From a virus: DNA of 64,000 bases. Numbering within the stretch: the first letter of the stretch is position 1; every line of letters starts with the position of its first letter. Of the stretch, positions 1-64,000 are shown piece by piece. The position numbers and the translations under genes were made by a program. A model generated the notes under the pieces. The model ran no database searches. It was given only the letters and a program-made list of their open reading frames with translations, and was not told where the DNA came from. Where the stretch lies: UHGV virus genome UHGV-0033085; one strand, given 5' to 3'.

Positions 1-861
1 AACCTGGCCTCCCGTAATGCAGGCTTTATCAACAAGCGTTTTGACGGCGTGCTGGCAAGCGAACTGGCTGACCCGCAACTGTACAAAACCTTTACTGATG
101 CCGCTGAAGTGATTGGCGAAGCATGGGAAAGCCGCGAATTTGGTAAAGCTATCCGTGAAATCATGGCATTGGCTGACCTGGCTAACCGCTATGTCGATGA
201 ACAGGCTCCGTGGGTGGTGGCGAAGCAGGAAGGACGCGATGCCGATCTGCAGGCGATTTGCTCTATGGGCATTAACCTGTTCCGCGTGCTGATGACGTAC
301 CTGAAGCCGGTACTGCCGAAACTGACTGAACGTGCAGAAGCATTCCTGAATACAGAACTGACCTGGGATGGTATCCAGCAACCGCTGCTGGGCCATAAAG
401 TGAATCCGTTCAAGGCACTGTATAACCGTATCGATATGAAACAGGTGGAAGCACTGGTGGAAGCATCCAAAGAAGAAGTGAAAGCCACAGCCGCACCGGT
501 AACTGGCCCACTGGCTGACGACCCGATTCAGGAAACCATCACCTTTGACGACTTCGCCAAAGTTGACCTGCGTGTGGCGCTGATTGAAAACGCGGAGTTT
601 GTTGAAGGCTCTGACAAACTGCTGCGTCTGACACTGGATCTCGGTGGTGAAAAGCGTAATGTCTTCTCAGGCATCCGTTCTGCTTATCCAGACCCACAGG
701 CACTGATTGGTCGTCATACCATTATGGTGGCTAACCTGGCTCCGCGTAAAATGCGCTTCGGTATCTCTGAAGGCATGGTGATGGCTGCTGGCCCCGGCGG
801 GAAAGATATCTTCCTGTTAAGCCCGGATGCTGGTGCTAAACCAGGCCACCAGGTTAAGTAA
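1..861 (+). CDS. metG: methionine--tRNA ligase MetG, C-terminal part (5-prime end outside window)
   Basis: Frame 1 open from base 1 to TAA 859-861; translation resembles the anticodon-binding and C-terminal tRNA-binding domains of enterobacterial MetRS. Confidence 0.9.
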
Positions 862-883
862 TTAAACAACCTCTCTTCGCAAT

Positions 884-908
884 GCCCGGCAACACGCTGG
901 GCATTTTC
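884..908 (+). terminator. intrinsic terminator of metG
   Basis: GCCCGGC-aacac-GCTGGGC hairpin followed by ATTTT, 23 nt after the metG stop. Confidence 0.6.
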
Positions 909-944
909 ATATAGACACAATCCCTTCTGATTTACACAGTACCT

Positions 945-1010
945 AAAACAATTTGTTTTCTGCCTTTTGTTGTTTGAGATAATAAGCCACATAAGAAAAC
1001 AACTTGTTTT
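945..1010 (+). promoter_or_regulatory. promoter-operator module: palindrome AAAACAattTGTTTT (945-959), -10 GATAAT (about 977-982), palindrome AAAACAactTGTTTT (996-1010)
   Basis: Two copies of a 15-bp palindrome 51 bp apart bracketing a sigma70-like -10 box; RBS and start codon follow within 15 nt. Confidence 0.5.
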
Positions 1011-1022
1011 GGAGTGGTTGAA

Positions 1023-1322
1023 ATGTTGAACATTACCCAAGCCTACCAGGTGGCATTGATCAGTTCATCTCATACATCAGAGGAAGATGCTCGCCGATTC
1101 ATGATCGCAAGCAATGAGCTGGATTGGGTTTCACAAATTGACGGCGGTTGTATTGTCCACGCTGGGTTACAGGATGATGTCTGGAAAGACGACTTGCGTC
1201 GATATGGTATATCCGAAGGCGCGATTGCTAACATTCAGAAAGTACTTGATGTAGGCTTTGACTCTGTACATTTTGATTGTGGTGCACCGGTCGTTGAAGG
1301 GCTTGAGTGCTGGCAATGGTAA
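1023..1322 (+). CDS. hypothetical small protein
   Basis: ORF track 1014..1322; ATG at 1023 directly after operator and GGAG. Confidence 0.5.
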   Translation: MLNITQAYQVALISSSHTSEEDARRFMIASNELDWVSQIDGGCIVHAGLQDDVWKDDLRRYGISEGAIANIQKVLDVGFDSVHFDCGAPVVEGLECWQW

Positions 1323-1358
1323 TCCGGCAATCGCTTCATACTAGATAACGGAGAATTT

Positions 1359-1544
1359 ATGCTTAAAGAAGACTCATATCTACTAAAGGCGCTTGAAATG
1401 CGTGGCGTTGAACCTACAGTGAAAAACGCTCACGATATCTACCTTCAGTTTTCGCCAGAGCTGAAACAGCTCATAAATAAATATGGAGTGAATGACTCCA
1501 GCGTCAAAGCCATGATAGATGATGAATTAGACCATCTCATCTAA
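1359..1544 (+). CDS. hypothetical small protein
   Basis: ORF with GGAG 7 nt upstream of ATG. Confidence 0.5.
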   Translation: MLKEDSYLLKALEMRGVEPTVKNAHDIYLQFSPELKQLINKYGVNDSSVKAMIDDELDHLI

Positions 1545-1656
1545 CCAAACCGTTGATAATGGCGGTCACAATTTGATTCTTTTCTATAAGAATCCGTTGA
1601 TCGCCACTACTCCCCTTCCATGCCTGCAATCACATCCTTAAATATCAATAGGTTAT

Positions 1657-1684
1657 AGTTGTTTATACCAATAAGAAAACAACT
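1657..1684 (+). promoter_or_regulatory. split operator-like inverted repeat AGTTGTTT-N12-AAACAACT
   Basis: Same half-sites as the AAAACA-N3-TGTTTT palindrome but in tail-to-tail arrangement, at the start of the CA-rich unit. Confidence 0.35.
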
Positions 1685-1689
1685 GAATA

Positions 1690-2512
1690 ACAGATCAACG
1701 AAACGTCAACGCTTTCACCCGATTTGGTCTAAAAAATTGACGTTTTCACACATCACTTCTTATACTCGTAATCCTACGCAGCAGACAGCTCCACAGCGTC
1801 CAATTTTCACTACAGACGACTCAACACACTACCAACAAAAACACACGCTCAAAATCGCTCCCGTTACGTTACACAACCATATAAACAACTTATTTTCAGG
1901 CATAACAAAACAACTAAATAACACATATGCCACTCCCCAAAACAACCAACCTCTTTATGGCAGGCTACCGAAAAGACCCACCTCTTCTTCCCAGGCTACC
2001 GGACAGCCAACCTAACTTTCACAGGCAATCCGAAAACATTCATACGCGCGATACCCACGACACGCCATTCCCCAAACAGCGAAGAAACACCAGAATCACT
2101 GAAAACCCAACGAAGCCTGTAACCGCAAGGATTCTCTCAATCCCAAAAGACACGAAACATAACAATCACGGGAAACGCCATTACCCAATACACGAATAAC
2201 TACAAAAGCCCTTCACGCACTCCAGACAAACAACTCAAACACAACAACGAAAGGAATCGCCCACCTGCCATTACTCCATACATGGAGAAGAACAATCACC
2301 AAAACGACGAGAACACCCCATAGAAGAACCACCGCAAAACGAACGAAACCACATACACCGACAGAGAAAACAACACACCCAATTCACCAACAGAAATAGT
2401 CGCCGTATAGAACATTCTGGAAGGAGTGAGCATTAACGCCTATAGAGAGGTTGAGACAGATAAAACACAACATGCATAGCGAAGAAGCCAGGTATGTATA
2501 AGTGGGGAGGGA
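1690..2512 (+). ncRNA. candidate non-coding CA-rich, G-depleted transcript unit
   Basis: About 0.8 kb where the + strand is almost only A and C; lies between an operator-bearing promoter region and a terminator; overlapping ORFs are low-complexity without RBS. Confidence 0.3.
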
Positions 2513-2536
2513 AGGAGGGGTGTCGCCTCCTTTTTC
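2513..2536 (+). terminator. intrinsic terminator
   Basis: AGGAGG-ggtgtcg-CCTCCT hairpin followed by TTTTT. Confidence 0.55.
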
Positions 2537-2596
2537 GTATTTATTCAACTCCTGATTTTGTCCCCCGTAACACCCCTACGGTCAGCCTTCGGTCCA

Positions 2597-2733
2597 TACA
2601 GGGAAAAGGCTGCATCCCGCTACAGAAACGGCTGGGTTGCCTTCGGGGAACGGCTGGAGGTTTTCAGGGAAACGGTCGAGTTGCCTGTGTGGATTTCGGG
2701 AAAAGGCTCGATGCCGGTTCAGGAACGGCGGCG
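2597..2733 (+). repeat. iteron-like direct repeat array (six copies, consensus TTCAGGGAAACGGCTG)
   Basis: Copies starting about 2599, 2623, 2645, 2665, 2695, 2719; spacing 21-30 bp. Confidence 0.6.
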
Positions 2734-3066
2734 TACCGGTATAGCGTGAGGGAGAGTTTCGGCTACCCACCTGCAATGTGCGGGAAGAAGAGAGGCGCTC
2801 ACGTGCAGGCGGACTAACTTACCGTTGGACTCCCTTTGAATGCCCAACTACAGCGTAATTGTGCCAGAGAGTCAGCGGGTCACAATCGATTTCAGTAGGT
2901 TTTCGGGGAGAGGATTATTCTGCCCACCAGCCACCTTCGGCCACTAAATCAGAATAATGTAAAAAGTGTACTCGGTACTGAACCTGAAAACTCACTGCCA
3001 AAACCACATTCACCGGAATAAAATCCTTTTTCACCTGTGCGTTATTACGATAATAACACCAACAAG

Positions 3067-3081
3067 AAAACATGTTGTTTA
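3067..3081 (+). promoter_or_regulatory. operator palindrome AAAACAtgtTGTTTA downstream of a GATAAT -10
   Basis: Member of the AAGAAAACA-N3-TGTTT family; overlaps the first ATG of the downstream ORF. Confidence 0.45.
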
Positions 3082-3422
3082 AGAATTGCTTTATGTTTGC
3101 AAATATCGACATCAACCAAATCAAGAAATTGACTCAAAAAGAGTTTGACCAGTTCTATGAGCTGGAAGGTTGGTCTTCCACTCTGATTAATTCAAGATGG
3201 GTGCTGGAGCTGATGACTCGTGATGATGCACCTGCTTTGATGATCAGCGACCTGGGTGAAGATGCTGACTTTATGGATATGAGCGAATTTTGTGTGGACA
3301 CATACAACCGCAGCCAGAAGTACTACTTCACATGCGATAGCGAGAACGACGTGATTTCTAAGGTCTATCTTCACCTTGTCCAGCATTGGGACGTTCAGGA
3401 GTTTCTTGAAGTATTCGAGTAA
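3072..3422 (+). CDS. hypothetical acidic protein
   Basis: ORF track; start uncertain (ATG 3072 or 3096). Confidence 0.45.
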   Translation: MLFKNCFMFANIDINQIKKLTQKEFDQFYELEGWSSTLINSRWVLELMTRDDAPALMISDLGEDADFMDMSEFCVDTYNRSQKYYFTCDSENDVISKVYLHLVQHWDVQEFLEVFE

Positions 3423-3551
3423 ACCCAACCAAAGCCAGCAATGCTGGCTTAACTTCATCTATAGCCGCAGGGAAGAACCTGCATATCGCTCATGCACCTG
3501 ATCAATATGCTTTGTAGCCGTTTTCTTACTGGTATTATTTACGCCATTGAG

Positions 3552-3566
3552 AAAACAAGTTGTTTA
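3552..3566 (+). promoter_or_regulatory. operator palindrome AAAACAagtTGTTTA
   Basis: Family member 13 nt after a TATTAT -10-like box; followed by GGAG and ATG 3577. Confidence 0.45.
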
Positions 3567-3576
3567 CGGAGTTGTG

Positions 3577-3888
3577 ATGAAAAAATCATTGGTTCTTGGT
3601 CTGGACAAAGACCAGAAGAGAAAAGAGAAGCCTGCACTGGTTGCTCAATTAACTTTGCTGGACATCGTTGCCAATGGGACCTCTATTCGTCTGTTCCGTG
3701 AAACAGCGGTGTCTTTCGATAAAAACACCTTTACTCGTTATGTAATGAATGTTCGTCGCCAGCGTGGAAAAGGCTGGGTGGCATTTCAAAGAATGTGGCC
3801 GGAACATCAGCTCGAACTGGCTTTGATGGAAGTTAACCGCGTGGCCCAGCAAGAGATTCAGAGAGCATCAGTGATGGCAATAGCCTGA
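3577..3888 (+). CDS. hypothetical basic protein
   Basis: ORF track 3547..3888; ATG 3577 preceded by ACGGAG. Confidence 0.5.
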   Translation: MKKSLVLGLDKDQKRKEKPALVAQLTLLDIVANGTSIRLFRETAVSFDKNTFTRYVMNVRRQRGKGWVAFQRMWPEHQLELALMEVNRVAQQEIQRASVMAIA

Positions 3889-3923
3889 TAATGTGCAAGT
3901 GGCAATTAGTCGACAGTACGACA

Positions 3924-3950
3924 GCCCCGCCATCCTTACGGGGCTTTTTT
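3924..3950 (+). terminator. intrinsic terminator
   Basis: GCCCCG-N9-CGGGGC hairpin plus T6. Confidence 0.65.
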
Positions 3951-3955
3951 GTATT

Positions 3956-3971
3956 GTAAGTACATACTTAC
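3956..3971 (+). promoter_or_regulatory. TAAGTA box (GTAAGTACATACTTAC)
   Basis: Member of the recurrent GATAAGTAAGTA / TAAGTA-N-TACTTA family, 44 nt upstream of ATG 4015. Confidence 0.4.
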
Positions 3972-4014
3972 GATCATAGAATAGAAAAATAACCAATACA
4001 CTACGGAGAGTGAA

Positions 4015-4410
4015 ATGACCGTTAAACGCGAAAAACTGACAGTTGATGTTTACTATGCCTCTGAAACCGCCGAAGGTAAGAATGTGGCAAAAATCACCGT
4101 TGTTACGTACAACACCGAAACTGGTGCCGAAGTCCAGGCCAGTACGATCGTGCGTAAAGGTGATGCCTCCGGCGGCGAGTACGCGACTCAATACCAGTCC
4201 ATTCTCGATGCAACTGACCCGCTGCTGCTGAAAATCGAGAACTACTTCCGCCAGGTTGATGAAGAGGTGTTTGAAACCATGATGAGTATGGTTAATTCCG
4301 TATTCACCTCCAGCCTGAACACCAGCACCACCTGGATTGGCCAGTACGGTCTGCGTATTACCTCCGGCATTCCTGCTGACACCTTAATCCCTGAAAGCGT
4401 ATTCGCTTAA
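4015..4410 (+). CDS. hypothetical protein
   Basis: ORF with ACGGAGAG RBS. Confidence 0.55.
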   Translation: MTVKREKLTVDVYYASETAEGKNVAKITVVTYNTETGAEVQASTIVRKGDASGGEYATQYQSILDATDPLLLKIENYFRQVDEEVFETMMSMVNSVFTSSLNTSTTWIGQYGLRITSGIPADTLIPESVFA

Positions 4411-4419
4411 TCCTCTTTA

Positions 4420-4446
4420 AATGGCGCGTAAACCGCGCCATTTTCT
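4420..4446 (+). terminator. intrinsic terminator
   Basis: AATGGCGCG-taaac-CGCGCCATT hairpin followed by TTTC. Confidence 0.6.
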
Positions 4447-4454
4447 TATGCCCG

Positions 4455-4520
4455 ATAACAATTTGTTTTCTGCCTTTATCTTACTGCGATAATTACAACA
4501 ACAAGAAAACAACGTGTTTA
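4455..4520 (+). promoter_or_regulatory. promoter-operator module: ATAACAattTGTTTT (4455-4469), -10 GATAAT (4488-4493), AAAACAacgTGTTTA (4506-4520)
   Basis: Near-duplicate of the 945-1010 module, including the shared TTTGTTTTCTGCC string. Confidence 0.5.
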
Positions 4521-4537
4521 TTAGGTGGTGAAATAAT

Positions 4538-4690
4538 ATGGAATACATTGTTACTGTCGCTTCGTCAGATCGGGAGTCGTTACTTGAGGCTATCAGAAGC
4601 ATGGAAAACATCATCATGTCAGAGCAGGAGCTTAATGGTTATCTTGAGATGGATGATTTTTCTATCAAAATGGAGGTGAAGAATGACTGA
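4538..4690 (+). CDS. hypothetical small protein (50 aa)
   Basis: Not in ORF track (under 60 aa); AGGTGG RBS; stop overlaps next start (ATGA). Confidence 0.35.
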   Translation: MEYIVTVASSDRESLLEAIRSMENIIMSEQELNGYLEMDDFSIKMEVKND

Positions 4691-4964
4691 CTTCACCATT
4701 ACCCCTAAAGCACAAAATGTATTTCTTGAATCATGGCTGGACTTGCCGGAAACAGAACAGCAAGAAATGGATCATGTGGAATATGACGAGCAGGTAAGCA
4801 CGCGATTCTTCCACTTTGAGGGCTGCGTTTACGACATTGCCGACTTCATGCGAGATGACCGCTTCCCTGAATGGCACGCCAGTTATCCACTAAACGCCTT
4901 CGCCATGCTGATGATCCGTGTGGATGATTCAGGGGATACCATCGACATCGGTCTGCTCCACTAA
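4683..4964 (+). CDS. hypothetical protein
   Basis: ORF track; start overlaps upstream small ORF. Confidence 0.5.
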   Translation: MTDFTITPKAQNVFLESWLDLPETEQQEMDHVEYDEQVSTRFFHFEGCVYDIADFMRDDRFPEWHASYPLNAFAMLMIRVDDSGDTIDIGLLH

Positions 4965-4969
4965 AGAGT

Positions 4970-4993
4970 AAGGCCACCAATGCTGGTGGCCTT
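4970..4993 (+). terminator. conserved GC-rich hairpin AAGGCCACCA-atgc-TGGTGGCCTT (terminator-like, no U-run)
   Basis: Perfect 10-bp stem right after the stop codon; near-identical copy at 6039-6062. Confidence 0.4.
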
Positions 4994-5064
4994 AAATGAC
5001 AACACTTTGCCTTACTTCCTGATAGTAGCCTTATAAATCTTCTTTTTAGCCTATTTCATTCAGC

Positions 5065-5086
5065 GATAATTATCACATCGAAAACA
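5065..5086 (+). promoter_or_regulatory. GATAAT -10 plus AAAACAA half-site
   Basis: Same GATAAT-N10-AAAACA spacing as the other modules but only one half-site. Confidence 0.35.
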
Positions 5087-5101
5087 AACGAGGAATTAAA
5101 A

Positions 5102-6034
5102 ATGAAACCAGTATTTTTGGGACAAATTGACATTAGTGAATTGTTTTCAGTTAAAGATGGGTCCCAATATGACTGTGATTGCCTTGAACTTAATGGTCTT
5201 GAATATGAATACAGATTGGCTATTGTGAATGATGGTAAGAAGACATTTTCTGTCGAATGTTTTAAAAATACTTACTTTAAGCATGTGTTGAGAATAAGAC
5301 AGCGTGTGGAGATGTCAATTCGGGAAAACATCAAAAATAAATGTGAGTTTCTTGCGATTAAAAATGAAATAGATGCAATAAACTTTGTTACGTTCACTGA
5401 TAGTGGTCGATTGGCTATGCTGGAGCTATTTCATCTGATCGTTTCTAATAACAGTATAACAGAAGCCTTGATCAGTCTTTCAACTATAGTATCAAAAGAA
5501 AGAGAACACACTGGCGCTTTAATTGTAGAGAAGCTAGGTGGAATACTCGAGAAGATCAAAAATAAAGAGTTGATTATAGAATATGGCAAGGAAAGTAGAA
5601 AAAATAATTTACATTCAGCTTTTCGTTCCCCATATGTTGAGCGTTTAAATGGTTCGGCATCTTTTGTTAATTTAGAGTTTAATAGATTCTTTAGTTCTCT
5701 TTTTACAGAGTATGGAATTGTTATTGTGGAGGTAAATAATGAGAATGATGTGCCAAAAATCATAGTGCATTCGATGCCGGATATCCCTTTCAATGAGATT
5801 GAGAACAAACTGGAGATTTTAGACGATATAAATACAAAAAGCATGGAAGAACTCATAGAGTATCTGGCCGTAGATGCGGTAGCTATGGCTGATAATGATG
5901 TGTTTGGGGTTGGTGCACTGCATGAAGGCTATCTTGACGCCCTTGAACTTTACGGGACTGCTCGCTGGTTTCTGTCAGGATTAGTGGATGATGCGCCTTT
6001 ACTCATCAATACAGATTATTCTTATTCCAGTTGA
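5102..6034 (+). CDS. hypothetical protein (310 aa), AT-rich gene
   Basis: Long ORF with GAGG RBS; base composition clearly more AT-rich than flanks. Confidence 0.55.
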   Translation: MKPVFLGQIDISELFSVKDGSQYDCDCLELNGLEYEYRLAIVNDGKKTFSVECFKNTYFKHVLRIRQRVEMSIRENIKNKCEFLAIKNEIDAINFVTFTDSGRLAMLELFHLIVSNNSITEALISLSTIVSKEREHTGALIVEKLGGILEKIKNKELIIEYGKESRKNNLHSAFRSPYVERLNGSASFVNLEFNRFFSSLFTEYGIVIVEVNNENDVPKIIVHSMPDIPFNEIENKLEILDDINTKSMEELIEYLAVDAVAMADNDVFGVGALHEGYLDALELYGTARWFLSGLVDDAPLLINTDYSYSS

Positions 6035-6038
6035 AAAC

Positions 6039-6062
6039 AAGGCCACCAGCAGTGGTGGCCTT
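6039..6062 (+). terminator. conserved GC-rich hairpin AAGGCCACCA-gcag-TGGTGGCCTT
   Basis: Second copy of the 4970-4993 hairpin with a different loop. Confidence 0.4.
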
Positions 6063-6203
6063 AAATGACCATCCTGTTTCCCGCAGGCTAAAAACACCAA
6101 CCTCTTACCTCCAGGCAACCGACAAACCCACCTGTTCCCGTCCGGCTACCGCAACTTTCCACTTTGACGCCTTATTCGTACAACGATAATTAACACAAAC
6201 AAG

Positions 6204-6218
6204 AAAACAATTTGTTAT
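6204..6218 (+). promoter_or_regulatory. operator palindrome AAAACAattTGTTAT downstream of GATAAT -10
   Basis: Family member; TTGACG -35-like and GATAAT upstream; GAGGA RBS downstream. Confidence 0.45.
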
Positions 6219-6237
6219 TTACGATGAGGAATTAATC

Positions 6238-6720
6238 ATGAACTTTATCGCTACTGTAAACGCACCCGCACATGGCAATATCGCTGTAACGTTCTCTGAC
6301 ATTGAAAAACGAGTACTTGGTGCATGGCGCGACAATGAGACGGTAGAACTGTCAGCACAAGAAAAATGCATTATTGCACGCGACATCATTGGCAATCGTC
6401 GTTACTCGCGGGTATTTGAGAAAGCGTATGTGGTAAATTCTGGATTCGGAACGTTCGTCTTTCCGGTGCGCTCCGGGCGATTCTGCCAGTCCAAGCTGAT
6501 TGAGTTCGCTACGCAGATTTCTGTCTGGATTAAAACTCAATCGTCGTTCAAATTTTCCGACGATGAAGCAGTATCGCAGGGGATGCGGATCGCCAACAAT
6601 GCGATTAAATGCAAAAACATTACGTATACCGCTGGCGTTGACACATGGAAACTGTTTTGCGCTAACTTTATGCTGAATGTATACGCAAGCAACCGCATCC
6701 ACATCCTTGATGGCGTGTAA
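6238..6720 (+). CDS. hypothetical protein
   Basis: ORF track with RBS. Confidence 0.55.
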   Translation: MNFIATVNAPAHGNIAVTFSDIEKRVLGAWRDNETVELSAQEKCIIARDIIGNRRYSRVFEKAYVVNSGFGTFVFPVRSGRFCQSKLIEFATQISVWIKTQSSFKFSDDEAVSQGMRIANNAIKCKNITYTAGVDTWKLFCANFMLNVYASNRIHILDGV

Positions 6721-6729
6721 CTGAGAAGA

Positions 6730-6750
6730 GGGCCAGAAACGGCCCTTTCT
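6730..6750 (+). terminator. intrinsic terminator
   Basis: GGGCC-agaaac-GGCCC hairpin plus TTTCT. Confidence 0.5.
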
Positions 6751-6769
6751 CTATAGCCACCAGCTGCCG

Positions 6770-6890
6770 CAGGGAAATTTTCAGAAACGGCGAGGAACGT
6801 ATTCATGAGCCGACGGGGAACGGCCAGGATTTTTTCGGGAAACGGCTGCATTCGCCTTTATGTAGAAAAACATCGGGAAGCTGGTGGAAT
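6770..6890 (+). repeat. second iteron-like array (CAGGGAAA / CAGAAACGGC / GGGGAACGGCC / GGGAAACGGCTG / GGGAAGCTGG)
   Basis: Same repeat family as 2597-2733. Confidence 0.5.
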
Positions 6891-6972
6891 CCAACCAGCG
6901 GTTGTCGGACAGGTGAGCGGGGAAAATCATGATGACTTTCGTCGCCTGAGACATCCAGATTTCTTTCGTAGC

Positions 6973-7017
6973 ATAATCACATACGTGATTAAGTGGTGTG
7001 ATTATGTGAAAAATCAC
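6973..7017. repeat. cluster of inverted GTGATT / AATCAC hexamers
   Basis: ATAATCACATACGTGATTAAGTGGTGTGATTATGTGAAAAATCAC; five hexamer copies in 45 bp. Confidence 0.4.
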
Positions 7018-7311
7018 GCGCACATAATACGCGAGCGGATACGGAACAAAACAAAATGCCGATCCGCGCCGACAAATAAACGCGGATCATAAAGCAAGAC
7101 TAAAAGCCAATGATTAACCATACTCTATAGCGCAATATAACGCGTTTTAAGCGCGTTAATATGTTAAGTAATGGGTATGTACTGGTAAGGATATAAAAGC
7201 GCGTCTATGGCGTTATTTTGGCGCTTATTTTTATGTTGTTGGAGTGAGTTAAAGACAATAAAAAACGCGCTAATGATGGCGCGTTATGGTGGGAGTATTG
7301 GAAACGAAAAA

Positions 7312-7330
7312 AGCGCCCATAGTGGGCGCT
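7312..7330 (-). terminator. terminator hairpin AGCGCCCA-tag-TGGGCGCT for the leftward operon
   Basis: Hairpin flanked by A-run and T-run just past the stop of 7336..7566; identical copy at 7820-7838. Confidence 0.55.
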
Positions 7331-7335
7331 CGATT

Positions 7336-7566
7336 TTATTTGTGTAAACTGATTTTAAATCCCATTTCTACAAACGCTTTTAACATTAAAAATATATCAG
7401 CGTCGTTCACGTCTGCTTTTTTTCGCTCCTGGTCGCTCAATAAGTCAATTTTGCGCGTCGTTTCATCTATAAGCTCGACTGCGCGCCCAGCGTAACCAGC
7501 GATCCCAGCGATGCGATTAACATAATATTCATTATGGACGTTAACGCCAGCGATAAGAACAAACAT
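7336..7566 (-). CDS. hypothetical protein
   Basis: ORF track; AAGGAG RBS. Confidence 0.5.
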   Translation of the reverse strand: MFVLIAGVNVHNEYYVNRIAGIAGYAGRAVELIDETTRKIDLLSDQERKKADVNDADIFLMLKAFVEMGFKISLHK

Positions 7567-7586
7567 GATTAAGCTCCTTAAAAAAA

Positions 7587-7802
7587 TTAAATAGAATTTT
7601 GAAGTTTTCCGATTAATGCGCTTAAACGTAAGTATTCACGTTTGCGCTTGCAATCTCGCTTGCTGTTAAGCAAATCAGAAAACGTAAAATTTAATTGGTC
7701 GCGTTGCGCGATCAAATCATCGATTAATTCCAGTTTATAAGCGCGATACTTTGCGCGATACTTTGCGCGATACTTTGCGCGGATCTTGTCATAGCTGACC
7801 AT
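7587..7802 (-). CDS. hypothetical basic protein with AKYR tandem repeat
   Basis: ORF track 7587..7847 shortened to the ATG at 7800-7802, which has an AAGGAG RBS; upstream codons would read through a terminator hairpin. Confidence 0.45.
   Translation of the reverse strand: MVSYDKIRAKYRAKYRAKYRAYKLELIDDLIAQRDQLNFTFSDLLNSKRDCKRKREYLRLSALIGKLQNSI
7741..7782 (-). repeat. 12-bp tandem repeat GCGCGATACTTT x3.5 inside CDS
   Basis: Encodes the AKYRAKYRAKYR segment. Confidence 0.6.
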
Positions 7803-7819
7803 TTTTAAAGCTCCTTTAA

Positions 7820-7838
7820 AGCGCCCATAGTGGGCGCT
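7820..7838 (-). terminator. second copy of hairpin AGCGCCCATAGTGGGCGCT
   Basis: Immediately past the stop of 7851..8501. Confidence 0.5.
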
Positions 7839-7850
7839 TGATTCCATTAA

Positions 7851-8501
7851 TTACGCTTTAAAAGCATCAGCTAAATAATTGTAGAAATCATTCTTGATAA
7901 AGCGATATTGCTGTGTACCAGCTTTGGCGCTTCCCATTCCTTTGACTTTCTCAACAAGTCCGAGACGTTCGCAAAGATTGATTAGCTGGTTAGCTTGAGT
8001 ATAGCCAGCGTCCAATTTAATTTCACACGCTTTTTTAGCTTCATTCATTAAATCGAAAACAGCGCCATTCGTGAACGTGTCGATCTCGTCGTTAATCATA
8101 TCGATTAAAGCGAATACACGAGATCCAGACATATCAGCGATGGAATAAACGCATTTACCAGATTTAATTGATTTAACCAGATAAACCAGTTTTTCCAGTG
8201 AATAACTATTAGTCATAGCATCACGAAAAAATACTTCTGGCGCTTGTTTGCTTGCTTTAATCGCATAGTAGAAAACAGAGCACAATTTTTCGTCTTCTAC
8301 AGCGTTTACAACGTTGTTGATGAAGTAAGCAAGTTTAGTGGTCGCAGCTTGCATATTTGCTTTGTCTGCTTTAGTGTGCGTACCATTTTTATAATGTTCG
8401 TTATATGTTTGAGTTGCTAGATCTGCTTTTTCGCGCAGCTCGTCGGATACAATAGATGCAGCTTCAATGATGGACTTTTTAGAAATGATAATGTTAGCCA
8501 T
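7851..8501 (-). CDS. hypothetical protein (216 aa)
   Basis: ORF track; AAGGAA RBS. Confidence 0.55.
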   Translation of the reverse strand: MANIIISKKSIIEAASIVSDELREKADLATQTYNEHYKNGTHTKADKANMQAATTKLAYFINNVVNAVEDEKLCSVFYYAIKASKQAPEVFFRDAMTNSYSLEKLVYLVKSIKSGKCVYSIADMSGSRVFALIDMINDEIDTFTNGAVFDLMNEAKKACEIKLDAGYTQANQLINLCERLGLVEKVKGMGSAKAGTQQYRFIKNDFYNYLADAFKA

Positions 8502-8763
8502 GATTTTATTCCTTAGTATAAATATTAAAATTTAACTCAAGAAAGAAAGTGTTTTGCACTCGTTCCTGATGCGTTCAATTATCGACACGCGAAAAAAGAT
8601 TGCAAGTATTTTTTTAAGTTTTTTGCAGGGATGAAAGTCCTAGAAATAAAAGCGAGATCGTCGAAGGTGTTCCCTAAATAAATAATAAATTCCGGCTTTT
8701 GACCTTATATATTTATACGGGGGAGAATTGAATGAGTGTTAAACGAATGGCATGTAAAATAAT

Positions 8764-8781
8764 AACCGGACTTAGCCGGTT
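8764..8781 (-). terminator. terminator hairpin AACCGG-acttag-CCGGTT
   Basis: Hairpin with T-run on the minus strand, just past the stop of 8798..9316. Confidence 0.5.
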
Positions 8782-8797
8782 ATTACCCTTATAGAAA

Positions 8798-9316
8798 TTA
8801 AAACGGAAGGATTCGTTCAACCCAATCGAAGAAAATAAGTATTTTTCTGCCGTCTTCCAACTTAAGTGTGACTAGACAGGCGTCAACGCCATCTGACGTT
8901 CCCTCAATTTCGCGACCGTCTGCCATGTAGACCCTTATAGATTTGCCGTTTTGGTAAGCCTGACGACATATCTTAAAAAAGTCACGACGTGATGGCTGAT
9001 TAACCATCTGTTCATTGTTTAGCGTTAGTCGACCTGTGAATGAAGTGTCAACCTCTTCTATGCCCGACTCAATTGTGCTAATGCGCTCAAGAGGGAGCCT
9101 TACACGATTTGTGTTGCTAAACGGATCTGGTGTGAGGTTCAGCTTATTTCTTGCGCTCAACAGCCCGTAGACATACATGCAAAACACTTGGCCGTCTTCG
9201 AGAGTGACTCTTACAGGAAATTGAGCACTCCGCCAGAAGAGCAAGGTGCGCTCAGCATGTTCGTAGTCTCGCGGCCAGACTTCAGCCGGTATGCCGTAGG
9301 TGATGTCTTTAACCAT
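8798..9316 (-). CDS. hypothetical protein
   Basis: ORF track. Confidence 0.5.
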   Translation of the reverse strand: MVKDITYGIPAEVWPRDYEHAERTLLFWRSAQFPVRVTLEDGQVFCMYVYGLLSARNKLNLTPDPFSNTNRVRLPLERISTIESGIEEVDTSFTGRLTLNNEQMVNQPSRRDFFKICRQAYQNGKSIRVYMADGREIEGTSDGVDACLVTLKLEDGRKILIFFDWVERILPF

Positions 9317-9418
9317 AGTCTACCTTTTTAAGTCTTTTTTGGTCATTATATACATCTCTATGATGCGTAGACAGACTAACCGTACATTCCACCAAAAATT
9401 GATTATGGAATAAGTTTC

Positions 9419-10219
9419 ATGAAGAATGGGGTGAATAAAAAATACTCATTAGCATTGTTAATAGCGGCTTTACTATTAACAGGTTGTGATTCTGATGAAG
9501 AGCGAGCCATAGATCTAGTTGAAAAGGATATTCGCTCTACACTGCCAGATCCTGATGCTGGTCGGTTCACGAATATGCGAGCTATTCAGTTAGGTGAAAA
9601 TAGCTATTCATATATGGTATGTGGAGAGGTGAATGGTAAAAACGTCTTGAACGCCTATACAGGTGCGACCGCATTCAATGCACACATCTTTGATGTTCGT
9701 GAACGTAACCCGATTGTATTCGTTGCAATGGATAAAAGTACCAACTCGGCAAGAGAACGATTACGTTTTGAACGCCAAAATCTAGCATGTAAAGAAAATG
9801 GTGTGAAACTTTATCTGGAAAACGAATCTAAAATCAGGAAGGAAAAAGAGAAAATAGATGATTTAAAAAAAACTCCATTAGGTCAGGCTGTGTTTGATGC
9901 TGCAAGTGATTCGACATATGTGAGTAGAGAGTTGGGCGAATCGAGAGGTGTTAGTGAAGTGTATGCAAGAGAAAATGATAAATATGCTCTTGTTAGCGTC
10001 ACCAATTATGACACTCCTGACTTTTACAAATTTAGGAAAAAAGACAACGGTGAACTAGAACCTGTTAGGGGACTGTCTTATACCGGCTATCCATTCGCGG
10101 TTACACTGTGCCATTCTGAACAAACAGATTATGACAAATGTATAACAGAAGAAGAAATCAAGTTGCTTCGAGACGAAAAGAATAAGCTCGATGATTTTGT
10201 CGTGCCACCAGAAGAATAA
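9419..10219 (+). CDS. putative lipoprotein
   Basis: N-terminal signal with lipobox LLTGC. Confidence 0.6.
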   Translation: MKNGVNKKYSLALLIAALLLTGCDSDEERAIDLVEKDIRSTLPDPDAGRFTNMRAIQLGENSYSYMVCGEVNGKNVLNAYTGATAFNAHIFDVRERNPIVFVAMDKSTNSARERLRFERQNLACKENGVKLYLENESKIRKEKEKIDDLKKTPLGQAVFDAASDSTYVSRELGESRGVSEVYARENDKYALVSVTNYDTPDFYKFRKKDNGELEPVRGLSYTGYPFAVTLCHSEQTDYDKCITEEEIKLLRDEKNKLDDFVVPPEE

Positions 10220-10280
10220 TATATACAAAATATTTAATTGCTGTTAATATTTAATTGTTCAGACATAGGGAAAGCCCGAA

Positions 10281-10312
10281 CCCTCGACAAATCTTTCTGA
10301 TATTGTCGAGGG
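10281..10312. terminator. bidirectional terminator hairpin between convergent genes
   Basis: CCCTCGACAA-N12-TTGTCGAGGG, perfect 10-bp stem. Confidence 0.55.
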
Positions 10313-10331
10313 TATGCTTCCAAGTGATGAG

Positions 10332-10706
10332 CTACTTATACCCTAATTCTTTACAGCTTTCTTCAAAAACCTCTTTAGGTAGGATATTTAGATCTACAAT
10401 AGTGTTGCTGTTCTTGGTTAACACGTCATTGTAAGGAATTTGTACCCATCTGTAACCTGTATACCCACCATATGAGTTAGTCGCATTTAGTTTGAAACAA
10501 TATGTATTGCTACCTTCAACGTGATCTGGGAATTTGTATTTAGCTGCATCCGGGGCCAGTAATTGTTTTTCTATAATATTTTTAATGTAATCTTGCTGAA
10601 CGGGCGTTAAAGGTTTGGCTACTGTATTTCCTATATAGAATGCCAAGAATGCCATAGAAAAAAATTGAATTTTTTTAGACTTCATCTTTTTAACCGTCTT
10701 TGACAA
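10332..10706 (-). CDS. secreted hypothetical protein
   Basis: Predicted N-terminal signal peptide; AT-rich. Confidence 0.5.
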   Translation of the reverse strand: MSKTVKKMKSKKIQFFSMAFLAFYIGNTVAKPLTPVQQDYIKNIIEKQLLAPDAAKYKFPDHVEGSNTYCFKLNATNSYGGYTGYRWVQIPYNDVLTKNSNTIVDLNILPKEVFEESCKELGYK

Positions 10707-10713
10707 TGAGAGT

Positions 10714-11289
10714 TTATGAGCGTTTGTTGAGCAGATCTACAATCAGCTTTTGAGGTGTATTTTCCTCTTTTGTCTTAGGTAATCCATTCTGAGGTAGCGT
10801 CGATAGTCTGTTCTTATCTCCTCTAGGTAACTCAAGCCTTTTCTTGATCTGCACAATAAGTTCCCATAGACTGTCTTCGTTCTCAACCTTTATAGAGTAG
10901 CCTACGCCACAATATGAATCACTTTTTAAGCGATTGTGAATTTTGAACGTATTGAAGTTTGAGCTTAACTGAATATATCCAGGGGTAATACCATCTATAT
11001 TTTCGATCACAGGGAGTATTTCTTTTATCTGGAAAGGGAAAATGACCAATGAATAATCATCTCGTCTTTCCTCATTGTCTGGTGAAATTAAATAAATGTA
11101 GTAAGGGTTGTTTTTTGAATAAGATTCTCGTAATGCTGAACTCTTTCCGAAGTAGAAACCTTTAGCGTGAATTTTATCTTTCGTTTCTTTCCCCCGTTGT
11201 ATCTGAATGTTACTTTCGCTAAGTGTCCCATTTGATACATATGAAGCTTTATCCAATATCGTGTGAAGTTGTGTATTTGAAAGAGCCAT
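10714..11289 (-). CDS. hypothetical protein
   Basis: ORF track; same leftward operon. Confidence 0.5.
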   Translation of the reverse strand: MALSNTQLHTILDKASYVSNGTLSESNIQIQRGKETKDKIHAKGFYFGKSSALRESYSKNNPYYIYLISPDNEERRDDYSLVIFPFQIKEILPVIENIDGITPGYIQLSSNFNTFKIHNRLKSDSYCGVGYSIKVENEDSLWELIVQIKKRLELPRGDKNRLSTLPQNGLPKTKEENTPQKLIVDLLNKRS

Positions 11290-11433
11290 TAGCTATCCCT
11301 TCGACCAAACTCAGCGATGAAGCCTACAAATATCATTCAGCCAATCAAGAATTTTTTTCAGCCGGAGGTGTGCACTTCAAAAAATGTGATGAATGTCACA
11401 TGCAGGTGCTCTCATACACCTGCATGTAGACTA

Positions 11434-12000
11434 TTAATCATTCAATAATCTATATTTTCTTTTGATTAAATCTTCACCTTTTTTGGTGAACACAAAACCA
11501 AATTGCGATTTTTTGTTCAGCCTAAGGACTCTGTTATCCAACGCATCGGTTGATGGAATCAATGTTTGATCATCTATCCAATTTAGTAGCGTAAGAAAGT
11601 TCAACAGCCTCAACGTTGTTGTGCGAAGCTCTTTCGATATATTTTCAATGCTGGCAATTCGTCTTTCTTTTTTCTCAGGTGGTACAGATAATTGTTCTTG
11701 AGGTTTCGTGGATAGATAATCAATTTCGTTTGCAGCATCGAATGATATGTGTGGCGTTATTTTGCTAAAAAAGCCTTTCGCTGACTCACTTGATAATAAA
11801 CCAGACCTATTCATATCGTTTGTTATTCTGTACAGGAGTGGACTGTGTTTCATTTCAGGATAACGTTGATAAAAGTTAAGCAATTCAAAAGCAGCATTAG
11901 CGCCAACAAGAAAATCAGAAGGATCGCTGACTTTCCAGAAAGAATGATTTTTCTTAGCGCCAGTGGTGTCAACAAATGATAATTCTTTTAACCAACTCAT
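11434..12000 (-). CDS. hypothetical protein
   Basis: ORF track 11434..12033; ATG at 12000 has an AAGGAG RBS. Confidence 0.5.
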   Translation of the reverse strand: MSWLKELSFVDTTGAKKNHSFWKVSDPSDFLVGANAAFELLNFYQRYPEMKHSPLLYRITNDMNRSGLLSSESAKGFFSKITPHISFDAANEIDYLSTKPQEQLSVPPEKKERRIASIENISKELRTTTLRLLNFLTLLNWIDDQTLIPSTDALDNRVLRLNKKSQFGFVFTKKGEDLIKRKYRLLND

Positions 12001-12065
12001 GATGTGCTCCTTTCTAACAAGTGAGCACATCATAGAATTAGTAGATAGGGGGTAAATATGAAATG

Positions 12066-12344
12066 TTACGGCAACCTGCTCAGTATTTCCTCTAAATCTT
12101 TTTTTGTCATATTGGAGTTTTCATAGATGCGCATGATTTTCTCACGCGTCTTAGCGGAAACCCCAACGGCAGATGTGACTTTGTCAAATTCAGCCATAGT
12201 CATCGTCTCCAGAATGGCATTGATAACTTCAGCCTTAGACATCTTGATTTTTTTCTCTTTGAGTTTTATTTGAAATTTTCCAAGTTTTTCATTGGCCTTA
12301 TCAGACAATGCCACTTGGCAATAAGTTGTTTTTTTTTCGCTCAT
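12066..12344 (-). CDS. hypothetical small lysine-rich protein
   Basis: ORF track; immediately downstream of the helicase gene. Confidence 0.45.
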   Translation of the reverse strand: MSEKKTTYCQVALSDKANEKLGKFQIKLKEKKIKMSKAEVINAILETMTMAEFDKVTSAVGVSAKTREKIMRIYENSNMTKKDLEEILSRLP

Positions 12345-12346
12345 AA

Positions 12347-13906
12347 CTAATCTCGTTTCAGAATTCCAAAATCGAATGCGCCATCAATAGGCAATACACC
12401 TTCCGCAAAGCCAGGTGTGGTGTCGATGATGTGTTTTCGCTCATAAGAGTGAGACAACAGGTATTTGTTGCTAGTGTCAATGAAATCAGTGATAAAACAC
12501 ACGTTTGCCTGATTCTTCTTGGCTCGTAAGCCACGACCGACACGCTGCCTCATTTCAACTTCTGCTTTCCCACCACCAGCAAGAATGACCGCACCAACGC
12601 TTGGCACATCAACACCGACATCCAGAATAGTCGAGCCTATTAAAACATCTATTTCTCCAGACGCTAAACTGTTCAGCTTTGCTTGCCTTGTCGCCTGGTT
12701 AGATTCCCCATAGATGAAATCAACTCTAAGACCTGACTCCTTCATCATCTCCATCAGGATTTGCCCGTGGCGTTTAAGACGAACCAGAGTCATGCAGTTG
12801 AGTGAATGTTGCTTATAAAGCAATGCCTCGCGCACTATGGCCTCGTTACGTCCCAAATTATACACGATCCCCAACTGATAAGCCTTTTGGTAGGCGGTGC
12901 TCATACCAACTCTAAAATTGAGGTGTTTGTTGGCAAGTTCGGCCTTGATTCTGGTCTCGTCTGGCTTGTAGGCAACTTTATGATAAAGGAAGTACGGCTT
13001 TGCCAGAATGCCTCGATCAATCAGGTACTTTTCTGTGACTTTAATTTCAATTCGACCGGCCACAGCCATCAGACGCATGTTGGCTTCTGTAGAATCCTTC
13101 ATGAACGGCGTGGCCGTAAGCGCCAGACGATAGTCTGCGTTCACACATAATCTGGCAATGTCATAGAAATTAGAGCCTGAAGACTCATGCGCTTCTTCCA
13201 GAATAAGTAGAGACACACTTGAAAGGAAGCGTTTCACTAGCTCCCGACGTTTGAGGTGGTAGCTCTTTTTATCTGGTGTTGCATCGCGTGGTGGTTCTTC
13301 AAGGAAACTTGCCAGAGTTTGAACTGTAGCGACGTTGATATGTCGTGATACCTGGAACTCACCCGAGCCAATGACTCCAACCTTTTGGTCCTTTAACCAC
13401 GGTTCGCCATTTTCGGCGCGGTAGTCGATGGATCTCTGGAAGTTTTCGGCCATTTGAAACATCAGAACAGAGCGGGTTGTTAAAAATAATGTCATTCGAC
13501 CGATACGTGCAGCTGCTTTGCAGGCAACGTTAGATTTCCCACCACCAGTAGCGATCTGCGCAATCATCATTCCCTCGCGAACTAGTGTTTCCACAGTCTG
13601 ATCCTGATACGCATAATCAGGATTGTATGGGAATGGGTTAACCGCCGGATTTGGCTTTCCAAGCGCCGGGGCTTTGTCTTTGCGGATATGAACACATTTG
13701 ATGCCCGCCTTGTTCAAGTTCGCCGCTACAGGCTTGGCAAATCCAGCAGGGAACGAGTTTTTACTCCAGTTGAACATCGTGCTTGTGCCCTTCCAGTCGC
13801 CAGTCTCGACTTCGTAGCTCAACATTTGCTGCACCAGTTGCTTTACCTTGTCATCTGCGCCAGAAATAAGCGCATTTACTGCGTTAGATACAATCCGAAC
13901 AGTCAT
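12347..13906 (-). CDS. superfamily 2 DEAD/DEAH-box helicase
   Basis: Motif I ATGGGKS, motif II LEEAHE, motif III TATP, motif VI QRVGRGLR. Confidence 0.8.
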   Translation of the reverse strand: MTVRIVSNAVNALISGADDKVKQLVQQMLSYEVETGDWKGTSTMFNWSKNSFPAGFAKPVAANLNKAGIKCVHIRKDKAPALGKPNPAVNPFPYNPDYAYQDQTVETLVREGMMIAQIATGGGKSNVACKAAARIGRMTLFLTTRSVLMFQMAENFQRSIDYRAENGEPWLKDQKVGVIGSGEFQVSRHINVATVQTLASFLEEPPRDATPDKKSYHLKRRELVKRFLSSVSLLILEEAHESSGSNFYDIARLCVNADYRLALTATPFMKDSTEANMRLMAVAGRIEIKVTEKYLIDRGILAKPYFLYHKVAYKPDETRIKAELANKHLNFRVGMSTAYQKAYQLGIVYNLGRNEAIVREALLYKQHSLNCMTLVRLKRHGQILMEMMKESGLRVDFIYGESNQATRQAKLNSLASGEIDVLIGSTILDVGVDVPSVGAVILAGGGKAEVEMRQRVGRGLRAKKNQANVCFITDFIDTSNKYLLSHSYERKHIIDTTPGFAEGVLPIDGAFDFGILKRD

Positions 13907-13949
13907 AAACCTCTTTCCTTAGTGCCTTTTGTATGTTATTTGGCTATTA

Positions 13950-13969
13950 TAATAAGTAAGTGATTACTT
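13950..13969. promoter_or_regulatory. TAAGTA box (AATAAGTAAGTGATTACTTA) in divergent promoter region
   Basis: Palindromic family member between the leftward helicase operon and the rightward ParB-like gene. Confidence 0.4.
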
Positions 13970-13970
13970 A

Positions 13971-14669
13971 GTGGATTGTAGCAATAAAATGGACGTAAAA
14001 ATCACGATTTTGCAGGTTGATGTTGCCAACCTTCGCCCGAATACCTGGAACACAAATTCGGTTGGTGCGCAGAATTTTGAAAAACTGAAAGGTTCTATCG
14101 AAAAATTGGGCTTTTTTAAGCCAATTTTGGCTCGTGAACTTGAAGATGGATTTTTTGAAATCCTCGGCGGCGAACATCGCTGGCGTGCTGCTATTGAGCA
14201 AGGAATTTCAACGGTTCCGGTACTTTCTGTGGGCAAAATTAGCGATGTCGTGGCAAAACAGATGTCACTGGTGGACAACGAGCGATACGGTGAAGACGAC
14301 CAAATCGCATTGCAACGCTTCATTGAAGAAATTCAGTCAGAACTTGACTATCAACTGTCTGAAATCGCCCCGTATGACGACGAAATCTCGATGGTTTTAG
14401 CAAAAGAGGCTGCAATCGACCTTGAAGTACTGGAGGCGTTGTCTCGTGGTAGTGATGAGCCTGTCGATACCGACAAACGAGAGAAAACCGAACGTGTGGG
14501 GGCGGAACATCAGACCATGCGCTTCAAAGTAACTTTCGATGCGTCAGATCGTGTTGCAGAAACCATAAAAAACATCATCAAAGAGCAGGCTATTAACACC
14601 GGTAATGAAATGGAGAACGCTGGTGAGGCTCTGGTGTGGCTGGTCGACTACTACAAGGAGCGTATGTAA
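13971..14669 (+). CDS. ParB/Srx N-terminal domain protein
   Basis: GGEHRWRAA motif; start may be ATG 13989. Confidence 0.65.
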   Translation: MDCSNKMDVKITILQVDVANLRPNTWNTNSVGAQNFEKLKGSIEKLGFFKPILARELEDGFFEILGGEHRWRAAIEQGISTVPVLSVGKISDVVAKQMSLVDNERYGEDDQIALQRFIEEIQSELDYQLSEIAPYDDEISMVLAKEAAIDLEVLEALSRGSDEPVDTDKREKTERVGAEHQTMRFKVTFDASDRVAETIKNIIKEQAINTGNEMENAGEALVWLVDYYKERM

Positions 14670-15337
14670 TGACCAAAAAGTTTGAAATCGTATATCGCGA
14701 CCCGGCAGATCTTATTCCCTATGAGATGAATGCCAAAAAGCATGATGAACAGCAGATCAGAGATCTGGCCGCAGCCATTAAAAAGCGTGGATTTGACCAG
14801 CCAATTACGGTCGATAAGAACGACGTAATTATTACTGGCCACGGCCGCCGTGAGGCTGCAATTTTTGCTGGACTTGAGCGCGTACCGGTTATTGTTCGCG
14901 ATGATCTCAGTGATGACGAGGTTCGTGCGAAGCGCCTTGAAGATAACCGACTTGCCAGCATTGATTACGATGCAATTAAGCTACAGAAAGAGCTTGAGTC
15001 GCTTGTTCTGGACGATATCGAGGTTTTCGGCTTTGAAGAGCGTGAGTTGAATGTTCTCGTTGGCAGTATGACAGAAGAAATGGACACCGACTCGCTAGTT
15101 ATCGATCTTGGCGAAGAAACTAAACGACAGAAGGATGAACACACCGAGATCAGTCGTGAAGTTGCAGCGGAAGAAGTACGTGTTGTCGACGTATTGGGCT
15201 TTAAAACGCTCCCTGCTGGCTCTGCCATTGTTGTTGGTGATTTGCTTGCCCACATGGAAGAAATGACAGGAGAAAGCGGGGTAGACGCATTTGTGGCATA
15301 TGCGGAGAAGATCTCTTCCGGGGAGATGGCTGCATGA
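14669..15337 (+). CDS. ParB/Srx N-terminal domain protein (second copy)
   Basis: GHGRREAA motif; ATG overlaps upstream stop. Confidence 0.65.
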   Translation: MTKKFEIVYRDPADLIPYEMNAKKHDEQQIRDLAAAIKKRGFDQPITVDKNDVIITGHGRREAAIFAGLERVPVIVRDDLSDDEVRAKRLEDNRLASIDYDAIKLQKELESLVLDDIEVFGFEERELNVLVGSMTEEMDTDSLVIDLGEETKRQKDEHTEISREVAAEEVRVVDVLGFKTLPAGSAIVVGDLLAHMEEMTGESGVDAFVAYAEKISSGEMAA

Positions 15338-15972
15338 GCAAATACATCATCAACGTATCGTTTCAGACACGCGTAAATAAAACCACGCGCACGTTGGAAA
15401 TCGCTGAGTCGTTCGGGCTTGGCCTGGACGAAAAAGAGTGGACGCTTTACGACAATCTGGAGCTGGAAGTGAAGCAGGGCGATGTGGTGTACATCACCGG
15501 CCAATCCGGTTCCGGCAAATCCGTTGTGCTGCGCGAGTTGCAACGACAGATGAAGGATGAAGGGCTGTCTGTAGCCTCCATCGATGATTTTACCTTCGAT
15601 AATGAGGTTAACGTCATCGATCAGTTGGGCAAAACGACCAGTGATGCGCTTGGGTTGTTATCTATGGCTGGTCTGAACGATGCATATCTGTTTGTTCGCA
15701 AGCCTTCTGAAATGTCAGACGGTCAGAAATATCGTCTCAAGATTGCCAAACTGATTGAGTCAGGCGCTAAAGTGTGGGCTGCTGACGAGTTCGGTGCTGT
15801 TCTAGACCGTGTAACCGCTCAGGTTGTGGCATCTAACCTCCAGCGTGCCGCTCGAAAGGTTGGTGCGACGGTAATGGTGGCGACGACTCACGAAGACCTG
15901 AAGAACGCGCTGCGCCCGGATATGCAGATCACCAAGCACTACAAAGAACGCGTGAAGGTGGAATATGCCTGA
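15334..15972 (+). CDS. ABC-type ATPase domain protein
   Basis: Walker A GQSGSGKS, signature-like MSDGQKYR, Walker B VWAADEFG, H-loop ATTHE. Confidence 0.65.
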   Translation: MSKYIINVSFQTRVNKTTRTLEIAESFGLGLDEKEWTLYDNLELEVKQGDVVYITGQSGSGKSVVLRELQRQMKDEGLSVASIDDFTFDNEVNVIDQLGKTTSDALGLLSMAGLNDAYLFVRKPSEMSDGQKYRLKIAKLIESGAKVWAADEFGAVLDRVTAQVVASNLQRAARKVGATVMVATTHEDLKNALRPDMQITKHYKERVKVEYA

Positions 15973-16219
15973 TTTGAAAATTGTAGAGCTGAAGCCATCG
16001 AAAGAGGATGACAATAACAATGTTGAGGTCATCCGCTTGCTGGAAGAAGCACTCCAGTACGCCAGAGAAGGCAAATCCCAGAGTCTGGCGCTGCTGATGA
16101 TCAATAGCGACGGCAGTGTTATGGATTGCTGGCATAACGGTGGGCGTCCATACGTCATGGTTGGGGCGATGGAATCGCTTCGCCTGGACTTCATCAATGC
16201 CAATATAGAGCGCAGGTGA
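15965..16219 (+). CDS. hypothetical protein
   Basis: ORF track; translationally coupled. Confidence 0.45.
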   Translation: MPDLKIVELKPSKEDDNNNVEVIRLLEEALQYAREGKSQSLALLMINSDGSVMDCWHNGGRPYVMVGAMESLRLDFINANIERR

Positions 16220-17115
16220 TCGACATGACAGACATCATCATCAAACGCTACCGCCCGGAAGAGTTCCCGCGTCATCTGGACTTTCTGGAGCGTATGACCG
16301 TTGCCAAAGGTACGGTTGAAGACTGGCACGCTCTTAAGTCTCTTCACTACAAAACAGACGGCAAACCTTTCGCACCAACTTATTATCGCTGCGAACTGGA
16401 TGGCCGTCTGGTGGGCGTCGTGGTAATGGCTTACCCGAAACTTTTGCTGGCACCTCGCCATCGCATGTTTCCTAAGTTGAAACCAACCACCAACACCACC
16501 GTGGCGAACCAGTACTGGGGGCGATACGTGAATAACAACTTCGCGGTGATCAGTCGATCAGTTGTGGATACCCAGTACCGTGGCGTAGGCGTCTCTTATC
16601 GAATGATTAACCTGGTTAGCAGGATGCATGACCGGCCAATCATTGAGATCCAGTCCTCGATGAGCAAATACAACCCCTTCGCCATGAAAGCAGGGTTCAG
16701 GTTCATCCGCCCTGAGCGACCGAAGAGCTATGAAAGTGCACTGCGTGTGTTCCAGCGCCATTTCCGCTCCGACCCGGGTGATAACGAAGCGATCGTCAAA
16801 GAGTTGTTCGCTATGAGCGATGCTCGTCGTCGCCGTGCACTGCGTGATCTGGTGGCGGACTACCACAAGAACAGTTCTCTGGCAAAAGCTGGGCGGAATC
16901 GTGGCACGACGATTCAGGACATTGCCGACAGTCTGGTGGACGAGGCCAGCATTGTGAAGCTGCTCAAGGACATTCACAACCTGAGCTTTACGTCTCCGTT
17001 GTATGGCGTGTACCGAAACCCTGACTTTGGTCGTCGACTGCCTGACACGCTGCCACTGCTGGCATTCGACAAACAACCTTTGGATAAACCGTTAGAAATT
17101 GCTTTACCGGCATAA
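16216..17115 (+). CDS. GNAT-like acetyltransferase-fold protein (tentative)
   Basis: QYRGVGVS and later KAGF motifs resemble GNAT motifs A and B. Confidence 0.45.
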   Translation: MIDMTDIIIKRYRPEEFPRHLDFLERMTVAKGTVEDWHALKSLHYKTDGKPFAPTYYRCELDGRLVGVVVMAYPKLLLAPRHRMFPKLKPTTNTTVANQYWGRYVNNNFAVISRSVVDTQYRGVGVSYRMINLVSRMHDRPIIEIQSSMSKYNPFAMKAGFRFIRPERPKSYESALRVFQRHFRSDPGDNEAIVKELFAMSDARRRRALRDLVADYHKNSSLAKAGRNRGTTIQDIADSLVDEASIVKLLKDIHNLSFTSPLYGVYRNPDFGRRLPDTLPLLAFDKQPLDKPLEIALPA

Positions 17116-17124
17116 GGATTTGCC

Positions 17125-17391
17125 ATGACGTTAACCGATAAACAAAAGGACATCATCAAAACGCTCAATCTCGGTTATGAGCGAGGTCATCTACTTGATC
17201 TGGACGAATTGCTTGAAGTTTTGCCGTACAAGACAACCAAGCAAAGTATCCAGTTCTCAATTCGTGCTCTGATAAAAAAGGGGCTGGTGGAGAAAGGGCA
17301 TACGCGCCAACGCAGTGACAATCGCTATCACCGCCGAACTCTTGGGTTAACCACTTTAGGTCGAGCCAAAGCGAAGTTACTGGTGATGTAA
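17125..17391 (+). CDS. hypothetical protein, possible winged-helix
   Basis: ORF track. Confidence 0.45.
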   Translation: MTLTDKQKDIIKTLNLGYERGHLLDLDELLEVLPYKTTKQSIQFSIRALIKKGLVEKGHTRQRSDNRYHRRTLGLTTLGRAKAKLLVM

Positions 17392-17415
17392 TCGGTCTGG
17401 GAGCTTATTTAAAGA

Positions 17416-17470
17416 CCTGCTTCTGTATATATAAATAATAAGTAATTTATTAAATATATACGGAAGCAGG
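17416..17470. repeat. 55-bp AT-rich palindromic element, copy 1
   Basis: CCTGCTTCTGTATATAT...ATATATACGGAAGCAGG; 54 of 55 identical to 49613-49667. Confidence 0.7.
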
Positions 17471-17508
17471 CTTAATAAGACATGCCCAGACCTAATTAAA
17501 CACCCCAG

Positions 17509-17548
17509 AAAACAAGTTGGTTAGCAGATGCAGTAAACAAGTTGTTTT
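17509..17548 (+). promoter_or_regulatory. two adjacent operator-like palindromes AAAACAagtTGGTTA and TAAACAagtTGTTTT
   Basis: AAAACA-N3-TGTTTT family, 40-80 nt upstream of the small terminase gene. Confidence 0.45.
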
Positions 17549-17587
17549 AGAGCGCATGGACGCGCTCTGTGTGTTTTAGAGGGATCT

Positions 17588-18220
17588 ATGACGGTCGAAA
17601 AAGACGAGGTAAAAACTCGCCTGACACCAGCGGAGTGGGCCGAAGCTGAAGCCAAATGGACGTCAGGCGAATATACACTCTCAAAGCTGGAGGAAGAGTA
17701 CGGCATTCGTCGTGAAACACTCTCCAGACATTTCAAAAAGCGAGGATTAGAGAAAGGCGCGGACTCTGTTGGGAAGATGGTTCGTGAGTCTCTTAAATCT
17801 GACGCAGAGCTTCGCGCTAAAGCCCGTGCGGAAAAGATAGAAGAACGTCGTACACGTTATGACGGCTGGGCGTATGCGTTGGGGCAGATGGTGATGGTCG
17901 AAGTCACTACGGCCAAACGTGATGGTAAGCCTTTAGGGGCGATTGAGGATTCTCTCAAGAGCTTACAGAGAGCCAGTAATACCCTTGCAAAATGCTTTGA
18001 AGTTTCGTCCAAAGCATTGGGCATGGATCATGCGGAAAATGACGAGGAAGAAATTCCGAACCTGGTATTTGGTGAGCTTACGCCTTCCCAGGTGGCGAAA
18101 TTACGTCAGGAAGACGACGAGCCTGAAATCATCGATGACGAATTGCTTGAGACGTTGGAAGAAGAAGCTCTAAGCGAATTTGATGCGACAGATGATGGAA
18201 GTGAAGGGGAGGACGAATAA
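17588..18220 (+). CDS. terminase small subunit (putative)
   Basis: HTH-like N-terminus, acidic C-terminus, directly upstream of the large terminase. Confidence 0.6.
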   Translation: MTVEKDEVKTRLTPAEWAEAEAKWTSGEYTLSKLEEEYGIRRETLSRHFKKRGLEKGADSVGKMVRESLKSDAELRAKARAEKIEERRTRYDGWAYALGQMVMVEVTTAKRDGKPLGAIEDSLKSLQRASNTLAKCFEVSSKALGMDHAENDEEEIPNLVFGELTPSQVAKLRQEDDEPEIIDDELLETLEEEALSEFDATDDGSEGEDE

Positions 18221-19476
18221 TGGCAATCCCGTCCTCGCTCAGTCTTGTGCAACTGCATTCTGGACAGATGAAAGTCTTCCAGTCTCCGCATCGATTTAAA
18301 GTTGTTTGTGCTGGTCGACGCTGGGGAAAATCCCGGTTGTCGATCTCCACTATTATTCGTGCGGCGGCAAAGGAAAAAAAGCAAAGGGTCTGGTATGTCG
18401 CTCCTACTTACCAGATGGCTCGCCAGATTTTGTGGGACGATCTACAGGAAGTTCTGCCTCGTAAGTGGGTTAGGAAAAAGAACGACACCACGATGACAAT
18501 CGTGTTGAAGAACGGTTCGGAGATCGCCCTCAAAGGTGCTGATAAGCCTGACACTCTGCGCGGCGTAGCGTTGCATTTTGTAGTGCTTGATGAATTTCAG
18601 GATATGAAGGCTGACACCTGGTACAAGGTGTTACGACCTACTCTTTCATCGACACGCGGCGGTGCACTGATCATTGGTACGCCAAAAGGCTTCTCGGAAT
18701 TTCACAAACTGTGGACTATAGGCCAGAACGTAGAGCTGCAAAGAAAGGGACAGTGGAAGAGCTGGCAGTTTGTAACTGCCGATTCTCCGTTTGTGCCTAC
18801 GGCGGAAATTGAAGCTGCTAAGAACGATATGGACCCGAAATCGTTCGCTCAGGAGTACCTGGCGAGCTTTGAGAACATGTCCGGGCGCGTTTACTACCCG
18901 TTCGATCGTAACGTGCATGTAAAACCGCTTCAGTTCAACCCTCGGTTGCCTATATGGGTAGGGCAGGACTTCAACATTGACCCGATGTCTTCAGTAATTT
19001 TGCAACCTCAGCCAAATGGTGAGCTATGGGCAATTGATGAATTGGTGCTCTTTTCCTCTAACACGGCAGAGGTTTGTGATGAGCTTGAGAGACGCTTCTG
19101 GCGCTGGAAATCACAGATAACGGTATTTCCAGATCCGGCAGGTGCTTATCGCCAACATGCTCGCGGGGAGTCTGACGTCGACATTTTCAAAGAGAAGGGA
19201 TTCTTACGTGTCGATTATTCGAAAAAGCACCCGCCAATTGCGGATCGTGTTAATGCTGTTAACCGAATGCTGATGACCGCATCTGGAGATATCCGGTTGT
19301 ATATCGATCCGAAGTGCAAGCATTTGATTGATTCACTGGAAAAAGTCATCTACAAGCCTGGAACACGAGATATGGATAAGACAGGTGGCATTGAGCATAG
19401 TGCAGACGCATTGGGCTATCCAGTACATCGTAGGTATCCAGTCAAAAACCGTGTTATTCTTGGTGGTTCTCGATAG
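18220..19476 (+). CDS. terminase large subunit
   Basis: Walker A-like VVCAGRRWGKSR, Walker B VVLDEF; position before portal. Confidence 0.85.
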   Translation: MAIPSSLSLVQLHSGQMKVFQSPHRFKVVCAGRRWGKSRLSISTIIRAAAKEKKQRVWYVAPTYQMARQILWDDLQEVLPRKWVRKKNDTTMTIVLKNGSEIALKGADKPDTLRGVALHFVVLDEFQDMKADTWYKVLRPTLSSTRGGALIIGTPKGFSEFHKLWTIGQNVELQRKGQWKSWQFVTADSPFVPTAEIEAAKNDMDPKSFAQEYLASFENMSGRVYYPFDRNVHVKPLQFNPRLPIWVGQDFNIDPMSSVILQPQPNGELWAIDELVLFSSNTAEVCDELERRFWRWKSQITVFPDPAGAYRQHARGESDVDIFKEKGFLRVDYSKKHPPIADRVNAVNRMLMTASGDIRLYIDPKCKHLIDSLEKVIYKPGTRDMDKTGGIEHSADALGYPVHRRYPVKNRVILGGSR

Positions 19477-19494
19477 GTAGGTAATTATCTAAGG
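19472..19494 (+). promoter_or_regulatory. TAAGTA box (GATAGGTAGGTAATTATCTAAGG)
   Basis: Family member 9 nt upstream of portal ATG. Confidence 0.4.
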
Positions 19495-19502
19495 TTATTC
19501 AA

Positions 19503-21077
19503 ATGGAATTGAACGATAAACAAATTAAGGATCTGGTGGCGCGACGCCACCCGGAATACGAAAAGAAAAAAGAACATTGGGACTTCCTCGCCAGCACTTA
19601 TGCTGGCGGGCGTGGTTGGTTTACAGACAATATCTTTCGTTACTTTAAAGAGGGAGATCAGGAGTTTAAGGAGCGAGTTGAGCGTGCTTATCGTTTCAAC
19701 CACACTCGTGAGGTGGTAAACCTCATCAACAAATATCTCTTTAAAGAAGACATTCATAGAAATATCGAAGAGGCACCAGAGCAGATCCGCAATTTCTGGA
19801 AACGTGCGACTCGCCAGAATGCCTCTATTGACTCATTTATGGCCGCTATTGATTTGCAGTCGTCTATTTACGGTCGCATATGGGTTGTTGTCGATAGCAC
19901 GATGAGTGGTGATGTTGAGTCAGTAGCTGACGAGAAAAAGAAAGATGCTCGCGCCTACGCCTACTGGATTTCACCTCAGCAAATGCTGGATGTGGCATGG
20001 GACGACGACGGGAATATGTTGTGGGCGTTAATTGTGGAAGTCGCTCGTGATGACGCAGATCCTTTTACTTCTACAGGTCAGGAATACCAACGTTATCGTC
20101 TGTGGACACAAAACGAGTGGTATCTGTTCCGTGAGGAAGTGAAGAAGGGCGCTGGTGGAGCAGGTCGCCGTCAGGCAAAAGTTATTTTAGAGGATAGCGG
20201 TGAGCATAATCTCGGCGTAGTTCCTGTGTTTCCTGTTGATTGTATTGGAGAAAGTGAATCACCGTATTTCAGCCCATCGTTGATCGATGATATCGCTTAT
20301 CTTGATCGTGCGGTTGCAAACTATCTGTCAAACCTTGATGCCATTATTCAGGATCAGACATTTAGCCAGTTGGCTATACCGGTACAGTCGCTTTTACCTG
20401 GTGATGAAAACCACACTAAAGTGCTTGAAATGGGCACAAAGCGAGTCTTCACCTACGATTCTGAAGGTGGAAACCAGCCGTTTTATCTGTCACCAGACCC
20501 GAAACAAGCTCAGATGATCATCACTACAATTAAGACGGTGATTAACGAAATCTACCATTCAGTTGGTGTAGCTGGTGAGCGAACGAAGCAGGACAACGCA
20601 CAGGGAATCGATAATTCATCTGGTGCCGCAAAAATGTATGACTTCCAGCGTGTAAATAGCTTGCTTGTCACAAAAGCAGAGCGTCTGGAAAGGGCTGAAC
20701 GCCAAATCATGCTACTGGTTGCGAAATGGATGGGGGTAGATCTGGACGAAGACCACTCTTTAATTGCGTATCCAGAAAGTTTCGATATTCGTGGCCTTAC
20801 TGATGAATTTTCTGTTGCCGAGAAACTGTCATTACTTCAGGCACCGGACTCTGTACGTCGTCACCAGATGGAAATGCTTATTGAGAAGATTTTCCCGAAC
20901 ATTACTGAGGCGATGAAAAAGGAATTTGATAAAGATCTCTTGAATTTTCCTCCAAAAAATGATCTAAATACCCTTGAAAATAAGTCAGTACTTACTTATG
21001 ATCGTGGTGCAGCCCAAGAAAGCGGGCAAGATCAACCCCGAGGGAATGGGGACTCATCTACTCAAGAGAACGAGTGA
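19503..21077 (+). CDS. portal protein
   Basis: 524-aa ORF between terminase and scaffold. Confidence 0.8.
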   Translation: MELNDKQIKDLVARRHPEYEKKKEHWDFLASTYAGGRGWFTDNIFRYFKEGDQEFKERVERAYRFNHTREVVNLINKYLFKEDIHRNIEEAPEQIRNFWKRATRQNASIDSFMAAIDLQSSIYGRIWVVVDSTMSGDVESVADEKKKDARAYAYWISPQQMLDVAWDDDGNMLWALIVEVARDDADPFTSTGQEYQRYRLWTQNEWYLFREEVKKGAGGAGRRQAKVILEDSGEHNLGVVPVFPVDCIGESESPYFSPSLIDDIAYLDRAVANYLSNLDAIIQDQTFSQLAIPVQSLLPGDENHTKVLEMGTKRVFTYDSEGGNQPFYLSPDPKQAQMIITTIKTVINEIYHSVGVAGERTKQDNAQGIDNSSGAAKMYDFQRVNSLLVTKAERLERAERQIMLLVAKWMGVDLDEDHSLIAYPESFDIRGLTDEFSVAEKLSLLQAPDSVRRHQMEMLIEKIFPNITEAMKKEFDKDLLNFPPKNDLNTLENKSVLTYDRGAAQESGQDQPRGNGDSSTQENE

Positions 21078-21087
21078 TAAGTAACAA
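21076..21087 (+). promoter_or_regulatory. TAAGTA box (GATAAGTAACAA)
   Basis: Family member 12 nt upstream of ATG 21099. Confidence 0.35.
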
Positions 21088-21098
21088 AAGGAATTTTT

Positions 21099-21986
21099 AT
21101 GAATCTGTGGCAAATGCTTTTGGCCCGTCGTGGTCTGATGGATGTCGCTGAAGCGCATGAGCGTGGAGGCGCTGGCGGTGTAGCTGCTGATGATGAGCAG
21201 AGTACACAAGATCCTGACAAACAGGGTGAACAAAAAGAGCAGCCGAAGGGCGATGACGAATACGCTGGCATGACTCAGGAAGAGTTACTGGCCGAACTTC
21301 GTAAAACCAAGAAAGCTGGTGCTGAACTGCTGAAGGAGAACATGAAGCGCAAAGAGAAAGAGCGCACATTGGCCGATCAGCTTGCTCAGTACGGTGAAAT
21401 CGACCCGGCGCGTGCTCGCCAGCTTTTAGAAGCTGAACAGGCCGCAGAAAACGCACGTCGTGAGGCGGAGCAAGCTGAACTGGAGCGTCGTGGTGAGTTC
21501 GATGCTGTTAAAAAACAGATGATCGAAGCACACCAGGCAGAGCTGGCACAGCGTGACGAACGTTATGCAGCACTGGAAAGTGAAAACGCATCACTGAAAT
21601 CTCAATTAGTCGAGATGACCGTGGGCGCTTCCTTCAGTAACTCTCTCTTCCTACGTGACAAAGTTCTGATGACTCCGGCAAAAGCCCGCGTGATCTACGG
21701 TTCTCATTTTGAAGTGGGTGAAGACGGTAGCGTAGTGGGTTATGACAAACCGGCAGGTCATAAAGAACGAGCTGTTCTGGTTGACGGTGAAGGTAAGCCG
21801 TTGCCGTTTGAATCCGCGATTGAACGCATTGTGCGGGCAGATCCGGAAGCTGACGCATTGATGCGTAGCGAAGCCAAGCAGGGTGTAGGCTCACATTCCA
21901 AATCGACCTACACAATATCCCGACCGAAGAACAAGTCGACTATGGATAAGTTGGCCTCCGGTCTGGGGAAAATTGGACTTAAGTAA
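21099..21986 (+). CDS. head scaffolding protein
   Basis: Charged coiled-coil-like protein between portal and capsid. Confidence 0.6.
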   Translation: MNLWQMLLARRGLMDVAEAHERGGAGGVAADDEQSTQDPDKQGEQKEQPKGDDEYAGMTQEELLAELRKTKKAGAELLKENMKRKEKERTLADQLAQYGEIDPARARQLLEAEQAAENARREAEQAELERRGEFDAVKKQMIEAHQAELAQRDERYAALESENASLKSQLVEMTVGASFSNSLFLRDKVLMTPAKARVIYGSHFEVGEDGSVVGYDKPAGHKERAVLVDGEGKPLPFESAIERIVRADPEADALMRSEAKQGVGSHSKSTYTISRPKNKSTMDKLASGLGKIGLK

Positions 21987-22011
21987 CATCTAAATCAAAG
22001 GGAATTGATAG

Positions 22012-22890
22012 ATGCCATTACTGCGTGAAGAAGCTGAAAAGCTGTCTAACAACGAACTCGAACAGGGTGTGATCGAAACCATCATTGATCGCGATGACCT
22101 GTTTGCCATCCTGCCTTTCATGAAGATCAATTCGAAGGCATATCTTTATAACCGCGAAAAAACCCTGAGCGAAGCTACTTTCATTGATGTGAACGACACC
22201 ATCACCGAAGGTGCAGCAACCTTCGAAGAGAAAGTTGCGAAGCTGCGCATTCTGGCTGGCGACGTTGACGTCGACAAATTCCTGGCTACCACTATGGCTG
22301 ATACCAACAACCAGCTGGCTATCCAGGTTCGTCAGAAAGTCAAAGGTCTGGCTCGTGCCTTCCGTCGCAATCTGATTGTTGGCGACTCCACCACTAACAA
22401 CAAAGCCTTCGACGGTATTCCGAAGCTGATGCATGACGATCAGAAGATCGACATCTCCGGCGCATCCATGACTTTCTCTATGTTCGACGAACTGGTCGAC
22501 GCAGTTAAAGATCTGGGCGCAGACTGCATCATGATGCGTTCTGAGCATCTTCGCGCATATCGTGCGCTGCTGCGAACTGTAAACGTAGGCCCGTCCGAAA
22601 TCATGATGGAAAACTTCGGTCGACCAATGCTGTGCCATAACGGCGTTCCGTTTATCGTAAACGACTTCATTCCGGTTGCGGACTCCACCAAAGCGGATAT
22701 CTACTGTCTGCACCTTTCTGAAGAAAACGGTGTAACTGGTCTGTACGGCGGCGAAAACGCCGGTATCGTTGTGGAAAACATCGGCACTGTTCAGAACAAA
22801 GACGCAGTACGTACTCGTGTGAAGTGGTACTGCTCTCTGGCCAATAAGCACGATAAGGCTATCGCTGCACTGACCAATGTAAAAATTTAA
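22012..22890 (+). CDS. major capsid protein
   Basis: 292-aa ORF after scaffold; strong GGAA RBS. Confidence 0.75.
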   Translation: MPLLREEAEKLSNNELEQGVIETIIDRDDLFAILPFMKINSKAYLYNREKTLSEATFIDVNDTITEGAATFEEKVAKLRILAGDVDVDKFLATTMADTNNQLAIQVRQKVKGLARAFRRNLIVGDSTTNNKAFDGIPKLMHDDQKIDISGASMTFSMFDELVDAVKDLGADCIMMRSEHLRAYRALLRTVNVGPSEIMMENFGRPMLCHNGVPFIVNDFIPVADSTKADIYCLHLSEENGVTGLYGGENAGIVVENIGTVQNKDAVRTRVKWYCSLANKHDKAIAALTNVKI

Positions 22891-22899
22891 TCAGTGCAG

Positions 22900-22917
22900 T
22901 AGATAAGTAATTATCTA
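22900..22917. promoter_or_regulatory. TAAGTA box, palindrome TAGATAAGTAATTATCTA
   Basis: Near-perfect 18-bp palindrome right after the capsid stop. Confidence 0.4.
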
Positions 22918-22924
22918 TGTTAAA

Positions 22925-22951
22925 GGGTGGGCTATACGCCCACCCTTTTTG
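22925..22951 (+). terminator. intrinsic terminator after capsid gene
   Basis: GGGTGGGC-tatac-GCCCACCC plus T5. Confidence 0.65.
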
Positions 22952-22963
22952 TAGGAGCGAGAA

Positions 22964-23884
22964 ATGCCAGAACAAAAGATGAAGATTACGGAAGAGGCAT
23001 TTTCGGATTTTACGGGGCATATGTGCCGTGCCGGATTTACCAATTCTATCTCCGATGAACCTTTAACCGAGCGACAACAAAGTCAGCTATCTGCTTGTTT
23101 GCAGGCGGTTCCCTTCTCCCAATCCGTAAACATAACCCCGGCTTCACCGTCAGTTTTGGTTGGGAAAACTGTTCAACTTAGTGCAGGTATTACTATGGGT
23201 AAGAGTGCCAGTTCATTCACCTGGAAGTCAGCCAATGATCAAATTGCAACCGTCAACGGCACTGGATTAGTAACTGGCGTAGCACCAGGCAAAGTGGAAA
23301 TTACCGCAACTGATCAGGAAACCCAGCTTTCCGCATCAGTGGAAGTCACCGTAAATCCGGTAGCCGTTCAATCCGTAACGGTAACGCCAGACTCAACCTC
23401 TGTTGAGAAAGGGAAATCAGTCAGTCTGAAAGCGAATGTTCAGCCGTCAAATGCGACGAATAAGGCAGTTACCTGGTCTTCCAAAAATGAAGACAAGGCA
23501 ACGGTAGACCAGAGCGGGAACGTTACTGGTGTAGAAGTTGGCACTGCGACGATTGAGATCGTTTCCCAAGATGGCAGCAAAAAGGCAACTGCAACGGTGG
23601 AAGTAACTGCGCCTGTTGTGGCTGTTACCGGCGTCGAAATCGACCCAAATAGCACAACCGTTGAGGCAAACAAAACTGTTCAGCTGACCGCAAATGTCGA
23701 GCCGGCAGGAGCCACAAATAAAACCGTTACTTGGGAATCCAAAAATACCGAGTTTGCAACGGTTGACAGCGAAACCGGTGTTGTAACTGGTGTTGCGGCT
23801 GGTACTGCCACAATCGAGGTTACTACCCAAGATGGTAGCCACAAAGCGACAGCAACTGTAGAAGTAACTGCCGCACAGGAATAA
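22964..23884 (+). CDS. Ig-like (Big_2-type) domain protein, likely head decoration
   Basis: Three tandem Ig-like repeats of about 85 aa. Confidence 0.65.
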   Translation: MPEQKMKITEEAFSDFTGHMCRAGFTNSISDEPLTERQQSQLSACLQAVPFSQSVNITPASPSVLVGKTVQLSAGITMGKSASSFTWKSANDQIATVNGTGLVTGVAPGKVEITATDQETQLSASVEVTVNPVAVQSVTVTPDSTSVEKGKSVSLKANVQPSNATNKAVTWSSKNEDKATVDQSGNVTGVEVGTATIEIVSQDGSKKATATVEVTAPVVAVTGVEIDPNSTTVEANKTVQLTANVEPAGATNKTVTWESKNTEFATVDSETGVVTGVAAGTATIEVTTQDGSHKATATVEVTAAQE

Positions 23885-23928
23885 CCGATATTGGGCGGCT
23901 TTCGCCGCCCAAGTGGAGAGAAAGCGTT

Positions 23929-24363
23929 ATGAAACCAGCAAAAATTGTTTTATTAGAACCGCAATTTTCCGGTTATTCGGGAATGTTGTGCGGCGTTCAG
24001 TTCGAGAACGGGGTGTCCGTAGCGGAGTTGCCTTTTATCGATCAGCAAAGGATTTGTGCCTCAATGCGAGCATCAACAGTCGAGGGCAAAAATGTTTCTC
24101 CGTCTGCCGCATACAGTGATCGTGGCGAGTTGACCGCAGACCTGATTACCGAGCCAGCAGCACCTAACATTGTACCAATGAAACGTGGGACACCAGATGA
24201 ACCGGCCAAACAGATCCAGACTTTCACACGAGAAGAGCTGGAGTCAATTGCAGACAACGAAGGTATTGCCGGTCTACGAGTTATTGGTAATCAGGTTGGT
24301 GTCAAAGCGAAAGGAATTGTCGAAATGATTGACGGCATCCTGAAAGCACAAGGCGGTGAGTAA
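23929..24363 (+). CDS. hypothetical head/neck protein
   Basis: ORF with RBS; synteny. Confidence 0.45.
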   Translation: MKPAKIVLLEPQFSGYSGMLCGVQFENGVSVAELPFIDQQRICASMRASTVEGKNVSPSAAYSDRGELTADLITEPAAPNIVPMKRGTPDEPAKQIQTFTREELESIADNEGIAGLRVIGNQVGVKAKGIVEMIDGILKAQGGE

Positions 24364-25196
24364 TGGCGCAGATCGACTCGTATCGTAGCGGTGAAGCTGT
24401 TTCCCTTTCATTTGCCTTCAACGTGCTGGATATCGAATCTGCTACCTACACAGTAAAGGACAGCACCGGGGCTATTCTCGTTGATGGCGAGCCGCTAGAA
24501 ATTACCAGCGGTCAAATGTCGATTCCGGTTGTCGTGTCGGCTGAATATAACCAGCTCTCTGAGAAAGAACGCGATCTGCGGTACGTCATTGTGAAGGCTG
24601 TTGCATCGGGTCTGACGCATGAAGAGCGGCAAATGTATGTTCTGCTGAATAGTTTTGAACTGTCGATACCAGAACAGTCGTTTGCAACTGTCGCTGATGC
24701 TCAAATGCAGGCGATCGATATGCTGAATGGGGACACTTTGCTGTCGGATGGTGAAGGCTTAATGCGCAAGCGTCTCATTGAGGCTACCAGACGAATTAAA
24801 ACTTTACCGTTCTCAATCCGCAAAATTCTACGTATCGACTTTGACCGATACGATCGCCCTCAAAATATGCTGAATGTGTATGACATTCCGTGGGGAGCAG
24901 ATGGAGCGTACCGGCATGATTTAGTCGATTGGGAAAAGATGACGCAGGAGAAGTTTGAAGAGTTCCCTGACTACTTCAAAGAAGCGTTGATGCTTGCCGT
25001 TGTCAACGAAGCGTGTGAGATCGCAAATGGCAATGATGTAGCCGCAGCACGAGAGGATGGCATTTTGTCAGAGTCCATCGGTGAAACAACCAACATGTAC
25101 CGTACCGGTAAAGCTGCAAACGTGCATGTGGCTCGTAGTACCTGGCGCTTGCTGGTCAGTTACATCAACAACCGTATGATTGTTCGCCGTGCGTAA
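24363..25196 (+). CDS. hypothetical head-tail joining protein
   Basis: ORF; start overlaps upstream stop. Confidence 0.45.
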   Translation: MAQIDSYRSGEAVSLSFAFNVLDIESATYTVKDSTGAILVDGEPLEITSGQMSIPVVVSAEYNQLSEKERDLRYVIVKAVASGLTHEERQMYVLLNSFELSIPEQSFATVADAQMQAIDMLNGDTLLSDGEGLMRKRLIEATRRIKTLPFSIRKILRIDFDRYDRPQNMLNVYDIPWGADGAYRHDLVDWEKMTQEKFEEFPDYFKEALMLAVVNEACEIANGNDVAAAREDGILSESIGETTNMYRTGKAANVHVARSTWRLLVSYINNRMIVRRA

Positions 25197-25275
25197 CGCC
25201 AGTCGCATTATTTACTTTTGGTCTAAAGGGTTTTTGGCCAGTAATGAGAGCGACCGACAACAACAGGGAGAGAGC

Positions 25276-25620
25276 ATGAATATTTCATGGCAAACAGAAA
25301 TTGCGATCTACCGCTTTGGCGCAAAGAATGTTTACGGCGAGGCGCAATTGCAATTCGTCAGGAAGACGAATGTCGGCGTGGTTAAGTTCGAACAGAGTAA
25401 TGAGAAATCGTCAGTTCGTGCTGATAGCTCTGGTAGTCGTGGTAAGGCGAGCCTGGAACTGTTTGATGCTGTGTTAGTTGTCCCTTTGGAAGCGGCTGTA
25501 CAACTTGATGATGTACTGATCCTTGAAGGTCAAAAATTAAAGGTGTCCAGTGTTCATCGCCGCTGGGGGCTACGAGGAAGACCAGGGCATCTTGAAGTGG
25601 GGGCGAATATATGGGTCTGA
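25276..25620 (+). CDS. hypothetical head-tail connector protein
   Basis: ORF track 25180..25620; internal ATG 25276 has a GGGAGAG RBS. Confidence 0.45.
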   Translation: MNISWQTEIAIYRFGAKNVYGEAQLQFVRKTNVGVVKFEQSNEKSSVRADSSGSRGKASLELFDAVLVVPLEAAVQLDDVLILEGQKLKVSSVHRRWGLRGRPGHLEVGANIWV

Positions 25621-26084
25621 AATACGATGCGCATCAGTTCAAACGTGCGGGGAATAGACTCAACAACAGCCAGAAAGCATTTAAGCGATATCTTATTCGG
25701 GACATGGAAAAGCTGGCGCGTTTGGTTGAGCGCCTCAGCCGTGCAATGGCCCCGCTGGAAACCGGATCTCTGGAGACAGCCATCTTTGCCAGGGTGATTA
25801 AAGAAGGTTATTCAGGGCTGCGCATTGAGCTTTCTGTGTCTGGAGCAAAACCACGTCAGGGGCATCCGGGCGTAGAAGTAGGTGACTATGCTAAGTACAT
25901 GGAGCTGGGTAAATACCGACTCGGTTATCTTTCTCGAATGAAGAACGTGACAAACCCACCAATTGCCGGTGTTAAACCTCGTGTTGGGCCGCACTTTCTG
26001 GAAAGAGCGGTGGAAATTAGCGAGAAGCAGTTCTCAGAAGCGATTCTTGAGGCTGCAAGAAAAGCCGGTTTTACGAGAGGTTAA
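25611..26084 (+). CDS. hypothetical tail completion protein
   Basis: ORF; overlapping start. Confidence 0.5.
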   Translation: MGLKYDAHQFKRAGNRLNNSQKAFKRYLIRDMEKLARLVERLSRAMAPLETGSLETAIFARVIKEGYSGLRIELSVSGAKPRQGHPGVEVGDYAKYMELGKYRLGYLSRMKNVTNPPIAGVKPRVGPHFLERAVEISEKQFSEAILEAARKAGFTRG

Positions 26085-26085
26085 T

Positions 26086-26469
26086 GTGTTTATTGAAGCG
26101 TTTGCAAGTTTGATGCAGAAGGCAAAGATTGGCACGGTCGGGACTGACATTTTCTGTCACTACTTGCCTGCCAATGTGAAATCTGGCGTCCTGCTTATTA
26201 ACCCAAATACCGGTATCAGCATCGATCATGAGCTACAGGGCTTTTACCACGAATCATTCACAATAATTGTGCGTGGTTCGTCAATTACTACGACGGTTGA
26301 GAAAGCCAATAAAATCATTGAGATGTTTCCAGTAGAGGAAACGGAATCTGGTGGTGTTTATTTTCGACTGGTACGACCGATTGCGATGCCAATCATTTAT
26401 CCCAAAAATGATGGAGCATTAATAGAAGCAGGCATTCCTGTTGAATTTGCTGGCTATTTATTGAATTAA
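26086..26469 (+). CDS. hypothetical tail terminator-like protein
   Basis: ORF track 25963..26469; GTG 26086 follows GAGAGG and the upstream stop. Confidence 0.45.
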   Translation: MFIEAFASLMQKAKIGTVGTDIFCHYLPANVKSGVLLINPNTGISIDHELQGFYHESFTIIVRGSSITTTVEKANKIIEMFPVEETESGGVYFRLVRPIAMPIIYPKNDGALIEAGIPVEFAGYLLN

Positions 26470-26476
26470 GTTAATT

Positions 26477-26494
26477 GGTAAGTATATACTTACT
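26477..26494. promoter_or_regulatory. TAAGTA box, palindrome GGTAAGTATATACTTACT
   Basis: Palindrome 50 nt upstream of the major tail gene. Confidence 0.4.
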
Positions 26495-26543
26495 ATTAGC
26501 GCAATGAATGCGTAGAATTAACGGAAAAAGGAGTTTTCCATCA

Positions 26544-27290
26544 ATGTCTAATACCCATGTAAAAAACATCAAACTTGGTGCCTGTAAGGTGTCGTTTGGT
26601 GGTGTGGATTTGGGTTACACCAAAGGTGGTGTTCAGGTTGAAGTAGCCACTGAAACGCTGAAAGTCACTGTCGACCAGCACGGCCAGACAATTATGTCCG
26701 AGCTGGTGCAGGGTCGTAACATTACCATTACTGCGCCGCTGGCCGAGTCTGTGTTGAAAAATATGGTTGATCTGATGCCGGGGTCTACTCTGAACGAAGA
26801 CGACAACGCTGTGACCATCACTTCCGCACAGGGTGTCAACCTGATCGACGTAGCCAAAGAGCTGGTTCTGACTCCGCAGGACACTACCGACTACGTTCTG
26901 ACCATCCCGAAAGCTGCGACCGCAGGTAACTTCACCATGACTTACCAGTCTGATGATGTTCGTGTGTTCTCTGTTCAGTTCAGTGCGTACCCTGATGACG
27001 AAGGCGTTCTGGGAAGAATGAGCGGCCCTAAACCGGTAAAAACCGTGTCGATCAAACCGGAATCTCCAACTGTAAAAGCAGGGGAGACTGTGCAACTGAC
27101 AGCAGAAATCACTCCAGATGATGCCGCAGATAAAACCGGTGTTTGGGAATCCGAAGACCAGGAAAAGGCCACGGTAGATCAAACGGGTCTGGTACGTGGT
27201 GTGGCGCAGGGTACTGCAAACATCTCCTTCACCAGCAATAGCGGCGCTAAGAAGGCAACTAAGTCAGTAACGATTAACTCCGCAGATTAA
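26544..27290 (+). CDS. major tail protein with C-terminal Ig-like domain
   Basis: ORF track 26508..27290; ATG 26544 with AAAGGAG RBS; C-terminal Big_2-like domain as in lambda gpV. Confidence 0.7.
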   Translation: MSNTHVKNIKLGACKVSFGGVDLGYTKGGVQVEVATETLKVTVDQHGQTIMSELVQGRNITITAPLAESVLKNMVDLMPGSTLNEDDNAVTITSAQGVNLIDVAKELVLTPQDTTDYVLTIPKAATAGNFTMTYQSDDVRVFSVQFSAYPDDEGVLGRMSGPKPVKTVSIKPESPTVKAGETVQLTAEITPDDAADKTGVWESEDQEKATVDQTGLVRGVAQGTANISFTSNSGAKKATKSVTINSAD

Positions 27291-27303
27291 TCAGTAACTA
27301 AGC

Positions 27304-27330
27304 AGAGGCTCAGGATGAGCCTCTCTTTTA
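27304..27330 (+). terminator. intrinsic terminator after major tail gene
   Basis: AGAGGCTC-agga-GAGCCTCT plus T4. Confidence 0.6.
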
Positions 27331-27345
27331 AAAGGATTTAAACCA

Positions 27346-27663
27346 ATGACCAAATTACTCGATCTCGACTCCATTCTGCCGCCGAAAAAAAGCATCAAAT
27401 TTGGCGGTCAGGAATATCCCATCGTTGAAATGACGGTAGGTTTGTTCGTTTCCATCAAGCAGATGGAAGGCAAAGATCTCATGAACATGTCTCCTGTTGA
27501 GCAAGTGACAGCTTATGCAGATCTGGTTCGTAAGGTTATCCCTTCAGTACCTGACGAAGTTCTTGAAAAACTGACTGTTCCGCAACTCCAGCAGATCTTC
27601 ACCTTCGCTATGGAAGTGATTGATGAAGAAAACGAAAAAGCGGCTGGCGAAGGGGCAAAGTAA
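27346..27663 (+). CDS. tail assembly chaperone (lambda G-like)
   Basis: Small acidic ORF between major tail and tape measure genes. Confidence 0.7.
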   Translation: MTKLLDLDSILPPKKSIKFGGQEYPIVEMTVGLFVSIKQMEGKDLMNMSPVEQVTAYADLVRKVIPSVPDEVLEKLTVPQLQQIFTFAMEVIDEENEKAAGEGAK

Positions 27664-28016
27664 TTTCCCGCGATGAATCCGGGACAAGGACCGTCTCAAT
27701 AGATCTCGGATTCTATTTCAGTCGTGTAGTTGCTCACTACGCCGTGTCGCCATTAGAGCTACTGAACGTTCCTCTCACGATGTTCTGGATGCTCAGTCGC
27801 AATATAGACCGTCTGCGTGCGGAAGAGGATGTCCGCAACTTACAAGTCGCTCGTGCGTCCCAGGCGGATGGCGAGGCTGTGAAGGCGTTCATGGAGGGTT
27901 TGCAACTCAGGATTGGAAGACCAGTCGTAACAGATAAAGTCTACGATCCAAGCCAGGATAAGGCAGACCCTGACGCCAAAGAGCAACTGATGCAAATATT
28001 TGGCAGAGGATGACAA
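27627..28016 (+). CDS. tail assembly chaperone extension (GT-like, via programmed -1 frameshift)
   Basis: -1 frame open from 27627 across the G stop; candidate slip site GAAAAAG at 27634-27640. Confidence 0.5.
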
Positions 28017-28020
28017 GGGA

Positions 28021-31000
28021 ATGTCACAAAACGTAGAGTTTATCCTGTCGCTGGAAGACAAACAGTTTACAGCGTCAATCGATCGTGCGGGGAAACTGCT
28101 TACTCGATTTGGTGAGCAGGTAACAAAGCCTGCTCAAAAAATCCAAACCTTTGAACGCTCTTTGGGTTCGGTCGCCCGTATCATTGGCGTTCTGGAAAGC
28201 AAGCTCGATTCTACGGCAGATAAACTACAGGATGTAGCTGCCGGTTTTGAGCTTGCTTCAGATGCTACGCGTAAAATGCGTGGCAACATCACCAGCCTCA
28301 ATTCTGGTCTTAAAGCCCTGATTGAGCGCGTCGATACGACAACTTCTTCAGTAGATAAACTCACCGCGTCATTACGTAAAGTGCAATCAGAGCTAAATGA
28401 TTTCTCTGATTGGGCGACCTATGCAAGCAAAAGCGCAAGCCGCTTTGGTACGGAGGTCAAAGAAGCCTCTGCGTCCGTGAGTGGCATGAATACGCGCCTT
28501 AATACCACGACGAAGCGACTCAGTAATTGGGGTGTCACAACGAGTCAGGCTGCCGAGGGACTGAAAAAGGTTCGTGAGCAGATGGACGAAGTTATCGGAC
28601 GTCAGCAACTGATTAGCAAGCCGGTACGCGTTCGTACATCTGGAAGTGGCGATGGTGGCAGCGGGCGGCGTAGCGGCTCTGGCCATAGCGGTAAAAGTAA
28701 CGAAGGAGGTATGTTCTCTGGCCTTCGTGGCAACATTTTCCTGCTTGGCGAGATCGGAGATGCAGCCAGAACGGTTACTGACATCATGTTTGGGTGGCAG
28801 AAGCCTATTGTTGAAGCTGCGGCCGAAATGGAACGTATGCGGGTGATGCTTCGAGGGTTGAATAAGGAGAAGTCCAACCCGGGCCAGGCTGCCGCTGATG
28901 ATATGAAGTACATCGTGGATATGGCTAAGAGCGCCCCATTTGCGATGAAAGCTCTAACCGATTCGTTCGTTAAATTCCGCTCAGCAGGATTAGATCCAAC
29001 AGATGGCTCTTTAAAGACTCTTGTCGATTCCGTTGCTCGTTTTGGTGGGGATAGCGAACTTCTGAAGCGTGCATCCATTGCTGTTCAGCAGATGTCTGGT
29101 AAGGGTGTTGTATCGATGGAAGAGCTTCGCCAGCAATTAGGTGAAGCCGTTCCTAACGCGATGCAGGCAATGGCAGACGCCGCAGGCATCACTATGGGGG
29201 AACTGACTAAAGCCGTTACCAGCGGTACGGTTGAGGCAAAACAGGCGTTGTCTCTGATGTTTGTTGGTCTGCGTGCGGAGAATGAGAACGCAGCGAAAGA
29301 CATGATGCAAACCTACACAGGTGCGCTGGCGCAACTTCAGACGTCATTCACGTTATTTGCTGATCGGGTTGGTCAGGCCGGATATCTGGATTCTCTATCG
29401 AAGGGGATGAAAGAACTGGCTTCAATCATGAATAGCGCCGAAGGGATTTCGTTTGCCAATTCTTTAGGTTCGGGGTTAACAACGGCAATCGATGGGTTGC
29501 GTCAGCTTGCTCAATGGTTAGCAAAGAACCAAGAGCTGGTAATTAATCTCGGTAAGGTCGTGGCCGCGATGGTTGCGTTCAAACTGATGCGAGCAGGGAT
29601 CATGGGGGTAGTTGGCGCTGGGAGCCAGATGGTTAGCACCTTTGCCACGATGGCGACCGCCATACAGACTCCATTTAACCTCGGCGCTACAGCAGTAACT
29701 CGATTCAATCGTGCGGCACGTATGGGGCTGGCTCCGATCCCCTCTCTTATTTTCGCCATCCGTGGGGCGATTACGGGGCTTAAAGGCGCTTTTGCTGGCC
29801 TGACTGCGTTTATTGCGGCGAATCCGATAGGTTTTGTTTTCACTGCTGCAATGACCGCTGTTGCTGGCTTAATCACGTATATGACCATGCTTCGTAGCGA
29901 AACTTCAAAGGTCGTTGACGAGATTAGGAAAATACCAGAAGCGATGACGGCGGCTAAACGTGCACAGATGGCCGAGTATAAAGCGCGTCTTGAGCAACAA
30001 ATCACGCAAAAGGAACAAGAGTTAAAATCTGGCGAAAAGGTGGTTTATGGGCCGGGTATGGCCGGAACTACAGTAAAGATTAATCAGGATGAACGTAAGC
30101 GTATAGAAAATGAGCTAAATGACCTTCGTAAGAAACGCGATAAAACTACTGGGGCAATTGAACGCGGAGACATTGCTGTAGCCAAACGTCTTGCAAAAGA
30201 TGCGGCAGAATCACAGATAGAGAAAATACTCGAAGAGAATAGAGACTTTGCGGCAACGTTCGTGAAAGCTCGTCAGGAGGCTCTGGAGAAAATCCAGAAA
30301 ATCAAGGATGACGGTTCACTTTCGGATGACGAAAAGAACAAGCTATTGGCACCGTTACGTGAAACGGTAAACAAAAGCTATCTGGAGCCTGCGCAAAAAC
30401 TGGTTGATTCACTTTCTTCTCGTAAGAATGCGACCGAGAAGCAAATCGCGACTCTTAATGATCAGCTTGAAAAAGCGAAAAAGGAAGGAAATACCGAGCA
30501 GATTCAGAAACTGCAAGGAAGTATTCGTGGCTATCAGGAGCATTTGGAAGTCGTTGCTCAGGAACTGACTCAGGCAGAGTTTAAGAGGGATAACGCGGCC
30601 AAAAGTGGTAATGGCTTAGTGTCAATCAATGGAGATGTTCTTGGGTTAGGTACAACTGATAAAGCTGCTCAGAAGGCGCTGGCGCAATATATGCGAAACC
30701 AGATGGATTCTGCGACTTATCAGCGTACTCTGCCTGACGGCACTCCGATGATGGACTTCGAAGGTAAGCCGATTATTGGGCCTAAACAACTCAAGACGCA
30801 GCTTAATTTGCAGAAAGCATCCAGCGCCAGCTCTCTGGAGAAAATGAGCGATGAAGAGCGTGCCGCAGCCATTGCTGCACTAACTAAAGCTCGTGAACAG
30901 GATGCAGCAGCTGCCGAGAAAGCAGCCCAACGATCAGCTAACGCCTCGCAGCGTGCGGCCAAGAAGGAACAGGCAGCGCAACAGAAACTGGCAGCCGGAT

Positions 31001-32577
31001 ACCAGAAGGCTCTGGACAAAGCCGATCAGCTTATGGGGCAAATGGGTGAAAGCTCTAAGGCTACGGTATCGTTTGATCAGTCTCTTCGCGATACAACGAA
31101 ATCGCTGTCAGATTTGGCTAATGCGGTTCCTAACGAGTTCATCACTCAAGAGATGATCGACAAGGCGAAAAAACGTCTTGAAGACCTCAAAAATGCGACA
31201 CCTGAATATCGCGAGATGTTTAATCGCCGCAATGTTGAGCAGATGATCTCCACTTGGGCACCGGAGGCGGATTCCATTATTAGTGCTGGCTATACGCCGT
31301 CTCGCGAAGAGAAAGTTGCTGATTTCGAAGACACCTACAACCGCAATCTCAAAGCGTTGATAGAACTTCGTGATAAGGCGTCTGATCCTAAAGTTGTGGC
31401 GCTTTATACAAAGAAAATCAATCAACTGATTGCTGCTGGCAATACCGCGCTCATTAAAGAGACGGGGACTGCGACGCAGAAGTTGGCACTGGAATACGAA
31501 AACTTGGCAGAGCAGATCGAAAGCACCTGGACTGATTTGTTTAGTGGCTTAACTGATGTCCTGACTGATTTCGTTATTAACGGGAAGATGAGCTTCTCCA
31601 GCCTATCTCAGTCCATTTTGAAAGATATCACCAATATGGTCGTGAAGTCGCAGATCACGCTGCCTCTAATGAACATGTTGGGGATGGGAACCACCGCAGC
31701 TGGTAGTTCACAGAGTGGTAATTTGCTGACCGGGGTTGCTTCCGCCGTTGCCAATCAAGGGGTACGAATGGGCAACACTGTTAACGGCGACAAGTCGGTA
31801 GGAGAAGCCACGAAGGAGACGTCCAGTTCGGTAACTGGATTGGGGCAAACAACACAGCAGACCACCAGCGCAATTGGCACTGCAACAAATGCGATTGGTA
31901 GCTGGGTATCAGGGCTATTTGATAGCACTGAAGCCAAAGATGCCGAGACAAAAGCCGTGAAGGACTCCATCTTTTCGATGCAGAACCTCAGCTCTGTTAC
32001 CGGCGCGTTGTCTGCCGCGTTTGCAATGCTTGGAGCTAATGCTTCTGGCTCTGGTAATAAGTGGTTGAGTTTTGGAGCAACGGTTGCATCTGGTCTTGTT
32101 TCAGCTTGGGCTGGCGGTGGTTTCGACAGCGTGACATCAAGCTCTGCTAAAACCGCAACCAGCAGTGTGGCTGACGGAACTAAAGGCATTCCTGCAATCC
32201 CGAAGTTTGCAAATGGAGGAATATTCGGAAAAGACGGCGTGATCCCACTCCGGGCATACCAGAAAGGCGGTATTGCTAACTCGCCTCAATTAGCGTTATT
32301 TGGGGAAGGTTCTATGAATGAGGCGTATGTTCCATTGCCTGATGGTCGAACAATCCCTGTAACGCTCAGTACCGATGGTATGAGTGGAGGAGGAAATGTT
32401 CTTTCTCCGGTATCAATTGAGATCAACGTCCATAGTGACGGTAGCACAACTGAATCCGGCGATACAGAAAGCATATGGAACAATGCCGCTCAACGGATGA
32501 AAGCAATCGTGCTTGAGACTATCGCTCAAGAAAAACGCCCTGGCGGATCACTCAACCCAAACACTCAACGTAACTAA
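28021..32577 (+). CDS. tail tape measure protein
   Basis: 1518-aa helical and Gly/Ala-rich protein; ATG 28021 with AAGGGA RBS. Confidence 0.85.
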   Translation: MSQNVEFILSLEDKQFTASIDRAGKLLTRFGEQVTKPAQKIQTFERSLGSVARIIGVLESKLDSTADKLQDVAAGFELASDATRKMRGNITSLNSGLKALIERVDTTTSSVDKLTASLRKVQSELNDFSDWATYASKSASRFGTEVKEASASVSGMNTRLNTTTKRLSNWGVTTSQAAEGLKKVREQMDEVIGRQQLISKPVRVRTSGSGDGGSGRRSGSGHSGKSNEGGMFSGLRGNIFLLGEIGDAARTVTDIMFGWQKPIVEAAAEMERMRVMLRGLNKEKSNPGQAAADDMKYIVDMAKSAPFAMKALTDSFVKFRSAGLDPTDGSLKTLVDSVARFGGDSELLKRASIAVQQMSGKGVVSMEELRQQLGEAVPNAMQAMADAAGITMGELTKAVTSGTVEAKQALSLMFVGLRAENENAAKDMMQTYTGALAQLQTSFTLFADRVGQAGYLDSLSKGMKELASIMNSAEGISFANSLGSGLTTAIDGLRQLAQWLAKNQELVINLGKVVAAMVAFKLMRAGIMGVVGAGSQMVSTFATMATAIQTPFNLGATAVTRFNRAARMGLAPIPSLIFAIRGAITGLKGAFAGLTAFIAANPIGFVFTAAMTAVAGLITYMTMLRSETSKVVDEIRKIPEAMTAAKRAQMAEYKARLEQQITQKEQELKSGEKVVYGPGMAGTTVKINQDERKRIENELNDLRKKRDKTTGAIERGDIAVAKRLAKDAAESQIEKILEENRDFAATFVKARQEALEKIQKIKDDGSLSDDEKNKLLAPLRETVNKSYLEPAQKLVDSLSSRKNATEKQIATLNDQLEKAKKEGNTEQIQKLQGSIRGYQEHLEVVAQELTQAEFKRDNAAKSGNGLVSINGDVLGLGTTDKAAQKALAQYMRNQMDSATYQRTLPDGTPMMDFEGKPIIGPKQLKTQLNLQKASSASSLEKMSDEERAAAIAALTKAREQDAAAAEKAAQRSANASQRAAKKEQAAQQKLAAGYQKALDKADQLMGQMGESSKATVSFDQSLRDTTKSLSDLANAVPNEFITQEMIDKAKKRLEDLKNATPEYREMFNRRNVEQMISTWAPEADSIISAGYTPSREEKVADFEDTYNRNLKALIELRDKASDPKVVALYTKKINQLIAAGNTALIKETGTATQKLALEYENLAEQIESTWTDLFSGLTDVLTDFVINGKMSFSSLSQSILKDITNMVVKSQITLPLMNMLGMGTTAAGSSQSGNLLTGVASAVANQGVRMGNTVNGDKSVGEATKETSSSVTGLGQTTQQTTSAIGTATNAIGSWVSGLFDSTEAKDAETKAVKDSIFSMQNLSSVTGALSAAFAMLGANASGSGNKWLSFGATVASGLVSAWAGGGFDSVTSSSAKTATSSVADGTKGIPAIPKFANGGIFGKDGVIPLRAYQKGGIANSPQLALFGEGSMNEAYVPLPDGRTIPVTLSTDGMSGGGNVLSPVSIEINVHSDGSTTESGDTESIWNNAAQRMKAIVLETIAQEKRPGGSLNPNTQRN

Positions 32578-32619
32578 CTATCGACTGCCCCGGTCGGGGC
32601 AGTCTCACAAGGATGTGAG

Positions 32620-32955
32620 ATGGAAAGACAAACGTTTAATTGGTATCCAGATTACGAATCTGAGAAAAGCGTAAAACCGAATGTAACGGTACTTAATTTT
32701 GGTGATGACTACGAGCAACGACAGGCTCAAGGTCTTAATCGTATTAAAGAAGAATGGTCGTTAACCTTTACCAGATCATACAACGAAATTAATGCAATCG
32801 ATGACTTCCTGACTGAGCGAGCAGGTGTTGAGTCGTTCTATTGGGTTAATCCAAGAGGAAAACGGATTGTAGTTGTATGCGACAGTCATACGGTCAAGCG
32901 ATATCAAGGGTACGCAGTATTAACCGCTCCATTCAGACAAGTATTTGAGGCTTAA
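32620..32955 (+). CDS. minor tail protein (lambda M-like)
   Basis: Size and position after tape measure. Confidence 0.7.
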   Translation: MERQTFNWYPDYESEKSVKPNVTVLNFGDDYEQRQAQGLNRIKEEWSLTFTRSYNEINAIDDFLTERAGVESFYWVNPRGKRIVVVCDSHTVKRYQGYAVLTAPFRQVFEA

Positions 32956-32962
32956 GCATCTG

Positions 32963-32974
32963 GATAAGTAAGTA
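32963..32974 (+). promoter_or_regulatory. TAAGTA box (GATAAGTAAGTA)
   Basis: Consensus copy followed by a GGCGCT...AGCGCC hairpin, RBS and ATG 33038. Confidence 0.4.
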
Positions 32975-33037
32975 CTAATTTACTATTATTGTGGCGCTGA
33001 CAGGATGTTAGCGCCTACTTATTTCAAGGATGAAACA

Positions 33038-33736
33038 ATGGGAATTAAAGCTGATATTCAGAGCTTATCTCCCTCTGCACTCATTGAGTTGTTCGTACTG
33101 GATATGTCGAACACAACTTCAGGGGGGAAGCTATTCTTCCACGCCGGAACAAACGAACTGATGCAACCGGTCGTCTGGCAAGGAGTGACATATGAGCCGT
33201 GGCCAATCAAAGCATCAGGTTTTGACAAAACGGGCCAGGGAACGTTGCCACGTCCAAAAATTCAGGTGTCGAACTTTGCCGGAACCGTCTCTGCGGAAGT
33301 TCAGGCAAACGACGATCTTGTTGGCTGCCGCATTATTCGCAAGATGACGCTGGCTCGCTTCCTCGATGCCGTTAATTTTAAAGACGGCAACCCAACAGCA
33401 GATCCAAACCAACATTTCCCGGATGAAATGTGGTTTATCGAACAGAAAACTCTCGAAACTCATCAGGTTGTCGAGTTTGAATTGTCTAGTGTGTTCGATT
33501 TGATGGGGGTGCAACTGCCGTATCGTCAGATCATTAAAAACACCTGCCCGTGGAAATACCGAGGGCCAGAATGCGGCTATACCGGTCCATATTTCGACAA
33601 AAATAACCAGCAGACGTCTATGTCTGGTGCGGATTACTGCACAAAACGTTATGACGCCTGTAATGCGCGTCGGAATTATTTTGCCGACGGTGTGATCCAT
33701 TTTGGCGGATTTATTGGAGCTACGCGGTATGGGTAA
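33038..33736 (+). CDS. minor tail protein (lambda L-like)
   Basis: Conserved CPWKYRGPECGY cysteine motif. Confidence 0.75.
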   Translation: MGIKADIQSLSPSALIELFVLDMSNTTSGGKLFFHAGTNELMQPVVWQGVTYEPWPIKASGFDKTGQGTLPRPKIQVSNFAGTVSAEVQANDDLVGCRIIRKMTLARFLDAVNFKDGNPTADPNQHFPDEMWFIEQKTLETHQVVEFELSSVFDLMGVQLPYRQIIKNTCPWKYRGPECGYTGPYFDKNNQQTSMSGADYCTKRYDACNARRNYFADGVIHFGGFIGATRYG

Positions 33737-34526
33737 TAAAGCAATCCCTGAGCTTGGCTCTGACGTTATGCAGCAAATCTATCTCTGCGCCATAAATCGC
33801 TACCCTAATGAAGCGTGTGGCTTTCTGGTGAGAACTAATGGCGACAAATATCGCTTTATGGAAGCGCGAAATGTTTCGGAGAACCCGCAGAGCACTTTTG
33901 TAATGCATGTTGACGACATTATGGCGGCAGAGGATGCAGGTGACGTAATCGCAATCTGGCATTCACATACTGATGAATCAGCAGAAGCATCTGATGCCGA
34001 TCGTGCAGGCTGTGAAGCGACGGAAGTTCCGTGGATGATTCTGGCTATTCGCAAGAATGTTGAGGGAGATGCCCCTTTCCATTTTAGCGAGATGAATGTG
34101 ATCACACCTGATGGTTTCGAAATGCCATACCTGGGCAGACCGTATGTATTTGGCGTATTCGATTGCTGGATGTTGTGTCGGGACTATTTGAAGCGTGAGT
34201 TTAACGTCGAACTAAACTCGAACGCACACCTGCATATTCCATCGTGGTACACCGGCGATAACGACATTCTCGATCAGAACTACCGTAACGAGGGATTGGT
34301 GCGTCTTGCGCCCGGAACAGAGCCTCAACGTGGGGACGTATTCTTTATCCAATACGGGAAAATGCCTGACCACTGCGCGGTTTATATCGGCGATGGAATG
34401 ATTCTTCATCACCAGATCGACCGCCTAAGTTGTCGTGCTTATTACGGCGGAATGTATCAGAAACATACGACGCATCACTTGCGTCACAGAGACTTGCTCA
34501 AGGGAGATGAGACGTGTCTGAGTTAG
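33729..34526 (+). CDS. tail assembly protein (lambda K-like, MPN/JAB plus NlpC/P60)
   Basis: JAMM-like HSHTDESAEASD and NlpC/P60-like Cys/His region. Confidence 0.75.
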   Translation: MGNKAIPELGSDVMQQIYLCAINRYPNEACGFLVRTNGDKYRFMEARNVSENPQSTFVMHVDDIMAAEDAGDVIAIWHSHTDESAEASDADRAGCEATEVPWMILAIRKNVEGDAPFHFSEMNVITPDGFEMPYLGRPYVFGVFDCWMLCRDYLKREFNVELNSNAHLHIPSWYTGDNDILDQNYRNEGLVRLAPGTEPQRGDVFFIQYGKMPDHCAVYIGDGMILHHQIDRLSCRAYYGGMYQKHTTHHLRHRDLLKGDETCLS

Positions 34527-35107
34527 TTCATGTGCAGCTTGGCGGCCCTATGGCTAAACATTTTGGCCGCCACTGGCATCTAAAGGTGCGCAATACAAAA
34601 CAGGCTCTGGATTTAATTGAGGCCAACAAGCCTGGGTTTAAAGCATGGATGAAGCGCAACATCAAAACCTATGACAGATACCACATCCAGATCACCAATA
34701 AACAGGGCCACAAGTGGTCTGTGGACGAGAGTGAATATCAGATGATGGGGCAGTCTGACAACATAGCCAAAATCCGCATTACCCCTGTTCCGCGAGGAAG
34801 CGGCGGTTCTGCTTTTGGGTGGTTTCAGACGGTAGTAGGAGCCGCTTTGTTGGTTGTATCGGCGGTAATGATGCCCGCTCTTGCGCCTCTCGGTTTGTCA
34901 CTGATGATGGGCGGTATAGCGCAAATCATATCTCCGCAAGCCACTAACGAAAGTGTGAGGCAGGCGGATAACTCGAACTCTTATTACTTTGATGGACCTC
35001 AAAACACAACAAACCAGGGGAACCCTGTACAGCTTATCTATGGCGAGGAAATTTTAGTTGGCTCACAGGTCGTGAGTTCTTCTATCACCATCGACCAGCT
35101 TATGTAA
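34514..35107 (+). CDS. tail assembly protein (lambda I-like)
   Basis: Hydrophobic Gly-rich segment; position between K-like and J-like genes. Confidence 0.65.
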   Translation: MSELVHVQLGGPMAKHFGRHWHLKVRNTKQALDLIEANKPGFKAWMKRNIKTYDRYHIQITNKQGHKWSVDESEYQMMGQSDNIAKIRITPVPRGSGGSAFGWFQTVVGAALLVVSAVMMPALAPLGLSLMMGGIAQIISPQATNESVRQADNSNSYYFDGPQNTTNQGNPVQLIYGEEILVGSQVVSSSITIDQLM

Positions 35108-35124
35108 TCAAGGATTTTTTGGAC

Positions 35125-38100
35125 ATGGAACAGTTCAAGAAGAAAAAATTACCGCTTCTTATTGCCGGTGCTGGTGGCAAGAAAAGTAAAAGCTCCAGCC
35201 GTACCCCGGTTGAAGCTGATGATACTGTCAATTCTCGTGCTATGGCAGCCATCCTCGACCTTCTTGGCGAGGGGGTTATCGGTGGCCTGGTAAATGGCGC
35301 AAAGTCGATCTTCATCGACGATTTACCGATCTTGAATGAAGATGGCTCTTCCAACTTCAGCGGTATTACATGGGATTTTCGTGACGGCTCACAAGACCAG
35401 ACGCCAATGGCTGGTTTTGATTTTGTTGAAACGCCTAAGTCCGTAAATATTCAGCTTAAAAAAACACACGACGTTACGGTTTCAATCGATAACGATGAAT
35501 CTGATCGCGTTCGTGTCATCATGAAATTCCCCTCTTTACGTAGCGTTGATAAAAGCTCTGGCGATACAAATGGCACTACGGTGAAGTACAAATTCCAGAT
35601 CGCCAACGGAGACGCAACATTTTCTGATGTGGTTGCAGAAGGTGAGAAAAGCGTTGATATCACGCTAACGGCAAAGAAAACAGGCGTGTATTACCGTAGC
35701 TATGAGCTGAAACTACCTAAGCCTGGTCGTGCATACAAGGTTAGGGTGATTCGCCTTACAGATGATAACAGTAGCCAGTACCTCTACAACGACACATGGG
35801 TTGATTCCATCGGTGAGATTGTCGACACGCCAATGAACTACCCTAACTCTGCTCTTGTTGGCTTGAAGGTCAATTCAGAGCAGTTTGGTAGCACAATGCC
35901 TTCCCGTTCGTATTTGGTGCGCGGTATCAAAATCCGAGTACCGTCAAACTACAACGAATACACCAATACTTATGTCGGCGTATGGGACGGTACTTTTAAG
36001 CTGTTGTCTTCTTCAAACCCTGCGTGGATTCTCTACGATTTGCTTACCAATACTCGGTATGGTCTTGGGCAATTTGTGTCGGAATCCATGATTGACCTCG
36101 GCCAGCTCTACCAGATTGGTCGATATTGTGACGAAGAGGTCGATGATGGCTTTGGGGGTAAAGAGAAACGCTTTGCAATCAATACGCAGATCACCAGTCG
36201 ACAAGACGCATACCGATTAATTCAGGATATTGCCGGTGCATTCCGCGGCATGGTGTTTTGGGCTGGTGGCATGGTTAACATCATGCAGGATAGCCCATCA
36301 GATCCGGTAATGATGTTTACCAACTCCAACGTCAAAGATGGACTGTTTACCTATAAAGGTTCTGCGCGTAAAGATCGCCCATCCGTTGCGCTCGTAACCT
36401 ACAACAACAAGGAGGACGGTTATAAGCAAAATATCGAGTACGTTGAAGATCAGGACGCAATGCGCCGTTATGGTGAGCGTAAAACAGAAGTCGTAGCATT
36501 TGGATGTACAAGCCGAGGCCAGGCTCACCGAGTTGGTTTGTGGCTTTTGTATACCGCCAGAATGGAGTCGGATGTAATTACATTTACTGCCGGCTTAGAC
36601 GCCTCATTTCTGATGCCCGGTGAAACCGTTCTGATTCAGAACAAATATCGTGCAGGTAAACGTAACTCCGGTCGAATTGTGGAGTTTACCAAAAACAGCA
36701 TCACTCTCGATGCGCCTGTGTCGTTAGCTAAAAGCGGCAGCTTTATTCGGATATTGAATCAGGAAGGCAAAATCGTTGAACGCGATGTTCTTGAAACTGG
36801 CGAAAACATAACAAAGGTTACGTTTTCAAAAGCCCTGTCGTCAGCGGAAACGCCTGTTTTGAACGGTGTCTGGACAATTACAGAACCAGATCTCGAACCT
36901 ATGCGCGTTCGCATCGTTAACATCGCGCAGGGGGAAACGCCGGGTAGCTTTGACATCACCGCTGTTGAGAACAATCCGTCTAAATATGAGGCAATCGACA
37001 ATGGTGCAACGCTGATCCCGCAGAATACGACGGTATTGGACCCAACTTACTCCAAGCCATCTAATCTGCAAATCACTGAAGGGACTTATCTCTCAAGCCC
37101 GGGCAACCTGTCAGTAAAACTGACTGCAACATGGGAAGGAAAATCTCCAGAGTATTGGATCAGTTGGCGACGTTCTGATGAAAACAATGTATCGAACTGG
37201 CAATCGGCGCGTGTAACCGAAGAGCAATACGAAATCGTTAATGTCGCGGAGAATGGACGCTACGACTTCCAGCTGTATGCGGTTTCATTCAACGGTAAAA
37301 AAACAGAGATTATCAGTACCGTTTATCAGGTGTTGGGCACAATGACACCGCCGGATGCCCCAACGTCATTAACGGCCGTTGGAGACTATCGTAATGTGAT
37401 ACTGAATTGGGTTAATCCAGATTCGGTAGACCTTGATCACATTAATGTTTACGCATCCCAGACCAACAATCTGGATACGGCGAAACTGATCGCAGAGTCT
37501 GCAAGCACCACCTTTACACATGCTGGTCTTGGGGATAGCGAAACGTGGTATTACTGGGTTCGAGCATCGAACAAGCGAGGTATGTTAAGCCCTCCGAACT
37601 CAAACTTGGGTACAGAGGCGACAACTCGCGATGTACTGTCGTTCCTGGCTGGCAAAATTACATCTTCCGAGCTTGGTCAGGCTCTGCTTGAGGACATCAA
37701 CAGTAAAGCCTCTCAAGAAGCAGTTGACGAGTTAAATGAGCATATCAACCAGAGCGTCGAATCTTTGGAGGGGTCGGTAAACGACGTTAAGGAAGATATA
37801 GCTGAATTAGATAAGCAGTTCAGCGATAACCTCGCGAATTTTGAAATAAAATTCAACGAGCGTAGCGATGCTTTGGAGAACGCACAAACCGAGCTTAAAG
37901 GTGAGGTTTCGGCAACGATCGACAAGGTCAATGAAGCGTTTGAAAAAATTGATGCTACTGATGCTGCAATTGTTGAAATCGAAAACACCGTATCTGAACA
38001 CGATAAAGCTCTCGCTAATACAGTCGAGGCAATAAAGGCTGCAAGAGATGAAGCGGCGGCTCTTATTGCTAAGGAAAGCGAGGCTCGTGTAGAAGGTGAT

Positions 38101-39849
38101 GCCGCAAACGCTAAACAACTGGAAGTGTTGCAGTCGACGGTAGAGGAAAGTTCCGCAGCTGTTGAAGAAATGAAAAAGACGGTTGCAGAGGTCGATCGTG
38201 CCAGTGCAGAACTGACTACGAACATTGAGGCGTTAGCCAAAACAAATATTGACCTGGCTCTTCGTCAAGATGAAGACCAGCACAAGCAGATGGTCAATAA
38301 CGCGAAGATCGCAACAACACAGAAAACCTTTGCTGATGATATGTCTGCAATGGCCACGAAGGTTGAGGAAATTCGCGTAGAAATTGGCGAAGACATTAAG
38401 GCCAGTATTCTGGAAGAGTCCACCGCTCGTGCCGATGGCGATGAAGCGTTGGCAAAGCGTGTCACTCAGCTGCAATCTAAGTTTGAAGGAGATATCAGCG
38501 CGGCGATTAGTACAGAACAGGAGGCTCGTACATCTGCCGATGAAGCTTTGACGAAACAAATAACTCAGCTTGAGTCGAAAGTAAGCAACGATATTGTCGC
38601 AGCCATTAAGGAAGAGCAAGAAGCCCGAGCAACGGAAGATTCGGCTCTGGCAAGCCAGATCACCCAACTTCAGGCAAAAGTTGATGATGATATTTCTGCT
38701 GCAATACGCAGTGAGCAGGAGGCGCGTGCGAGCGGAGACTCTGCGTTAGCTAAACAAATAAACCAGCTTCAAGCAAAAGTTGACGGTGATATATCCGCCG
38801 CCATCACTCAGGAGCAGGAGGCCAGAGCAAGTGCTGACGAGGCGCTCTCACGAGAAATTAACAGCCTGCGAGCACAGACCGGAACTGATATTGCCGCAGC
38901 GGTTGCTGTAGAGACAAAGGCAAGGACTGATGCCGATAGTGCATTGTCCACTCAGATTACGTCTCTTACAGCAAAAGCTAATGATCTCGAGGCATCTCTT
39001 GCCAGAGAAACAACGGCTCGTGCTGATGGTGATACCGCTTTAACAAAAGAGGTTTCAAGTTTAAAAGCACAGACTGCGAAAGATATTAGTGCGGCCGTTG
39101 CAGTTGAAACGCAGGCTCGAACTGATGCTGACTCGGCGTTATCATCTCAGATCACCAAACTGACCTCTCAATACAAAGAGGATATTAAAGCGGCTGTAGC
39201 AACCGAAACGAAAACGCGTACAGAGCAAGATGCGGCACTGGCGACTCAAATCACAAACTTAGAGTCTCAAACAGCAGCCAACATTTCTGCGGCGGTCACA
39301 ACTGAAACGACAGCGAGAACGCAGGCAGATAATGCTCTAAGTGGGCGAATCGACACTCTGAAAGCAGAGGTGGATGGAAATACCGCGACAATTCAACAGC
39401 AGGCAACAGCTATTGCTGATACCAACAAAAAAGTGTCAACCGCGTGGACGTTGAAAATGGAGACTTCAACGAGCGGAGGGCAGAAGTATGTTGCTGGTAT
39501 TGCGCTTGGTATCGACACCACTGGCCTTTCTCAGTTTTTGGTGCAGGCTGACAGGTTTGGTTTGGTCAACTCTGTTAACGGGAAGATCACCACGCCATTT
39601 GTTATCGAAAACAGTATCGCCTATATGAATGGTGCGTATATCAAGGATGGCACAATCACCAATGCAAAAGTAGGCGATCTGCAATCTACCAATTTTGTTA
39701 GCGGTAGATCTGGATGGCGGTTCGGCAAAAATGGAACGCTTGAGATCAACGGTAATAGCGGGGGTAATGGGCGACTGGTCATAAATGGTCAGCGGATTGA
39801 CGTTTATGACGATAACAACGTCCTACGAGTAAGAATTGGCCTTCTGTAA
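35125..39849 (+). CDS. tail tip / host specificity protein (lambda J-like) with C-terminal coiled-coil repeats
   Basis: 1575-aa ORF after the I-like gene; degenerate 27-aa repeats in the C-terminal half. Confidence 0.8.
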   Translation: MEQFKKKKLPLLIAGAGGKKSKSSSRTPVEADDTVNSRAMAAILDLLGEGVIGGLVNGAKSIFIDDLPILNEDGSSNFSGITWDFRDGSQDQTPMAGFDFVETPKSVNIQLKKTHDVTVSIDNDESDRVRVIMKFPSLRSVDKSSGDTNGTTVKYKFQIANGDATFSDVVAEGEKSVDITLTAKKTGVYYRSYELKLPKPGRAYKVRVIRLTDDNSSQYLYNDTWVDSIGEIVDTPMNYPNSALVGLKVNSEQFGSTMPSRSYLVRGIKIRVPSNYNEYTNTYVGVWDGTFKLLSSSNPAWILYDLLTNTRYGLGQFVSESMIDLGQLYQIGRYCDEEVDDGFGGKEKRFAINTQITSRQDAYRLIQDIAGAFRGMVFWAGGMVNIMQDSPSDPVMMFTNSNVKDGLFTYKGSARKDRPSVALVTYNNKEDGYKQNIEYVEDQDAMRRYGERKTEVVAFGCTSRGQAHRVGLWLLYTARMESDVITFTAGLDASFLMPGETVLIQNKYRAGKRNSGRIVEFTKNSITLDAPVSLAKSGSFIRILNQEGKIVERDVLETGENITKVTFSKALSSAETPVLNGVWTITEPDLEPMRVRIVNIAQGETPGSFDITAVENNPSKYEAIDNGATLIPQNTTVLDPTYSKPSNLQITEGTYLSSPGNLSVKLTATWEGKSPEYWISWRRSDENNVSNWQSARVTEEQYEIVNVAENGRYDFQLYAVSFNGKKTEIISTVYQVLGTMTPPDAPTSLTAVGDYRNVILNWVNPDSVDLDHINVYASQTNNLDTAKLIAESASTTFTHAGLGDSETWYYWVRASNKRGMLSPPNSNLGTEATTRDVLSFLAGKITSSELGQALLEDINSKASQEAVDELNEHINQSVESLEGSVNDVKEDIAELDKQFSDNLANFEIKFNERSDALENAQTELKGEVSATIDKVNEAFEKIDATDAAIVEIENTVSEHDKALANTVEAIKAARDEAAALIAKESEARVEGDAANAKQLEVLQSTVEESSAAVEEMKKTVAEVDRASAELTTNIEALAKTNIDLALRQDEDQHKQMVNNAKIATTQKTFADDMSAMATKVEEIRVEIGEDIKASILEESTARADGDEALAKRVTQLQSKFEGDISAAISTEQEARTSADEALTKQITQLESKVSNDIVAAIKEEQEARATEDSALASQITQLQAKVDDDISAAIRSEQEARASGDSALAKQINQLQAKVDGDISAAITQEQEARASADEALSREINSLRAQTGTDIAAAVAVETKARTDADSALSTQITSLTAKANDLEASLARETTARADGDTALTKEVSSLKAQTAKDISAAVAVETQARTDADSALSSQITKLTSQYKEDIKAAVATETKTRTEQDAALATQITNLESQTAANISAAVTTETTARTQADNALSGRIDTLKAEVDGNTATIQQQATAIADTNKKVSTAWTLKMETSTSGGQKYVAGIALGIDTTGLSQFLVQADRFGLVNSVNGKITTPFVIENSIAYMNGAYIKDGTITNAKVGDLQSTNFVSGRSGWRFGKNGTLEINGNSGGNGRLVINGQRIDVYDDNNVLRVRIGLL
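38410..39380 (+). repeat. degenerate tandem 81-bp (27-aa) repeats inside the J-like gene
   Basis: About 12 repeats of the pattern ...TEQEARASADEAL..QI.QLQAKV..DISAAI... Confidence 0.6.
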
Positions 39850-39879
39850 TGTAGAAAAAAATATTTATATCGGTAAAAA

Positions 39880-39897
39880 TAAGTAGGTACATACTTA
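39880..39897. promoter_or_regulatory. TAAGTA box (TAAGTAGGTACATACTTA)
   Basis: Palindromic family member, then GGTGGGC...GCCCACC hairpin, AAGGAG and fibre ATG. Confidence 0.4.
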
Positions 39898-39941
39898 ATG
39901 GTGGGCAAGGATAGCCCACCAAATCAAGGAGCATATTCAAC

Positions 39942-42900
39942 ATGTGGTACAGGGAAGGTACTATCACATTTACACAGGGCAGCAATACTCTGGTTGGGGC
40001 AGGGACAGCCTGGAACGTAACAGCTAATGGTGTGTTGCCGGGGATGATCGTCATTGGCCCCGACAACAAGCTGTATGAGATCAAGCGCGTAACCAGTGAT
40101 ACGAACATTGTTCTCTCAGAACCTTATACCGGCGAAACTCAGTCTGAAGTTCCGTGCCGAATCATTACGACCTATGAAGGCGACTTAACACAGTTTAGCG
40201 CGCGCTTTACTGCACTAATGTCGCGTATGTCGGCTGATTCAAAGTCCATGCGCAGTTGGTTGACTGCTCTGGATGAGGTGACAATCGAGCGTGAAGACGG
40301 TACAGAAGTGACCGTTAAGCCGCTAATGCAGATCGTCAACGAGCACAACGAAAACGTTGAGTGGTATAAAAATAACACTGACGCGATTAATGCTGCTGGC
40401 GACAAAGCTCGTGAGGCGGCGGCCAGTGCTGCCGCAGCAGCCGAAAGCGCCAATACCGCTGGAGAAAAAGCCTCTCAAGCGTCTCAAAGTGCATCCGCTG
40501 CGGCATCTTCACAAAGTGCTGCAAGTGCGAGTGCAACTGCTGCGAAAAAATCTGAAACGAACGCAGAATCAGCACATCTAGCGGCAGCAGAATCAGCGTC
40601 TGTAGCGTCGACCAAAGCATCGGAGGCAGCAACATCTGCGTCCAGTGCCTCTGCATCTAAGGATGCAGCCAAAGCATCAGAGACTAACGCTTCATCGAGT
40701 GCAAACGCGGCTGCATCATTTGCAACAGAAGCTGAAAATTCGTCTAAGGCAGCAAAAGCGTCAGAGACAAACGCAAAAGCATCTGAAACGGCAGCCGGGC
40801 AGAGTGCATCGTCTGCAAACAGTTCGAAATCTGCGGCAGAAGCGTCAGCAAGCGCAGCCTCAGCAAGTGCGGATAGTGCTTCATCAAGTGCAACTGCGGC
40901 AGGAAAATCTGCGGATAGTGCATCGTCATCAGCGACAATAGCTACCACAAAAGCGACAGAGGCGACAAGTCAGGCTACAGCTGCTAAAAATTCAGCATCG
41001 GCAGCAAAAACCTCTGAAACAAATGCAAAGGTCTCAGAAGACAATGCGGCTTCCTCTAAGGCGGCAGCTGCTGAATCTGCAAGTTCTGCGTCTGCATCAG
41101 CCACCTCAGCATCCGCTTCAAAAGATGAGGCGACCAAGCAGGCATCAGCAGCGAAGGGTAGTGCTTCAACGGCATCCACGAAAGCAACAGAGGCGGCAGG
41201 TAGTGCGACGGCTGCATCTCAGAGCAAAGCTGCTGCTGAATCCGCTGCGACCCGTGCAGAAGCTGCCGCTGATCGTGCTGAAGAGATCGCCGGTGCAGTT
41301 GCGATGGAAGACGCAAGCCTTACCACCAAAGGTGTTGTGAAACTTAGCAGTGCTGTCGATAGCACCAGTGAATCGCTGGCCGCAACGCCAAAGGCAGTTA
41401 AAGCAGTCAATGACAATGCGAACAGCAGGGTGCCATCTAACCGAAAAATTAACGGGAAAGCACTGACTGCGGATATCACATTAACGCCGAAAGATATTGG
41501 TACTTTAAATTCAATAACGATGTCTTTCTCTGGCGGGGCCGGGTGGTTCAAACTGGCTACTGTTACAATGCCACAAGCGAGTTCCATCGTTTACATCGCA
41601 TTGATTGGTGGCGCTGGTTACAACGTCGGCTCCCCACATCAGGCAGGCATTTCAGAACTGGTTCTACGAGCAGGCAATGGAAACCCCAAAGGGATTACAG
41701 GTGCTTTGTGGAAGCGTACAGCTGTCGGATTAACGAATTTCGCCTGGATCAACACATCCGGCGATACATATGATATTTACGTTGAAATTGGCAATTATGC
41801 GACGAGTGTAAATATCCATTGGGATTGTACTGCAGATGCGTCAGTTTCTATTTATACATCGCCAACATATTCAGCGAGTAAGCCTTCCAGCGTTACCGAT
41901 GGTGTTGTTTATACGATGTATAGCACACATCAGAAACCTACACCATCAGATATTGGAGCACTGCCAACAACCGGAGGAACAGTTTCAGGTCCGTTGTCTG
42001 TTACAGGTGGATTAACTGGTTCATTGAATGGTAATGCAAGTACAGCCACGAAATTGCAGACGGCAAGATCTATCGGTGGAGTTGTTTTCGACGGTTCTGC
42101 AAATATTAACCTTCCAGGTGTAAACACTACGGGTAATCAGAACACTACTGGTAATGCTGCAACTGCTACAAAACTTCAGACTGCAAGAAAAATATCCGGT
42201 GTTCCATTTGATGGTTCTACTGATATCACTTTAACCGCTGCGCATGTTGCCGCTTTCGCAAGAAGGGCAACAGGGTCATATGCGGATGCTGATGGTGGCG
42301 TTCCCTGGAATGCCGAATCAGGCGCTTACAATGTCACCAGCTCTGGCGAAAGCTATATTCTGGTTAACTTCTATACCGGAGTCGGAAGTTGCCGCACCCT
42401 GCAGATGAAGGCACATTACAGAAATAGAGGTCTGTTCTACCGTTCTTCAAGAGACGGTTATGGTTTTGAAAGTGGTTGGGAGCAGGTTTACACGACTGGA
42501 TTTATGCCTCAGCCGGCTGATATAAACGCACCAACCGCTGCCGCTGGATGGTTAAATAGTGGTAACGGAACGGCATTTACGACTGCTCAATTTATAACTT
42601 GGCTAAATAATCAGGGGGCATTTACAAACAAACATTGGATCGCACGGTGCTCATGGACTTACGCCAACAATAATTATATAGACGACACTGGTTGCGGTAG
42701 GATCGATCTATCTGGTTCCGTGATTGAGGTGTTTAGTAATAAGGCAACAAGCCACTACACTATTCGTGTTACAACGACAACAACATCAGGTCATGGTGGT
42801 GTTAATAATGCGGAATTTATTTATGTGTACAATGGGAGTGATTATGCGCCAGGCTGGCGTCGTTCTTATAACACTAGAAACAAACCAACAGCTTCTGATG

Positions 42901-43841
42901 TAGGAGCATTACCGCTTTCAGGTGGCACATTATCTGGAGGGTTGACGTCTTCTGGTGAGATCGTTTCAAAATATGCAAATGGTTTCCGCATTGCTTACGG
43001 TAACTATGGGTTCTTTATCCGTAATGACGGCGGAAGCACATATTTCATGCTAACAGCATCAGGAGACACATTAGGTTCATGGAACGGTTTGCGACCTATT
43101 ACAATTAATAATACCAGCGGTGCTGTATCAATTGGTAATGGACTAAATGTTACTGGTGGCGTAAATGGTAGTTTGAACGGTAATGCTTCAACAGCCACAA
43201 AATTGCAGACAGCAAGGAAAATTGCTGGTGTGGCGTTTGATGGCTCTGCCGATATTACTTTGACTGCGGCTAACCTTAATGCTTATACGAAAACAGAGGT
43301 AACAAACCTTCTAAGTTCCTATGCAAGCAGATCATCACTGACAGGCTATAGTGGCAACCTGGATATTATTGCTGAAACACTGGTTGTCAAATCAGGCGGT
43401 AGTGGAGGGTTTGCTATATGGGATATTGGCACAACTACTAGCGGTGCCAATATGTACATTGATCCAAACCCAGGTATCAATACAGTTTGGCGTTCAACAT
43501 CTTCAAGGCGCTATAAAAAGGAAATTGAAACATTACAAGATCGATATGCTGATGAACTTTTGTCATTAAGACCTGTTTGGTATCGTTCAATTTGTCGAGG
43601 TGACCGAAAGGATTGGGGGTATTACGGCCTTATTGCTGAAGAGGTTGGTGAGATTGCCCCGCAATATGTCCATTGGCGTGAACCAACAAATAATGATTCT
43701 CCAGAAGATATTTCCTCAAATGGTATGGTCGCTGAAGGGGTGATGTATGAGCGTTTGGTTGTACCACTCATTCATCATATTCAGCAATTGACCAAAAGGG
43801 TTGAGGAGCTTGAAACGAAGTTAAATTCACCTAAAGAATAA
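39942..43841 (+). CDS. tail fibre protein with Ala/Ser-rich repeats and C-terminal intramolecular chaperone (peptidase S74-like)
   Basis: Low-complexity A/S/E/T/K repeat region; C-terminal ...YGLIAEEV... block typical of self-cleaving chaperone domains. Confidence 0.8.
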   Translation: MWYREGTITFTQGSNTLVGAGTAWNVTANGVLPGMIVIGPDNKLYEIKRVTSDTNIVLSEPYTGETQSEVPCRIITTYEGDLTQFSARFTALMSRMSADSKSMRSWLTALDEVTIEREDGTEVTVKPLMQIVNEHNENVEWYKNNTDAINAAGDKAREAAASAAAAAESANTAGEKASQASQSASAAASSQSAASASATAAKKSETNAESAHLAAAESASVASTKASEAATSASSASASKDAAKASETNASSSANAAASFATEAENSSKAAKASETNAKASETAAGQSASSANSSKSAAEASASAASASADSASSSATAAGKSADSASSSATIATTKATEATSQATAAKNSASAAKTSETNAKVSEDNAASSKAAAAESASSASASATSASASKDEATKQASAAKGSASTASTKATEAAGSATAASQSKAAAESAATRAEAAADRAEEIAGAVAMEDASLTTKGVVKLSSAVDSTSESLAATPKAVKAVNDNANSRVPSNRKINGKALTADITLTPKDIGTLNSITMSFSGGAGWFKLATVTMPQASSIVYIALIGGAGYNVGSPHQAGISELVLRAGNGNPKGITGALWKRTAVGLTNFAWINTSGDTYDIYVEIGNYATSVNIHWDCTADASVSIYTSPTYSASKPSSVTDGVVYTMYSTHQKPTPSDIGALPTTGGTVSGPLSVTGGLTGSLNGNASTATKLQTARSIGGVVFDGSANINLPGVNTTGNQNTTGNAATATKLQTARKISGVPFDGSTDITLTAAHVAAFARRATGSYADADGGVPWNAESGAYNVTSSGESYILVNFYTGVGSCRTLQMKAHYRNRGLFYRSSRDGYGFESGWEQVYTTGFMPQPADINAPTAAAGWLNSGNGTAFTTAQFITWLNNQGAFTNKHWIARCSWTYANNNYIDDTGCGRIDLSGSVIEVFSNKATSHYTIRVTTTTTSGHGGVNNAEFIYVYNGSDYAPGWRRSYNTRNKPTASDVGALPLSGGTLSGGLTSSGEIVSKYANGFRIAYGNYGFFIRNDGGSTYFMLTASGDTLGSWNGLRPITINNTSGAVSIGNGLNVTGGVNGSLNGNASTATKLQTARKIAGVAFDGSADITLTAANLNAYTKTEVTNLLSSYASRSSLTGYSGNLDIIAETLVVKSGGSGGFAIWDIGTTTSGANMYIDPNPGINTVWRSTSSRRYKKEIETLQDRYADELLSLRPVWYRSICRGDRKDWGYYGLIAEEVGEIAPQYVHWREPTNNDSPEDISSNGMVAEGVMYERLVVPLIHHIQQLTKRVEELETKLNSPKE
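40390..41300 (+). repeat. low-complexity Ala/Ser-rich coding repeats in tail fibre gene
   Basis: Reiterated SETNAKASE-like units; source of many spurious overlapping ORFs. Confidence 0.6.
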
Positions 43842-43853
43842 ACAACTTCAATC

Positions 43854-43881
43854 GGGGCTGGAACTAAACCAGCCCCTGCTT
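43854..43881 (+). terminator. hairpin after tail fibre gene (weak terminator)
   Basis: GGGGCTGG-N7-CCAGCCCC followed by TGCTT. Confidence 0.4.
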
Positions 43882-43901
43882 AAAAGTATAAGGATATATT
43901 T

Positions 43902-44156
43902 ATGAGCTATGGTGCACAGGTATGGTCGCCATCAAGACAGGAGATGGTCGATGCGTTGGCCCCTGTTTATTACCTCGATTATTTTACTCCCTCTGGTTCT
44001 GGAAGTAGAACATATGAGGTTGAGGCGGGATTGGGAATCGACTATTACATAATGGACGTAACCAATGGGAAATACACAAGTCTTACGGTTTCTGGAAATA
44101 CCATTTCATGGTCTGGAGCTAGTGGCAATTTAAACATATTGGTTTTTCAAAAATAA
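43902..44156 (+). CDS. hypothetical small protein
   Basis: ORF with AAGGA RBS; first of three coupled small genes after the fibre. Confidence 0.4.
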   Translation: MSYGAQVWSPSRQEMVDALAPVYYLDYFTPSGSGSRTYEVEAGLGIDYYIMDVTNGKYTSLTVSGNTISWSGASGNLNILVFQK

Positions 44157-44458
44157 TGTACGGAAGCAAGATATATCGATCTGACGGGAAGGTCTGGATG
44201 TCTCCTTCTTTGTCTCCTATCGTTTTTCAGAGAAAGCAGGTTGTTTCTTTGTCTGGCGGGACAGAGTTTAACACCCAAATATCTCCAGATCGTTCACCGA
44301 TGATTTTTGTTGCCTATTCGAAAGCTGTTTCATTAATAGCCAACAGAATAGTGCGTAACAACCAGGTGATTTACAGTTTCGGAGGTCAGGGTAGCGACTC
44401 TAGTGCCACGATATACGTATTTTCGAAAGGTATAGCCAAAAAGAAACTTGGGGCATGA
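44156..44458 (+). CDS. hypothetical small protein
   Basis: ORF; start overlaps upstream stop. Confidence 0.4.
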   Translation: MYGSKIYRSDGKVWMSPSLSPIVFQRKQVVSLSGGTEFNTQISPDRSPMIFVAYSKAVSLIANRIVRNNQVIYSFGGQGSDSSATIYVFSKGIAKKKLGA

Positions 44459-44763
44459 GTTTTTTCAATGCGCGAGGAGAGGAGATCTATAATACGGCAA
44501 ATATCCCACTTTCATTTACCTTTCTTAATAATACGGAGTGGAACAGTTCTGGAGGGCATGTTTTTGATTACCCGCCAGCGATAATCCCAACATATGCAAA
44601 TGTGTTCGCGGTTCCAGTACCGGGCGGGGCCATGACAATGGTTTATGGATATGCGGCATATGGAAATACTGTTAGTTCCATATTCGTAAACCAACTTAAT
44701 GGCGGCCATAGTTTTAGCGTAAATGGCAGAGTACCGGTAATAAATAGAAATCTGTATAACTGA
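44455..44763 (+). CDS. hypothetical small protein
   Basis: ORF; ATGA overlap with upstream gene. Confidence 0.4.
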   Translation: MSFFNARGEEIYNTANIPLSFTFLNNTEWNSSGGHVFDYPPAIIPTYANVFAVPVPGGAMTMVYGYAAYGNTVSSIFVNQLNGGHSFSVNGRVPVINRNLYN

Positions 44764-44773
44764 TGAGTAAACG

Positions 44774-45004
44774 ATGAAAAGATTATTTCTAACAATAGCT
44801 GTTGTTCTCTCTCTTACTGGCTGTCAGAAATTGCCGACACCCATATGTTATGGTGAGGCTATCATTGGTGGACAGGAGACAGTCATACCTATATATGCTG
44901 TTAAAAAGGTTAACGGCTATACCTTATACAAAGCGGGTAGCATCTATAACTGGCGATGGGTTGGAGTAGGTGCTTTCTCATCAGTGCGTTGCAATGCTGA
45001 ATGA
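44774..45004 (+). CDS. small lipoprotein
   Basis: Signal peptide with lipobox LSLTGC; 76 aa. Confidence 0.55.
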   Translation: MKRLFLTIAVVLSLTGCQKLPTPICYGEAIIGGQETVIPIYAVKKVNGYTLYKAGSIYNWRWVGVGAFSSVRCNAE

Positions 45005-45014
45005 TAAGTAAGTA
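45003..45014 (+). promoter_or_regulatory. TAAGTA box (GATAAGTAAGTA)
   Basis: Consensus copy overlapping the lipoprotein stop, 70 nt upstream of the lysis cluster. Confidence 0.4.
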
Positions 45015-45085
45015 CACACCTACAACAAAAGGGTGAAATGTGATATAAATCCGCCATCCCGATTTGACTTTTCATGGAGGAAAAC

Positions 45086-45409
45086 ATGTCGAACGAGATG
45101 GCGGGCGTTACAACAGAGCAAGTTGAGCGTATTGCCGCGATCGTTGCTCGGGAGGTTGTTGGCAAATTAGGTAAAGAGCTACGTGAAGAAATTGGCCAGG
45201 AGGTCAACGACCAGCTCAAAACCTACTTTGGCGATATGACGCCTTCGCAACACAGCATTCAGCACTCCAACCTGGACAAACTACTTAATCGGCTAGACGC
45301 CATCTCCAGCGGGTTCTTTGGCGGCATTATCTCAAAGATAACGTCGTTCCTGATTACCGCGCTGCTGCTGGGTCTGGCCGCTTATGGCGTGAAGAATGGA
45401 CTGCAATAA
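45086..45409 (+). CDS. tail-anchored membrane protein, possible holin
   Basis: ORF track 45074..45409; ATG 45086 with GGAGGA RBS; single C-terminal TM helix. Confidence 0.35.
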   Translation: MSNEMAGVTTEQVERIAAIVAREVVGKLGKELREEIGQEVNDQLKTYFGDMTPSQHSIQHSNLDKLLNRLDAISSGFFGGIISKITSFLITALLLGLAAYGVKNGLQ

Positions 45410-45422
45410 CAGGAGATCAAGG

Positions 45423-46115
45423 ATGAAAACTCCGAGAGGCATTCGTAATAACAACCCTGGCAACCTCGACAAAGGTTCGCCGTGGCAGGGGCTAATCGAC
45501 AACCCTGCCGAACCGCGCTTTTGCACGTTTAAAGACCCTGTTTGGGGGATTCGTGCGCTGGCGGTGACTCTAATTACCTACCACGATAAACGTCGCGCAA
45601 AAGACGGCACAAGTATCGATACCATTCGTGAAGTTATTGAACGCTGGGCACCGCCGAATGAAAACAATACTGACGCCTACATTAATGAGGTGTCTAAAGC
45701 CGTTGGTGTAACCGCAGACATGATCATCGATCTGCATGATTACGACATCCTTCGACCTTTGGTTGAGGCAATCATTCGCCACGAGAATGGCCGAGGCCCG
45801 CTAAAAACGCTGAACACCTGGTATGCGGCAGAAGTTATTGAGGAAGGTCTGCGTCGAGCTGGCGTTGTTAAGCCGGTGAAAACCGTGAAGGCTGTTCCTG
45901 TAACTAAAGAAACCGCAGGCGCAACTGTTACAGCAGGTATTGGTCTGGCGCAGCTGGCCGATGTTATGCCGCAGGTTTCCGCTGCTATGGATAAAGCACA
46001 AGGTCATATCTCTAGCGGGGATACAGTACGCATCATCTTCGGTATTGCCACTATTGTTGTGGCAGGATTCATTGCCTGGTCGCAGGTAAGAAAACACCAG
46101 AAAGGGATGGTCTAA
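45423..46115 (+). CDS. membrane-anchored protein, possible endolysin
   Basis: ORF track 45396..46115; ATG 45423 with AGGAG RBS; C-terminal TM helix; role inferred from position only. Confidence 0.35.
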   Translation: MKTPRGIRNNNPGNLDKGSPWQGLIDNPAEPRFCTFKDPVWGIRALAVTLITYHDKRRAKDGTSIDTIREVIERWAPPNENNTDAYINEVSKAVGVTADMIIDLHDYDILRPLVEAIIRHENGRGPLKTLNTWYAAEVIEEGLRRAGVVKPVKTVKAVPVTKETAGATVTAGIGLAQLADVMPQVSAAMDKAQGHISSGDTVRIIFGIATIVVAGFIAWSQVRKHQKGMV

Positions 46116-46116
46116 T

Positions 46117-46368
46117 ATGCTAGGCAGCCTGATGACAAAGCTAAAAGTTGCTTTGATTACGCTGGCTGCCGTTCTTTTCGTTCTTGTCGGCGCTTACACG
46201 ATGGGCGGGAATGCGGCGCGACGAGCAATGGAAGAGAAGGCAAAACAGGAAGACAGAAAACGACTTCAAAGCACAGTGGAAGTGGTGAATGAGACGAGCA
46301 ATAAAATACGTCAGAAAGATGCTTCTGCCGTTCATCGTGAGTTGTATGATAAGTGGGTGCGTCATTAA
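46117..46368 (+). CDS. i-spanin-like protein (Rz-like)
   Basis: N-terminal TM helix then charged helical region. Confidence 0.45.
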   Translation: MLGSLMTKLKVALITLAAVLFVLVGAYTMGGNAARRAMEEKAKQEDRKRLQSTVEVVNETSNKIRQKDASAVHRELYDKWVRH

Positions 46369-46504
46369 ACCACAAACAGCCAGCGTGTTGTTCTGCGATG
46401 GGGCTGAGCCTATCTATATCAGCAATAATGATGTAATGACTGAAGAAACCGAACGCCAAATCCTTTTTCACAATACGATGGGAGAGAGGGTTTGTGGTTG
46501 GTGA
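46289..46504 (+). CDS. o-spanin-like lipoprotein (Rz1-like), out of frame with upstream gene
   Basis: Lipobox MISGC; overlaps the 3-prime end of the Rz-like gene; true start may be ATG 46319. Confidence 0.45.
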   Translation: MRRAIKYVRKMLLPFIVSCMISGCVIKPQTASVLFCDGAEPIYISNNDVMTEETERQILFHNTMGERVCGW

Positions 46505-46536
46505 TGTCGAAGTTCCCCTCAAATGAGGGGAACACA

Positions 46537-47058
46537 TTATTCTTCGAACAATTTTTCGATAGATTTTGTAGGATAGAACAAAGAACGCTCGTTGTTACCA
46601 ACCAGCTGGATAAAGTCTAAACTTTTATAAAACGCCTTGGCTTTGTCATTTAACGCCTCAACGAAAAGTCCATGAATGCCTACAGCAAGAGATGCATTGT
46701 ACACAACGCGCATTGCATGTGTTACAAGCATTGAGCCAAATCCTTGACCTTGAAGGGACTTGTCCAAAGCCAGCCTACCCAAAGTAACACTTGGAACATT
46801 CCGATAAGGTACCTTCTTTTGCTGGCTTCTTGAAGGTAAGGACTCCTTTTCAAAGCAGCTACCTGACAAAGTGTAATACCCTAACACTTTTGGTCTGCCT
46901 TCTTTCGTGCAGAGCACATAAGCGCGAAGAATTTTTCCCTCATGCTGCCTTTTTAAGTGGTTGGTTAAAAAGGCATTTAGTGATTCTTCACCGCAATCAA
47001 AACCATTCAAATCATAATCTTTCTCTCCAGAGAAAATTTCTATCTTTATATTATCCAC
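46537..47058 (-). CDS. GNAT-family toxin (TacT-like)
   Basis: GNAT motifs; paired with DUF1778-like antitoxin. Confidence 0.8.
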   Translation of the reverse strand: MDNIKIEIFSGEKDYDLNGFDCGEESLNAFLTNHLKRQHEGKILRAYVLCTKEGRPKVLGYYTLSGSCFEKESLPSRSQQKKVPYRNVPSVTLGRLALDKSLQGQGFGSMLVTHAMRVVYNASLAVGIHGLFVEALNDKAKAFYKSLDFIQLVGNNERSLFYPTKSIEKLFEE

Positions 47059-47065
47059 GAGTAAA

Positions 47066-47335
47066 CTACTCCATGCTTTTCAGACGATCAGCAGCTCGTT
47101 TCAGCTTGTCGTTCGGTGCCGGAGGATTGCTTATAGCGTCCATAACCAGATTCCAGGATTCTTCATTCAGAACTAGTCTACGGTGTTGCTCTATAACTTT
47201 CACGGCACGTTCAGATGCACTGCTAACCATAAACTGAGTAATGCTCTGGTTAGACATTGCGGCAGCTTCCTCGATGATGCTTTTATCGTCATCGGTTAAT
47301 CTCAAATCGATGCGCTGCTTTTTTAGTGCTGACAT
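47066..47335 (-). CDS. DUF1778-type antitoxin (TacA-like)
   Basis: N-terminal RIDLRLTDDDK...SITQFMVSSA motif; ORF track 47066..47374, ATG 47335 has AGGAGG RBS. Confidence 0.8.
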   Translation of the reverse strand: MSALKKQRIDLRLTDDDKSIIEEAAAMSNQSITQFMVSSASERAVKVIEQHRRLVLNEESWNLVMDAISNPPAPNDKLKRAADRLKSME

Positions 47336-47604
47336 GTATTCCTCCTGATGGCCGTGATGTAGGAAGGCCATCAATCTCCTCTGTTCAAACTGAGTTTTCG
47401 ACTCAAAAATTACTTTAAAAGGCTATAGCCCATTACGTGTGCATTATCAAATTGTGTACGGCATATCACCGTACTTGTAATATAGAGGTCATTGTTACTT
47501 TTTTCAACAGACAAATACAAGCTATGTTTGCCAATTGTTAATCACAACCTACCATTTAACCTTTACACCGCAGCCGTAGGCATTTAGGCTATATCACATA
47601 TAAG

Positions 47605-47619
47605 AAAACAAATTGTTTC
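47605..47619 (+). promoter_or_regulatory. operator palindrome AAAACAaatTGTTTC upstream of parA
   Basis: AAAACA-N3-TGTTTT family; GATAAT 5 nt downstream. Confidence 0.45.
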
Positions 47620-47653
47620 AGACGATAATTATATACGCAAAGGGAACTCTCCA

Positions 47654-48322
47654 ATGACCAAGATCTTTGTGGTTGGCGGCACAAAGGGCGGGCCTGGCAA
47701 ATCCACCGTTGCCCAGCAAATTGCCGTTTGCCTGAAAGTCAAAAAGAAGAAGAAGGTTTATATCACTGATATAGATATTCAGCGCACGACAACGAGCTGG
47801 TGTGAAGACCGTCGACAGAACGAATACCTTGAGCTGATTCCTTTTGCATACGTTCAGGATGACATCATTAAGCACCTAAAATCGCTTCAGGGTAGAGCTG
47901 AGTTTGTAGTGGTAGATGCTGGTGGCTTCGACTCCGAAATTCAGCGACAAGCGATGCTGATGGCCGACGTTATCATTATCCCGCTTCGTCCTAAGCGTCG
48001 TGATTTGAAATCTCTGCGTGACATCGATCCTATTATCGACAATGTTCGCAATGTAAACGATAAAGTGAAGGTCCGCGCGGTCATGAACCAGTGCCCGGCT
48101 TTGCCATCACAAGTGTCTCGCATTCTGGCGGCTAAAGAGATTGTTGAGACGTTTGGAATCGAGTCTGCGCCAGTCAATCTATATAACCGCAACGTCTATG
48201 ATGATGCGGAAGAGTCTGGTCGTTCTATCTTTGAAATGACCGGTAGCGAGCGCGACAAAAAGGCGGAAGCCGAGTTTGAAGAATTTGTAGATTATCTGTT
48301 GAGTCTGGAGGAAGAAGAATAA
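47654..48322 (+). CDS. parA: ParA-family partition ATPase
   Basis: Deviant Walker A GGTKGGPGKST; small type Ib-like ParA. Confidence 0.85.
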   Translation: MTKIFVVGGTKGGPGKSTVAQQIAVCLKVKKKKKVYITDIDIQRTTTSWCEDRRQNEYLELIPFAYVQDDIIKHLKSLQGRAEFVVVDAGGFDSEIQRQAMLMADVIIIPLRPKRRDLKSLRDIDPIIDNVRNVNDKVKVRAVMNQCPALPSQVSRILAAKEIVETFGIESAPVNLYNRNVYDDAEESGRSIFEMTGSERDKKAEAEFEEFVDYLLSLEEEE

Positions 48323-48681
48323 TGTCCATGAAAATGGGTGACCTAGCAAAGCGCAAAGAGCCTGATGCACCGGCTAAGAACACAACTCCTTTGCGCCAAC
48401 CAGTCAGACCACAGGGACGCCCGACTCGTGGCAAAGAGAAAATTAAAAGCCGCACAATGTCACTGGAGGACGAATACTTCGAACTGCTGGAGATGATGAA
48501 GTTCATCCCTCGCTTCGAGAAGTTCACTCGTTCTGACGTGATTCGAGCAGCCATTTTCCATCTGGCAGAGAAGTCACCGCAGGAAATCGAGGACATCGTG
48601 AAATTGAATGAGGCGATCACCGCTGCCGATGTCACGATGCGTACCGATGAAATCAAACGAGAGTTGATGAAGAAAGGTTAA
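48322..48681 (+). CDS. ParG-like partition partner (putative)
   Basis: Small basic protein coupled to parA. Confidence 0.45.
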   Translation: MSMKMGDLAKRKEPDAPAKNTTPLRQPVRPQGRPTRGKEKIKSRTMSLEDEYFELLEMMKFIPRFEKFTRSDVIRAAIFHLAEKSPQEIEDIVKLNEAITAADVTMRTDEIKRELMKKG

Positions 48682-48733
48682 AAATTATGCATTGGCGCAA
48701 TGTACGCGCCAATGCATAACTACAGTGTCAGCT

Positions 48734-49501
48734 TTATGCCGCGCTAACACTATGTTCAGTCCTAACCACCCCAACCTTCACAAAAGGGCTACCGTAGCTT
48801 GGTGGCTTCTTGATTAATTTGCCTACATACAGTTTTCTAATATGCTCATCGGCTATTCTGCCAACAAATTCATAACGTTTTGTGTCGGGGCCAAGAGCTA
48901 TATCCCTTGTAAAGTACTGCTGAGAACCGGCTTTGACCCAGCATTCAATCTGATAAACTTCCATTATCAGCCCACCATATGTAGCGTAGGCATATTTGAG
49001 ATTCTCGTCTCTTGGAACCTTTGCCCATACGCCACGCGTAGCTTCATATAATGCCAGAGCGGACATTCCTGACTTGTAGGTGCTGTTTAGCAGGAAGGCA
49101 AGACCGGCGTGCTCAGGAGCAATTTCAGTTTCCTCTTGCAGCACTAAGTGATGGTAGGCGTCCAGTGATATTCTGCCCATCATGGAACCACTTCCTCGTA
49201 CCTTATTCGTAAGCTCTCCGACCCCCATAAGGTCGATGCATGTCGCCTCAACAAGTTTGGCTGTGGTTTCATCCATACCATGACGAAGTATATCTATGCC
49301 TAATTTTTTATTAGCCAAAAGTTCTTTGATCCGCATGGATTTGGGAGAGTCATCGGGATACTTGATGTGATCGAGACAACGAGTCGATTTGCCTTTTCCT
49401 ATGTAAAACGGTCTTTTCATCTTGTCTTCTGTATCATAGAGACAGTAAACATAGTATTTAGCCTTATCCAATGATCTCGCGTATACCGATAAATCGTCCA
49501 T
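48734..49501 (-). CDS. GIY-YIG nuclease domain protein
   Basis: N-terminal YYVYCLYD...PFYIGKGK motif. Confidence 0.6.
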   Translation of the reverse strand: MDDLSVYARSLDKAKYYVYCLYDTEDKMKRPFYIGKGKSTRCLDHIKYPDDSPKSMRIKELLANKKLGIDILRHGMDETTAKLVEATCIDLMGVGELTNKVRGSGSMMGRISLDAYHHLVLQEETEIAPEHAGLAFLLNSTYKSGMSALALYEATRGVWAKVPRDENLKYAYATYGGLIMEVYQIECWVKAGSQQYFTRDIALGPDTKRYEFVGRIADEHIRKLYVGKLIKKPPSYGSPFVKVGVVRTEHSVSAA

Positions 49502-49612
49502 TATTGCATCTCTTAGCTACTGACTAATGCGTTCTATTTTACACATAAGTTTTTAATCAATTTAACAGGCTCAAAGTGTAGAGCTTCTGGGCGTCTAAGA
49601 CGACAAGTTATG

Positions 49613-49667
49613 CCTGCTTCTGTATATATAAATAATAAGTAACTTATTAAATATATACGGAAGCAGG
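49613..49667. repeat. 55-bp AT-rich palindromic element, copy 2
   Basis: One mismatch to 17416-17470; followed by TCTTTT; in a divergent intergenic region. Confidence 0.7.
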
Positions 49668-49750
49668 TCTTTTAAAAGACACCACCAGAACAACTCCCTT
49701 CCGTTTCCACTTCCAAAAACTGCCACCAGTCGCTATCATCCGCTCATTGT

Positions 49751-49762
49751 GATAAGTAAGTA
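49751..49762 (+). promoter_or_regulatory. TAAGTA box (GATAAGTAAGTA)
   Basis: Consensus copy 22 nt upstream of ATG 49784. Confidence 0.4.
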
Positions 49763-49783
49763 ACTACCTACTAGGTGAGCCAC

Positions 49784-50524
49784 ATGAGCCAAATCTTTTT
49801 CGATACCATCGACAACGACCAGTACGACTTCATGACAGAGTGGAATACCGCTGTTATGGACAAGTGGGTCGCTGAAAACATTGGTTTGTCGCGCTGTAAA
49901 GACGAGGCTGAACTCTTCGAGACGAAGTGGTTTGATTACCGCGACATGCATCCTCTCATGGCCACCTGTCTTTTTACGGAGGCATACAAACGTCAGTACT
50001 CAAATATCATGCTGACGCACGGTCGCGAACACTTTGAAACAGCTCCGTTCACCACCGGGTTAAAACGCCTGCCTTATCAGGAGTTGTCGACTGCCAATAA
50101 AACGTCGCTATGGAAAGCACGCCAGTTTGCGGATCGCTATTGCTGCTCATACGACTACTTTATCTCCACCGTTCTTTCCGCAGCTGCACGACGGCTGTGG
50201 GACAAGCTGCCGCGCCCACAGCATTTGTGGCAGCCAGAACTGATTGAGATATTTGAAGAGAAATTAGCCAGACGCGCAACAACCCGTCTGGATGACTCTC
50301 TTGTTAGCTTTAAGCATATGGGAGACATGCAGTTCAACCCGATTCAGGAAAGCTATTTTGAGTGGATTCTGGAGCGTTTGCGCACCATCCCTCGCAGCAA
50401 GCGCATACGCGCAATTTTCTCCGCTATCTGGCTAATGGAAATCGTTCCAGAGCGCCTTATTTCCGCCCACTTTCCAGAAGAACTGGAAGAAGCACGGCGG
50501 TTTATTGATCCCCTATCTAATTAA
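49784..50524 (+). CDS. hypothetical protein, first gene of replication module
   Basis: ORF track 49775..50524; ATG 49784 after AGGTGA. Confidence 0.5.
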   Translation: MSQIFFDTIDNDQYDFMTEWNTAVMDKWVAENIGLSRCKDEAELFETKWFDYRDMHPLMATCLFTEAYKRQYSNIMLTHGREHFETAPFTTGLKRLPYQELSTANKTSLWKARQFADRYCCSYDYFISTVLSAAARRLWDKLPRPQHLWQPELIEIFEEKLARRATTRLDDSLVSFKHMGDMQFNPIQESYFEWILERLRTIPRSKRIRAIFSAIWLMEIVPERLISAHFPEELEEARRFIDPLSN

Positions 50525-50534
50525 CTAATACTAG

Positions 50535-50549
50535 AAAACAATTTGTTTA
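50535..50549 (+). promoter_or_regulatory. operator palindrome AAAACAattTGTTTA upstream of helicase gene
   Basis: Family member followed by AAGGAAA RBS. Confidence 0.45.
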
Positions 50550-50567
50550 AAAAACAAAGGAAAGCAC

Positions 50568-51908
50568 ATGACCGAACTTTGCCATACAGGACGCGGGCTG
50601 TCCGAAGAGTTTGATGAAGATTTCCAGAACAGACTGACGGCATATTTTTGTCGTGATCACGAGTTTCTTACTCGTGCGGGAGATCTGGTTGTGCCTAGCC
50701 AATTTGCCAATGCGGCCAATGCCATATTGGTTAATATGGTTTCGGGCTATTACCGTATGTACAAGAGCGCGCCCTCTTCATCTGCAATTCTTGATATGCT
50801 TAAGCGTGCGAAACGCGATAAGACTATCCGTGAGGAACTATTCGCCGATGTTGTTGCTGCGTTTAAGCGCATTCTTGCAGAAAAATTGTCCGATACCTCG
50901 TACATGGTTGACCAGGTATCAACCTTCGCAAAAAGTGTAGCGTTTGATGATGCTCTGATTAAGGCTGCTGAACTGAAAGAGAAAGGCGACTTTCAGGGGG
51001 CGATGGCAATCATGGCCAAGGTTCAGCAGATTGGATCGAACGAAGCGACCGGAATCTATGACTACTACACCTCCGCAAGTGAGCGATTGAAAGCGCGTGA
51101 ATATGAGGCTTCAGAGGAGTATGTGCCAAACAGCATTACAACTGGACTCCCTCTGCTCGATAGGTTGCTGTACCAAAAAGGCTGGGCGAAGCGTGAAATG
51201 GTGCTCTTCATGGGGTTCGCTAAATCCGGTAAATCGACTGCAATGGGTGAATTTTCCATAAACGCAACGCTTGCTGGCTACAATGTTCTGTATCTCTCGC
51301 TGGAGGTTCACACCACCATTTTATCCGACCGTTTTGATGCAAGATTGTCGGAGACAGAAATGTCCAAGCTGGTGGAACGGCGCGATGAGGTTCATCGTAA
51401 GTTGGCAGAGTTGGGAGCCACGAAGGGGATTGGTAGTTTGTGGGTGGTTGAGCGTCCGTCAGGAAGTATGTCACCGGCAGATCTGGACCGTATGCTTAAC
51501 AGCATGAAAGCCAACGGCATGGTGCCTGACATGGTTGTTGTCGACTACGCAGATTTGATGCGTGCCAGTTATGACCTTCGTGATGATCGCGCCAACATTC
51601 GTAGTATCTACACCGATTTACGTGCTCTTTATGACAAGCATAACGTTGCTGGGATCACGGCATCGCAGACAAACCGTGAAGGTGGCGCGTCAGAAGTTGC
51701 CACAATGATGCACGCCGCCGACAACATCGAAAAAGTACGTATTGCTGACCTGGTAATAACGATCAACAAAACCGAAGAAGAAGAAGCGAAAGGAGAGGCT
51801 CGTCTCTACTTTGCCGGTTCACGTAACCAGCAGGGAGGGATCAGCATTCGCGTTAAACAAAACCTCGAACAAATGCGCTTCATTGAGCGAATCTTAGACG
51901 TTACCTAA
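50568..51908 (+). CDS. DnaB-like helicase (RecA-fold ATPase)
   Basis: Walker A GFAKSGKST, Walker B VVVDYADLM; upstream of primase. Confidence 0.7.
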   Translation: MTELCHTGRGLSEEFDEDFQNRLTAYFCRDHEFLTRAGDLVVPSQFANAANAILVNMVSGYYRMYKSAPSSSAILDMLKRAKRDKTIREELFADVVAAFKRILAEKLSDTSYMVDQVSTFAKSVAFDDALIKAAELKEKGDFQGAMAIMAKVQQIGSNEATGIYDYYTSASERLKAREYEASEEYVPNSITTGLPLLDRLLYQKGWAKREMVLFMGFAKSGKSTAMGEFSINATLAGYNVLYLSLEVHTTILSDRFDARLSETEMSKLVERRDEVHRKLAELGATKGIGSLWVVERPSGSMSPADLDRMLNSMKANGMVPDMVVVDYADLMRASYDLRDDRANIRSIYTDLRALYDKHNVAGITASQTNREGGASEVATMMHAADNIEKVRIADLVITINKTEEEEAKGEARLYFAGSRNQQGGISIRVKQNLEQMRFIERILDVT

Positions 51909-51914
51909 AAAATA

Positions 51915-51937
51915 AGCGTGGAGAACACCTCCACGCT
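51915..51937 (+). terminator. hairpin AGCGTGGAG-aacac-CTCCACGCT (attenuator or terminator)
   Basis: Perfect 9-bp stem after helicase stop, weak U-run. Confidence 0.4.
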
Positions 51938-51989
51938 TGATTCATTGGTGAAACAACTTTTCTTTTGCCAAACCACAAAAGAAAAACAC

Positions 51990-53171
51990 ATGAGCCTTTA
52001 TGTTATATCAACATTTAGGTTGGTCACAATATTGCCTGTTAAAAGTGGAATTATCGTGAGCGAGCTGAAAGAGCTAATTACCGAATTAGATTTTGAACAA
52101 TGGTTGGATACTGAAGGTATCGTTTATCGACGTGGAGGCGTGAGTACTCGCGGTCGTGAAGTGAATATCAAGGAGTGTCCGGTATGCGGCAGCTCCAACT
52201 GGAAGGTATATTTCAATCTGACCAGTGGCGTCGGTAAATGCTTCGCTGGTGATCATCCCGAAGAGATTCAGTTCAATAAGCTGGTCTTCCTCAAGCACTA
52301 CAGCGGCAAATCACGACGACAGTTCGAGGAATATGTGCAGAACGCCCTTCTTTCCCAGGGGTGGGCACCAAAGAAAGAAGAGCTAGTGCTTGCAAGCACA
52401 GTCGAGTTAGAGGGGCCAGTTGCACTCCCTCGTCATTACGAGCTTCCTATAGATGGCCGTCTTCCAGACTATCTGGTTGAACGAAACATATCGCCTGAAA
52501 TGGCAAAGTATTTTGACCTACGATACTGCGTCGAAGGCAAGCACGCCTATGTAGATCCGTATACAGATCAGGTTAAAGGACAGATATTCGATATGCGAAT
52601 ACTGATACCGGTTTACGATCTGGATGGGGTAATGAAGACATTTCAGGGACGAGACATTACCGGTACAGCTGAACGTCGCTACCTCTTTCCTATGCAGCTT
52701 CCAGCTTCAGGTAAGTTTCTCTACAACGGCCATAATGCGGTCGGCAAACAGACTGTAGTTGTCTGTGAGGGGGCGTTCGATGTTATGGGGGTTAAACGAG
52801 CTATTTTTGATGAAGAAACATTACGTGATTACGTGGAACCGATAGGAACGTTCGGGATGCATCTATCTGGTAACACCACTCAGGATGCAGAAGATCAGTT
52901 AGGCGCGTTCCTGACGCTCAAGGCGCGTGGGTTACGTAATGTGATCATGATGTGGGATAGTGAAAAGCAAGCTATACGCAACACTATGGCCGCAGCCAGG
53001 CGACTGACCAGTATCGGTCTTAATGTCAAAGTTGCGTGTTTGGGGGAGGAAGGACTCGACCCGGGCGGTGCAACGCCAGAACAAATTATCAAAGCCTATT
53101 ATCGGGCAAAACCGTATACCAAACAGTTGGAGTTGCAAAGCAAGGTTTTGGGCATTAAGGCTATATCGTAA
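51990..53171 (+). CDS. DNA primase (zinc-ribbon plus TOPRIM)
   Basis: CPVCGSSNW...C zinc ribbon and VVVCEGAFDVMGV motif; ORF track start 51918 lies inside the hairpin, so ATG 51990 is preferred. Confidence 0.7.
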   Translation: MSLYVISTFRLVTILPVKSGIIVSELKELITELDFEQWLDTEGIVYRRGGVSTRGREVNIKECPVCGSSNWKVYFNLTSGVGKCFAGDHPEEIQFNKLVFLKHYSGKSRRQFEEYVQNALLSQGWAPKKEELVLASTVELEGPVALPRHYELPIDGRLPDYLVERNISPEMAKYFDLRYCVEGKHAYVDPYTDQVKGQIFDMRILIPVYDLDGVMKTFQGRDITGTAERRYLFPMQLPASGKFLYNGHNAVGKQTVVVCEGAFDVMGVKRAIFDEETLRDYVEPIGTFGMHLSGNTTQDAEDQLGAFLTLKARGLRNVIMMWDSEKQAIRNTMAAARRLTSIGLNVKVACLGEEGLDPGGATPEQIIKAYYRAKPYTKQLELQSKVLGIKAIS

Positions 53172-53185
53172 CAAGTGCCGCCAAA

Positions 53186-53206
53186 ATAAGTAGATGATTA
53201 CTTATC
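53186..53206. promoter_or_regulatory. TAAGTA box, palindrome ATAAGTAGATGATTACTTATC
   Basis: Palindromic family member 40 nt upstream of ATG 53247. Confidence 0.4.
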
Positions 53207-53246
53207 TTTCTGTAAGAATACTTTCATCTGTTAGCTAGGAGTTGGT

Positions 53247-54023
53247 ATGAAAGACGAAATTCACAAATTAGCCTGCGACATCATTGATAAAACTGGTTTA
53301 GAAATCAGCGAGAGCAATCGACTAGACATCATTGAAAAAGCGGTAAAAACAGCAATGGATCATATCGCCACTCGTTTGGTTGAGATCCCGCTACCAGGGC
53401 TACCTTATCTGAAAGTTGAGTTACACGTATGGGGTGAACCTTCTTGTGCACGACGTTCTGCATTAGTTGTTTTTATTAGCAAAGAAAACCCGCTCAGTCT
53501 TAAAGTGCAGGTTGGAGCATGGCTTGATGGCAGAGTGATCTACACAAATACCGTTTTTTGTCTTTCAAACGACGAAACTATTGAAGCGGCCATTCAAGAA
53601 GCAGTTCTAGCAATGCGCAGCAGCGGTTTGATGAAGAATAACTACGAAGAGTACTTGCGTTCGATAAGTGGTGAAAAGACATTATCTCTGAAAGCAGATT
53701 TCGTTACCCCGAAAAATCTGTTGGAAGTCTTGCTTAATAAAGGGGCTAATGATGCCGTAAATGTAATCAGAGAGAGTGAGTATGCGTCTCTTTGCGACAT
53801 GTGCAAAAGCCAGTTGGATCTGGTGCATATCGTTATTGATGCTGGGAAGGCATGTGATGGCGTAATGGCGGAATTTGCTTGGAAGGTGGTCAGGATTGCT
53901 AACGAATTACCGATGATAGAGCAAGAGGCTAAATCATACGCCACCAATCATATCACAGAGCTTCTTGCCCCCTATCGCTTAGAAAGCAATCAGCGCAAGA
54001 TGATTAGCTGGGGAAGTTGGTAA
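53247..54023 (+). CDS. hypothetical protein
   Basis: ORF with GGAG RBS. Confidence 0.5.
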   Translation: MKDEIHKLACDIIDKTGLEISESNRLDIIEKAVKTAMDHIATRLVEIPLPGLPYLKVELHVWGEPSCARRSALVVFISKENPLSLKVQVGAWLDGRVIYTNTVFCLSNDETIEAAIQEAVLAMRSSGLMKNNYEEYLRSISGEKTLSLKADFVTPKNLLEVLLNKGANDAVNVIRESEYASLCDMCKSQLDLVHIVIDAGKACDGVMAEFAWKVVRIANELPMIEQEAKSYATNHITELLAPYRLESNQRKMISWGSW

Positions 54024-54055
54024 TCTCTCCGCGCGTCGTTTTTTACGCAAATAAC

Positions 54056-54067
54056 GATAGGTAAGTA
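54056..54067 (+). promoter_or_regulatory. TAAGTA box (GATAGGTAAGTA)
   Basis: Family member 12 nt upstream of ATG 54079. Confidence 0.4.
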
Positions 54068-54078
54068 CAAGATTATTT

Positions 54079-54561
54079 ATGGCGGTAGTTGTGAAAGCTG
54101 ATTTGTCAAAAATCCCCTCTATTTCAGGAAATAATGGTTATTCACTTCGTTGTGAGGAAGTAAAGATAAACGGTGAGTCGGCATATTGCAGCTACTCCGT
54201 TTGCCAGCACACCATTCTTGCCTTCAAAGAAAACCGTCTTCCTCGAACTTCATTCCAGTCGTGCGCAACCGCTATCAAAGCAGGCAAATGCAAGGCGTTA
54301 AAAATGATGGTTGAAGAGATTCGTAAAGGAGAATCTCTGTATTTCGAAGATATGACCGCGCTCATTAAGGAGGTTGAAGAACAGAATAAACAAGCCAGAA
54401 CTTTAAAACGAAAACGTGACAGTGTAACGATTAATAGCATGGTTAAGAAGAGCACCACATCACAAACAGCGATCACTGACGTGTATGCGGCGTTGCTTGA
54501 AGAAACAACAAAAGAAACACATGAGCAAATCGATCAACATATGGAGGTAAAACAACAATGA
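54079..54561 (+). CDS. hypothetical protein
   Basis: ORF track. Confidence 0.5.
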   Translation: MAVVVKADLSKIPSISGNNGYSLRCEEVKINGESAYCSYSVCQHTILAFKENRLPRTSFQSCATAIKAGKCKALKMMVEEIRKGESLYFEDMTALIKEVEEQNKQARTLKRKRDSVTINSMVKKSTTSQTAITDVYAALLEETTKETHEQIDQHMEVKQQ

Positions 54562-55880
54562 AAAAGTTGATCGCACTTAAGCATAAGCTGGACGAAATGA
54601 AAGCTATGGGCACCAATGCAAAAAAAGAGGCATTGGCCAACATGGATGACTTTGAACAAAGCATGGTTTCATTGATGCTCAACCCTTTCATCCGTTTTGG
54701 GGTAAAGAAATACAAAGTGGCAGAGCCGCTTAGTGAGTCCATCCCAAGTGACGAAAAAGCCATTGATGTACTGAATAAGCTGGCCTCTCGCGAGCTAACG
54801 GGGAACGCAGCAATAGCAGCTGTTGAGTCTATCGTGGCGTCAATGTGCGCCGATGGGCAGGACGTGTTCCGTCGTTTCCTCTTAAAAGACCCGAAAGCTG
54901 GCGTTGGGATTAGCCTATGCAACAAGGTTTTTGAAAATCCCATTCCGAAATTCGAGGTGCAGCTGGCGTCACCGTATAAAGAAAAAGGCGACAAATACCC
55001 CTTCAAGCCAAATCCTAAAGCAAAATGGCCGATGATTGGCAGTCTTAAGCTCGATGGTTTGCGAGTAATTTGCGAGGTTATTGTTGACGAGGAAGAGGTT
55101 AACTTCCTTTCTCGTACTGGTAATCCAATCACGTCTCTCGATCACCTAAAGCCAGCCATGCTCGAATTAGGCAAACTTTCAGGCCACAAACACATCTTCT
55201 TCGATGGTGAAGGAACTGCCGGTTCATTTAACCAGTCCGTATCTGCATTGCGCAAAAAGAACGTGCAGGCAATTGGCGCTATTTATCATGTTTTCGACTT
55301 CTTCCTACCGGAATGGCGAGCACAGGCTAAATCCAAAGAGTATGCAAAGACAGGTATGAAGCTGAAAGAGCGCCTGGCTATGCTGGTGGCGTTGTTCAAA
55401 AACGATCGCAGTGAAGGCTACACACAAGACATTCACCTGCATCCGTTCTATATCATCCATAGCCACGAAGACTTCATCGAACGCTTCATGAAACGCCTGG
55501 ACGATAACGAAGAAGGGGAGATGGGCAAAGATCCGAACTCTGTTTACGAGTTTAAACGTACCCGCAGCTGGTGGAAGTTAAAAGACGAAGATTCAGAAGA
55601 TGGTGAAATTATCGACTTTGAGCCGGGCGACCCGGACTCTGGTTTTGCCAACACACTTGGAAAAATTGTTATTCGTCTTGAAAACGGCGTCATCGTTCGT
55701 GCGAGCGGCATTAAGCATAAATATCTGGATGAGATCTGGAACAACAAAGAGAAGTACCGTGGTCGTATTGTCGAGGTTCATTGTCACGAGAAAACACCGG
55801 ACGGCAGCTTACGCCACCCACGACTGAAATGGCCGCGTTGCTTACGCGATACAGAAGATCGAATCGGAGATAAAGAATGA
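54558..55880 (+). CDS. ATP-dependent DNA ligase
   Basis: Adenylation motif I KLDGLR in GSLKLDGLRVICEV. Confidence 0.8.
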   Translation: MKKLIALKHKLDEMKAMGTNAKKEALANMDDFEQSMVSLMLNPFIRFGVKKYKVAEPLSESIPSDEKAIDVLNKLASRELTGNAAIAAVESIVASMCADGQDVFRRFLLKDPKAGVGISLCNKVFENPIPKFEVQLASPYKEKGDKYPFKPNPKAKWPMIGSLKLDGLRVICEVIVDEEEVNFLSRTGNPITSLDHLKPAMLELGKLSGHKHIFFDGEGTAGSFNQSVSALRKKNVQAIGAIYHVFDFFLPEWRAQAKSKEYAKTGMKLKERLAMLVALFKNDRSEGYTQDIHLHPFYIIHSHEDFIERFMKRLDDNEEGEMGKDPNSVYEFKRTRSWWKLKDEDSEDGEIIDFEPGDPDSGFANTLGKIVIRLENGVIVRASGIKHKYLDEIWNNKEKYRGRIVEVHCHEKTPDGSLRHPRLKWPRCLRDTEDRIGDKE

Positions 55881-56056
55881 TGCTCGGCTGGATGATTGCA
55901 TTTTTAGCAGTTGGTTTTTTCATAGGTATTGTGGTGATGTCCAGTTGCATCAATGACTACATTAAAAGCGGTGTTATAGAAAGACGCGGTCGTATTTATC
56001 GCATTGTAGAAATAACCAACACCCTGAAGGAGATTAAGGATGATCGTATTAAGTAA
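55877..56056 (+). CDS. small single-TM membrane protein (59 aa)
   Basis: Not in ORF track; ATGA overlap with ligase stop; paralogous to 56252..56404. Confidence 0.4.
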   Translation: MMLGWMIAFLAVGFFIGIVVMSSCINDYIKSGVIERRGRIYRIVEITNTLKEIKDDRIK

Positions 56057-56255
56057 ACGGGAGAAGGAAACGCTTCATGAAATCAGTAAGTGGCCGGAGT
56101 TCCCTGAGTACTGGAAGCCTAAAACGCGAGCTAAGTTAGAGCGTTTAGGGTTGGTTGCAAACGTTTCTGAAACGTGGTGTTCGGCCAACTACCAGTTAAC
56201 TGATAAAGGGAAAGTATTGCTACAGCAATTAGTAGAATCAGGAGCGTTAAAATGA
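56040..56255 (+). CDS. hypothetical small protein
   Basis: ORF track; GGAG RBS; translationally coupled. Confidence 0.45.
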   Translation: MIVLSKREKETLHEISKWPEFPEYWKPKTRAKLERLGLVANVSETWCSANYQLTDKGKVLLQQLVESGALK

Positions 56256-56404
56256 TTCCATACATCTCATTAGCTTTTATGGGTGGCTTCCTTATCGGCT
56301 TCGGCATCTGTCGTGATTTAATTAAGCAGGAACTTAAAACCAAAACACTGTGCATCGGAAAGCGTGTGTATCGGGTAGTTCATGAAACAAAGGTGAAAAA
56401 ATGA
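56252..56404 (+). CDS. small single-TM membrane protein (50 aa)
   Basis: Not in ORF track; ATGA overlaps at both ends; shares the G(K/R)R(I/V)YR(I/V)V motif with 55877..56056. Confidence 0.4.
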   Translation: MIPYISLAFMGGFLIGFGICRDLIKQELKTKTLCIGKRVYRVVHETKVKK

Positions 56405-56691
56405 GCAATTTAACTTCTTGGGAATGGTGGTTGGCCACCTATTTCTTAGCGGCCGGAGTCGCATTCGCCTTTTACGTAGGTCAGTTAGTCGTAAAACTGT
56501 TGCTGATTAAATTTGCTAGTCATAAACGTATCGATGATGGTCTGTGGCGTCTTGGCACCCTGGTGGAAACTCGCTACGGGCAACTTAAGGAGAACGAAAC
56601 CATTACTATCCAAGCGAAACGATTCACTGCCACCATTACAAGAACACCTAGTCGTAGAGTGGCCTTGATCAAAAAAGTCACAACCGAATAA
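56401..56691 (+). CDS. membrane protein (N-terminal TM helix)
   Basis: ORF track; ATGA-coupled. Confidence 0.45.
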   Translation: MSNLTSWEWWLATYFLAAGVAFAFYVGQLVVKLLLIKFASHKRIDDGLWRLGTLVETRYGQLKENETITIQAKRFTATITRTPSRRVALIKKVTTE

Positions 56692-56700
56692 AAACATATT

Positions 56701-56722
56701 GATAAGTATTTACTTACTTATC
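56701..56722. promoter_or_regulatory. TAAGTA box, palindrome GATAAGTA-tttact-TACTTATC
   Basis: Perfect 8-bp arms at the start of the non-coding tRNA region. Confidence 0.4.
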
Positions 56723-56896
56723 TTTTGTGTATAAGATGACTTTGTTTTCGTTGAGACGCGACTGTTTGAACTTAAATACAAGTGCAAACGAAGAAGTCTA
56801 TCTGGCAGTAGCCTAATAAGCCAAACACCAGCGAGGTCAGTTTCCAGCCTCGTTACCGAAATGGGACACACTGAGCGAGTGTGATTGCAGAACGCA

Positions 56897-56920
56897 GGAG
56901 GGAACATTCATGTTCCCTCC
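56897..56920. repeat. perfect 24-bp palindrome GGAGGGAACATtcATGTTCCCTCC
   Basis: 11-bp perfect arms; contains SD-like AGGAGG plus ATG in both orientations. Confidence 0.7.
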
Positions 56921-57081
56921 GATGAAGTAACAGAATGGGCGGTTGGTATATTTTCAACTCCATATGACTCCCGGATTCTTAGCCACTGACCGCCCATCCT
57001 GTTACGTCATTTTGTTCAATTATGTCGTTTATACTGGGTTAAAAAGCGGCGACGTAGCCCGGCTGGTATGGTTAGCCAGCA

Positions 57082-57203
57082 CACAACGTTGAGGCCATTA
57101 CATTTTTATCAATTCTAAGGTTCTATTCACAGAGATACCGGCGAGCGTTGATATGTAACATGTTGGGCAAACATTCAATCGGAGTAGTGGCCTCAACGTT
57201 GTG
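57082..57203 (+). repeat. long stem-loop element A (CACAACGTTGAGGCC ... GGCCTCAACGTTGTG)
   Basis: 15-bp perfect inverted repeat around about 92 nt, upstream of tRNA-Asn. Confidence 0.6.
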
Positions 57204-57469
57204 AAGACAGGATTGTTGTGTAGGTTTAACCACTGTTGCCATTGGTGCCTGTTTTCACAACAAATGATTCCATACATCACATTGTATAAATTACAAAGTA
57301 GGTGCTGTCCTCAGAAACATCATCTACTTAAAGATTTTGCCTTCTACTATTGAGCGAAGTCGAAAGCGTCTGGCACTAACGAAAAGTGCAAGTAGCGGTG
57401 CGTTTCCTGGCAGAAACTAAACCGTCGCGATTGGCACTGTTGAGTAATAAATACTGGCAGTGCTGAATT

Positions 57470-57544
57470 GATGGTGTAGCTCAGCGGTAGAGCAGTTGGC
57501 TGTTAACCAACTGGTCGGTGGTTCGAATCCACCCACCATCGCCA
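57470..57544 (+). tRNA. tRNA-Asn (anticodon GTT)
   Basis: Cloverleaf folded by hand: 7-bp acceptor, GCTC/GAGC D-stem, GTTGG/CCAAC anticodon stem, loop CTGTTAA, TTCGAAT T-loop, encoded CCA. Confidence 0.85.
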
Positions 57545-57549
57545 ATTTA

Positions 57550-57636
57550 GGGGAGTTAGTCCGTAGAGGTAGCGGTGTAGACTGTAAATCTACTGTCATG
57601 GCGACTCGGGTGGTTCGACTCCATCACTCCCCACCA
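57550..57636 (+). tRNA. tRNA-Tyr (anticodon GTA), type II
   Basis: Acceptor GGGGAGT/ACTCCCC, anticodon stem GTAGA/TCTAC with loop CTGTAAA, long variable arm, TTCGACT T-loop, encoded CCA. Confidence 0.8.
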
Positions 57637-57640
57637 AATT

Positions 57641-57716
57641 GCCGGTTTAGCTCAGTTGGTAGAGCGCCTGCCTTGTAAGCAGGATGTCAGCGGTTCGAGT
57701 CCGTTAACCGGCACCA
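57641..57716 (+). tRNA. tRNA-Thr (anticodon TGT)
   Basis: Acceptor GCCGGTT/AACCGGC, GCTC/GAGC D-stem, anticodon stem CCTGC/GCAGG with loop CTTGTAA, TTCGAGT T-loop, CCA. Confidence 0.85.
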
Positions 57717-57717
57717 A

Positions 57718-57806
57718 CACAACAGGTAAGTGCATTGGGCGAATCGGCGATACTGACCCACAAGCCCGTAAATCGATAGAGTCAGACCAGTGCTCTTACC
57801 GTTGTG
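57718..57806 (+). repeat. long stem-loop element C (CACAACAGGTAAG ... CTTACCGTTGTG)
   Basis: 12-bp arms around about 64 nt, immediately after tRNA-Thr. Confidence 0.55.
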
Positions 57807-57857
57807 AGGAAGTGCAGCTCTTTGAGGCAACCAGAAGATAAGCATCTGGCTTCACAA

Positions 57858-57936
57858 CACAACGATAAGATCATTACGGTTAATCGTCGTTCATGTGCAC
57901 AATGACTGGTCGAAAGGTAGTGATCTTACCGTTGTG
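57858..57936 (+). repeat. long stem-loop element D (CACAACGATAAGA ... TCTTACCGTTGTG)
   Basis: 13-bp arms with one mismatch around about 53 nt. Confidence 0.55.
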
Positions 57937-58080
57937 GTGGATTCGCAGACTGATGCGATAGCTTTCTTGGATGTTAGGGAAATGCGGCCGCAAATCTTCC
58001 CTTTCGCGAGCGGTGATCGTCCGTAGTCCTAATTGGCTGCACCGTATGCCGGAGATTCAGTACCGGCCACCACAACGGCC

Positions 58081-58167
58081 GGAGAGTAGGGAGCATGGTG
58101 CTCAAGCGGTCTTGAAAACCGTCCCATTGCGCAAGCGATGATGGTTCGATTCCATTACTCTCCGCCA
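58081..58167 (+). tRNA. tRNA-Ser (anticodon TGA), type II
   Basis: Acceptor GGAGAGT/ACTCTCC, anticodon stem GCGGT/ACCGT with loop CTTGAAA, 17-nt variable arm, TTCGATT T-loop, discriminator G, CCA. Confidence 0.8.
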
Positions 58168-58169
58168 GA

Positions 58170-58247
58170 CACAGCGTTGAGCGGTTTGGCCTTTTAATCA
58201 CCCAGATTAAGACTCCGCTAACATAAACCAGACCGCTCAACGCTGTG
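58170..58247 (+). repeat. long stem-loop element B (CACAGCGTTGAGCGGT ... ACCGCTCAACGCTGTG)
   Basis: 16-bp perfect arms around a 46-nt loop, directly after tRNA-Ser. Confidence 0.6.
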
Positions 58248-58389
58248 ATAGACAATTACGGCAGACGTTCTTAACCATAGCTTGCTAACATCCTAGCAAC
58301 ACTTTTTTTCAGCGCAAAATTCAAAGGGGCTTCGGCCACTTTTTTTGCAACTGAAAGAGTCAAGTCTACGAACTTTGTAGGAAGAAATA

Positions 58390-58740
58390 ATGACCAGCAA
58401 AGAGAACACACCACTAAAAGTCACCCCTGAACACATTGAACAACTCATTCAAAGTGAACATTATTTCACTGCATATGATGCCAGCCACGGGGATAACTTC
58501 ATCTCTGTTTACAATTCAAAAACAGATATCGACAAAGGTCATGAGTCGTTAAAACTCTTAACGTTCTGCGTTATGGTTCTCAAAAATGGATATACCGTAA
58601 CGGGAAAATCTGCGTGCGTAAGACCAGAAATCTTCAATTTTGATGTTGGTCGCGAGTACGCTCGAAAAGATGCTATCGATCAAATCTGGCCCCTGGAAGG
58701 CTATCTCCTGAAGCAAAAGTGGCATGAGGCAAAGCAATGA
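58390..58740 (+). CDS. hypothetical phage protein (N4 gp49-like, tentative)
   Basis: ORF with GGAAG RBS; C-terminal ...IWPLEGYLLKQ block. Confidence 0.45.
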   Translation: MTSKENTPLKVTPEHIEQLIQSEHYFTAYDASHGDNFISVYNSKTDIDKGHESLKLLTFCVMVLKNGYTVTGKSACVRPEIFNFDVGREYARKDAIDQIWPLEGYLLKQKWHEAKQ

Positions 58741-58982
58741 CGATCACTATCTACGGATGAGATAACTGCTCATACTGCAAACGTGCGGTCGAGCTGGCGA
58801 AGCAACTAAAGGGACATGGCTACGGTGATTATGAGTACATCGACATCACCACTGCCGGTATCAACAAGGAAAAACTAAGTGAAATTGTTGGTAAACCGGT
58901 AGAGACTATCCCCCAAGTGCTGATCGATGGCCAACCGATTGGCGGATACACAGAACTGGCTGCATACGTCAGCACCCTCTGA
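58737..58982 (+). pseudogene. Grx1-like glutaredoxin interrupted by in-frame TGA at codon 8 (58758-58760)
   Basis: Translation MTITIYG*DNCSYCKRAVELAKQL...GKPVETIPQVLIDGQPIGGYTELAAYV has the glutaredoxin fold signature; the stop sits where Grx1 has the Arg of GRSGCPYC. Confidence 0.6.
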
Positions 58983-59061
58983 TTTTAACGGCTCACAGGA
59001 GCCGTTTTTATTCCCACCAAACTCACTCCCGTTTCCCTTAAAATTCAAAAAACAACGTCAA

Positions 59062-59094
59062 AATGATTCCATACCTACTATGTATGGAATCATT
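59062..59094. repeat. inverted repeat AATGATTCCATAC-ctactat-GTATGGAATCATT upstream of integrase
   Basis: Perfect 13-bp arms; left arm is one of three direct copies of ATGATTCCATAC (56252, 57264, 59063). Confidence 0.6.
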
Positions 59095-59192
59095 ACTGAA
59101 AATGAGTTACTTTTACTCTTGATCCTATAAGAATCTATGCCTAATATACTGTTTACTTATACAGTGCATCGGCGTAACTCGGTGATTGTCAT

Positions 59193-60296
59193 ATGAAAAA
59201 TAGCTTTGACAGAGCACGCGCTGCGGAGAACACCTCAAAAGAGGCGATTGAGTATCTCGAAAGAGCATCTCAAATGCAGGCCGTTATGATCTCCCAGGTC
59301 AGCAATGACATGAGATTCTCGGACGCATTCATGTTATTCACTCGCTTATCTCTGCTGATAACAAGACGTCGGCCAGAGATCGCTGTTCATTGTATTTTGA
59401 TACATGTTTTGCCGCACATTGCCGATGTAAAAGTAAGTGACATTAATAGGTTCATGGTGAACCAACTGGTCAACCCACTAATACTGGATGGCAAAATTGT
59501 TATGGGCCGCCGCGTTTTCTCTCTGATGAAGCAGTTCCTTAGCTGGTGCGCCTTCCAGGGGATGATAGACGTGTCACCGTTAAACGATATGTCACTTAAC
59601 AAAGTTGCCGGTGGCGCAAAGCCCACACCTCGCGAGCGGAAGCTGACCGACGCAGAGGTATGGGTGTTCTGGAATATATGGGACTACTTCAATGTGTGCG
59701 CTGGTACAAAATGGGCGGCCAGGCTGTGTCTTGTATCCGCAAGACGACCTGACGAAGTACTGCGTGCTAAAAAAAGTGAGTTCAATCTTAAGCGTGGGGT
59801 TTGGAATCAAGGCAAGAGGAACAAATCTGCCCGTGAGCATTCGCTGCCTTTAAGCACATTAATGCGCACATGTATTGAAGAGTTGTTCGAATACGGTAAA
59901 GGCAGCCAGTGGCTCGTGCCTTCGAATAAAAAAATCGGGAAAGACCTTCCTATGTCTAAAGTGGCAATAGCCCAGGCATTACGTCGTATTCTGGAACGAC
60001 CAGAACTGATGGAGCTTGAGCCATTTACACCCCGAGACTTGCGCCGTACTGCGCGTAGTTACTTCCCAGCATTAGACATAAGCCAGGAGGTATCACGCAA
60101 AATCATGAACCACAGTCTTGAGGGGATAGATCGAGTCTACGACCGGCACGATTATATGGACGAGATGCGAGACGCCTTAGAAAGTTTCTCGACGTACATC
60201 GCATCAATCGTAGAGCAACCGGATTTAGACGAAATTGACCACAAATTCAAGGGAGATCGTCTATCAACAGAGCTTATTCGTGTAAATTTTTCATAG
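59193..60296 (+). CDS. tyrosine recombinase / phage integrase
   Basis: Conserved LVSARRPDEV, TPRDLRRTA and VYDRHDYMDE blocks consistent with the R..H-x-x-R..Y catalytic signature. Confidence 0.8.
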   Translation: MKNSFDRARAAENTSKEAIEYLERASQMQAVMISQVSNDMRFSDAFMLFTRLSLLITRRRPEIAVHCILIHVLPHIADVKVSDINRFMVNQLVNPLILDGKIVMGRRVFSLMKQFLSWCAFQGMIDVSPLNDMSLNKVAGGAKPTPRERKLTDAEVWVFWNIWDYFNVCAGTKWAARLCLVSARRPDEVLRAKKSEFNLKRGVWNQGKRNKSAREHSLPLSTLMRTCIEELFEYGKGSQWLVPSNKKIGKDLPMSKVAIAQALRRILERPELMELEPFTPRDLRRTARSYFPALDISQEVSRKIMNHSLEGIDRVYDRHDYMDEMRDALESFSTYIASIVEQPDLDEIDHKFKGDRLSTELIRVNFS

Positions 60297-60677
60297 AGAC
60301 TTTATGGCCTCAACAACCTTTTGTGATGCGCCTTTCTCTTTACCGAATCGCTCGTTATATGCAGCAAGAACCTGTTTTTCGTCCTCGTTAAGAGGAGCGG
60401 TGCCTTCTTTGTATAAAAATGCTGCGAGTTCAGGTTGGCGTTCTTCCAGCACCATCATCATAAGACGACTTGGCTCAATACCCAGCGCCAGCGCCAACGG
60501 ACGAACCTTATCGATAGGCAAAGGAATTTTGCCACTTTTAATTAAAGAAAGGTTGTTGGCATTTTTATAACCAATAAGTCTGGCTATTTGGGCCTGACTC
60601 ATAGGTGAGGATTCAATCAGCCCTGCGATAAAAGCAGCATAGCGACTTTCTATAAATTCAATCTTGTTGTCAGACAT
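60291..60677 (-). CDS. XRE-family helix-turn-helix regulator
   Basis: HTH segment MSQAQIARLIGYKNANNLSLIKSGK; convergent with integrase. Confidence 0.7.
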   Translation of the reverse strand: MSDNKIEFIESRYAAFIAGLIESSPMSQAQIARLIGYKNANNLSLIKSGKIPLPIDKVRPLALALGIEPSRLMMMVLEERQPELAAFLYKEGTAPLNEDEKQVLAAYNERFGKEKGASQKVVEAIKSL

Positions 60678-60708
60678 TGTTACAACCTTTGCGCGTTCAA
60701 TTCTCTCT

Positions 60709-60722
60709 GGTAAGTGCTTACC
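60709..60722. promoter_or_regulatory. palindrome GGTAAGtgCTTACC upstream of the XRE regulator gene
   Basis: Perfect 6-bp arms 32 nt upstream of the regulator start; further GGTAAG / CTTACC copies follow in the AT-rich divergent region. Confidence 0.4.
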
Positions 60723-60927
60723 GATATTACATCAAAGGTTAGGGTTGTAAAGCTATTATCATTTTTTCGATAGGCACTTAAAAGACCGGTTAAAGGCCAT
60801 TGCACGGAGAAAAATTAGCCCAAAACAGGTAAGAAAATTAACTTGCATATGATATGAATGTATTCAGTATTGATATAAATTTTAGTAGTATTCCTTACCA
60901 TAGTATAAGTTAGAATGGATTGATTGA

Positions 60928-61140
60928 ATGAACACCACTATTTCCAGCCTAATCGCTCTTGAGATCGGACACGTACAGAAATTAGCTGATGAGTGTGTAG
61001 CTGACATCCTCACCGATCTACCGAATGAGCAGATTCAGGTTGGTGTGAATGACACAACTGGCTTTATATTCGAACTTAACAACAAACGCTTCACGCTTCT
61101 CAATATCGGCTCCGGGTCTTTAGCCGTCAGAATCTGTTAA
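60928..61140 (+). CDS. hypothetical small protein
   Basis: ORF track; no clear RBS. Confidence 0.3.
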   Translation: MNTTISSLIALEIGHVQKLADECVADILTDLPNEQIQVGVNDTTGFIFELNNKRFTLLNIGSGSLAVRIC

Positions 61141-61152
61141 CCCCTCTTCTCC

Positions 61153-61185
61153 CTGCGCGAATGGCTTAGTTCCCTGTTCGCGCAG
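61153..61185 (+). terminator. hairpin CTGCGCGAA-N15-TTCGCGCAG (possible terminator)
   Basis: 9-bp perfect stem, no U-run. Confidence 0.35.
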
Positions 61186-61206
61186 TGCTACATTAAACAC
61201 AGTAGT

Positions 61207-61221
61207 AAATAATTTGTTTTC
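61207..61221 (+). promoter_or_regulatory. degenerate operator AAATAAtttGTTTTC upstream of vWA gene
   Basis: Right half-site matches the AAAACA-N3-TGTTTT family; followed by AAGGA RBS. Confidence 0.3.
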
Positions 61222-61238
61222 ATAACAAAGGATTAGCC

Positions 61239-63347
61239 ATGTCTAAAAAACGTTCCATCAAAGAGGTTCAGGACTTCCGTGACAGTGTAAAACGAGTAGT
61301 CGCTCTCCTTTCAGGTAAAAACATCCCTGTTGCAGAACGAGGGGACGACGCTTATGTACGCTATAACGATGATGGAGAGCCAATTCTCGTAAACATCCCA
61401 TCAATCCCGGATAACGCAACACCGGCATTGATGAATGCTGTGCGCGGATTTCTCGATCATGAGGTTGCTCACATTTTGTTTACCGATATTCGTGTGTCCA
61501 ACAAAATGAGAGAAAAAGGACGCGTTCCTTCCTGGTCGCTATGGAATGCCTTAGAAGACGTGTTCATCGAGCGAAAAATGGGTCAGGTCTTTAACGGAAC
61601 AAGACGTAATCTGATGGCAACTCAGCGCCTTATAATCGAAAAAGTCTTTAAACCAAAGGCTTCAGAGGCTATTGCTTATTGTGGCAAAGATCAGCGCGCG
61701 CTTTTTCTAAACTTCTTTCTCTGTCCGGTTGTAAGAGCCTGGGATGGCCAAGCACCGTTCGTAGATTTCATGGATGAACATTGGCCTGTCATTGAGAAAC
61801 CAATTTCATTATTAAAAGAACATGGTATCGATGTGGCCGTGCGTAACATGTCTTGCACCGAGGATTGTGTAAAGGTGGCTGCGACCATAGCTAAGATCCT
61901 CAAAGACACTGAAAGTGAAAGCAAAGGTAAGGAGTCAGCTCCGGGAAAAACTTCCGATCCTTCAGACGCTGACCAGACGGATGCCTCTGGAGAAAACAAT
62001 GAAGACAACGAAGATCATGAGACACCCTCAGCGTTAGATAATCACAAATCTATCAAATCAGAATCACATAGTAAGTACAAACATGATAATAACGACAGTG
62101 ATGATTCAGATAATTCTGAATCATCAGAAACAATATTCGATGATACAGAAAATGATAAAGAGGTATCAGATTCTGATGCTTCTGATAACGCGGCGTCAGA
62201 ATCATTAACCGCTGACCACGAAAAAAGAAAAACGACAGAAGACGGCTCTTCAGATATCCCAACTCCGTCAAAAATGAGTCTGGAAGAGGCTTTAGAGGAG
62301 TTGGATAGCATGGAAGATGAAGTCGGAGGCATGACAGAAGATGCGCTATCCGAAACGATTAAAAGCGAGTTAACAGAAAGCTCGAAAAGCGAATACAGGC
62401 CATACAATCGCTCATACGACTTCATCGGCTCGATTGATCAGGCAGAAGCCCATATCAAACGGCTTATTAAAACATTCTCCGATATTGATTTGGGAGGATA
62501 TCCAATCAGCCGCTATCGCATCGTTCCTGAAGGCAACCAGCTCTTCGACAAATATATTGAAAAGCATCTTTCGTCAGGTGTTTCGTCGACGCTGGCAAAA
62601 GACCTGGAGCGAGCAATAGCAAGCAGAAACAGAGTTCAGTTTATACCGGGCCAGCGTCGGGGGCGCATTCATGGTTCTAGTATCTACAGATTAGCAATGA
62701 ATGATGCTCGCGTGTTTCGTAAAAAAGAAGAATCTAAAGCCGTTAACGCCTGTGTTCAACAAGTGATTGATTTATCAGGTTCAATGAGTGGTATAACGAT
62801 TAAACTGGCTCTTGCAAGTGCATATACCATCGCCGATGCCCTTGATCGAATAAATGTTCCCAACATTATCACCGGCTTCACTACATTTGGTAGTCATATG
62901 GCGGCAGGAGAACTTAAGGCTGTCAAGTATGAGTTCTCTCGCTTTGAATCTTTAATGCTACCTATCATCAAAAATTGGAATGAAAAGGTAAATTCTCGCG
63001 AAGTTCGCTCACGTATGGGGTGCGTAGGCTACACATTCCCACTTCTTAATAACGTGGATGGTGAAAGCATAGCCAGCCTTGCATCGTTATTTTCCGGTCG
63101 CTTGGAGGACAGGAAGATCATGCTTGTTCTGAGTGATGGCGCGCCGTGGGCTGTTGGGAGAGGTTTTGACGCTCATTTGCGTTCAGTTGCGAAGCAAATT
63201 GAAACGCAGACTGATATTGATTTGATGGCAATTGGCATCATGACTGACGCACCGGAGAGATTTTACTCAAATCATGCCCTGGTAACGAGCGTTGATAGTC
63301 TTGGTTCATCTGTAGTTACTGAACTATCTCGTATCATTTTAAAGTGA
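61239..63347 (+). CDS. von Willebrand factor A domain protein with acidic linker (CobT-like)
   Basis: MIDAS-like DLSGSMSG motif; long D/E/S-rich acidic segment. Confidence 0.7.
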   Translation: MSKKRSIKEVQDFRDSVKRVVALLSGKNIPVAERGDDAYVRYNDDGEPILVNIPSIPDNATPALMNAVRGFLDHEVAHILFTDIRVSNKMREKGRVPSWSLWNALEDVFIERKMGQVFNGTRRNLMATQRLIIEKVFKPKASEAIAYCGKDQRALFLNFFLCPVVRAWDGQAPFVDFMDEHWPVIEKPISLLKEHGIDVAVRNMSCTEDCVKVAATIAKILKDTESESKGKESAPGKTSDPSDADQTDASGENNEDNEDHETPSALDNHKSIKSESHSKYKHDNNDSDDSDNSESSETIFDDTENDKEVSDSDASDNAASESLTADHEKRKTTEDGSSDIPTPSKMSLEEALEELDSMEDEVGGMTEDALSETIKSELTESSKSEYRPYNRSYDFIGSIDQAEAHIKRLIKTFSDIDLGGYPISRYRIVPEGNQLFDKYIEKHLSSGVSSTLAKDLERAIASRNRVQFIPGQRRGRIHGSSIYRLAMNDARVFRKKEESKAVNACVQQVIDLSGSMSGITIKLALASAYTIADALDRINVPNIITGFTTFGSHMAAGELKAVKYEFSRFESLMLPIIKNWNEKVNSREVRSRMGCVGYTFPLLNNVDGESIASLASLFSGRLEDRKIMLVLSDGAPWAVGRGFDAHLRSVAKQIETQTDIDLMAIGIMTDAPERFYSNHALVTSVDSLGSSVVTELSRIILK

Positions 63348-63363
63348 ACAAAACAGCCTTAAC

Positions 63364-63380
63364 GATAAGTAACCACTTAC
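63364..63380 (+). promoter_or_regulatory. TAAGTA box (GATAAGTAACCACTTAC)
   Basis: Family member 60 nt upstream of ATG 63443. Confidence 0.35.
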
Positions 63381-63442
63381 GATATATAATGATATATTTA
63401 TATAAGAAGTTGAACGCTCATTAGAGAACAAAGGAAAAACGC

Positions 63443-64000
63443 ATGACGACTACTGCACTGCAAAATGAAAAAAATCCTTCTGATTACCTTGTTTGCAAGT
63501 GGTGCGGCAAATCATTTCACTATTTTAAGTCCCATGTAGCCAATGGTAATTGCGAGGGCATTCCTGAGTCAGTAAAAGATGCCGATCCTGACACCGTACT
63601 GAAAATGTACACAACGCAGTTTCCAGATGAACCAACGCTATCGAAAAAGGCACTTGATGCAATTCAAGCTAAACGTGCCGAGCAAAAAAGCGAAATGGCC
63701 AAATCTTCTGGCTTGACCAGTAGCCCTGGCTACACAGGCACAGTTGAGTACAAGACAGATCTGGTCGCAGCTCACGAACTGCTAAACGTAACAGTGGAAG
63801 AACTCGGAACAAAACGTGGGACGCCGCTCATGGTTAGCGTCAACGTCAATACGCCGTATCCAGAGTTCGTTCCCGAAGTGAAGAAAGGCTACGTATATGG
63901 CGACTTCGAACTGATCAAAGATATTTTCATGATGCTTGAACTTGGCATACCTGGCTATTTGTGGGGTCATGCAGGAACAGGCAAATCGTCATTGCCTACA
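63443..64000 (+). CDS. AAA+ ATPase, MoxR/CobS-like (3-prime end outside window)
   Basis: Open to window end; N-terminal CxxC...C motif then Walker A GHAGTGKS; absent from ORF track because no stop in window. Confidence 0.7.
   Translation, partial: MTTTALQNEKNPSDYLVCKWCGKSFHYFKSHVANGNCEGIPESVKDADPDTVLKMYTTQFPDEPTLSKKALDAIQAKRAEQKSEMAKSSGLTSSPGYTGTVEYKTDLVAAHELLNVTVEELGTKRGTPLMVSVNVNTPYPEFVPEVKKGYVYGDFELIKDIFMMLELGIPGYLWGHAGTGKSSLPT

Follow-up and report, generated by a model that had tools for sequence, protein, structure and literature searches.

A palindromic motif shared by the small-gene array and core genes of an SSU5/pHCM2-like phage-plasmid

The DNA analyzed here is a 64,000-nucleotide stretch of the virus genome UHGV-0033085, referred to as the window. 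The element is a circular SSU5/pHCM2-like phage-plasmid of Escherichia coli, is widespread, and carries its own metG. The 260 megablast places all lie on plasmids, with no chromosomal place among them, and metG and apbC belong to a phage-plasmid of ~108 kb. An earlier sequence-only reading had placed the array described below between a host metG terminator and a prophage end; neither label applies to a plasmid-borne phage that encodes metG itself.

The array is composed of small-gene cassettes (Table 1). Each cassette would be a self-contained transcription unit in which a promoter, an operator, and a Shine-Dalgarno sequence precede one or two small ORFs and a hairpin terminator closes the unit. 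Hairpins are found 3' of six cassettes, in agreement with the earlier statement that most cassettes end in one. That reading listed seven palindrome-bearing cassettes, and most of these units are present as described, but the "1690" unit has the left half of the palindrome only and is non-coding, and the "5102" unit has a half operator.

Table 1. Features of the array and of the core genes preceded by the motif. Operators are putative; scores are matrix scores.
Feature	Position	Strand	Details
Sites of at least 18 bits	942(-), 993, 3064, 3549, 4452(-), 4503, 6201, 17506, 17531, 47602, 50532, 61203(-)		
-10 GATAAT	978-983, 3049-3054, 4488-4493, 5065-5070, 6185-6190		read from sequence
-10 TATTAT	3533-3538		read from sequence
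Breakpoints between relatives	946, 1014, 3065/3072, 4481 (19 loci), 5000 (14 loci), 6039 (26 loci)		at operators, hairpins
Cassette 1 upstream operator O2	942..962	-	22.6 bits; inverted, overlaps -35 position; centre 51 bp from O1 centre
Cassette 1 extended -10 (TGA GATAAT)	975..983	+	read from sequence
Cassette 1 promoter-proximal operator O1 AAGAAAACAACTTGTTTTGGA	993..1013	+	27.6 bits
Cassette 1 cargo	1023..1544	+	ORF 1023-1322 (DUF5983 C-terminal domain) and ORF 1359-1544 (61 aa)
Degenerate "1690" module	1673..1683	+	only left half-operator AAGAAAACAAC
Non-coding "cargo" of "1690" unit	1737..2535	+	promoter, A/C-rich stretch, terminator
Cassette 3 module	3049..3084	+	GATAAT 3049-3054, O1 3064-3084; 27.2 bits; breakpoints 3065, 3072
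Cassette 3 cargo ORF	3072..3422	+	116 aa, or 109 aa from ATG 3093; phrog_7645
Cassette 4 module	3530..3569	+	TGG TATTAT 3530-3538, O1 3549-3569; 24.8 bits
Cassette 4 core cargo ORF	3577..3888	+	103 aa, basic, four-strand-plus-helix fold
Module-less ORF within array	4015..4410	+	131 aa; phrog_2473
Cassette 6 upstream operator O2	4452..4472	-	19.5 bits; 51 bp from O1
Cassette 6 promoter and O1	4485..4523	+	TGC GATAAT 4485-4493, O1 4503-4523; 26.0 bits
Cassette 6 cargo	4538..4964	+	ORF 4538-4690 (50 aa) and ORF 4683-4964 (93 aa, phrog_1845)
Cassette 8 ("5102") degenerate module	5065..5089	+	GATAAT 5065-5070, half-operator TCGAAAACAAAC 5078-5089
Cassette 8 accessory cargo ORF	5102..6034	+	310 aa
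Cassette 9 module	6185..6221	+	GATAAT 6185-6190, O1 6201-6221; 24.9 bits; weaker right arm TTGTTAT
Cassette 9 core cargo ORF	6238..6720	+	160 aa, phrog_1641
Tandem operators, 25 bp apart	17506..17551	+	18.3 and 21.7 bits; 5' of small terminase/DNA-binding gene 17588-18220 (phrog_867)
parA promoter operator	47602..47622	+	27.0 bits; between -10-like GCTATAT and Shine-Dalgarno of parA (47654-48322)
Candidate repressor, ParA partner	48322..48681	+	119 aa; basic tail, then ribbon-helix-helix-like KSRTMSLEDE...FTRSDVIRAAI segment
Helicase operator	50532..50552	+	25.5 bits; 5' of DnaB-like helicase gene 50568-51908
vWA/CobT-like gene operator, weaker, inverted	61203..61223	-	18.5 bits; 5' of gene 61239-63347

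In the Pfam search, eight of nine array proteins had no above-threshold match; ORF 1023-1322 matched PF19419 (E 7.5e-11). The PHROG families matched by array proteins are all of unknown function, and the product of ORF 5102-6034 matched neither Pfam nor PHROG. Homologues of the DUF5983_C family occur in 1660 conjugative plasmids; in the pOXA-48 leading region, one adjoins ssb, an antirestriction gene, and a DUF1380 gene. The array genes are plausible host-takeover or anti-defence genes.

Related loci (n = 77) were collected via homologues of ORF 6238-6720, whose family lies behind a module in 76 of them. These loci hold 34 cargo families, only two of which are near-universal. The cassette 3 cargo family follows a module in 33 of the 77 loci and the phrog_1845 family in 42. 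Relatives carry other cargo at the cassette 1 position, e.g., a DUF1380 gene, with homology breaking at 1014. The TATTAT variant stays with the cassette 4 cargo in all lineages. ORF 5102-6034 is an insertion/deletion between two near-identical hairpins (4969-4994 and 6039-6062), and ORF 4015-4410 has its own promoter-like site, TTGTAA-17-TAGAAT at 3954-3982.

The "1690" unit has a full site at the 1673 position in some relatives, one of which reads ...caataacacccat AAGAAAACAACTTGTTTGCAG atcaacgtaacgtcaa. A sigma-70-like promoter, TTGACG-18-TATACT at 1737-1766, precedes an A/C-rich, G/T-poor stretch of ~740 nt that ends at an intrinsic terminator (2509-2535) and is syntenic in 69 of the 77 loci. 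ORFs inside this stretch are best explained as a composition effect.

The palindrome is strongly enriched. The exact pattern AAAACANNNTGTTT has 10 matches against 0.14 expected, and GAAAACANNNTGTTT, with at most one mismatch allowed, has 19 against 0.77. A 21-nt matrix was built from seven sites and applied with a cut-off of at least 18 bits, using shuffles as control. It found 12 sites in the window compared with 0.03 in shuffles, and leave-one-out scores were 19-24 bits. All 12 sites are intergenic, each with a start codon 10-40 nt downstream. The refined consensus is a 17-bp imperfect palindrome, AGAAAACAA-N-TTGTTTA, with a free centre base and a stronger left arm. Across 94 non-redundant contexts, the centre base carries 0.05 bit of information, and the positions immediately flanking the 17 bp carry less than 0.5 bit. 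This shape is the pattern expected of a two-fold symmetric DNA-binding protein.

The geometry of the module is fixed. AAGAAAACAA stands 9-10 nt past the -10 hexamer, placing AAAACA 12-13 nt past each GATAAT or TATTAT, as first claimed. The distance from the -10 end to the site is 9 nt in 36 modules and 10 nt in 11; in cassette 1, 9 nt separate O1 from the -10, and another 9 nt separate it from the ATG. The operator would span about +3 to +20. TGn precedes the hexamer in 36 of 52 non-redundant modules. The promoter would rely on this near-consensus, often extended -10 (TGnGATAAT), with a poor -35, and a consensus sigma-70 scan did not call the array module promoters because the -35 is poor. The second palindromes reported over the -35 of two cassettes were found, both with TTTGTTTTCTGCC. 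These inverted O2 copies lie exactly 51 bp upstream of O1, and the same spacing is seen in all 64 (-,+) pairs across the 77 loci. An alignment of six modules points to ~85 bp of common descent.

A site invariably placed between the -10 and the start codon, 10-40 nt from the latter and mostly in the sense direction, could act in RNA: as a hairpin in the leader, as a translational operator recognized by an RNA-binding protein (e.g., of the FljA family), or as a self-complementary "kissing" sequence. FljA-type proteins block translation of fliC mRNA (PMC2652032), and an FljA-family gene (8798-9316; PF03614, E 7e-69) is located 2 kb from the array. Some relatives also have a leftward module followed immediately by a terminator, which would give an ~45-nt RNA containing the palindrome. 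Action at the RNA level is nevertheless improbable. The 5' UTR hairpin proposed earlier is not supported by folding: stability is no greater than in shuffles (z-scores -1.0 to +1.2), and several minimum-energy structures lack the hairpin. Its stem would have only 5-6 weak pairs, mainly A-U, and no Rfam match was found. Copies occur in both orientations (the O2 sites and the vWA site), those at the -35 would stay untranscribed, and conservation is symmetric up to the bases beside the centre, as for duplex DNA recognition.

The motif is also present at core genes. The palindromes noted earlier 5' of terS, parA, the helicase gene, and the vWA gene all score at least 18 bits. The (+,+) 25-bp pair of terS is found in 20 relatives, and the vWA-gene operator is present in a related plasmid. 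A Klebsiella variant retains the -10 of the parA promoter and the AAGAAAACA(A) after it, and Moellerella does so in part. The helicase operator begins 8 nt past the point where the preceding gene stops and is 15 nt short of the helicase gene; in IMG/VR relatives and the Klebsiella lineage, its footprint TAGAAAACAAnTTGTTTAA is invariant apart from the centre base, and the flanks diverge. Four further strong sites occur in the remainder of a sister plasmid, where, outside the window, the motif lies 5' of nrdB, a TerB gene, a DUF7238 gene, and one other gene. One motif is thus common to the array and to these core genes, which therefore appear to form a regulon.

Cassettes are exchanged between relatives. 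Of the distinct homology breakpoints, about half coincide with operators or hairpins (52% in zones that make up 13% of the region), and Chi sites are located in the hairpins. The conserved 85-bp modules and hairpins appear to serve also as joints for cassette swaps. The palindromes might be mainly recombination joints, integron-like or used in homologous exchange, that are passed on along with the cassettes but lack any regulatory function. The breakpoints, the Chi sites, the common descent of six modules, and the variable cargo all agree with such a role, but as the sole function it is very unlikely. The site is kept at the non-cassette genes parA, helicase, nrdB, and terS, where the flanks are unrelated. 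An integron integrase and attC-like structure are absent, and a 1-nt centre is unlike tyrosine-recombinase core sites. A fixed -10 phase and a 51-bp pair spacing are unnecessary for recombination, and repeated modules would be expected to allow exchange incidentally.

Expression was taken from published RNA-seq of the LF82/Cyrano lysogen, as normalised counts. Module-driven genes are at 6.7-25.5 against a background of ~9.5 (0.7-2.7x), and two module-less array genes are at 57. ParA is at 50 and its partner at 89, the latter 9x background. Low lysogen expression also fits activator-dependent promoters. A factor produced only upon infection or induction, either an activator or a sigma-like or appropriator protein, could read AGAAAACAAnTTGTTTA by the -10 and switch on promoters lacking a -35. 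Such factors act on the Lpa-dependent late promoters of P1 and the MotA-dependent middle promoters of T4. The poor -35 of promoters that the sigma-70 scan did not call, the oriented element at a fixed distance from the -10, the silence of module-driven genes in the lysogen, and the motif 5' of the lytic-phase genes helicase, nrdB, and terS are in line with positive control. This mode is unlikely, however, given a site downstream of the -10, where bound proteins normally block transcription. The extended -10 in two-thirds of modules makes a -35 and an activator unnecessary, the inverted copy over the -35 at 51 bp is the classic layout of a repression loop, and parA has the site yet is expressed in the lysogen, as is its partner.

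The modules are probably sigma-70 promoters under a single DNA-binding repressor encoded by the element, and repression would be lifted when the DNA enters a naive cell. A dimeric or tetrameric repressor fits because conservation is symmetric with a free centre, the operator would lie at +3 to +20, and a second operator stands 51 bp upstream. The single regulon under a dimeric repressor proposed at the outset keeps its shared cis-element, symmetric site, and fixed geometry; its binder is a candidate only. The protein would bind operators as a dimer and, in full modules, where the inverted second operator covers the -35, probably as a dimer of dimers bridging both. Bound protein would keep the cassettes off during plasmid life. 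When the DNA enters a repressor-free cell, all cassettes would fire until repressor builds up, giving transient "establishment" expression. Single operators would put parA, the DnaB-like helicase, nrdB, the small terminase, and a few others under the same protein.

This looks like an "establishment" regulon under repressor control that, though of a familiar kind, has not been described before, and it resembles the systems of Reg576 (p576), ArdK/CUP (IncN plasmids), and KorB (RK2). The ribbon-helix-helix protein Reg576 represses four promoters of establishment genes, which are transiently de-repressed following transfer (PMC6294495). ArdK binds the CUP repeats of the IncN leading region (PMC6289460).

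The most likely binder, tentatively, is the ribbon-helix-helix-like ParA partner. Its KSRTMSxEDE and FTRSDVIRAAI segments are unchanged in relatives of 49-100% identity, in line with an invariant motif. The ParA partner would autoregulate parA via the operator at 47602 and act as a global regulator. Omega of pSM19035 and KorB of RK2 combine the two roles in this way. The XRE protein suggested by the sequence-only reading has no motif copy at its own promoter. The product of ORF 3577-3888 was considered as a regulator and is disfavoured. SOS induction of Cyrano has been reported, and a partition protein is not an obvious target of it. The helicase and terS operators might instead be those of the lysogeny repressor.

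It is doubtful that a host protein, either nucleoid-associated or a chromosomal Enterobacteriaceae transcription factor, binds a host operator adopted by the element. The pOXA-48 leading region has homologous cargo in the same hosts but lacks the motif, and outside this plasmid family the exact module pattern gives single, scattered matches only. No E. coli regulator is known to recognize this consensus, which does not match those of IHF, CRP, Fur, or LexA. On the other side, the same motif is found in elements from Escherichia, Klebsiella, Salmonella, Kluyvera, Buttiauxella, and Yersinia, and the CGATAATT stretch around the -10 presumably resembles an H-NS nucleation motif. Y. pestis pMT1-type contigs also keep two intact modules with neither candidate protein evident, and Yersinia was not among the leading host genera in plasmid searches with both candidates. 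Under control by an element-encoded repressor, the pMT1-type modules may be young relics.

The palindrome AAAACANNNTGTTT occurs 10 times in the window against 0.14 expected, and its one-mismatch version 19 times against 0.77 expected. A 21-nt weight matrix was built from seven promoter-proximal sites, and left-out sites score 19-24 bits. At a threshold of at least 18 bits, 12 sites are found in the window compared with 0.03 in shuffles (200 shuffles). All 12 are intergenic, with a start codon 10-40 nt downstream; hits inside genes are weaker (12-16 bits) and as frequent as in shuffles. The matrix scan thus confirms the repeated palindrome described in the sequence-only reading. Four more strong sites are found in the rest of a sister plasmid, where they precede nrdB and genes for a TerB-family, a DUF7238, and a hypothetical protein, so the element carries roughly 16-20 of these operators.

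The last protein of the array, the row of small-gene cassettes, was used to collect 77 related loci from IMG/VR (67-100% identity). These contain 576 sites in 394 distinct contexts, from which 94 representatives sharing less than 80% identity were kept. The consensus reads AGAAAACAA-N-TTGTTTA, a 17-bp palindrome whose left arm is stronger than its right. The centre base carries 0.05 bit (A33, G24, T20, C17), and the flanks of the 17 bp drop at once below 0.5 bit. The site ahead of the replicative helicase gene occupies part of a 43-bp gap, in which TAGAAAACAAnTTGTTTAA is invariant and the neighbouring bases vary between lineages, the flanks of the Klebsiella lineage being unalignable.

Each cassette begins with a promoter-operator module, and the six array modules align over ~85 bp of common descent. 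Among 52 promoter-type representatives, the -10-like hexamer is GATAAT in 35 and TATTAT in 9, and its end lies 9 nt from the operator in 36 modules and 10 nt in 11. A TGn precedes the hexamer in 36 of the 52, i.e., an extended -10, which explains why a consensus sigma-70 scan (-35/-10) calls none of the module promoters. Transcription is predicted to start ~7 nt after the -10, which would place the operator at about +3 to +20. The operator would then overlap the core promoter and transcription start, a layout that fits repression. Two modules of the window are full, having a second, inverted operator (O2) over the -35 in addition to the one after the -10 (O1); the upstream copy is decayed in the other four. 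The O2-O1 spacing is exactly 51 bp, or about five helical turns, in 64/64 such pairs of relatives. The small terminase gene is preceded by two tandem sites 25 bp apart.

Six cassettes are closed by hairpins. Two cassettes listed in the sequence-only reading need correction: the ~1690 unit, which keeps the left operator half and has no small gene (some relatives have a full site there), and the 5102 cassette, which retains GATAAT and half an operator and is an insertion/deletion between two near-identical hairpins. One further ORF inside the array has no module. In the related locus L114 (3432 and 3748, minus strand), and likewise in other Klebsiella-type loci, leftward modules (GATAAT, 9 nt, GTGAAAACAAnTTGTTTAAGG) run straight into a hairpin, AAGGCCACnnnnGTGGCCTTTTATTT. 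Such modules, of which the window has none, would yield a ~45-nt RNA with the palindrome.

Features of the array and of the related regions of the window
Position	Strand	Feature
49-861		metG fragment
942/993		full module (O2/O1)
1359-1544		acidic 61-aa ORF, first cassette
1737-2535		A/C-rich stretch, putatively non-coding
1737-1766		sigma-70-like promoter, TTGACG-18-TATACT
1937-2030		~31-nt repeats, CCAGGCTACCG...ACCCACCTC, in A/C-rich stretch
2509-2535		strong intrinsic terminator
2602-2707		GGRAAMGGC / AGAAACGGC cluster
2924, 4982, 6043, 6757, 6880		Chi octamers near the array
3577-3888		basic cassette protein
4015-4410		ORF in array, without module
4452/4503		full module (O2/O1)
4969-4994		terminator hairpin
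6039-6062		terminator hairpin
6086-6170		~31-nt repeats, just upstream of last module
6734-6846		GGRAAMGGC / AGAAACGGC cluster
8798-9316	-	FljA-family gene
46537-47374	-	KacT/KacA-like toxin-antitoxin pair
47602		operator in parA promoter
47654-48322		parA
48322-48681	+	ParA partner, candidate operator-binding protein
57470-58167	+	tRNA genes: Asn, Tyr, Thr, Ser
59193-60296		tyrosine recombinase
60291-60677		XRE protein
60850-60891		two 21-bp direct repeats, TGATATGAATGTATTCAGTAT / TGATATAAATTTTAGTAGTAT

The palindrome could act as duplex DNA or, as the sequence-only reading had offered in the alternative, as a hairpin in the 5-prime UTR. Palindrome arms are invariant, so covariation carries no signal on this point. 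The fold stability of seven leaders equals that of shuffles (z -1.0 to +1.2), and several minimum-energy structures lack the palindrome hairpin. An Rfam search with E up to 1 returned no match except a chance isrK hit elsewhere. These two results speak against a structured 5-prime UTR element, and the hairpin alternative was dropped. The motif occurs in both orientations, its upstream copies lie outside the predicted transcript, and conservation is symmetric about a free centre base. Together with the poor folding and the footprint at the helicase gene, this points to an operator read as duplex DNA by a two-fold symmetric protein. The FljA-family protein was considered as an RNA-level binder on account of its nearness to the array, its sole support, and was rejected.

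Expression in the plasmid state was taken from the Escherichia phage-plasmid Cyrano, whose modules were mapped onto the supplementary RNA-seq table of the LF82 study; the table covers the lysogen state. For genes directly behind a module, the normalised counts are 7.5, 12.8, 12.2, 6.7, and 25.5, with background at ~9.5; the highest value belongs to the gene whose operator has the weakest right arm. Array genes without a module in front reach 57 and 58 counts. Elsewhere in Cyrano, terS has 7 counts, the helicase 21, ParA 50, and the ParA partner 89. With near-background counts, the modules are essentially silent in the plasmid state. This silence fits repression; promoters that need an activator would fit it too. 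Given the symmetric site, the fixed promoter geometry, and the silence in the lysogen, a regulon under one dimeric repressor, as first proposed, remains the best reading, and we consider the general repressor-operator model fairly probable.

The best candidate for the repressor is the ParA partner, a 119-aa protein encoded directly after parA with a one-base overlap; the assignment is tentative. ParA itself has 222 aa, belongs to the ParA/MipZ/CbiA families and NF041546 (E 3e-33), and is small and type Ib-like. Type Ib parA operons are autoregulated by a small adaptor protein. The pair here has this layout: the ParA is small, of Walker type, and lacks an N-terminal DNA-binding domain, and a small putative adaptor gene comes next. 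The ParA partner is a candidate with an operator at its own operon promoter, and the Cyrano lysogen expresses its ortholog. In the parA promoter, the motif is the only element kept across E. coli, the Klebsiella variant, and, in part, Moellerella. In the ParA partner, a basic tail leads into KSRTMSLEDE...FTRSDVIRAAI, a segment that reads like a ribbon-helix-helix and is invariant, as is the motif, in relatives of 49-100% identity. The Moellerella protein has the same polar strand residues, and the few degenerate sites found there are too little for a co-variation test.

Three other proteins were weighed as binders and are less likely candidates. The XRE protein had been named for this role in the sequence-only reading. 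It is expressed in the Cyrano lysogen and is the 'putative repressor' of the Cyrano authors (PMC9928086). The motif is absent from its own upstream region, which instead carries two 21-bp direct repeats between the XRE gene and a divergent 70-aa ORF; these are likely a separate operator set for the XRE protein. A CI-like HTH gene outside the window has no motif within 1 kb. The basic cassette protein, which is near-universal among the loci, is modelled as a four-strand sheet plus helix with generic fold matches only, and its Cyrano ortholog is silent in the lysogen.

The array had been placed at a prophage end beside a host metG terminator, and this placement does not hold. A megablast search of window 900-7000 against all complete E. 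coli genomes gave 260 places, all in plasmids and 0 in chromosomes, the best-matching plasmids being ~108-114 kb. The phage records that match best are those of Escherichia phage Cyrano, which is the pLF82 element of strain LF82, and of other SSU5-like phage-plasmids. In the matching plasmid and phage records, apbC and then a complete metG (CYRAN_100 in Cyrano) stand immediately left of the array, so the metG fragment of the window is part of the element. The array is therefore internal to a circular phage-plasmid. The phage-plasmid thus carries its own full methionyl-tRNA synthetase gene and an ApbC/Mrp gene; in the sister plasmids L001 and L003, apbC lies further left.

The rest of the window has genes for the terminase, head, and tail, for a KacT/KacA-like toxin-antitoxin pair, and for ParA, a DnaB-like helicase, a recombinase, the XRE protein, and a vWA/CobT-like protein, along with four tRNA genes. 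Cyrano is a siphovirus present at ~5.5 copies per cell and induced 39-fold by ciprofloxacin (PMC9928086). The toxin-antitoxin pair is divergent from parA and very highly expressed in the Cyrano lysogen, and the four tRNA genes form one cluster. The FljA-family gene ('repressor of phase-1 flagellin', PF03614, E 7e-69), found 2 kb to the right of the array, is probably directed at the host, where it would stop flagellin from being translated.

The ORFs behind the sites fall into 34 families. Just two of these are near-universal, at 76/77 and 71/77 loci, and the remaining families are patchy, occurring in 42, 33, 24, 24, 17, 11 ... of the 77 loci. Between the window and close relatives, homology breaks at 946, 1014, 3065/3072, 4481, 5000, and 6039, which are operators and hairpins. 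Across loci, many of which share the same event, 52% of breakpoints fall in zones that make up 13% of the region. The modules are therefore also exchange joints, and the exchange is most simply explained by recombination between repeats.

Pfam gives no match reaching threshold for 8/9 array proteins, and every PHROG family matched is of unknown function. No known anti-defence domain was found among the array proteins with Pfam or PHROG. Homologues of the first ORF, which has a DUF5983 C-terminal domain, are found in 2292 plasmids, of which 1660 are conjugative. The homologue in pOXA-48 adjoins ssb, an antirestriction gene, and a DUF1380 gene, and the nearby relaxase places it in the leading region. 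The motif is absent from that pOXA-48 region. Cargo homologues without the motif indicate a gene pool common to conjugative establishment regions and a control module specific to this phage-plasmid family. For the acidic ORF of the first cassette, the match to the T7 gp5.9 RecBCD inhibitor family is below threshold (E 0.006, 17 residues); it is too weak to use but offers a lead.

Within the array, a sigma-70-like promoter leads into ~740 nt of A/C-rich, G/T-poor DNA that ends in a strong intrinsic terminator. The stretch has 40% A, 31% C, 15% G, and 15% T, a C/G ratio of 2-3.5 throughout, and predicted weak folding. It is syntenic in 69/77 related loci, at 66-73% identity where these are distant, and a full promoter-operator module stands ahead of it in some relatives. 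ORFs within it were rejected, since comparison with distant loci gives 40-49% identity in translation against 66-73% in nucleotides, and stop codons are rare because T is scarce. It was treated as putative non-coding DNA, and its composition is that of a would-be giant Rho-loading (rut-like) RNA. An Hfq (ARN)n sponge was also considered and rejected, as ARN repeats are not enriched.

Several known systems share parts of this arrangement. KorB of IncP RK2, which acts with KorA in the kil-kor regulon, is a large ParB-family helix-turn-helix protein that binds a 13-bp palindrome and often acts at a distance. Omega of pSM19035 is a partition DNA-binding protein that binds heptad arrays at many promoters. 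Both are global regulators that come from partition systems, adjoin a ParA-type ATPase, and link partition, replication, and other functions over the replicon. Short sites at many promoters and a ParA neighbour of the candidate binder are found here too, and the ParA partner would have a similar dual role. In contrast to these systems, one or two 17-bp sites lie directly on each core promoter here.

P1 C1 is a 283-aa repressor with scattered 17-bp asymmetric operators (ATTGCTCTAATAAATTT) that controls many operons, including the DnaB-like helicase ban. The phage-plasmid setting, scattered 17-bp operators, and a DnaB-like helicase among the predicted targets are shared. A P1 C1-type immunity network does not fit the operator here, which is a palindrome of different sequence; P1 also lacks a tandem array of modular cassettes. 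Integron cassettes are promoterless and rely on one Pc promoter, the IntI integrase, attI, and attC at their 3-prime ends. The array resembles them as a row of small, exchangeable, mostly unknown genes with imperfect palindromes between, whose content varies in close relatives. However, each cassette here comes with a promoter, operator, and terminator of its own, and the palindromes are 5-prime and only 17 bp. No IntI or attC was found, the only tyrosine recombinase is 53 kb away, and an integron array was rejected.

Reg576 of Bacillus pumilus p576 is an autoregulated plasmid ribbon-helix-helix repressor with one operator at four putative establishment promoters (PMC6294495). These promoters are off when the plasmid is established and briefly de-repressed after transfer or entry, and two dimers bind each operator, a dual TTATCCC heptamer, cooperatively (PMC6294495). 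A single operator common to several promoters and a suspected ribbon-helix-helix repressor are found here as well. Reg576 differs in belonging to a Gram-positive conjugative plasmid, whereas a phage-plasmid here has a 17-bp palindrome at ~16-20 promoters rather than four. The Reg576 gene is among its own regulated genes and its binding is shown; here, the best candidate is the ParA partner and binding is predicted.

The leading region of IncN pKM101/R46, as cited in a later paper, has small genes in tandem, each behind a CUP repeat with a promoter and a site for ArdK, the plasmid's repressor (Delver and Belogurov 1997, via PMC6289460). The same source has ArdK also controlling itself and replication, and CUP repeats thought to favour rearrangement. 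The likeness, one of layout, lies in tandem small genes each behind a repeat with promoter and operator. CUP units are several hundred bp long, whereas the units here are ~85 bp with a dual operator 51 bp apart. Entry here is as double-stranded phage DNA; IncN is conjugative.

The module pattern occurs in contigs of Kluyvera, Buttiauxella, and Yersinia pestis, and pMT1-type contigs keep two cassettes. Other hits are single and scattered (one in Xenorhabdus, others outside Enterobacterales) and are probably chance. In PLSDB, ~750-800 plasmids carry the two marker proteins that were searched; they come from Klebsiella, Escherichia, Enterobacter, Salmonella, Citrobacter, and Cronobacter, and almost all are non-mobilizable and ~110 kb. 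Phage-plasmids of the SSU5/pHCM2 type are frequent among clinical Escherichia, Klebsiella, Enterobacter, and Salmonella, and relatives include S. Typhi pHCM2 and parts of Y. pestis pMT1. A full-text literature search found no paper on promoters, operators, or this regulon in SSU5/pHCM2 regulation.

The regulon is real, well-defined, and of a familiar type, and is apparently undescribed. One repressor on many promoters of a mobile element is a well-known principle, so the value lies in a new system and its parts list and not in a new concept. A 17-bp operator over ~16-20 promoters gives an experimental handle on establishment in a new cell, on the restraint of replication, partition, and packaging genes in the plasmid state, and on the role of a variable small-gene set. 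The array itself is a list of candidate early, possibly anti-defence genes, partly shared with leading regions of conjugative plasmids.

A wider scheme, which we regard as unlikely, would make the ParA partner both partition adaptor and master switch of the establishment regulon, the ~16-20 operators, densest in the array, doubling as centromere. The 85-bp modules would capture leading-region-type genes from conjugative plasmids into the phage. The ~740-nt C-rich, G-poor, unstructured RNA would act on the host within the first minutes of entry, e.g., as a Rho or RNA-chaperone decoy.

Other repeats accompany the array. Two sets of ~31-nt repeats are present, one within the A/C-rich stretch. Clusters of GGRAAMGGC / AGAAACGGC repeats in G-rich DNA flank the conserved array core; exact matches number 8 in the window against 1.7 expected, with 5/8 in the two clusters. 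They look like sites for another protein, possibly iteron-like. The Chi octamer GCTGGTGG is present in 15 copies across the 64 kb, compared with 1.4 in shuffles. Five copies are within 4 kb of the array, and those at 4982 and 6043 fall within the two terminator hairpins on either side of the 5102 insertion/deletion.

Follow-up and report, generated by a model that had tools for sequence, protein, structure and literature searches.

Introduction

Rho is recruited by untranslated, unstructured, C-rich and G-poor nascent RNA of at least 80 nt. In phage lambda, such a segment lies in the early region: the repressor-controlled early promoter pR is followed by an untranslated C-rich/G-poor RNA segment with the Rho-dependent terminator tR1 (rutA/rutB) and by ori-lambda, and transcription toward the origin-type iterons and the delayed early genes downstream is gated. 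Transcription can also activate an origin (pR at ori-lambda, P53 at oriL of P1) or provide primers and R-loops, as in ColE1, T4 and T7. P53 of the P1 lytic replicon is controlled by the master repressor C1, and its transcript, which passes through oriL, encodes kilA/repL; RNA II of ColE1 is highly structured. Non-coding RNAs with their own promoter and terminator, such as CsrB/CsrC (CsrA) and CrcZ (Hfq/Crc, A-rich 'CA' motifs), display accessible repeated motifs, and AgvB, a short Hfq-type sRNA of prophage origin, is an anti-sRNA that mimics the C/A-rich targets of GcvB. An RNA sequence acting on Rho itself, beyond mere recruitment, is RARE, a Rho-antagonizing element in the Salmonella mgtCBR leader, which is the only RNA antagonist of Rho in a 2025 review; no RNA decoy of Rho appears in that review.

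Here we analysed a CA-rich unit in a 64-kb stretch of DNA (64,000 nucleotides, hereafter the window), which is part of an SSU5/pHCM2-type phage-plasmid of E. coli. Clinical Enterobacteriaceae often contain phage-plasmids of this type, which carry resistance genes, e.g., CTX-M-15 and dfrA51; how these elements control lysis-lysogeny and replication has hardly been studied. The unit is their largest conserved non-coding element, located at the border of the exchangeable cargo and the early lytic region; it is left unannotated or mis-annotated as hypothetical proteins, and a literature search found no description of it.

By analogy with lambda, the unit would combine an early promoter under a repressor with an untranslated C-rich/G-poor RNA segment, upstream of origin-type iterons and early genes, and we propose that transcription toward the iterons is gated here as well. 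In contrast to lambda, the rut-like zone spans approximately 600–700 nt instead of approximately 100 nt, and neither a cro-like gene, a recognisable nut (boxA/boxB) site nor an N-like protein was found. RARE, which we set beside the block by description only, differs in being short, cis-acting and controlled by a leader ORF. The unit resembles CsrB and CrcZ in having its own promoter, a terminator-like 3' end and accessible repeated motifs; unlike them, it shows no GGA or ARN enrichment, no Rfam match and no steady-state RNA in lysogens, and its RNA would be two to three times longer and essentially hairpin-free. The P1 lytic replicon may be analogous in placing a promoter controlled by the master repressor beside a replication element, and P1, ColE1 RNA II and the T4 origin R-loops are similar in directing an untranslated transcript at an origin-like array; in contrast to the kilA/repL transcript and the structured RNA II, the block RNA is non-coding, structure-free and not hybrid-prone. 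As in the cases of AgvB and SroC, a C/A-rich RNA from a mobile element could pair with a GU-rich seed, but such pairing of the block was at the level of shuffled sequences and lost in relatives. The unit differs from Rho-dependent phage early terminators, RARE and sponge RNAs in its length (~700 nt), its own operator-flanked promoter and its near absence of structure.

Distribution of the unit among phage-plasmids

The window opens in the 3' part of a metG carried on a plasmid, and its matches are E. coli plasmids of ~110 kb with 97% identity. A query comprising positions 1560–2900 was found in 239 of 5,426 complete E. coli genomes (~4%), in every case on plasmids, and its related matches included phage Cyrano (96%), SSU5 (68%) and Klebsiella phage-plasmids (~70%). 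The sequence-only reading had proposed a search for similar CA-rich blocks at the same position in related elements; in PLSDB, such blocks were present in 838 plasmids from six enterobacterial genera (Klebsiella, Escherichia, Enterobacter, Salmonella, Citrobacter and Cronobacter), and their position was fixed. The unit always lies between variable cargo on the left and conserved iterons plus early genes on the right: the genes to the left are metG/apbC in the window, type I restriction genes in Klebsiella and luxR/ivy in Cronobacter. The left edge of the homology common to all relatives coincides with a 47-bp imperfect palindrome, TGGCGGTCAC...GTTGATCGCCA (1560–1606), which is nearly invariant in alignment A1.

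The complete relative pR9-658-1 encodes phage structural genes, DnaE, a DnaB-like helicase, RNase HI, RecA, ligase and tRNAs, with no primase annotated, and its RepB-type plasmid replicon is located ~35 kb from the block. Almost all of the plasmid's genes share one orientation and form long arrays.

Composition, folding and conservation of the block

Recounting of base composition revealed that the + strand between 1690 and 2480 consists of 39.3% A, 31.0% C, 13.5% G and 16.2% T. The best 700-nt segment of the window was 1697–2396, with 72.1% A+C compared with a mean of 50.2% (sd 3.1) and 58% for the next-best segment. In a complete related plasmid of 110,949 bp, the block was again the most extreme 700-nt segment, 7.9 sd off the mean. 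The G depletion noticed in the first inspection is therefore real, and is the strongest compositional outlier of both the window and the related plasmid. The description of the strand as "almost entirely A and C" holds for the direction and uniqueness of the bias but overstates its extent, since G+T still accounts for 28% of the core (G 12%, T 14–16%). Similarly, the "long stretches lacking G" were overstated, as the longest G-free runs of the block are 28–30 nt versus 37 nt elsewhere in the window. Among substitutions, A<->C made up 25% and G<->T 4%, which is close to the expectation from composition and adds nothing.

For 300-nt segments on both strands of the 64 kb (1,276 segments), folding energies averaged −79.2 kcal/mol (sd 13.1). 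The + strand of 1601–2500 supplied all seven of the least stable segments (−18 to −36 kcal/mol), whereas the − strand of the same region folds ordinarily (−61 to −75 kcal/mol); thus the CA-rich, G- and T-poor core at 1697–2396 (+ strand) is the least foldable RNA of the window. The strand that lacks structure is the one on which the promoter and hairpin described below are found. Low foldability was kept in SSU5, pKPHS1 and a Cronobacter plasmid, and the consensus fold of 20 relatives contained 64 pairs with −33 kcal/mol over 980 columns, in which only the 3' hairpin was maintained. Because A and C are unable to pair with each other, selection for a lack of structure would be expected to deplete G as well as U. 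A search of positions 800–4000 on both strands against Rfam, up to E=1, gave no match. The only set of covarying long-range pairs, between the −10 region and GTATAAG (2497–2503), was rejected, since these pairs include DNA upstream of the predicted start and represent a single lineage event.

A+C content was 63–72% in all 29 sequence clusters of relatives, down to ~50–60% identity. The nucleotide identity of the block to SSU5 (70–76%) lies within the range of the neighbouring genes (63–83%), and therefore the sequence, as well as the composition, is under constraint.

Coding potential of the block

The possibility that the block encodes a low-complexity P/T/Q/N/H-rich protein, or that small membrane peptides are encoded on the GT-rich strand, was considered, since long ORFs exist, reaching 186 aa in some relatives, and stop triplets are depleted compared with shuffled sequences (z −2 to −4). 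However, no ORF was shared in position or frame among the 20 relatives of alignment A2, close relatives truncate one another's longest ORFs, and indels in the block have lengths that are not multiples of three. Three-base substitution periodicity was absent from every ungapped block of the alignment, whereas the same test detected a third-position excess in three neighbouring genes (p<0.0005). The two ORFs predicted in the window, 1659..2015 and 1927..2199, had no match in PHROGs or Pfam, and no ribosome-binding site for the block ORFs was found in the sequence; of eight other ORFs scanned, seven matched PHROG families of unknown function, including the genes that flank the block on both sides. 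These two ORFs are artefacts, as had been suspected from their low-complexity translations and lack of an RBS. The block is thus non-coding, and a protein product from either strand is extremely improbable.

Promoter, operator-like sites and expression

The best sigma-70 match in 1500–3200 was TTGACG-N18-TATACT on the + strand at 1737–1766, which agrees with the consensus at 10 of 12 positions. Its PWM score of 12.7 places it among only 32 sites scoring at least 10 in a scan of 128 kb, and the pattern TTGAYR-N17-19-TATAYY was present in 61 of 65 related loci. Scanning of the − strand of 2540–3100 gave no promoter above 8.2. Transcription is predicted to start near 1773 and to yield an RNA of ~765 nt (~1773–2536). 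The promoter assumed without coordinates in the sequence-only reading can thus be assigned, and together with the 3' hairpin it delimits a non-coding unit.

The promoter is bracketed by two operator-like repeats. The upstream site O1 (1657–1695) consists of a split inverted repeat, noticed in the initial inspection and present in the sequence with arms AGTTGTTT (1657–1664) and AAACAACT (1677–1684), plus ATAAGAAAACAACTGAATAACAGAT. The downstream site O2 (1882–1926), at approximately +110 to +150 of the predicted RNA, consists of the palindrome TAAACAACTTATTTT plus ATAACAAAACAACTAAATAACACAT and is nearly invariant in A2. O1 is a direct repeat of 1902–1926 (88%), 231 bp away, and is related to the palindrome AAAACAANTTGTTTT, which occurs 13 times in the window versus 0.67 expected, mostly in the early region within promoter-operator modules ahead of small early genes. 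An additional inverted repeat, AACGTCAA ... TTGACGTT (1702–1744), whose right arm overlaps the −35 hexamer, is unique in the window (0 expected) and conserved in A1 and A2. We infer that the operator-like repeats would bind the prophage repressor, which is encoded at 60291–60677 of the window.

Expression was assessed in the LF82/Cyrano transcriptome (PMC9928086, table S1; values as log2(fpkm+5)), which was obtained from a lysogen whose element is 96% identical. In its annotation, the CYRAN_103 ORF spans the promoter together with ~240 nt at the 5' end of the predicted RNA, and CYRAN_104 spans the hairpin and iterons. CYRAN_103 had a value of 2.32, corresponding to 0 fpkm, in both LB samples and of 2.7–4.3 (~1–14 fpkm) in the nine other samples, and CYRAN_104 ranged from 2.6 to 4.7 (PMC9928086). 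Essentially no transcript of the block is therefore present in the lysogen, and the expression pattern is like that of the repressed structural genes. This silence fits the flanking operator-like sites and counts against a constitutive lysogenic RNA; the unit behaves like a repressed lytic function. An RNA that is terminated by Rho and unprotected would also be difficult to detect.

The 3' hairpin and the iteron array

At its 3' end the unit contains a hairpin, whose 5' arm is a G-rich run, GGGGAGGGAAGGAGGGG, and then TTTTT (2504–2536, + strand), resembling an intrinsic terminator. The hairpin plus T-run, reported earlier at 2513–2536, was located at 2509–2536. In every relative the hairpin persists (−8 to −18 kcal/mol), with GU/GC/AU exchanges, whereas outside the E. 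coli and Klebsiella lineages no U tract comes after it; the 3' end is therefore a good terminator in this lineage, but not everywhere. A conserved AT-rich spacer, identified in the alignments as GTATTTATTCAA.TCCTGATTTT.TCCCCCGTAAC (2537–2575), separates the hairpin from six iterons (GGGAAAAGG / AGAAACGG / GGGGAACGG / GGGAAACGG ...; 2601–2735) revealed by repeat analysis. The iterons are of the GGGAAAMGG type, with a spacing of 21–23 bp (~22) and one 31-bp gap; they start 65 bp past the hairpin, and the promoter lies 865 bp upstream of them. In relatives, 2–6 copies were detected, conserved together with the unit. A second iteron cluster lies 4.2 kb away at 6770–6845, an arrangement reminiscent of ori/crr of P4.

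These features raise the possibility that the unit belongs to a lytic replicon, in which repressor-controlled transcription would activate a putative origin or supply an RNA primer or R-loop. The phased array conserved with the unit and the second cluster agree with this, and the array does not represent the iterons of the plasmid replicon, since it differs from the repB iterons ~35 kb away. Also consistent with an origin transcript are the G-rich run at the RNA 3' end and the annotation of a relative with RNase HI, DnaE and a DnaB-like helicase and no primase. In terms of hybrid stability, the suggestion that an R-loop-prone region serves the adjacent iterons failed for the CA block itself, which is not hybrid-prone (mean −0.056 kcal/mol per nt, 27th percentile); for + strand RNA, however, the 200 nt of the window that most favour an RNA:DNA hybrid are 2596–2795, covering the iterons. 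In addition, release of the RNA at the hairpin and T-run would, in this lineage, take place upstream of the iterons, PHROG, Pfam and PDB sequence searches of the neighbouring genes turned up no initiator protein, and cumulative skew on the plasmid gave no origin signature at the block. A role as origin transcript also gives no reason for a 700-nt structure-free leader, and we consider it fairly unlikely.

A Rho-loading leader as the tentative function

Three features expected of a rut site, namely untranslated RNA, C exceeding G over at least ~78 nt and little secondary structure, were found in the block. C/G was at least 1.64 in every 78-nt segment of 1773–2400, with a median of 2.7. Of the rut-like stretches of the window (C/G at least 2), the three longest all lie within the block. 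The RNA is thus, as had been suggested, a Rho substrate by composition, C-rich, G-poor and least foldable. In finer detail, YC dimers were at the level expected from composition, the spacing of C showed no clean 11–13 nt period (a noisy signal, with C at lag 12 reaching z 5 on non-independent sequences), and the consensus pause motif was not enriched in the block.

On the basis of the established knowledge of Rho together with the sequence features, the parsimonious reading is that the block is a cis-acting, structure-free Rho-loading leader with C>G, gating transcription into the iteron array and the early genes; we prefer it tentatively, at less than an even chance. Lifting of the prophage repressor would let the strong promoter at 1737–1766 fire, and the nascent, untranslated, single-stranded C-rich RNA would then offer host Rho a loading site of ~600 nt. 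Rho and the G-rich hairpin (2509–2536) would stop sporadic transcripts from this promoter, as well as read-through from the variable cargo genes upstream, keeping both out of the iteron array (2601–2735) and the early gene cluster beyond; only sustained firing or a hypothetical antiterminator would let transcription pass. Both the action of Rho at this locus and the iteron/early region as the target of the gate are what we infer. Uncontrolled transcription into the iterons could matter, because their segment is the most hybrid-favourable of the window. If this gate operates, the block would far exceed every known dedicated Rho-loading leader in length and would serve as a clean natural model of termination programmed by composition alone.

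Several observations argue against the gate. A plain Rho terminator needs neither a strong promoter of its own nor invariant blocks, and the 31-nt units and GCCATT repeats described below are left unexplained by the model. U is depleted as much as G, which is not required for Rho binding. In the E. coli lineage the hairpin with its T-run makes the gate partly redundant, and each small gene downstream seems to have its own promoter-operator module.

Searches of PHROG, Pfam and PDB sequences detected no antiterminator among the neighbour genes, and the small neighbouring proteins gave no informative Pfam or PDB sequence matches. BoxA-like CGCTC motifs at 1847–1862 were rejected since the U-rich part of boxA is not matched. 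On the − strand, CGGTAGCCTG resembles the RfaH ops element at 9 of 12 positions; it was dropped, since the only good promoter lies on the + strand.

The same composition and folding evidence applies to a trans-acting Rho decoy, in which an abundant lytic-phase RNA would occupy Rho hexamers and relieve termination and polarity on the phage operons. C-rich RNA supplied in trans competes for Rho in vitro, and RNase E prefers U-containing single strands, from which the U depletion would spare the RNA. A strong promoter and a 3' hairpin protecting against exonucleases fit a released RNA, and long gene arrays in one orientation are a layout exposed to polarity. Opposed to this are the recycling of Rho, which translocates off its RNA, so that very high copy numbers would be needed, and the expectation that Rho would terminate synthesis of its own decoy. 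Furthermore, the invariant motifs are unexplained, the 2025 review contains no such decoy, and lysogens lack the RNA. The Rho-titrating decoy put forward in the sequence-only reading requires an abundant RNA and does not agree, as stated, with 0 fpkm in LB and ~1–14 fpkm elsewhere in the 96%-identical lysogen; titration of Rho in the lytic phase is unlikely. If true, it would be a protein-free switch-off of host termination in a family present in ~4% of complete E. coli genomes.

More broadly, an abundant lytic RNA of ~765 nt that is always single-stranded could be the first known RNA decoy for Rho, or for another host machine that binds single-strand RNA, which we regard as doubtful. An A/C alphabet, U-poor and hence RNase E-resistant, and a 3' hairpin cap are the features such a decoy RNA would display. 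With similar doubt, the unit may represent a new class of trans-acting, structure-free RNA; a regulatory RNA class defined by lacking structure would itself be new. Whether it acts in cis or in trans, one promoter and one 0.7-kb block provide a handle on the switch to phage growth.

Repeated motifs within the block

Two families of repeats are embedded in the CA-rich sequence. Three tandem 31-nt units, CC.A.A..CCNACCTCTT.....CAGGCTA, occupy 1937–2029 (+ strand); the third is degenerate, and no variation occurs in the core CAGGCTACCGNAAAGACCNACCTC. The second family, GCCATTMCYC..ATAC..G(G)A(G)AAGAAC, is dispersed between 2064 and 2295 (+ strand), with copies at 2064, 2177 and 2267 and a weaker one at 1929. 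The exact GCCATT core, which lies in conserved blocks, occurs 3–5 times per relative versus 0.1 expected, and both the 31-nt units and the GCCATT repeats are invariant despite an overall divergence of ~30–40%. An iteron-like GGGAAACGC is also present within the block, at 2170–2178. Tandem Repeats Finder reported nothing for the block.

Such repeats are best explained if the RNA serves as a sponge or scaffold for a different protein, encoded by host or phage, that recognises specific sequences in single-strand RNA; the structure-free CA background would then display linear motifs (the 31-nt units; GCCAUUAC...GGAGAAGAAC) as CsrB and CrcZ display theirs. The enrichment and invariance of the motifs, the variation in copy number of the 31-nt unit between relatives, the own promoter and 3' hairpin, and a sequence conservation equal to that of genes all agree with this explanation. 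Nevertheless, no partner was identified and the RNA is absent in lysogens, and we judge a protein sponge to be fairly unlikely.

Sponges for CsrA (GGA/ANGGA), Hfq (ARN triplets, (ARN)3) and MazF (ACA) were rejected, as these motifs were within ~2 sd of shuffled sequences in four relatives. The block contains two 14-bp matches to the GcvB R1 seed at 2238–2251 and ~2462–2475. With a GcvB sequence verified in 5,426 of 5,426 genomes, duplex scores equalled those of shuffled sequences and of other segments and were lower in relatives, and a GcvB sponge was rejected, since the pairing is explained by composition alone and lacks conservation. For antisense targets elsewhere in the plasmid, the best score was 28.2 bits compared with a null mean of 27.6, and none was above chance. 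ToxI-like antitoxins of type III toxin-antitoxin systems consist of tandem repeats of ~31–40 nt followed by a terminator and the gene of a toxin endoribonuclease; this was rejected for the block, which has only 2–3 units of 31 nt and is followed by proteins without a Pfam toxin match or a PHROG of known function.

The direct orientation of the invariant repeats would also suit an element acting as DNA, either an array of protein sites or a strand-biased tract (GT-rich on the − strand) for recombination, partition or packaging. The phage encodes a homologue of RecA, a protein with a preference for GT-rich single strands; the conserved palindrome at the left edge, the iteron-like GGGAAACGC inside the block and the absence of RNA from lysogens point in the same direction. 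However, double-stranded sites need no strand-specific bias across variable spacers, the unfoldability sits exactly on the strand that carries the promoter and hairpin, and the spacing of the motifs is irregular. A DNA-level function is accordingly quite unlikely.

The 31-nt unit was present in one extra copy in a few relatives (L008, L032 and L065), and a search with its pattern retrieved 59 viral contigs.

Organization of the early region

The iteron GGGAAAMGG, with 22-bp phasing, forms two clusters, at 2601–2735 and 6770–6845, one on either side of a 4-kb group of small early genes. These iterons are unlike the repB iterons of the plasmid replicon (GTATGCTGTCAGCGGT), and the two clusters could either form a lytic origin together, resembling an ori/crr pair, or work as a regulatory array. 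In two related loci, L008 and L050, the same mobile-element end (TGTCAACGCCAAGAT..TTGGCCGTTTTTCGCC...) adjoins the iteron array at different insertion points; the insertion in L008 follows the equivalent of window position 2573, splitting the non-coding A+C-rich block (CA unit) from the iterons, and that in L050 lies beyond the iterons.

The operator-like palindrome AAAACAANTTGTTTT is present in 13 copies in the whole window, compared with 0.67 expected, at 945–6218, 17509–17548, 47605, 50535 and 61206. Copies in the early region build repeated promoter–operator modules (...CGATAAT..CAACAAGAAAACAA.TTGTTTA) located directly 5' of the small genes. These modules look like a repressor regulon, and a candidate HTH repressor is encoded on the minus strand at 60291–60677.

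Variable slots and cargo

An invariant 47-bp palindrome (1560–1606) is located exactly where the variable cargo meets the conserved module. Part of this palindrome, ATCGCCAC, resembles the P1 parS BoxB region, and the palindrome could serve as a centromere, a recombination site or a terminator. The cargo of the phage-plasmid includes full-length metG and apbC, the latter annotated as MinD in the related phage-plasmid Cyrano, together with a HumD/LexA-like peptidase (window 1–861, with the upstream sequence contained in the related sequences L001 and L007). In the Klebsiella relatives this slot is occupied by type I restriction genes, and in Cronobacter by luxR/ivy; since its content differs between relatives, it is a cargo hot spot. 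A second variable slot is located within the early cluster at 5102–6034, where a 310-aa ORF showed no PHROG or Pfam match; this position differs in relatives, and SSU5 has a small repressor-like gene there.

In Cyrano (L072), the gene CYRAN_43 (40268–40822), annotated as a hypothetical protein, adjoins the integrase and the repressor, and its expression in lysogens was 723-fold over the prophage background (PMC9928086). Most of CYRAN_43 is missing from the plasmid studied here, the only matching part being window positions 59044–59202.

Stop triplets, Chi sites and taxon labels

Despite the non-coding status of the CA unit, TAA, TAG and TGA in all frames were rarer at 1773–2500 than in dinucleotide shuffles (z from −2.1 to −3.9 across four relatives), probably because most T residues lie in conserved TAC-containing motifs. 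The Chi sequence GCTGGTGG occurs 15 times in the whole window (1.4 expected), with 10 of the 15 copies on the plus strand; examples are 2924–2931 (minus), 4982–4989 (plus) and 6880–6887 (plus). Several copies are enclosed by terminator-like hairpins, such as GGCCACCAATGCTGGTGGCC at 4970–4995 and its second copy at about 6040. The Chi excess may serve to protect against RecBCD.

Two further contigs with the element (L068 and L069) bear the labels ‘Bacillota bacterium MAG’ and ‘Catenulispora yoronensis’; here enterobacterial phage-plasmid DNA was probably a contaminant or was mis-binned.

What the first reader, a model, noticed from the sequence alone, without database searches (positions are those of the whole stretch)
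2597..2733. Iteron-like array of six direct repeats (TTCAGGGAAACGGCTG) with about 21-24 bp phasing, with a second array at 6770-6890
Six copies of a GGGAAA(A/C)GGCTG-centred repeat start near 2599, 2623, 2645, 2665, 2695 and 2719; a second cluster of four to five related copies lies at 6770-6890. Both clusters follow terminator hairpins and lie in non-coding DNA (the overlapping ORFs are spurious). Two-helical-turn phasing is typical of initiator-binding iterons, so these may be replication origin or incompatibility sites. Alternatively the repeated CAGGGA / CAGGAA cores resemble the GGA motifs of CsrB-type sponge RNAs, so a transcribed protein-titrating RNA is possible.
Basis: seen in the sequence. 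Interest (0 to 1): 0.62.

Follow-up and report, generated by a model that had tools for sequence, protein, structure and literature searches.

The report
Conserved phased repeat arrays, binder unknown
Two clusters of a short repeated DNA motif, spaced at whole turns of the double helix, are real and conserved in a large family of phage-plasmids of gut bacteria, but they are neither the plasmid's known replication repeats nor a CsrB-like RNA, and the protein that binds them is still unknown.

Summary
Six copies of G(G/A)AA(A/C)GG(CTGG) end at 2609, 2631, 2653, 2675, 2706 and 2728 (spacing 22, 22, 22, 31, 22). A second same-strand array has full copies at 6784, 6817 and 6839, plus partial ones. 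The window is an SSU5/pHCM2-type phage-plasmid, 95% identical to Escherichia phage Cyrano. Both arrays are non-coding and conserved across E. coli, Salmonella, Klebsiella and Enterobacter relatives. Cores are invariant, spacers diverge, and spacings are almost always 22, 31, 33/34 or 44 nt, that is, whole helical turns.

They are not RepA iterons: in Cyrano the RepA (IncFIB) iterons flank repA about 34 kb away and carry a different motif. No rep gene, DnaA box or AT-rich unwinding element adjoins the arrays. They are not CsrB-like: there is no Rfam hit, no conserved fold, the motifs are not in hairpin loops, and published RNA-seq shows the region near the detection floor in lysogens.

Best reading (inference): phased binding sites for a backbone-encoded protein, acting on DNA in transcription-insulated pockets, most plausibly for partition or replication control. 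Candidate binders are the orphan ParA-associated small protein and a linked FljA-like tandem-Hfq protein; the latter would point to an RNA-level role. The function is unproven.

The parts
1737..1766 (+). Sigma-70-like promoter (TTGACG-18-TATACT) at the head of the conserved non-coding module that contains array 1 (context).
   Evidence: Matches 10 of 12 consensus positions. Window 1675-1775 is 71-89% identical, by 25-nt blocks, to seven relatives from other genera.
1773..2508 (+). A+C-rich, G/T-poor stretch upstream of array 1 (context; function unknown).
   Evidence: Composition is A 0.40, C 0.33, G 0.13, T 0.15. The 300-nt A+C maximum of 0.77 compares with a window mean of 0.50 +/- 0.04, and this is the only such region in 64 kb; the bias is kept in relatives. 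Predicted RNA MFE per nt is -0.146, against -0.296 +/- 0.03 elsewhere, and C minus G is +0.2. No frame is conserved.
2509..2535 (+). Terminator-like hairpin with a T run, 60-70 nt upstream of array 1.
   Evidence: Terminator scan. Fold energy -18.9 kcal/mol, z = -3.4. The hairpin is weak in the SSU5 clade.
2599..2733 (+). Array 1: six phased direct repeats with consensus C(A/G)GGGAAA(A/C)GGCTGG. Cores are at 2603-2609, 2625-2631, 2647-2653, 2669-2675, 2700-2706 and 2722-2728.
   Evidence: Conserved in SSU5, pHCM2, Klebsiella and Enterobacter relatives, with invariant cores and divergent spacers. The same spacing pattern recurs in about 40 IMG/VR loci.
2740..3040 (+). Patchily conserved non-coding stretch between array 1 and the next operon; it contains a reverse Chi site at 2924-2931.
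   Evidence: Conservation profile; Chi scan.
3041..3057 (.). Perfect palindrome GTTATTACGATAATAAC just before the downstream operon (likely operator; context).
   Evidence: Unique exact match in the window. Window 3050-3075 is 90% conserved.
6723..6751 (+). Terminator-like hairpin after the 160-aa gene. Its loop, AGAAAC, is itself a copy of the core.
   Evidence: Fold energy -17.7 kcal/mol, z = -4.1; equivalent stable hairpins (-20.1 and -18.4 kcal/mol) form at the same place in SSU5 and a Klebsiella phage. By my reading of the alignments, the stem changes on both sides between clades (GGGCC/GGCCC versus GGGGC/GCCCC); this was not formally counted.
6770..6887 (+). Array 2: full cores at 6784-6790, 6817-6823 and 6839-6845. 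Partial copies are at 6772, 6794 and 6875. Same strand as array 1.
   Evidence: Conserved in SSU5 and Klebsiella phages and in 23 non-redundant IMG/VR sequences. The spacing 33/34 then 22 recurs in about 60 loci.
6890..7335 (.). Conserved convergent intergenic region right of array 2, with terminator-like hairpins on both strands.
   Evidence: Terminator scan; alignment A3, mean identity 81%.

Best explanation
The two arrays are cis-acting sets of phased binding sites for a sequence-specific protein encoded by the conserved backbone of SSU5-type phage-plasmids.

Proposed mechanism. One protein unit binds each GGGAAA(A/C)GG(CTGG) core. Because the cores are 2, 3 or 4 helical turns apart, the bound proteins line up on one face of the DNA and can assemble cooperatively. 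The complex may also bridge the two co-oriented arrays, which lie 1.5-4.2 kb apart.

Setting. Each array sits in a pocket shielded from transcription. Array 1 lies between a terminator and a promoter that fires away from it. Array 2 lies between convergent terminators.

Most likely role. A DNA-maintenance function of the plasmid-prophage. The leading specific guess is a centromere-like partition or positioning site for the element's type Ib ParA and its small partner protein, which have no repeat array of their own. Replication control or a lytic origin comes second.

Shown: the repeats, their phasing, their conservation, their non-coding and non-RepA nature, and their low transcription in lysogens. 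Inferred: action at the DNA level, the binder and the function.
For: 1. Real, enriched and clustered repeats.

2. Selection acts on the cores and on the spacing, not on the spacer sequence. Cores are invariant from E. coli to Klebsiella while spacers differ. Among about 115 IMG/VR loci the core-to-core spacings are 22 (257 times), 31 (40), 33/34 (63) and 44 (4), with only a few at +/-1. These are all close to whole multiples of 10.5-11 bp. The observed length changes are a 22-nt unit loss, 31->22 in Klebsiella and 33<->34.

3. The region homologous to window 2496-2753 is found in 718 plasmid records and 12 phage records. It is better conserved than the flanking genes, which are replaced between clades.

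4. Both arrays lie just after hairpin terminators. In LF82 RNA-seq the 'gene' over array 1 (CYRAN_104) reads 2.6-4.7 log2 (floor 2.32) in all five conditions, while its neighbours CYRAN_102 and CYRAN_105 read 6-9.2 and 4.4-7.8 (PMC9928086, S1 Table).

5. There is no evidence of RNA structure.

6. The ParA gene (47654-48322) and its 119-aa partner have no repeat array beside them. The partner is 91-100% identical in 11 of the 12 array-bearing phage records and is expressed in lysogens. From its sequence I read it as a basic tail followed by a ribbon-helix-helix; this is my reading, not a tool result.
Against: 1. No binder has been identified.

2. The proteins encoded between the arrays have no DNA-binding family hit. 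The 160-aa protein next to array 2 has a confident model (pLDDT 85) but no structural relative.

3. Type Ib centromeres normally adjoin their par operon; here the operon is about 45 kb away, and the motif does not occur upstream of parA.

4. The arrays are G+C-rich (0.56-0.60).

5. Both arrays are co-oriented with transcription and sit a fixed short distance after hairpins, which would also suit an RNA-level element.

6. A conserved RNA-binding-type protein (FljA-like, tandem Hfq fold) is encoded 2 kb from array 2.

7. The phasing argument rests on few independent indel events.

8. The RNA-seq data come from lysogens only.
Confidence: 0.45

Rival explanations
1. RNA-level element. The arrays are transcribed, either as read-through from the upstream promoter and A+C-rich leader or as the 3' UTR of the inter-array operon. 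Their G(G/A)AAAC cores are then bound by an RNA-binding protein of the phage-plasmid. The best candidate is the linked FljA-like tandem-Hfq protein, which would silence, destabilise or be titrated by these transcripts. This is not a CsrB-family RNA.
For: 1. Both arrays are on the strand of the flanking operons and directly follow hairpins; one core sits in a hairpin loop.

2. The hairpin before array 1 is weak and lacks a T run in the SSU5 clade, so read-through is plausible there.

3. A full-length PF03614 (Flag1_repress/FljA) protein (E = 7e-69) is encoded at 8798-9316(-). Its model has two alpha-beta5 modules, and all 50 matches listed are Hfq (probability 1.00, TM-score to target 0.66-0.82).

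4. This protein is present about 2 kb from array 2 in all 12 array-bearing phage records, including six from Klebsiella. To my knowledge Klebsiella pneumoniae is non-flagellate, so the protein must have another target there.

5. FljA blocks translation of fliC mRNA and leads to its rapid degradation (stated in PMC4122451; PMC2652032). Low RNA levels over the arrays would therefore be compatible with this model.

6. The Salmonella fliC leader holds GAGAAACCGTGG, a marginal match to the array matrix (0.037 expected per leader).
Against: 1. There is no conserved secondary structure or covariation, and the fold is not more stable than shuffles.

2. Cores are not systematically in loops, and the CAG..CUG mini-stem is only weakly above shuffles, with the middle pair formed in 37% of units.

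3. Conservation of the exact spacing in whole-helical-turn quanta has no obvious RNA rationale.

4. The region is near the RNA-seq floor in lysogens, while the FljA-like gene is expressed.

5. E. coli and Enterobacter fliC leaders do not match the array matrix. The 12-nt identity between array 2 and the E. coli fliC leader is not the best hit of that leader in the window (score 24 versus 26).

6. No promoter-like site lies between the hairpin and array 1.
Confidence: 0.27
2. A second (lytic) replication origin or replication-control locus that uses an unidentified initiator. The two site clusters would cooperate at a distance, as ori and crr do in satellite phage P4. The promoter-driven, strongly skewed A+C-rich stretch upstream might supply transcriptional activation or priming.
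For: 1. The 22-bp periodicity is that of classical iterons; the Rep_3 origin in L113, used as a control, has the same period.

2. There are two co-oriented clusters 1.5-4.2 kb apart.

3. A conserved promoter and a unique skewed region adjoin array 1.

4. Cyrano's annotation lists its own helicase, primase, polymerase subunits and T4-like UvsW, UvsX-type and UvsY-type proteins. In T4, to my knowledge, such proteins go with transcript-primed origins.
Against: 1. There is no DnaA box (<=1 mismatch) in 1500-3200 or 6600-7400, and the nearest AT-rich 40-mers are more than 300 bp from either array.

2. The arrays are G+C-rich.

3. There is no adjacent initiator gene, and the helicase and primase genes are about 45 kb away.

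4. The repeats are much more degenerate than in the control origin.

5. Cumulative GC skew shows no turning point at the arrays beyond the local A+C-rich stretch.
Confidence: 0.13
3. Classical RepA iterons: an origin or an incompatibility and copy-control determinant of the plasmid's own IncFIB replicon.
For: Phased direct repeats with a 22-bp period. Relatives are typed IncFIB.
Against: 1. In Cyrano (95% identical to the window) repA lies at 60.6-61.7 kb. It is flanked by more than 15 copies of a different motif (CTCTCTATAGTGGATA and variants) at 21-bp spacing.

2. The arrays are about 34 kb from repA, and the genome-wide scan found no cluster of the array motif near repA.
Confidence: 0.03
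4. CsrB/RsmZ-type sponge RNA that titrates host CsrA.
For: Several copies contain CAGGGA, CGGGA or CAGGA.
Against: 1. No Rfam match, even at E<=5.

2. GGA motifs are not displayed in hairpin loops.

3. Copy 2 (CAGAAACGG) has no GGA.

4. The constrained positions (AAA[A/C]GG) extend beyond GGA.

5. No promoter-like site lies between the hairpin and array 1, and the transcript is near the detection floor in lysogens.
Confidence: 0.03

Closest known systems
Iterons of theta-replicating plasmids (P1 incC/incA, F, R6K gamma, Rep_3 plasmids)
   Same: Direct repeats in one orientation with a period of about 22 bp (two helical turns). There are two clusters on the same replicon. The arrays vary by whole units.
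   Different: The motif differs from the element's own RepA iterons. There is no adjacent rep gene, DnaA box or AT-rich unwinding element. Only a 9-13-nt core is conserved, whereas a real Rep_3 origin (L113) has near-identical 22-mers. The arrays are G+C-rich.
Bipartite ori/crr of satellite phage P4; long-range iteron clusters of R6K (from my own knowledge, not tested here)
   Same: Two clusters of short, co-oriented initiator-type sites a few kb apart on a phage-related replicon.
   Different: No alpha-type primase-helicase initiator or any other candidate is linked to the arrays. The gene content between the arrays is variable cargo.
Plasmid centromeres made of phased direct repeats (R1 parC, pB171 parC1/parC2, pSK41 parC, dispersed sop sites of N15) (from my own knowledge)
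   Same: Phased direct-repeat arrays, sometimes two arrays or dispersed sites, bound by small ribbon-helix-helix or other centromere-binding proteins. Here a type Ib ParA and a small partner exist without an adjacent array.
   Different: The arrays are about 45 kb from parA, and the motif is absent from the parA promoter region. No binding data exist.
CsrB/RsmZ sponge RNAs
   Same: Multiple GGA-containing repeats in a non-coding stretch.
   Different: No family match, motifs not in hairpin loops, no promoter-like site directly upstream of array 1, and very low RNA level.
Type III toxin-antitoxin RNA repeats (ToxI) (from my own knowledge)
   Same: Short tandem non-coding repeats.
   Different: ToxI-type repeats are near-identical, lie between a promoter and a terminator, and directly precede a toxin gene. 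Here the repeats are degenerate, follow a terminator, and the next gene has its own promoter and palindrome.

Membership tests
Iteron-type replication origin or incompatibility locus (RepA/Rep_3 type) | Tandem direct repeats of about 17-22 bp at a spacing of about two helical turns | tested here: met
   Spacing is 22, 22, 22, 31, 22 in array 1 and 33, 22 in array 2. The 22-nt spacing occurs 257 times across relatives.
Iteron-type replication origin or incompatibility locus (RepA/Rep_3 type) | Repeats match the sites of the replicon's initiator | tested here: not met
   The RepA-flanking iterons in Cyrano are CTCTCTATAGTGGATA-like at 21-bp spacing. The genome-wide scan finds no cluster of the array motif there.
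Iteron-type replication origin or incompatibility locus (RepA/Rep_3 type) | Initiator (rep) gene adjacent to the repeats | tested here: not met
   Flanking ORFs have no Rep family hit in Pfam, PHROGs or NCBIfam. repA is about 34 kb away in Cyrano. In the control locus L113 the Rep_3 gene lies about 90 bp after the last iteron.
Iteron-type replication origin or incompatibility locus (RepA/Rep_3 type) | Adjacent AT-rich unwinding element and DnaA boxes | tested here: not met
   No TTATCCACA (<=1 mismatch) occurs in 1500-3200 or 6600-7400, and the nearest AT-rich 40-mers are more than 300 bp from either array.
Iteron-type replication origin or incompatibility locus (RepA/Rep_3 type) | Supports autonomous replication or exerts incompatibility when cloned | not testable with these tools
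   Needs cloning and plasmid-stability assays.
CsrB/RsmZ-type protein-sponge RNA | Match to the curated RNA families | tested here: not met
   No Rfam hit at gathering score or at E<=5 over 1500-3200. Only unrelated weak hits occur in 7207-7400.
CsrB/RsmZ-type protein-sponge RNA | GGA motifs displayed in the loops of short hairpins | tested here: not met
   One of 6 cores (array 1) and 2 of 4 (array 2) lie in hairpin loops of the MFE fold. Mean unpaired probability is 0.49 for cores and 0.38 for spacers. The consensus fold has no covariation.
CsrB/RsmZ-type protein-sponge RNA | Discrete, abundant transcript with its own promoter and terminator | tested here: not met
   No promoter-like site lies between the hairpin and array 1. 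CYRAN_104 reads 2.6-4.7 log2 against a floor of 2.32 in five lysogen conditions. Induced cells were not examined.
Plasmid partition centromere (type Ib ParA with a small centromere-binding protein) | Array of phased short repeats | tested here: met
Plasmid partition centromere (type Ib ParA with a small centromere-binding protein) | Located next to the par operon, usually doubling as its operator | tested here: not met
   parA is at 47654-48322, about 45 kb from array 1. The motif is not found upstream of parA. The par operon has no repeat array of its own.
Plasmid partition centromere (type Ib ParA with a small centromere-binding protein) | Bound by the partner protein; stabilises a test plasmid in cis | not testable with these tools
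   Needs EMSA or ChIP and stability assays.
Type III toxin-antitoxin (ToxIN-like) | Near-identical tandem RNA repeats between a promoter and a terminator, directly upstream of the toxin gene | tested here: not met
   The repeats are degenerate, follow a terminator, and lie 340 nt from the next ORF, which has its own promoter-like site and palindrome.

The most novel reading that the evidence does not exclude
The arrays are the in-cis targets of the phage-plasmid's own FljA-family protein. That protein is predicted here to consist of two Hfq/Sm-like domains in tandem, and it is conserved even in Klebsiella elements, whose hosts (to my knowledge) have no flagellin to repress. On this reading, a backbone-encoded Hfq-like ring protein recognises the multimerised G(G/A)AAAC motifs, on RNA or on DNA, to silence or gate an early or accessory region. 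Together with the adjacent roughly 750-nt G/U-poor unstructured transcript, the arrays would form a roughly 1.5-kb non-coding control module of a kind not yet described. The flagellar phase-variation role of FljA would then be a derived use of a mobile-element regulator.
Probability: 0.12. Interest if true: 0.75.

Novelty: new variant of a known kind. Interest (0 to 1): 0.5.

Why it matters
SSU5/pHCM2-type phage-plasmids are widespread in E. coli, Klebsiella, Salmonella and Enterobacter. Here 718 plasmid records share this region, and published work cited below shows that elements of this kind carry resistance genes.

Their lysogeny, partition and lytic-replication controls are largely unmapped. 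In the papers held here I found no description of these arrays or of the surrounding 1.5-kb non-coding module, although the key FljA papers could not be read.

A conserved, phased binding-site array that is not part of the RepA replicon marks an unassigned cis-acting function. If it proves to be the missing centromere, a second origin or the target of the FljA-like Hfq-type protein, it gives three things: a handle for curing or incompatibility strategies, a way to type these elements, and a target for a protein family known only from flagellar phase variation.

If no binder or phenotype is found, it remains a well-conserved curiosity.

Tried and rejected
1. RepA iterons. Rejected: different motif and location.

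2. Coding repeat. Rejected: a 22-nt unit, a one-unit deletion in PhiR41_1, no conserved frame and no family for the overlapping ORFs.

3. Known RNA family. None found.

4. Structured RNA. z = +0.83; the RNAalifold covariation term is +0.27; the mini-hairpin CAG..CUG is only weakly above shuffles.

6. Origin signatures. No DnaA box, no IHF site beside the arrays, no GATC cluster and no AT-rich element next to the arrays. Genome-wide GC skew is uninformative.

7. Chi-related function of the GCTGG part. Chi sites are enriched throughout the window, so this was not pursued.

8. Similarity of array 2 to the E. coli fliC leader (12-nt identity). It is not the top hit in an unbiased scan, and the array matrix does not match E. 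coli or Enterobacter leaders.

9. An IS100 in a 52-kb derivative plasmid first looked like a disruption of array 1. It actually lies about 75 bp downstream, and only unit 6 is deleted, so it says little.

10. Literature. No description was found of these repeats or of a lytic origin or centromere in SSU5-type elements. The papers on the FljA operator were not available.

11. Sigma-54 promoter, ops/RfaH, KOPS, CRISPR-repeat mimic and transposase end-site ideas were considered from memory. They were dropped because the sequences do not fit or are not conserved.

Full report
**What the window is.** The region around the finding is 95.6% identical to Escherichia phage Cyrano (OV696614, the pLF82 phage-plasmid). 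It is 86-94% identical to three other E. coli phage-plasmid records. Cyrano's annotation shows an SSU5-like siphovirus genome with plasmid functions. Its RepA lies at 60.6-61.7 kb and a ParA at 29.3 kb, and the finding maps to about 95.3 and 99.0 kb. Window position 2300 corresponds to Cyrano 95022, so the window runs over the record's end into the structural genes.

**The observation.** Reading the sequence and scanning with a degenerate core and a position matrix confirm six same-strand copies. Their cores start at 2603, 2625, 2647, 2669, 2700 and 2722, giving spacings of 22, 22, 22, 31 and 22. The second array has full cores at 6784, 6817 and 6839, partial copies at 6772, 6794 and 6875, and one core in the loop of the preceding hairpin (6736).

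- The 12-mer with up to 2 mismatches occurs 18 times, against 3.8 +/- 1.9 in shuffles.
- The whole Cyrano genome has only these two clusters.
- Both arrays follow stable hairpins.
- The repeats are degenerate outside a 9-13-nt core, which is why Tandem Repeats Finder missed them.

**Non-coding.** The 22-nt unit is not a multiple of three, and PhiR41_1 lacks exactly one unit. RefSeq annotation leaves about 1.5 kb empty at this place in relatives from four genera. The many open frames in the G/T-poor stretch are not conserved between clades. The overlapping ORFs match no phage protein family.

**Conservation.**
- Sensitive DNA search finds the region in 12 phage and 718 plasmid records, from Klebsiella, Escherichia, Enterobacter, Salmonella, Citrobacter and others. 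The part most widely shared is window 2496-2753, the hairpin plus array 1.
- Alignments show invariant cores and diverged spacers.
- A pattern scan of IMG/VR returned 115 loci, mostly contigs of about 100-110 kb.
- Across those loci the core spacings are 22 (257 times), 31 (40), 33/34 (63) and 44 (4), with a handful at +/-1.
- The two arrays are always on the same strand, 1.5-4.2 kb apart. The genes between them vary, and the shortest version keeps the 160-aa gene that always precedes array 2.
- The whole stretch 1550-3075 is a conserved non-coding module. It is better conserved than the neighbouring genes, which are swapped between clades.

**Testing the iteron or origin reading.**
- In Cyrano, repA is flanked by more than 15 copies of a different motif (CTCTCTATAGTGGATA and variants) at 21-bp spacing. 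The finding's arrays are therefore not RepA sites.
- Neither array has a rep gene beside it, nor a DnaA box or an adjoining AT-rich element.
- The arrays are G+C-rich, and GC skew gives no origin signal.
- A control turned up by chance in the IMG/VR scan. Locus L113 has an AT-rich stretch, a DnaA box and seven near-identical 22-bp repeats, followed about 90 bp later by a Rep_3 initiator gene. The finding shares only the period with that textbook origin.

**Testing the RNA reading.**
- There is no Rfam match, even at E<=5.
- The 500-nt region folds no better than shuffles (z = +0.83).
- The consensus fold of ten relatives is weak and has no covariation.
- Cores are not systematically in hairpin loops, and a possible CAG..CUG mini-stem is barely above shuffles.
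- In the published LF82 transcriptomes (PMC9928086, S1 Table) the 'genes' over the A+C-rich stretch and array 1 sit at or near the floor in all five lysogen conditions, while neighbours are expressed.
- A CsrB-type sponge is therefore not supported. Transcription during lytic growth has not been examined.

**Why I favour a DNA-level binding array.** The quantities under selection are the core and the distance between cores. The allowed distances (22, 31, 33/34, 44) are all close to whole numbers of helical turns. The observed length changes come in whole units or about one turn. Both arrays also sit where transcription should not cross them. Array 1 lies after a terminator and before a promoter-plus-palindrome that fires away. 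Array 2 lies between convergent terminators. This is the usual setting of centromeres and origins. It remains an inference, and the number of independent indel events is small.

**Candidate binders.**
- *The ParA partner.* The type Ib ParA (47654-48322) is followed by a 119-aa protein. I read its sequence as a basic tail plus a ribbon-helix-helix; no tool confirmed this. No repeat array lies beside this operon. The small protein is 91-100% conserved in 11 of the 12 array-bearing phages, and both genes are expressed in lysogens. Against this candidate, the arrays are about 45 kb away and the motif is absent from the parA promoter.
- *The FljA-like protein.* A full-length FljA-family protein (PF03614, E = 7e-69) is encoded at 8798-9316(-), about 2 kb from array 2. 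It is present in all 12 phage records, including six from Klebsiella. Its model consists of two alpha-beta5 modules, and all 50 matches listed are Hfq. FljA is known to block fliC mRNA translation.
- *The fliC lead.* I tested whether the arrays resemble fliC leaders. A 12-nt identity with the E. coli leader is not the best hit of that leader in the window. The array matrix matches only the Salmonella leader, and only marginally. This stays a lead, not a finding.
- *The 160-aa protein before array 2.* It has a confident model but no structural relative.

**Verdict.** The repeats are real, conserved and almost certainly functional. They belong to the general kind 'phased protein-binding repeat arrays'. 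They fail the membership tests for RepA iterons or origins and for CsrB-type RNAs.

- DNA-level nucleoprotein site for plasmid-prophage maintenance: about 0.45.
- RNA-level target of a backbone RNA-binding protein: about 0.27.
- Second (lytic) origin: about 0.13.

I found no description of them in the papers I could search.

Noticed in passing
window 1650-2508 (+): An A+C-rich, G/T-poor stretch of about 750 nt (A 0.40, C 0.33, G 0.13, T 0.15), unique in the 64-kb window and about 6.6 SD above the mean A+C. It is preceded by a conserved sigma-70-like promoter (1737-1766) and ends at the 2509-2535 hairpin. As RNA it would be almost unstructured (MFE per nt -0.146 versus -0.296) and C>G throughout, like a very long Rho-loading zone. 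No frame is conserved, and it is silent in LF82 lysogens. The composition bias is kept in SSU5, pHCM2 and Klebsiella relatives.
   Followed up: partly
window 8798-9316 (-): The FljA-family protein (PF03614, 'repressor of phase-1 flagellin') is predicted to be two Hfq/Sm-like domains in tandem (pLDDT 76; all 50 Foldseek matches listed are Hfq). It is a backbone gene of every array-bearing phage-plasmid examined, including those of Klebsiella, which to my knowledge is non-flagellate. Its function there cannot be flagellin repression.
   Followed up: partly
window 6757-6764 (-), 6880-6887 (+), 2924-2931 (-): Chi sites (GCTGGTGG) are about ten-fold enriched in the window (15 found, about 1.5 expected). 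Array 2 is bracketed by an inverted pair, each oriented to stop RecBCD as it approaches the array. Both sites are kept in most relatives, although the right-hand one sits at different positions. A reverse Chi downstream of array 1 is also conserved across clades.
   Followed up: partly
window 3041-3057: Perfect palindrome GTTATTACGATAATAAC overlapping the promoter-like region of the operon that starts at 3072. It is 90% conserved across genera and is the only exact copy in the window. It is probably an operator.
   Followed up: partly
window 47370-48681: A type Ib ParA (222 aa) is translationally coupled to a 119-aa protein that Cyrano's annotation calls 'RelE/ParE toxin'. By its sequence the small protein looks like a basic tail plus a ribbon-helix-helix centromere-binding protein. 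No direct-repeat centromere lies nearby, only a palindrome, GTACGGCATATCACCGTAC, at 47456-47474.
   Followed up: partly
window 5102-6034 (+): A 310-aa ORF with very low G+C (about 0.32) lies between the two arrays. It has no Pfam, PHROG or NCBIfam family, and Cyrano's annotation shows no ORF of comparable size between its arrays. The inter-array segment behaves as a cargo hotspot, 1.5-4.2 kb long in relatives.
   Followed up: no
window 6806-6817 versus E. coli K-12 fliC leader (L134): The 12-nt identity TGAGCCGACGGG, together with CAGGG and ACGGCGA in the same order, links array 2 to the fliC 5' leader. The A/C variant CCGA(A/C)GGG differs in parallel between E. coli-type and Enterobacter-type leaders and between phage-plasmid clades. 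The similarity is not significant in an unbiased scan.
   Followed up: yes
L113 8250-9450 (IMG/VR contig 3300-series, unrelated phage): A textbook Rep_3 origin: a DnaA box, an AT-rich stretch and seven near-identical 22-bp iterons (CAAGGGAAAAGGTTACCACGCA), followed about 90 bp later by the Rep_3 gene. It shares the GGGAAAAGG core by chance of the search pattern and was useful as a positive control.
   Followed up: yes
window 7741-7781: A perfect 12-nt tandem repeat, GCGCGATACTTT x 3.4, inside the minus-strand ORF 7587-7847.
   Followed up: no
window 13971-15337 (+): Two consecutive ParB_N-domain proteins are followed by an ABC-type ATPase, upstream of the terminase genes. Their role is unknown.
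   Followed up: no
window 57470-57713 (+): A cluster of three tRNA genes (Rfam scores 75.5, 41.6 and 74.9 bits).
   Followed up: no
L132 (pRHB27-C06_3, CP057431.1) 10380-12960: A 52-kb IncFIB derivative keeps both arrays. It has lost unit 6 of array 1 and carries an IS100 about 75 bp downstream of that array.
   Followed up: yes
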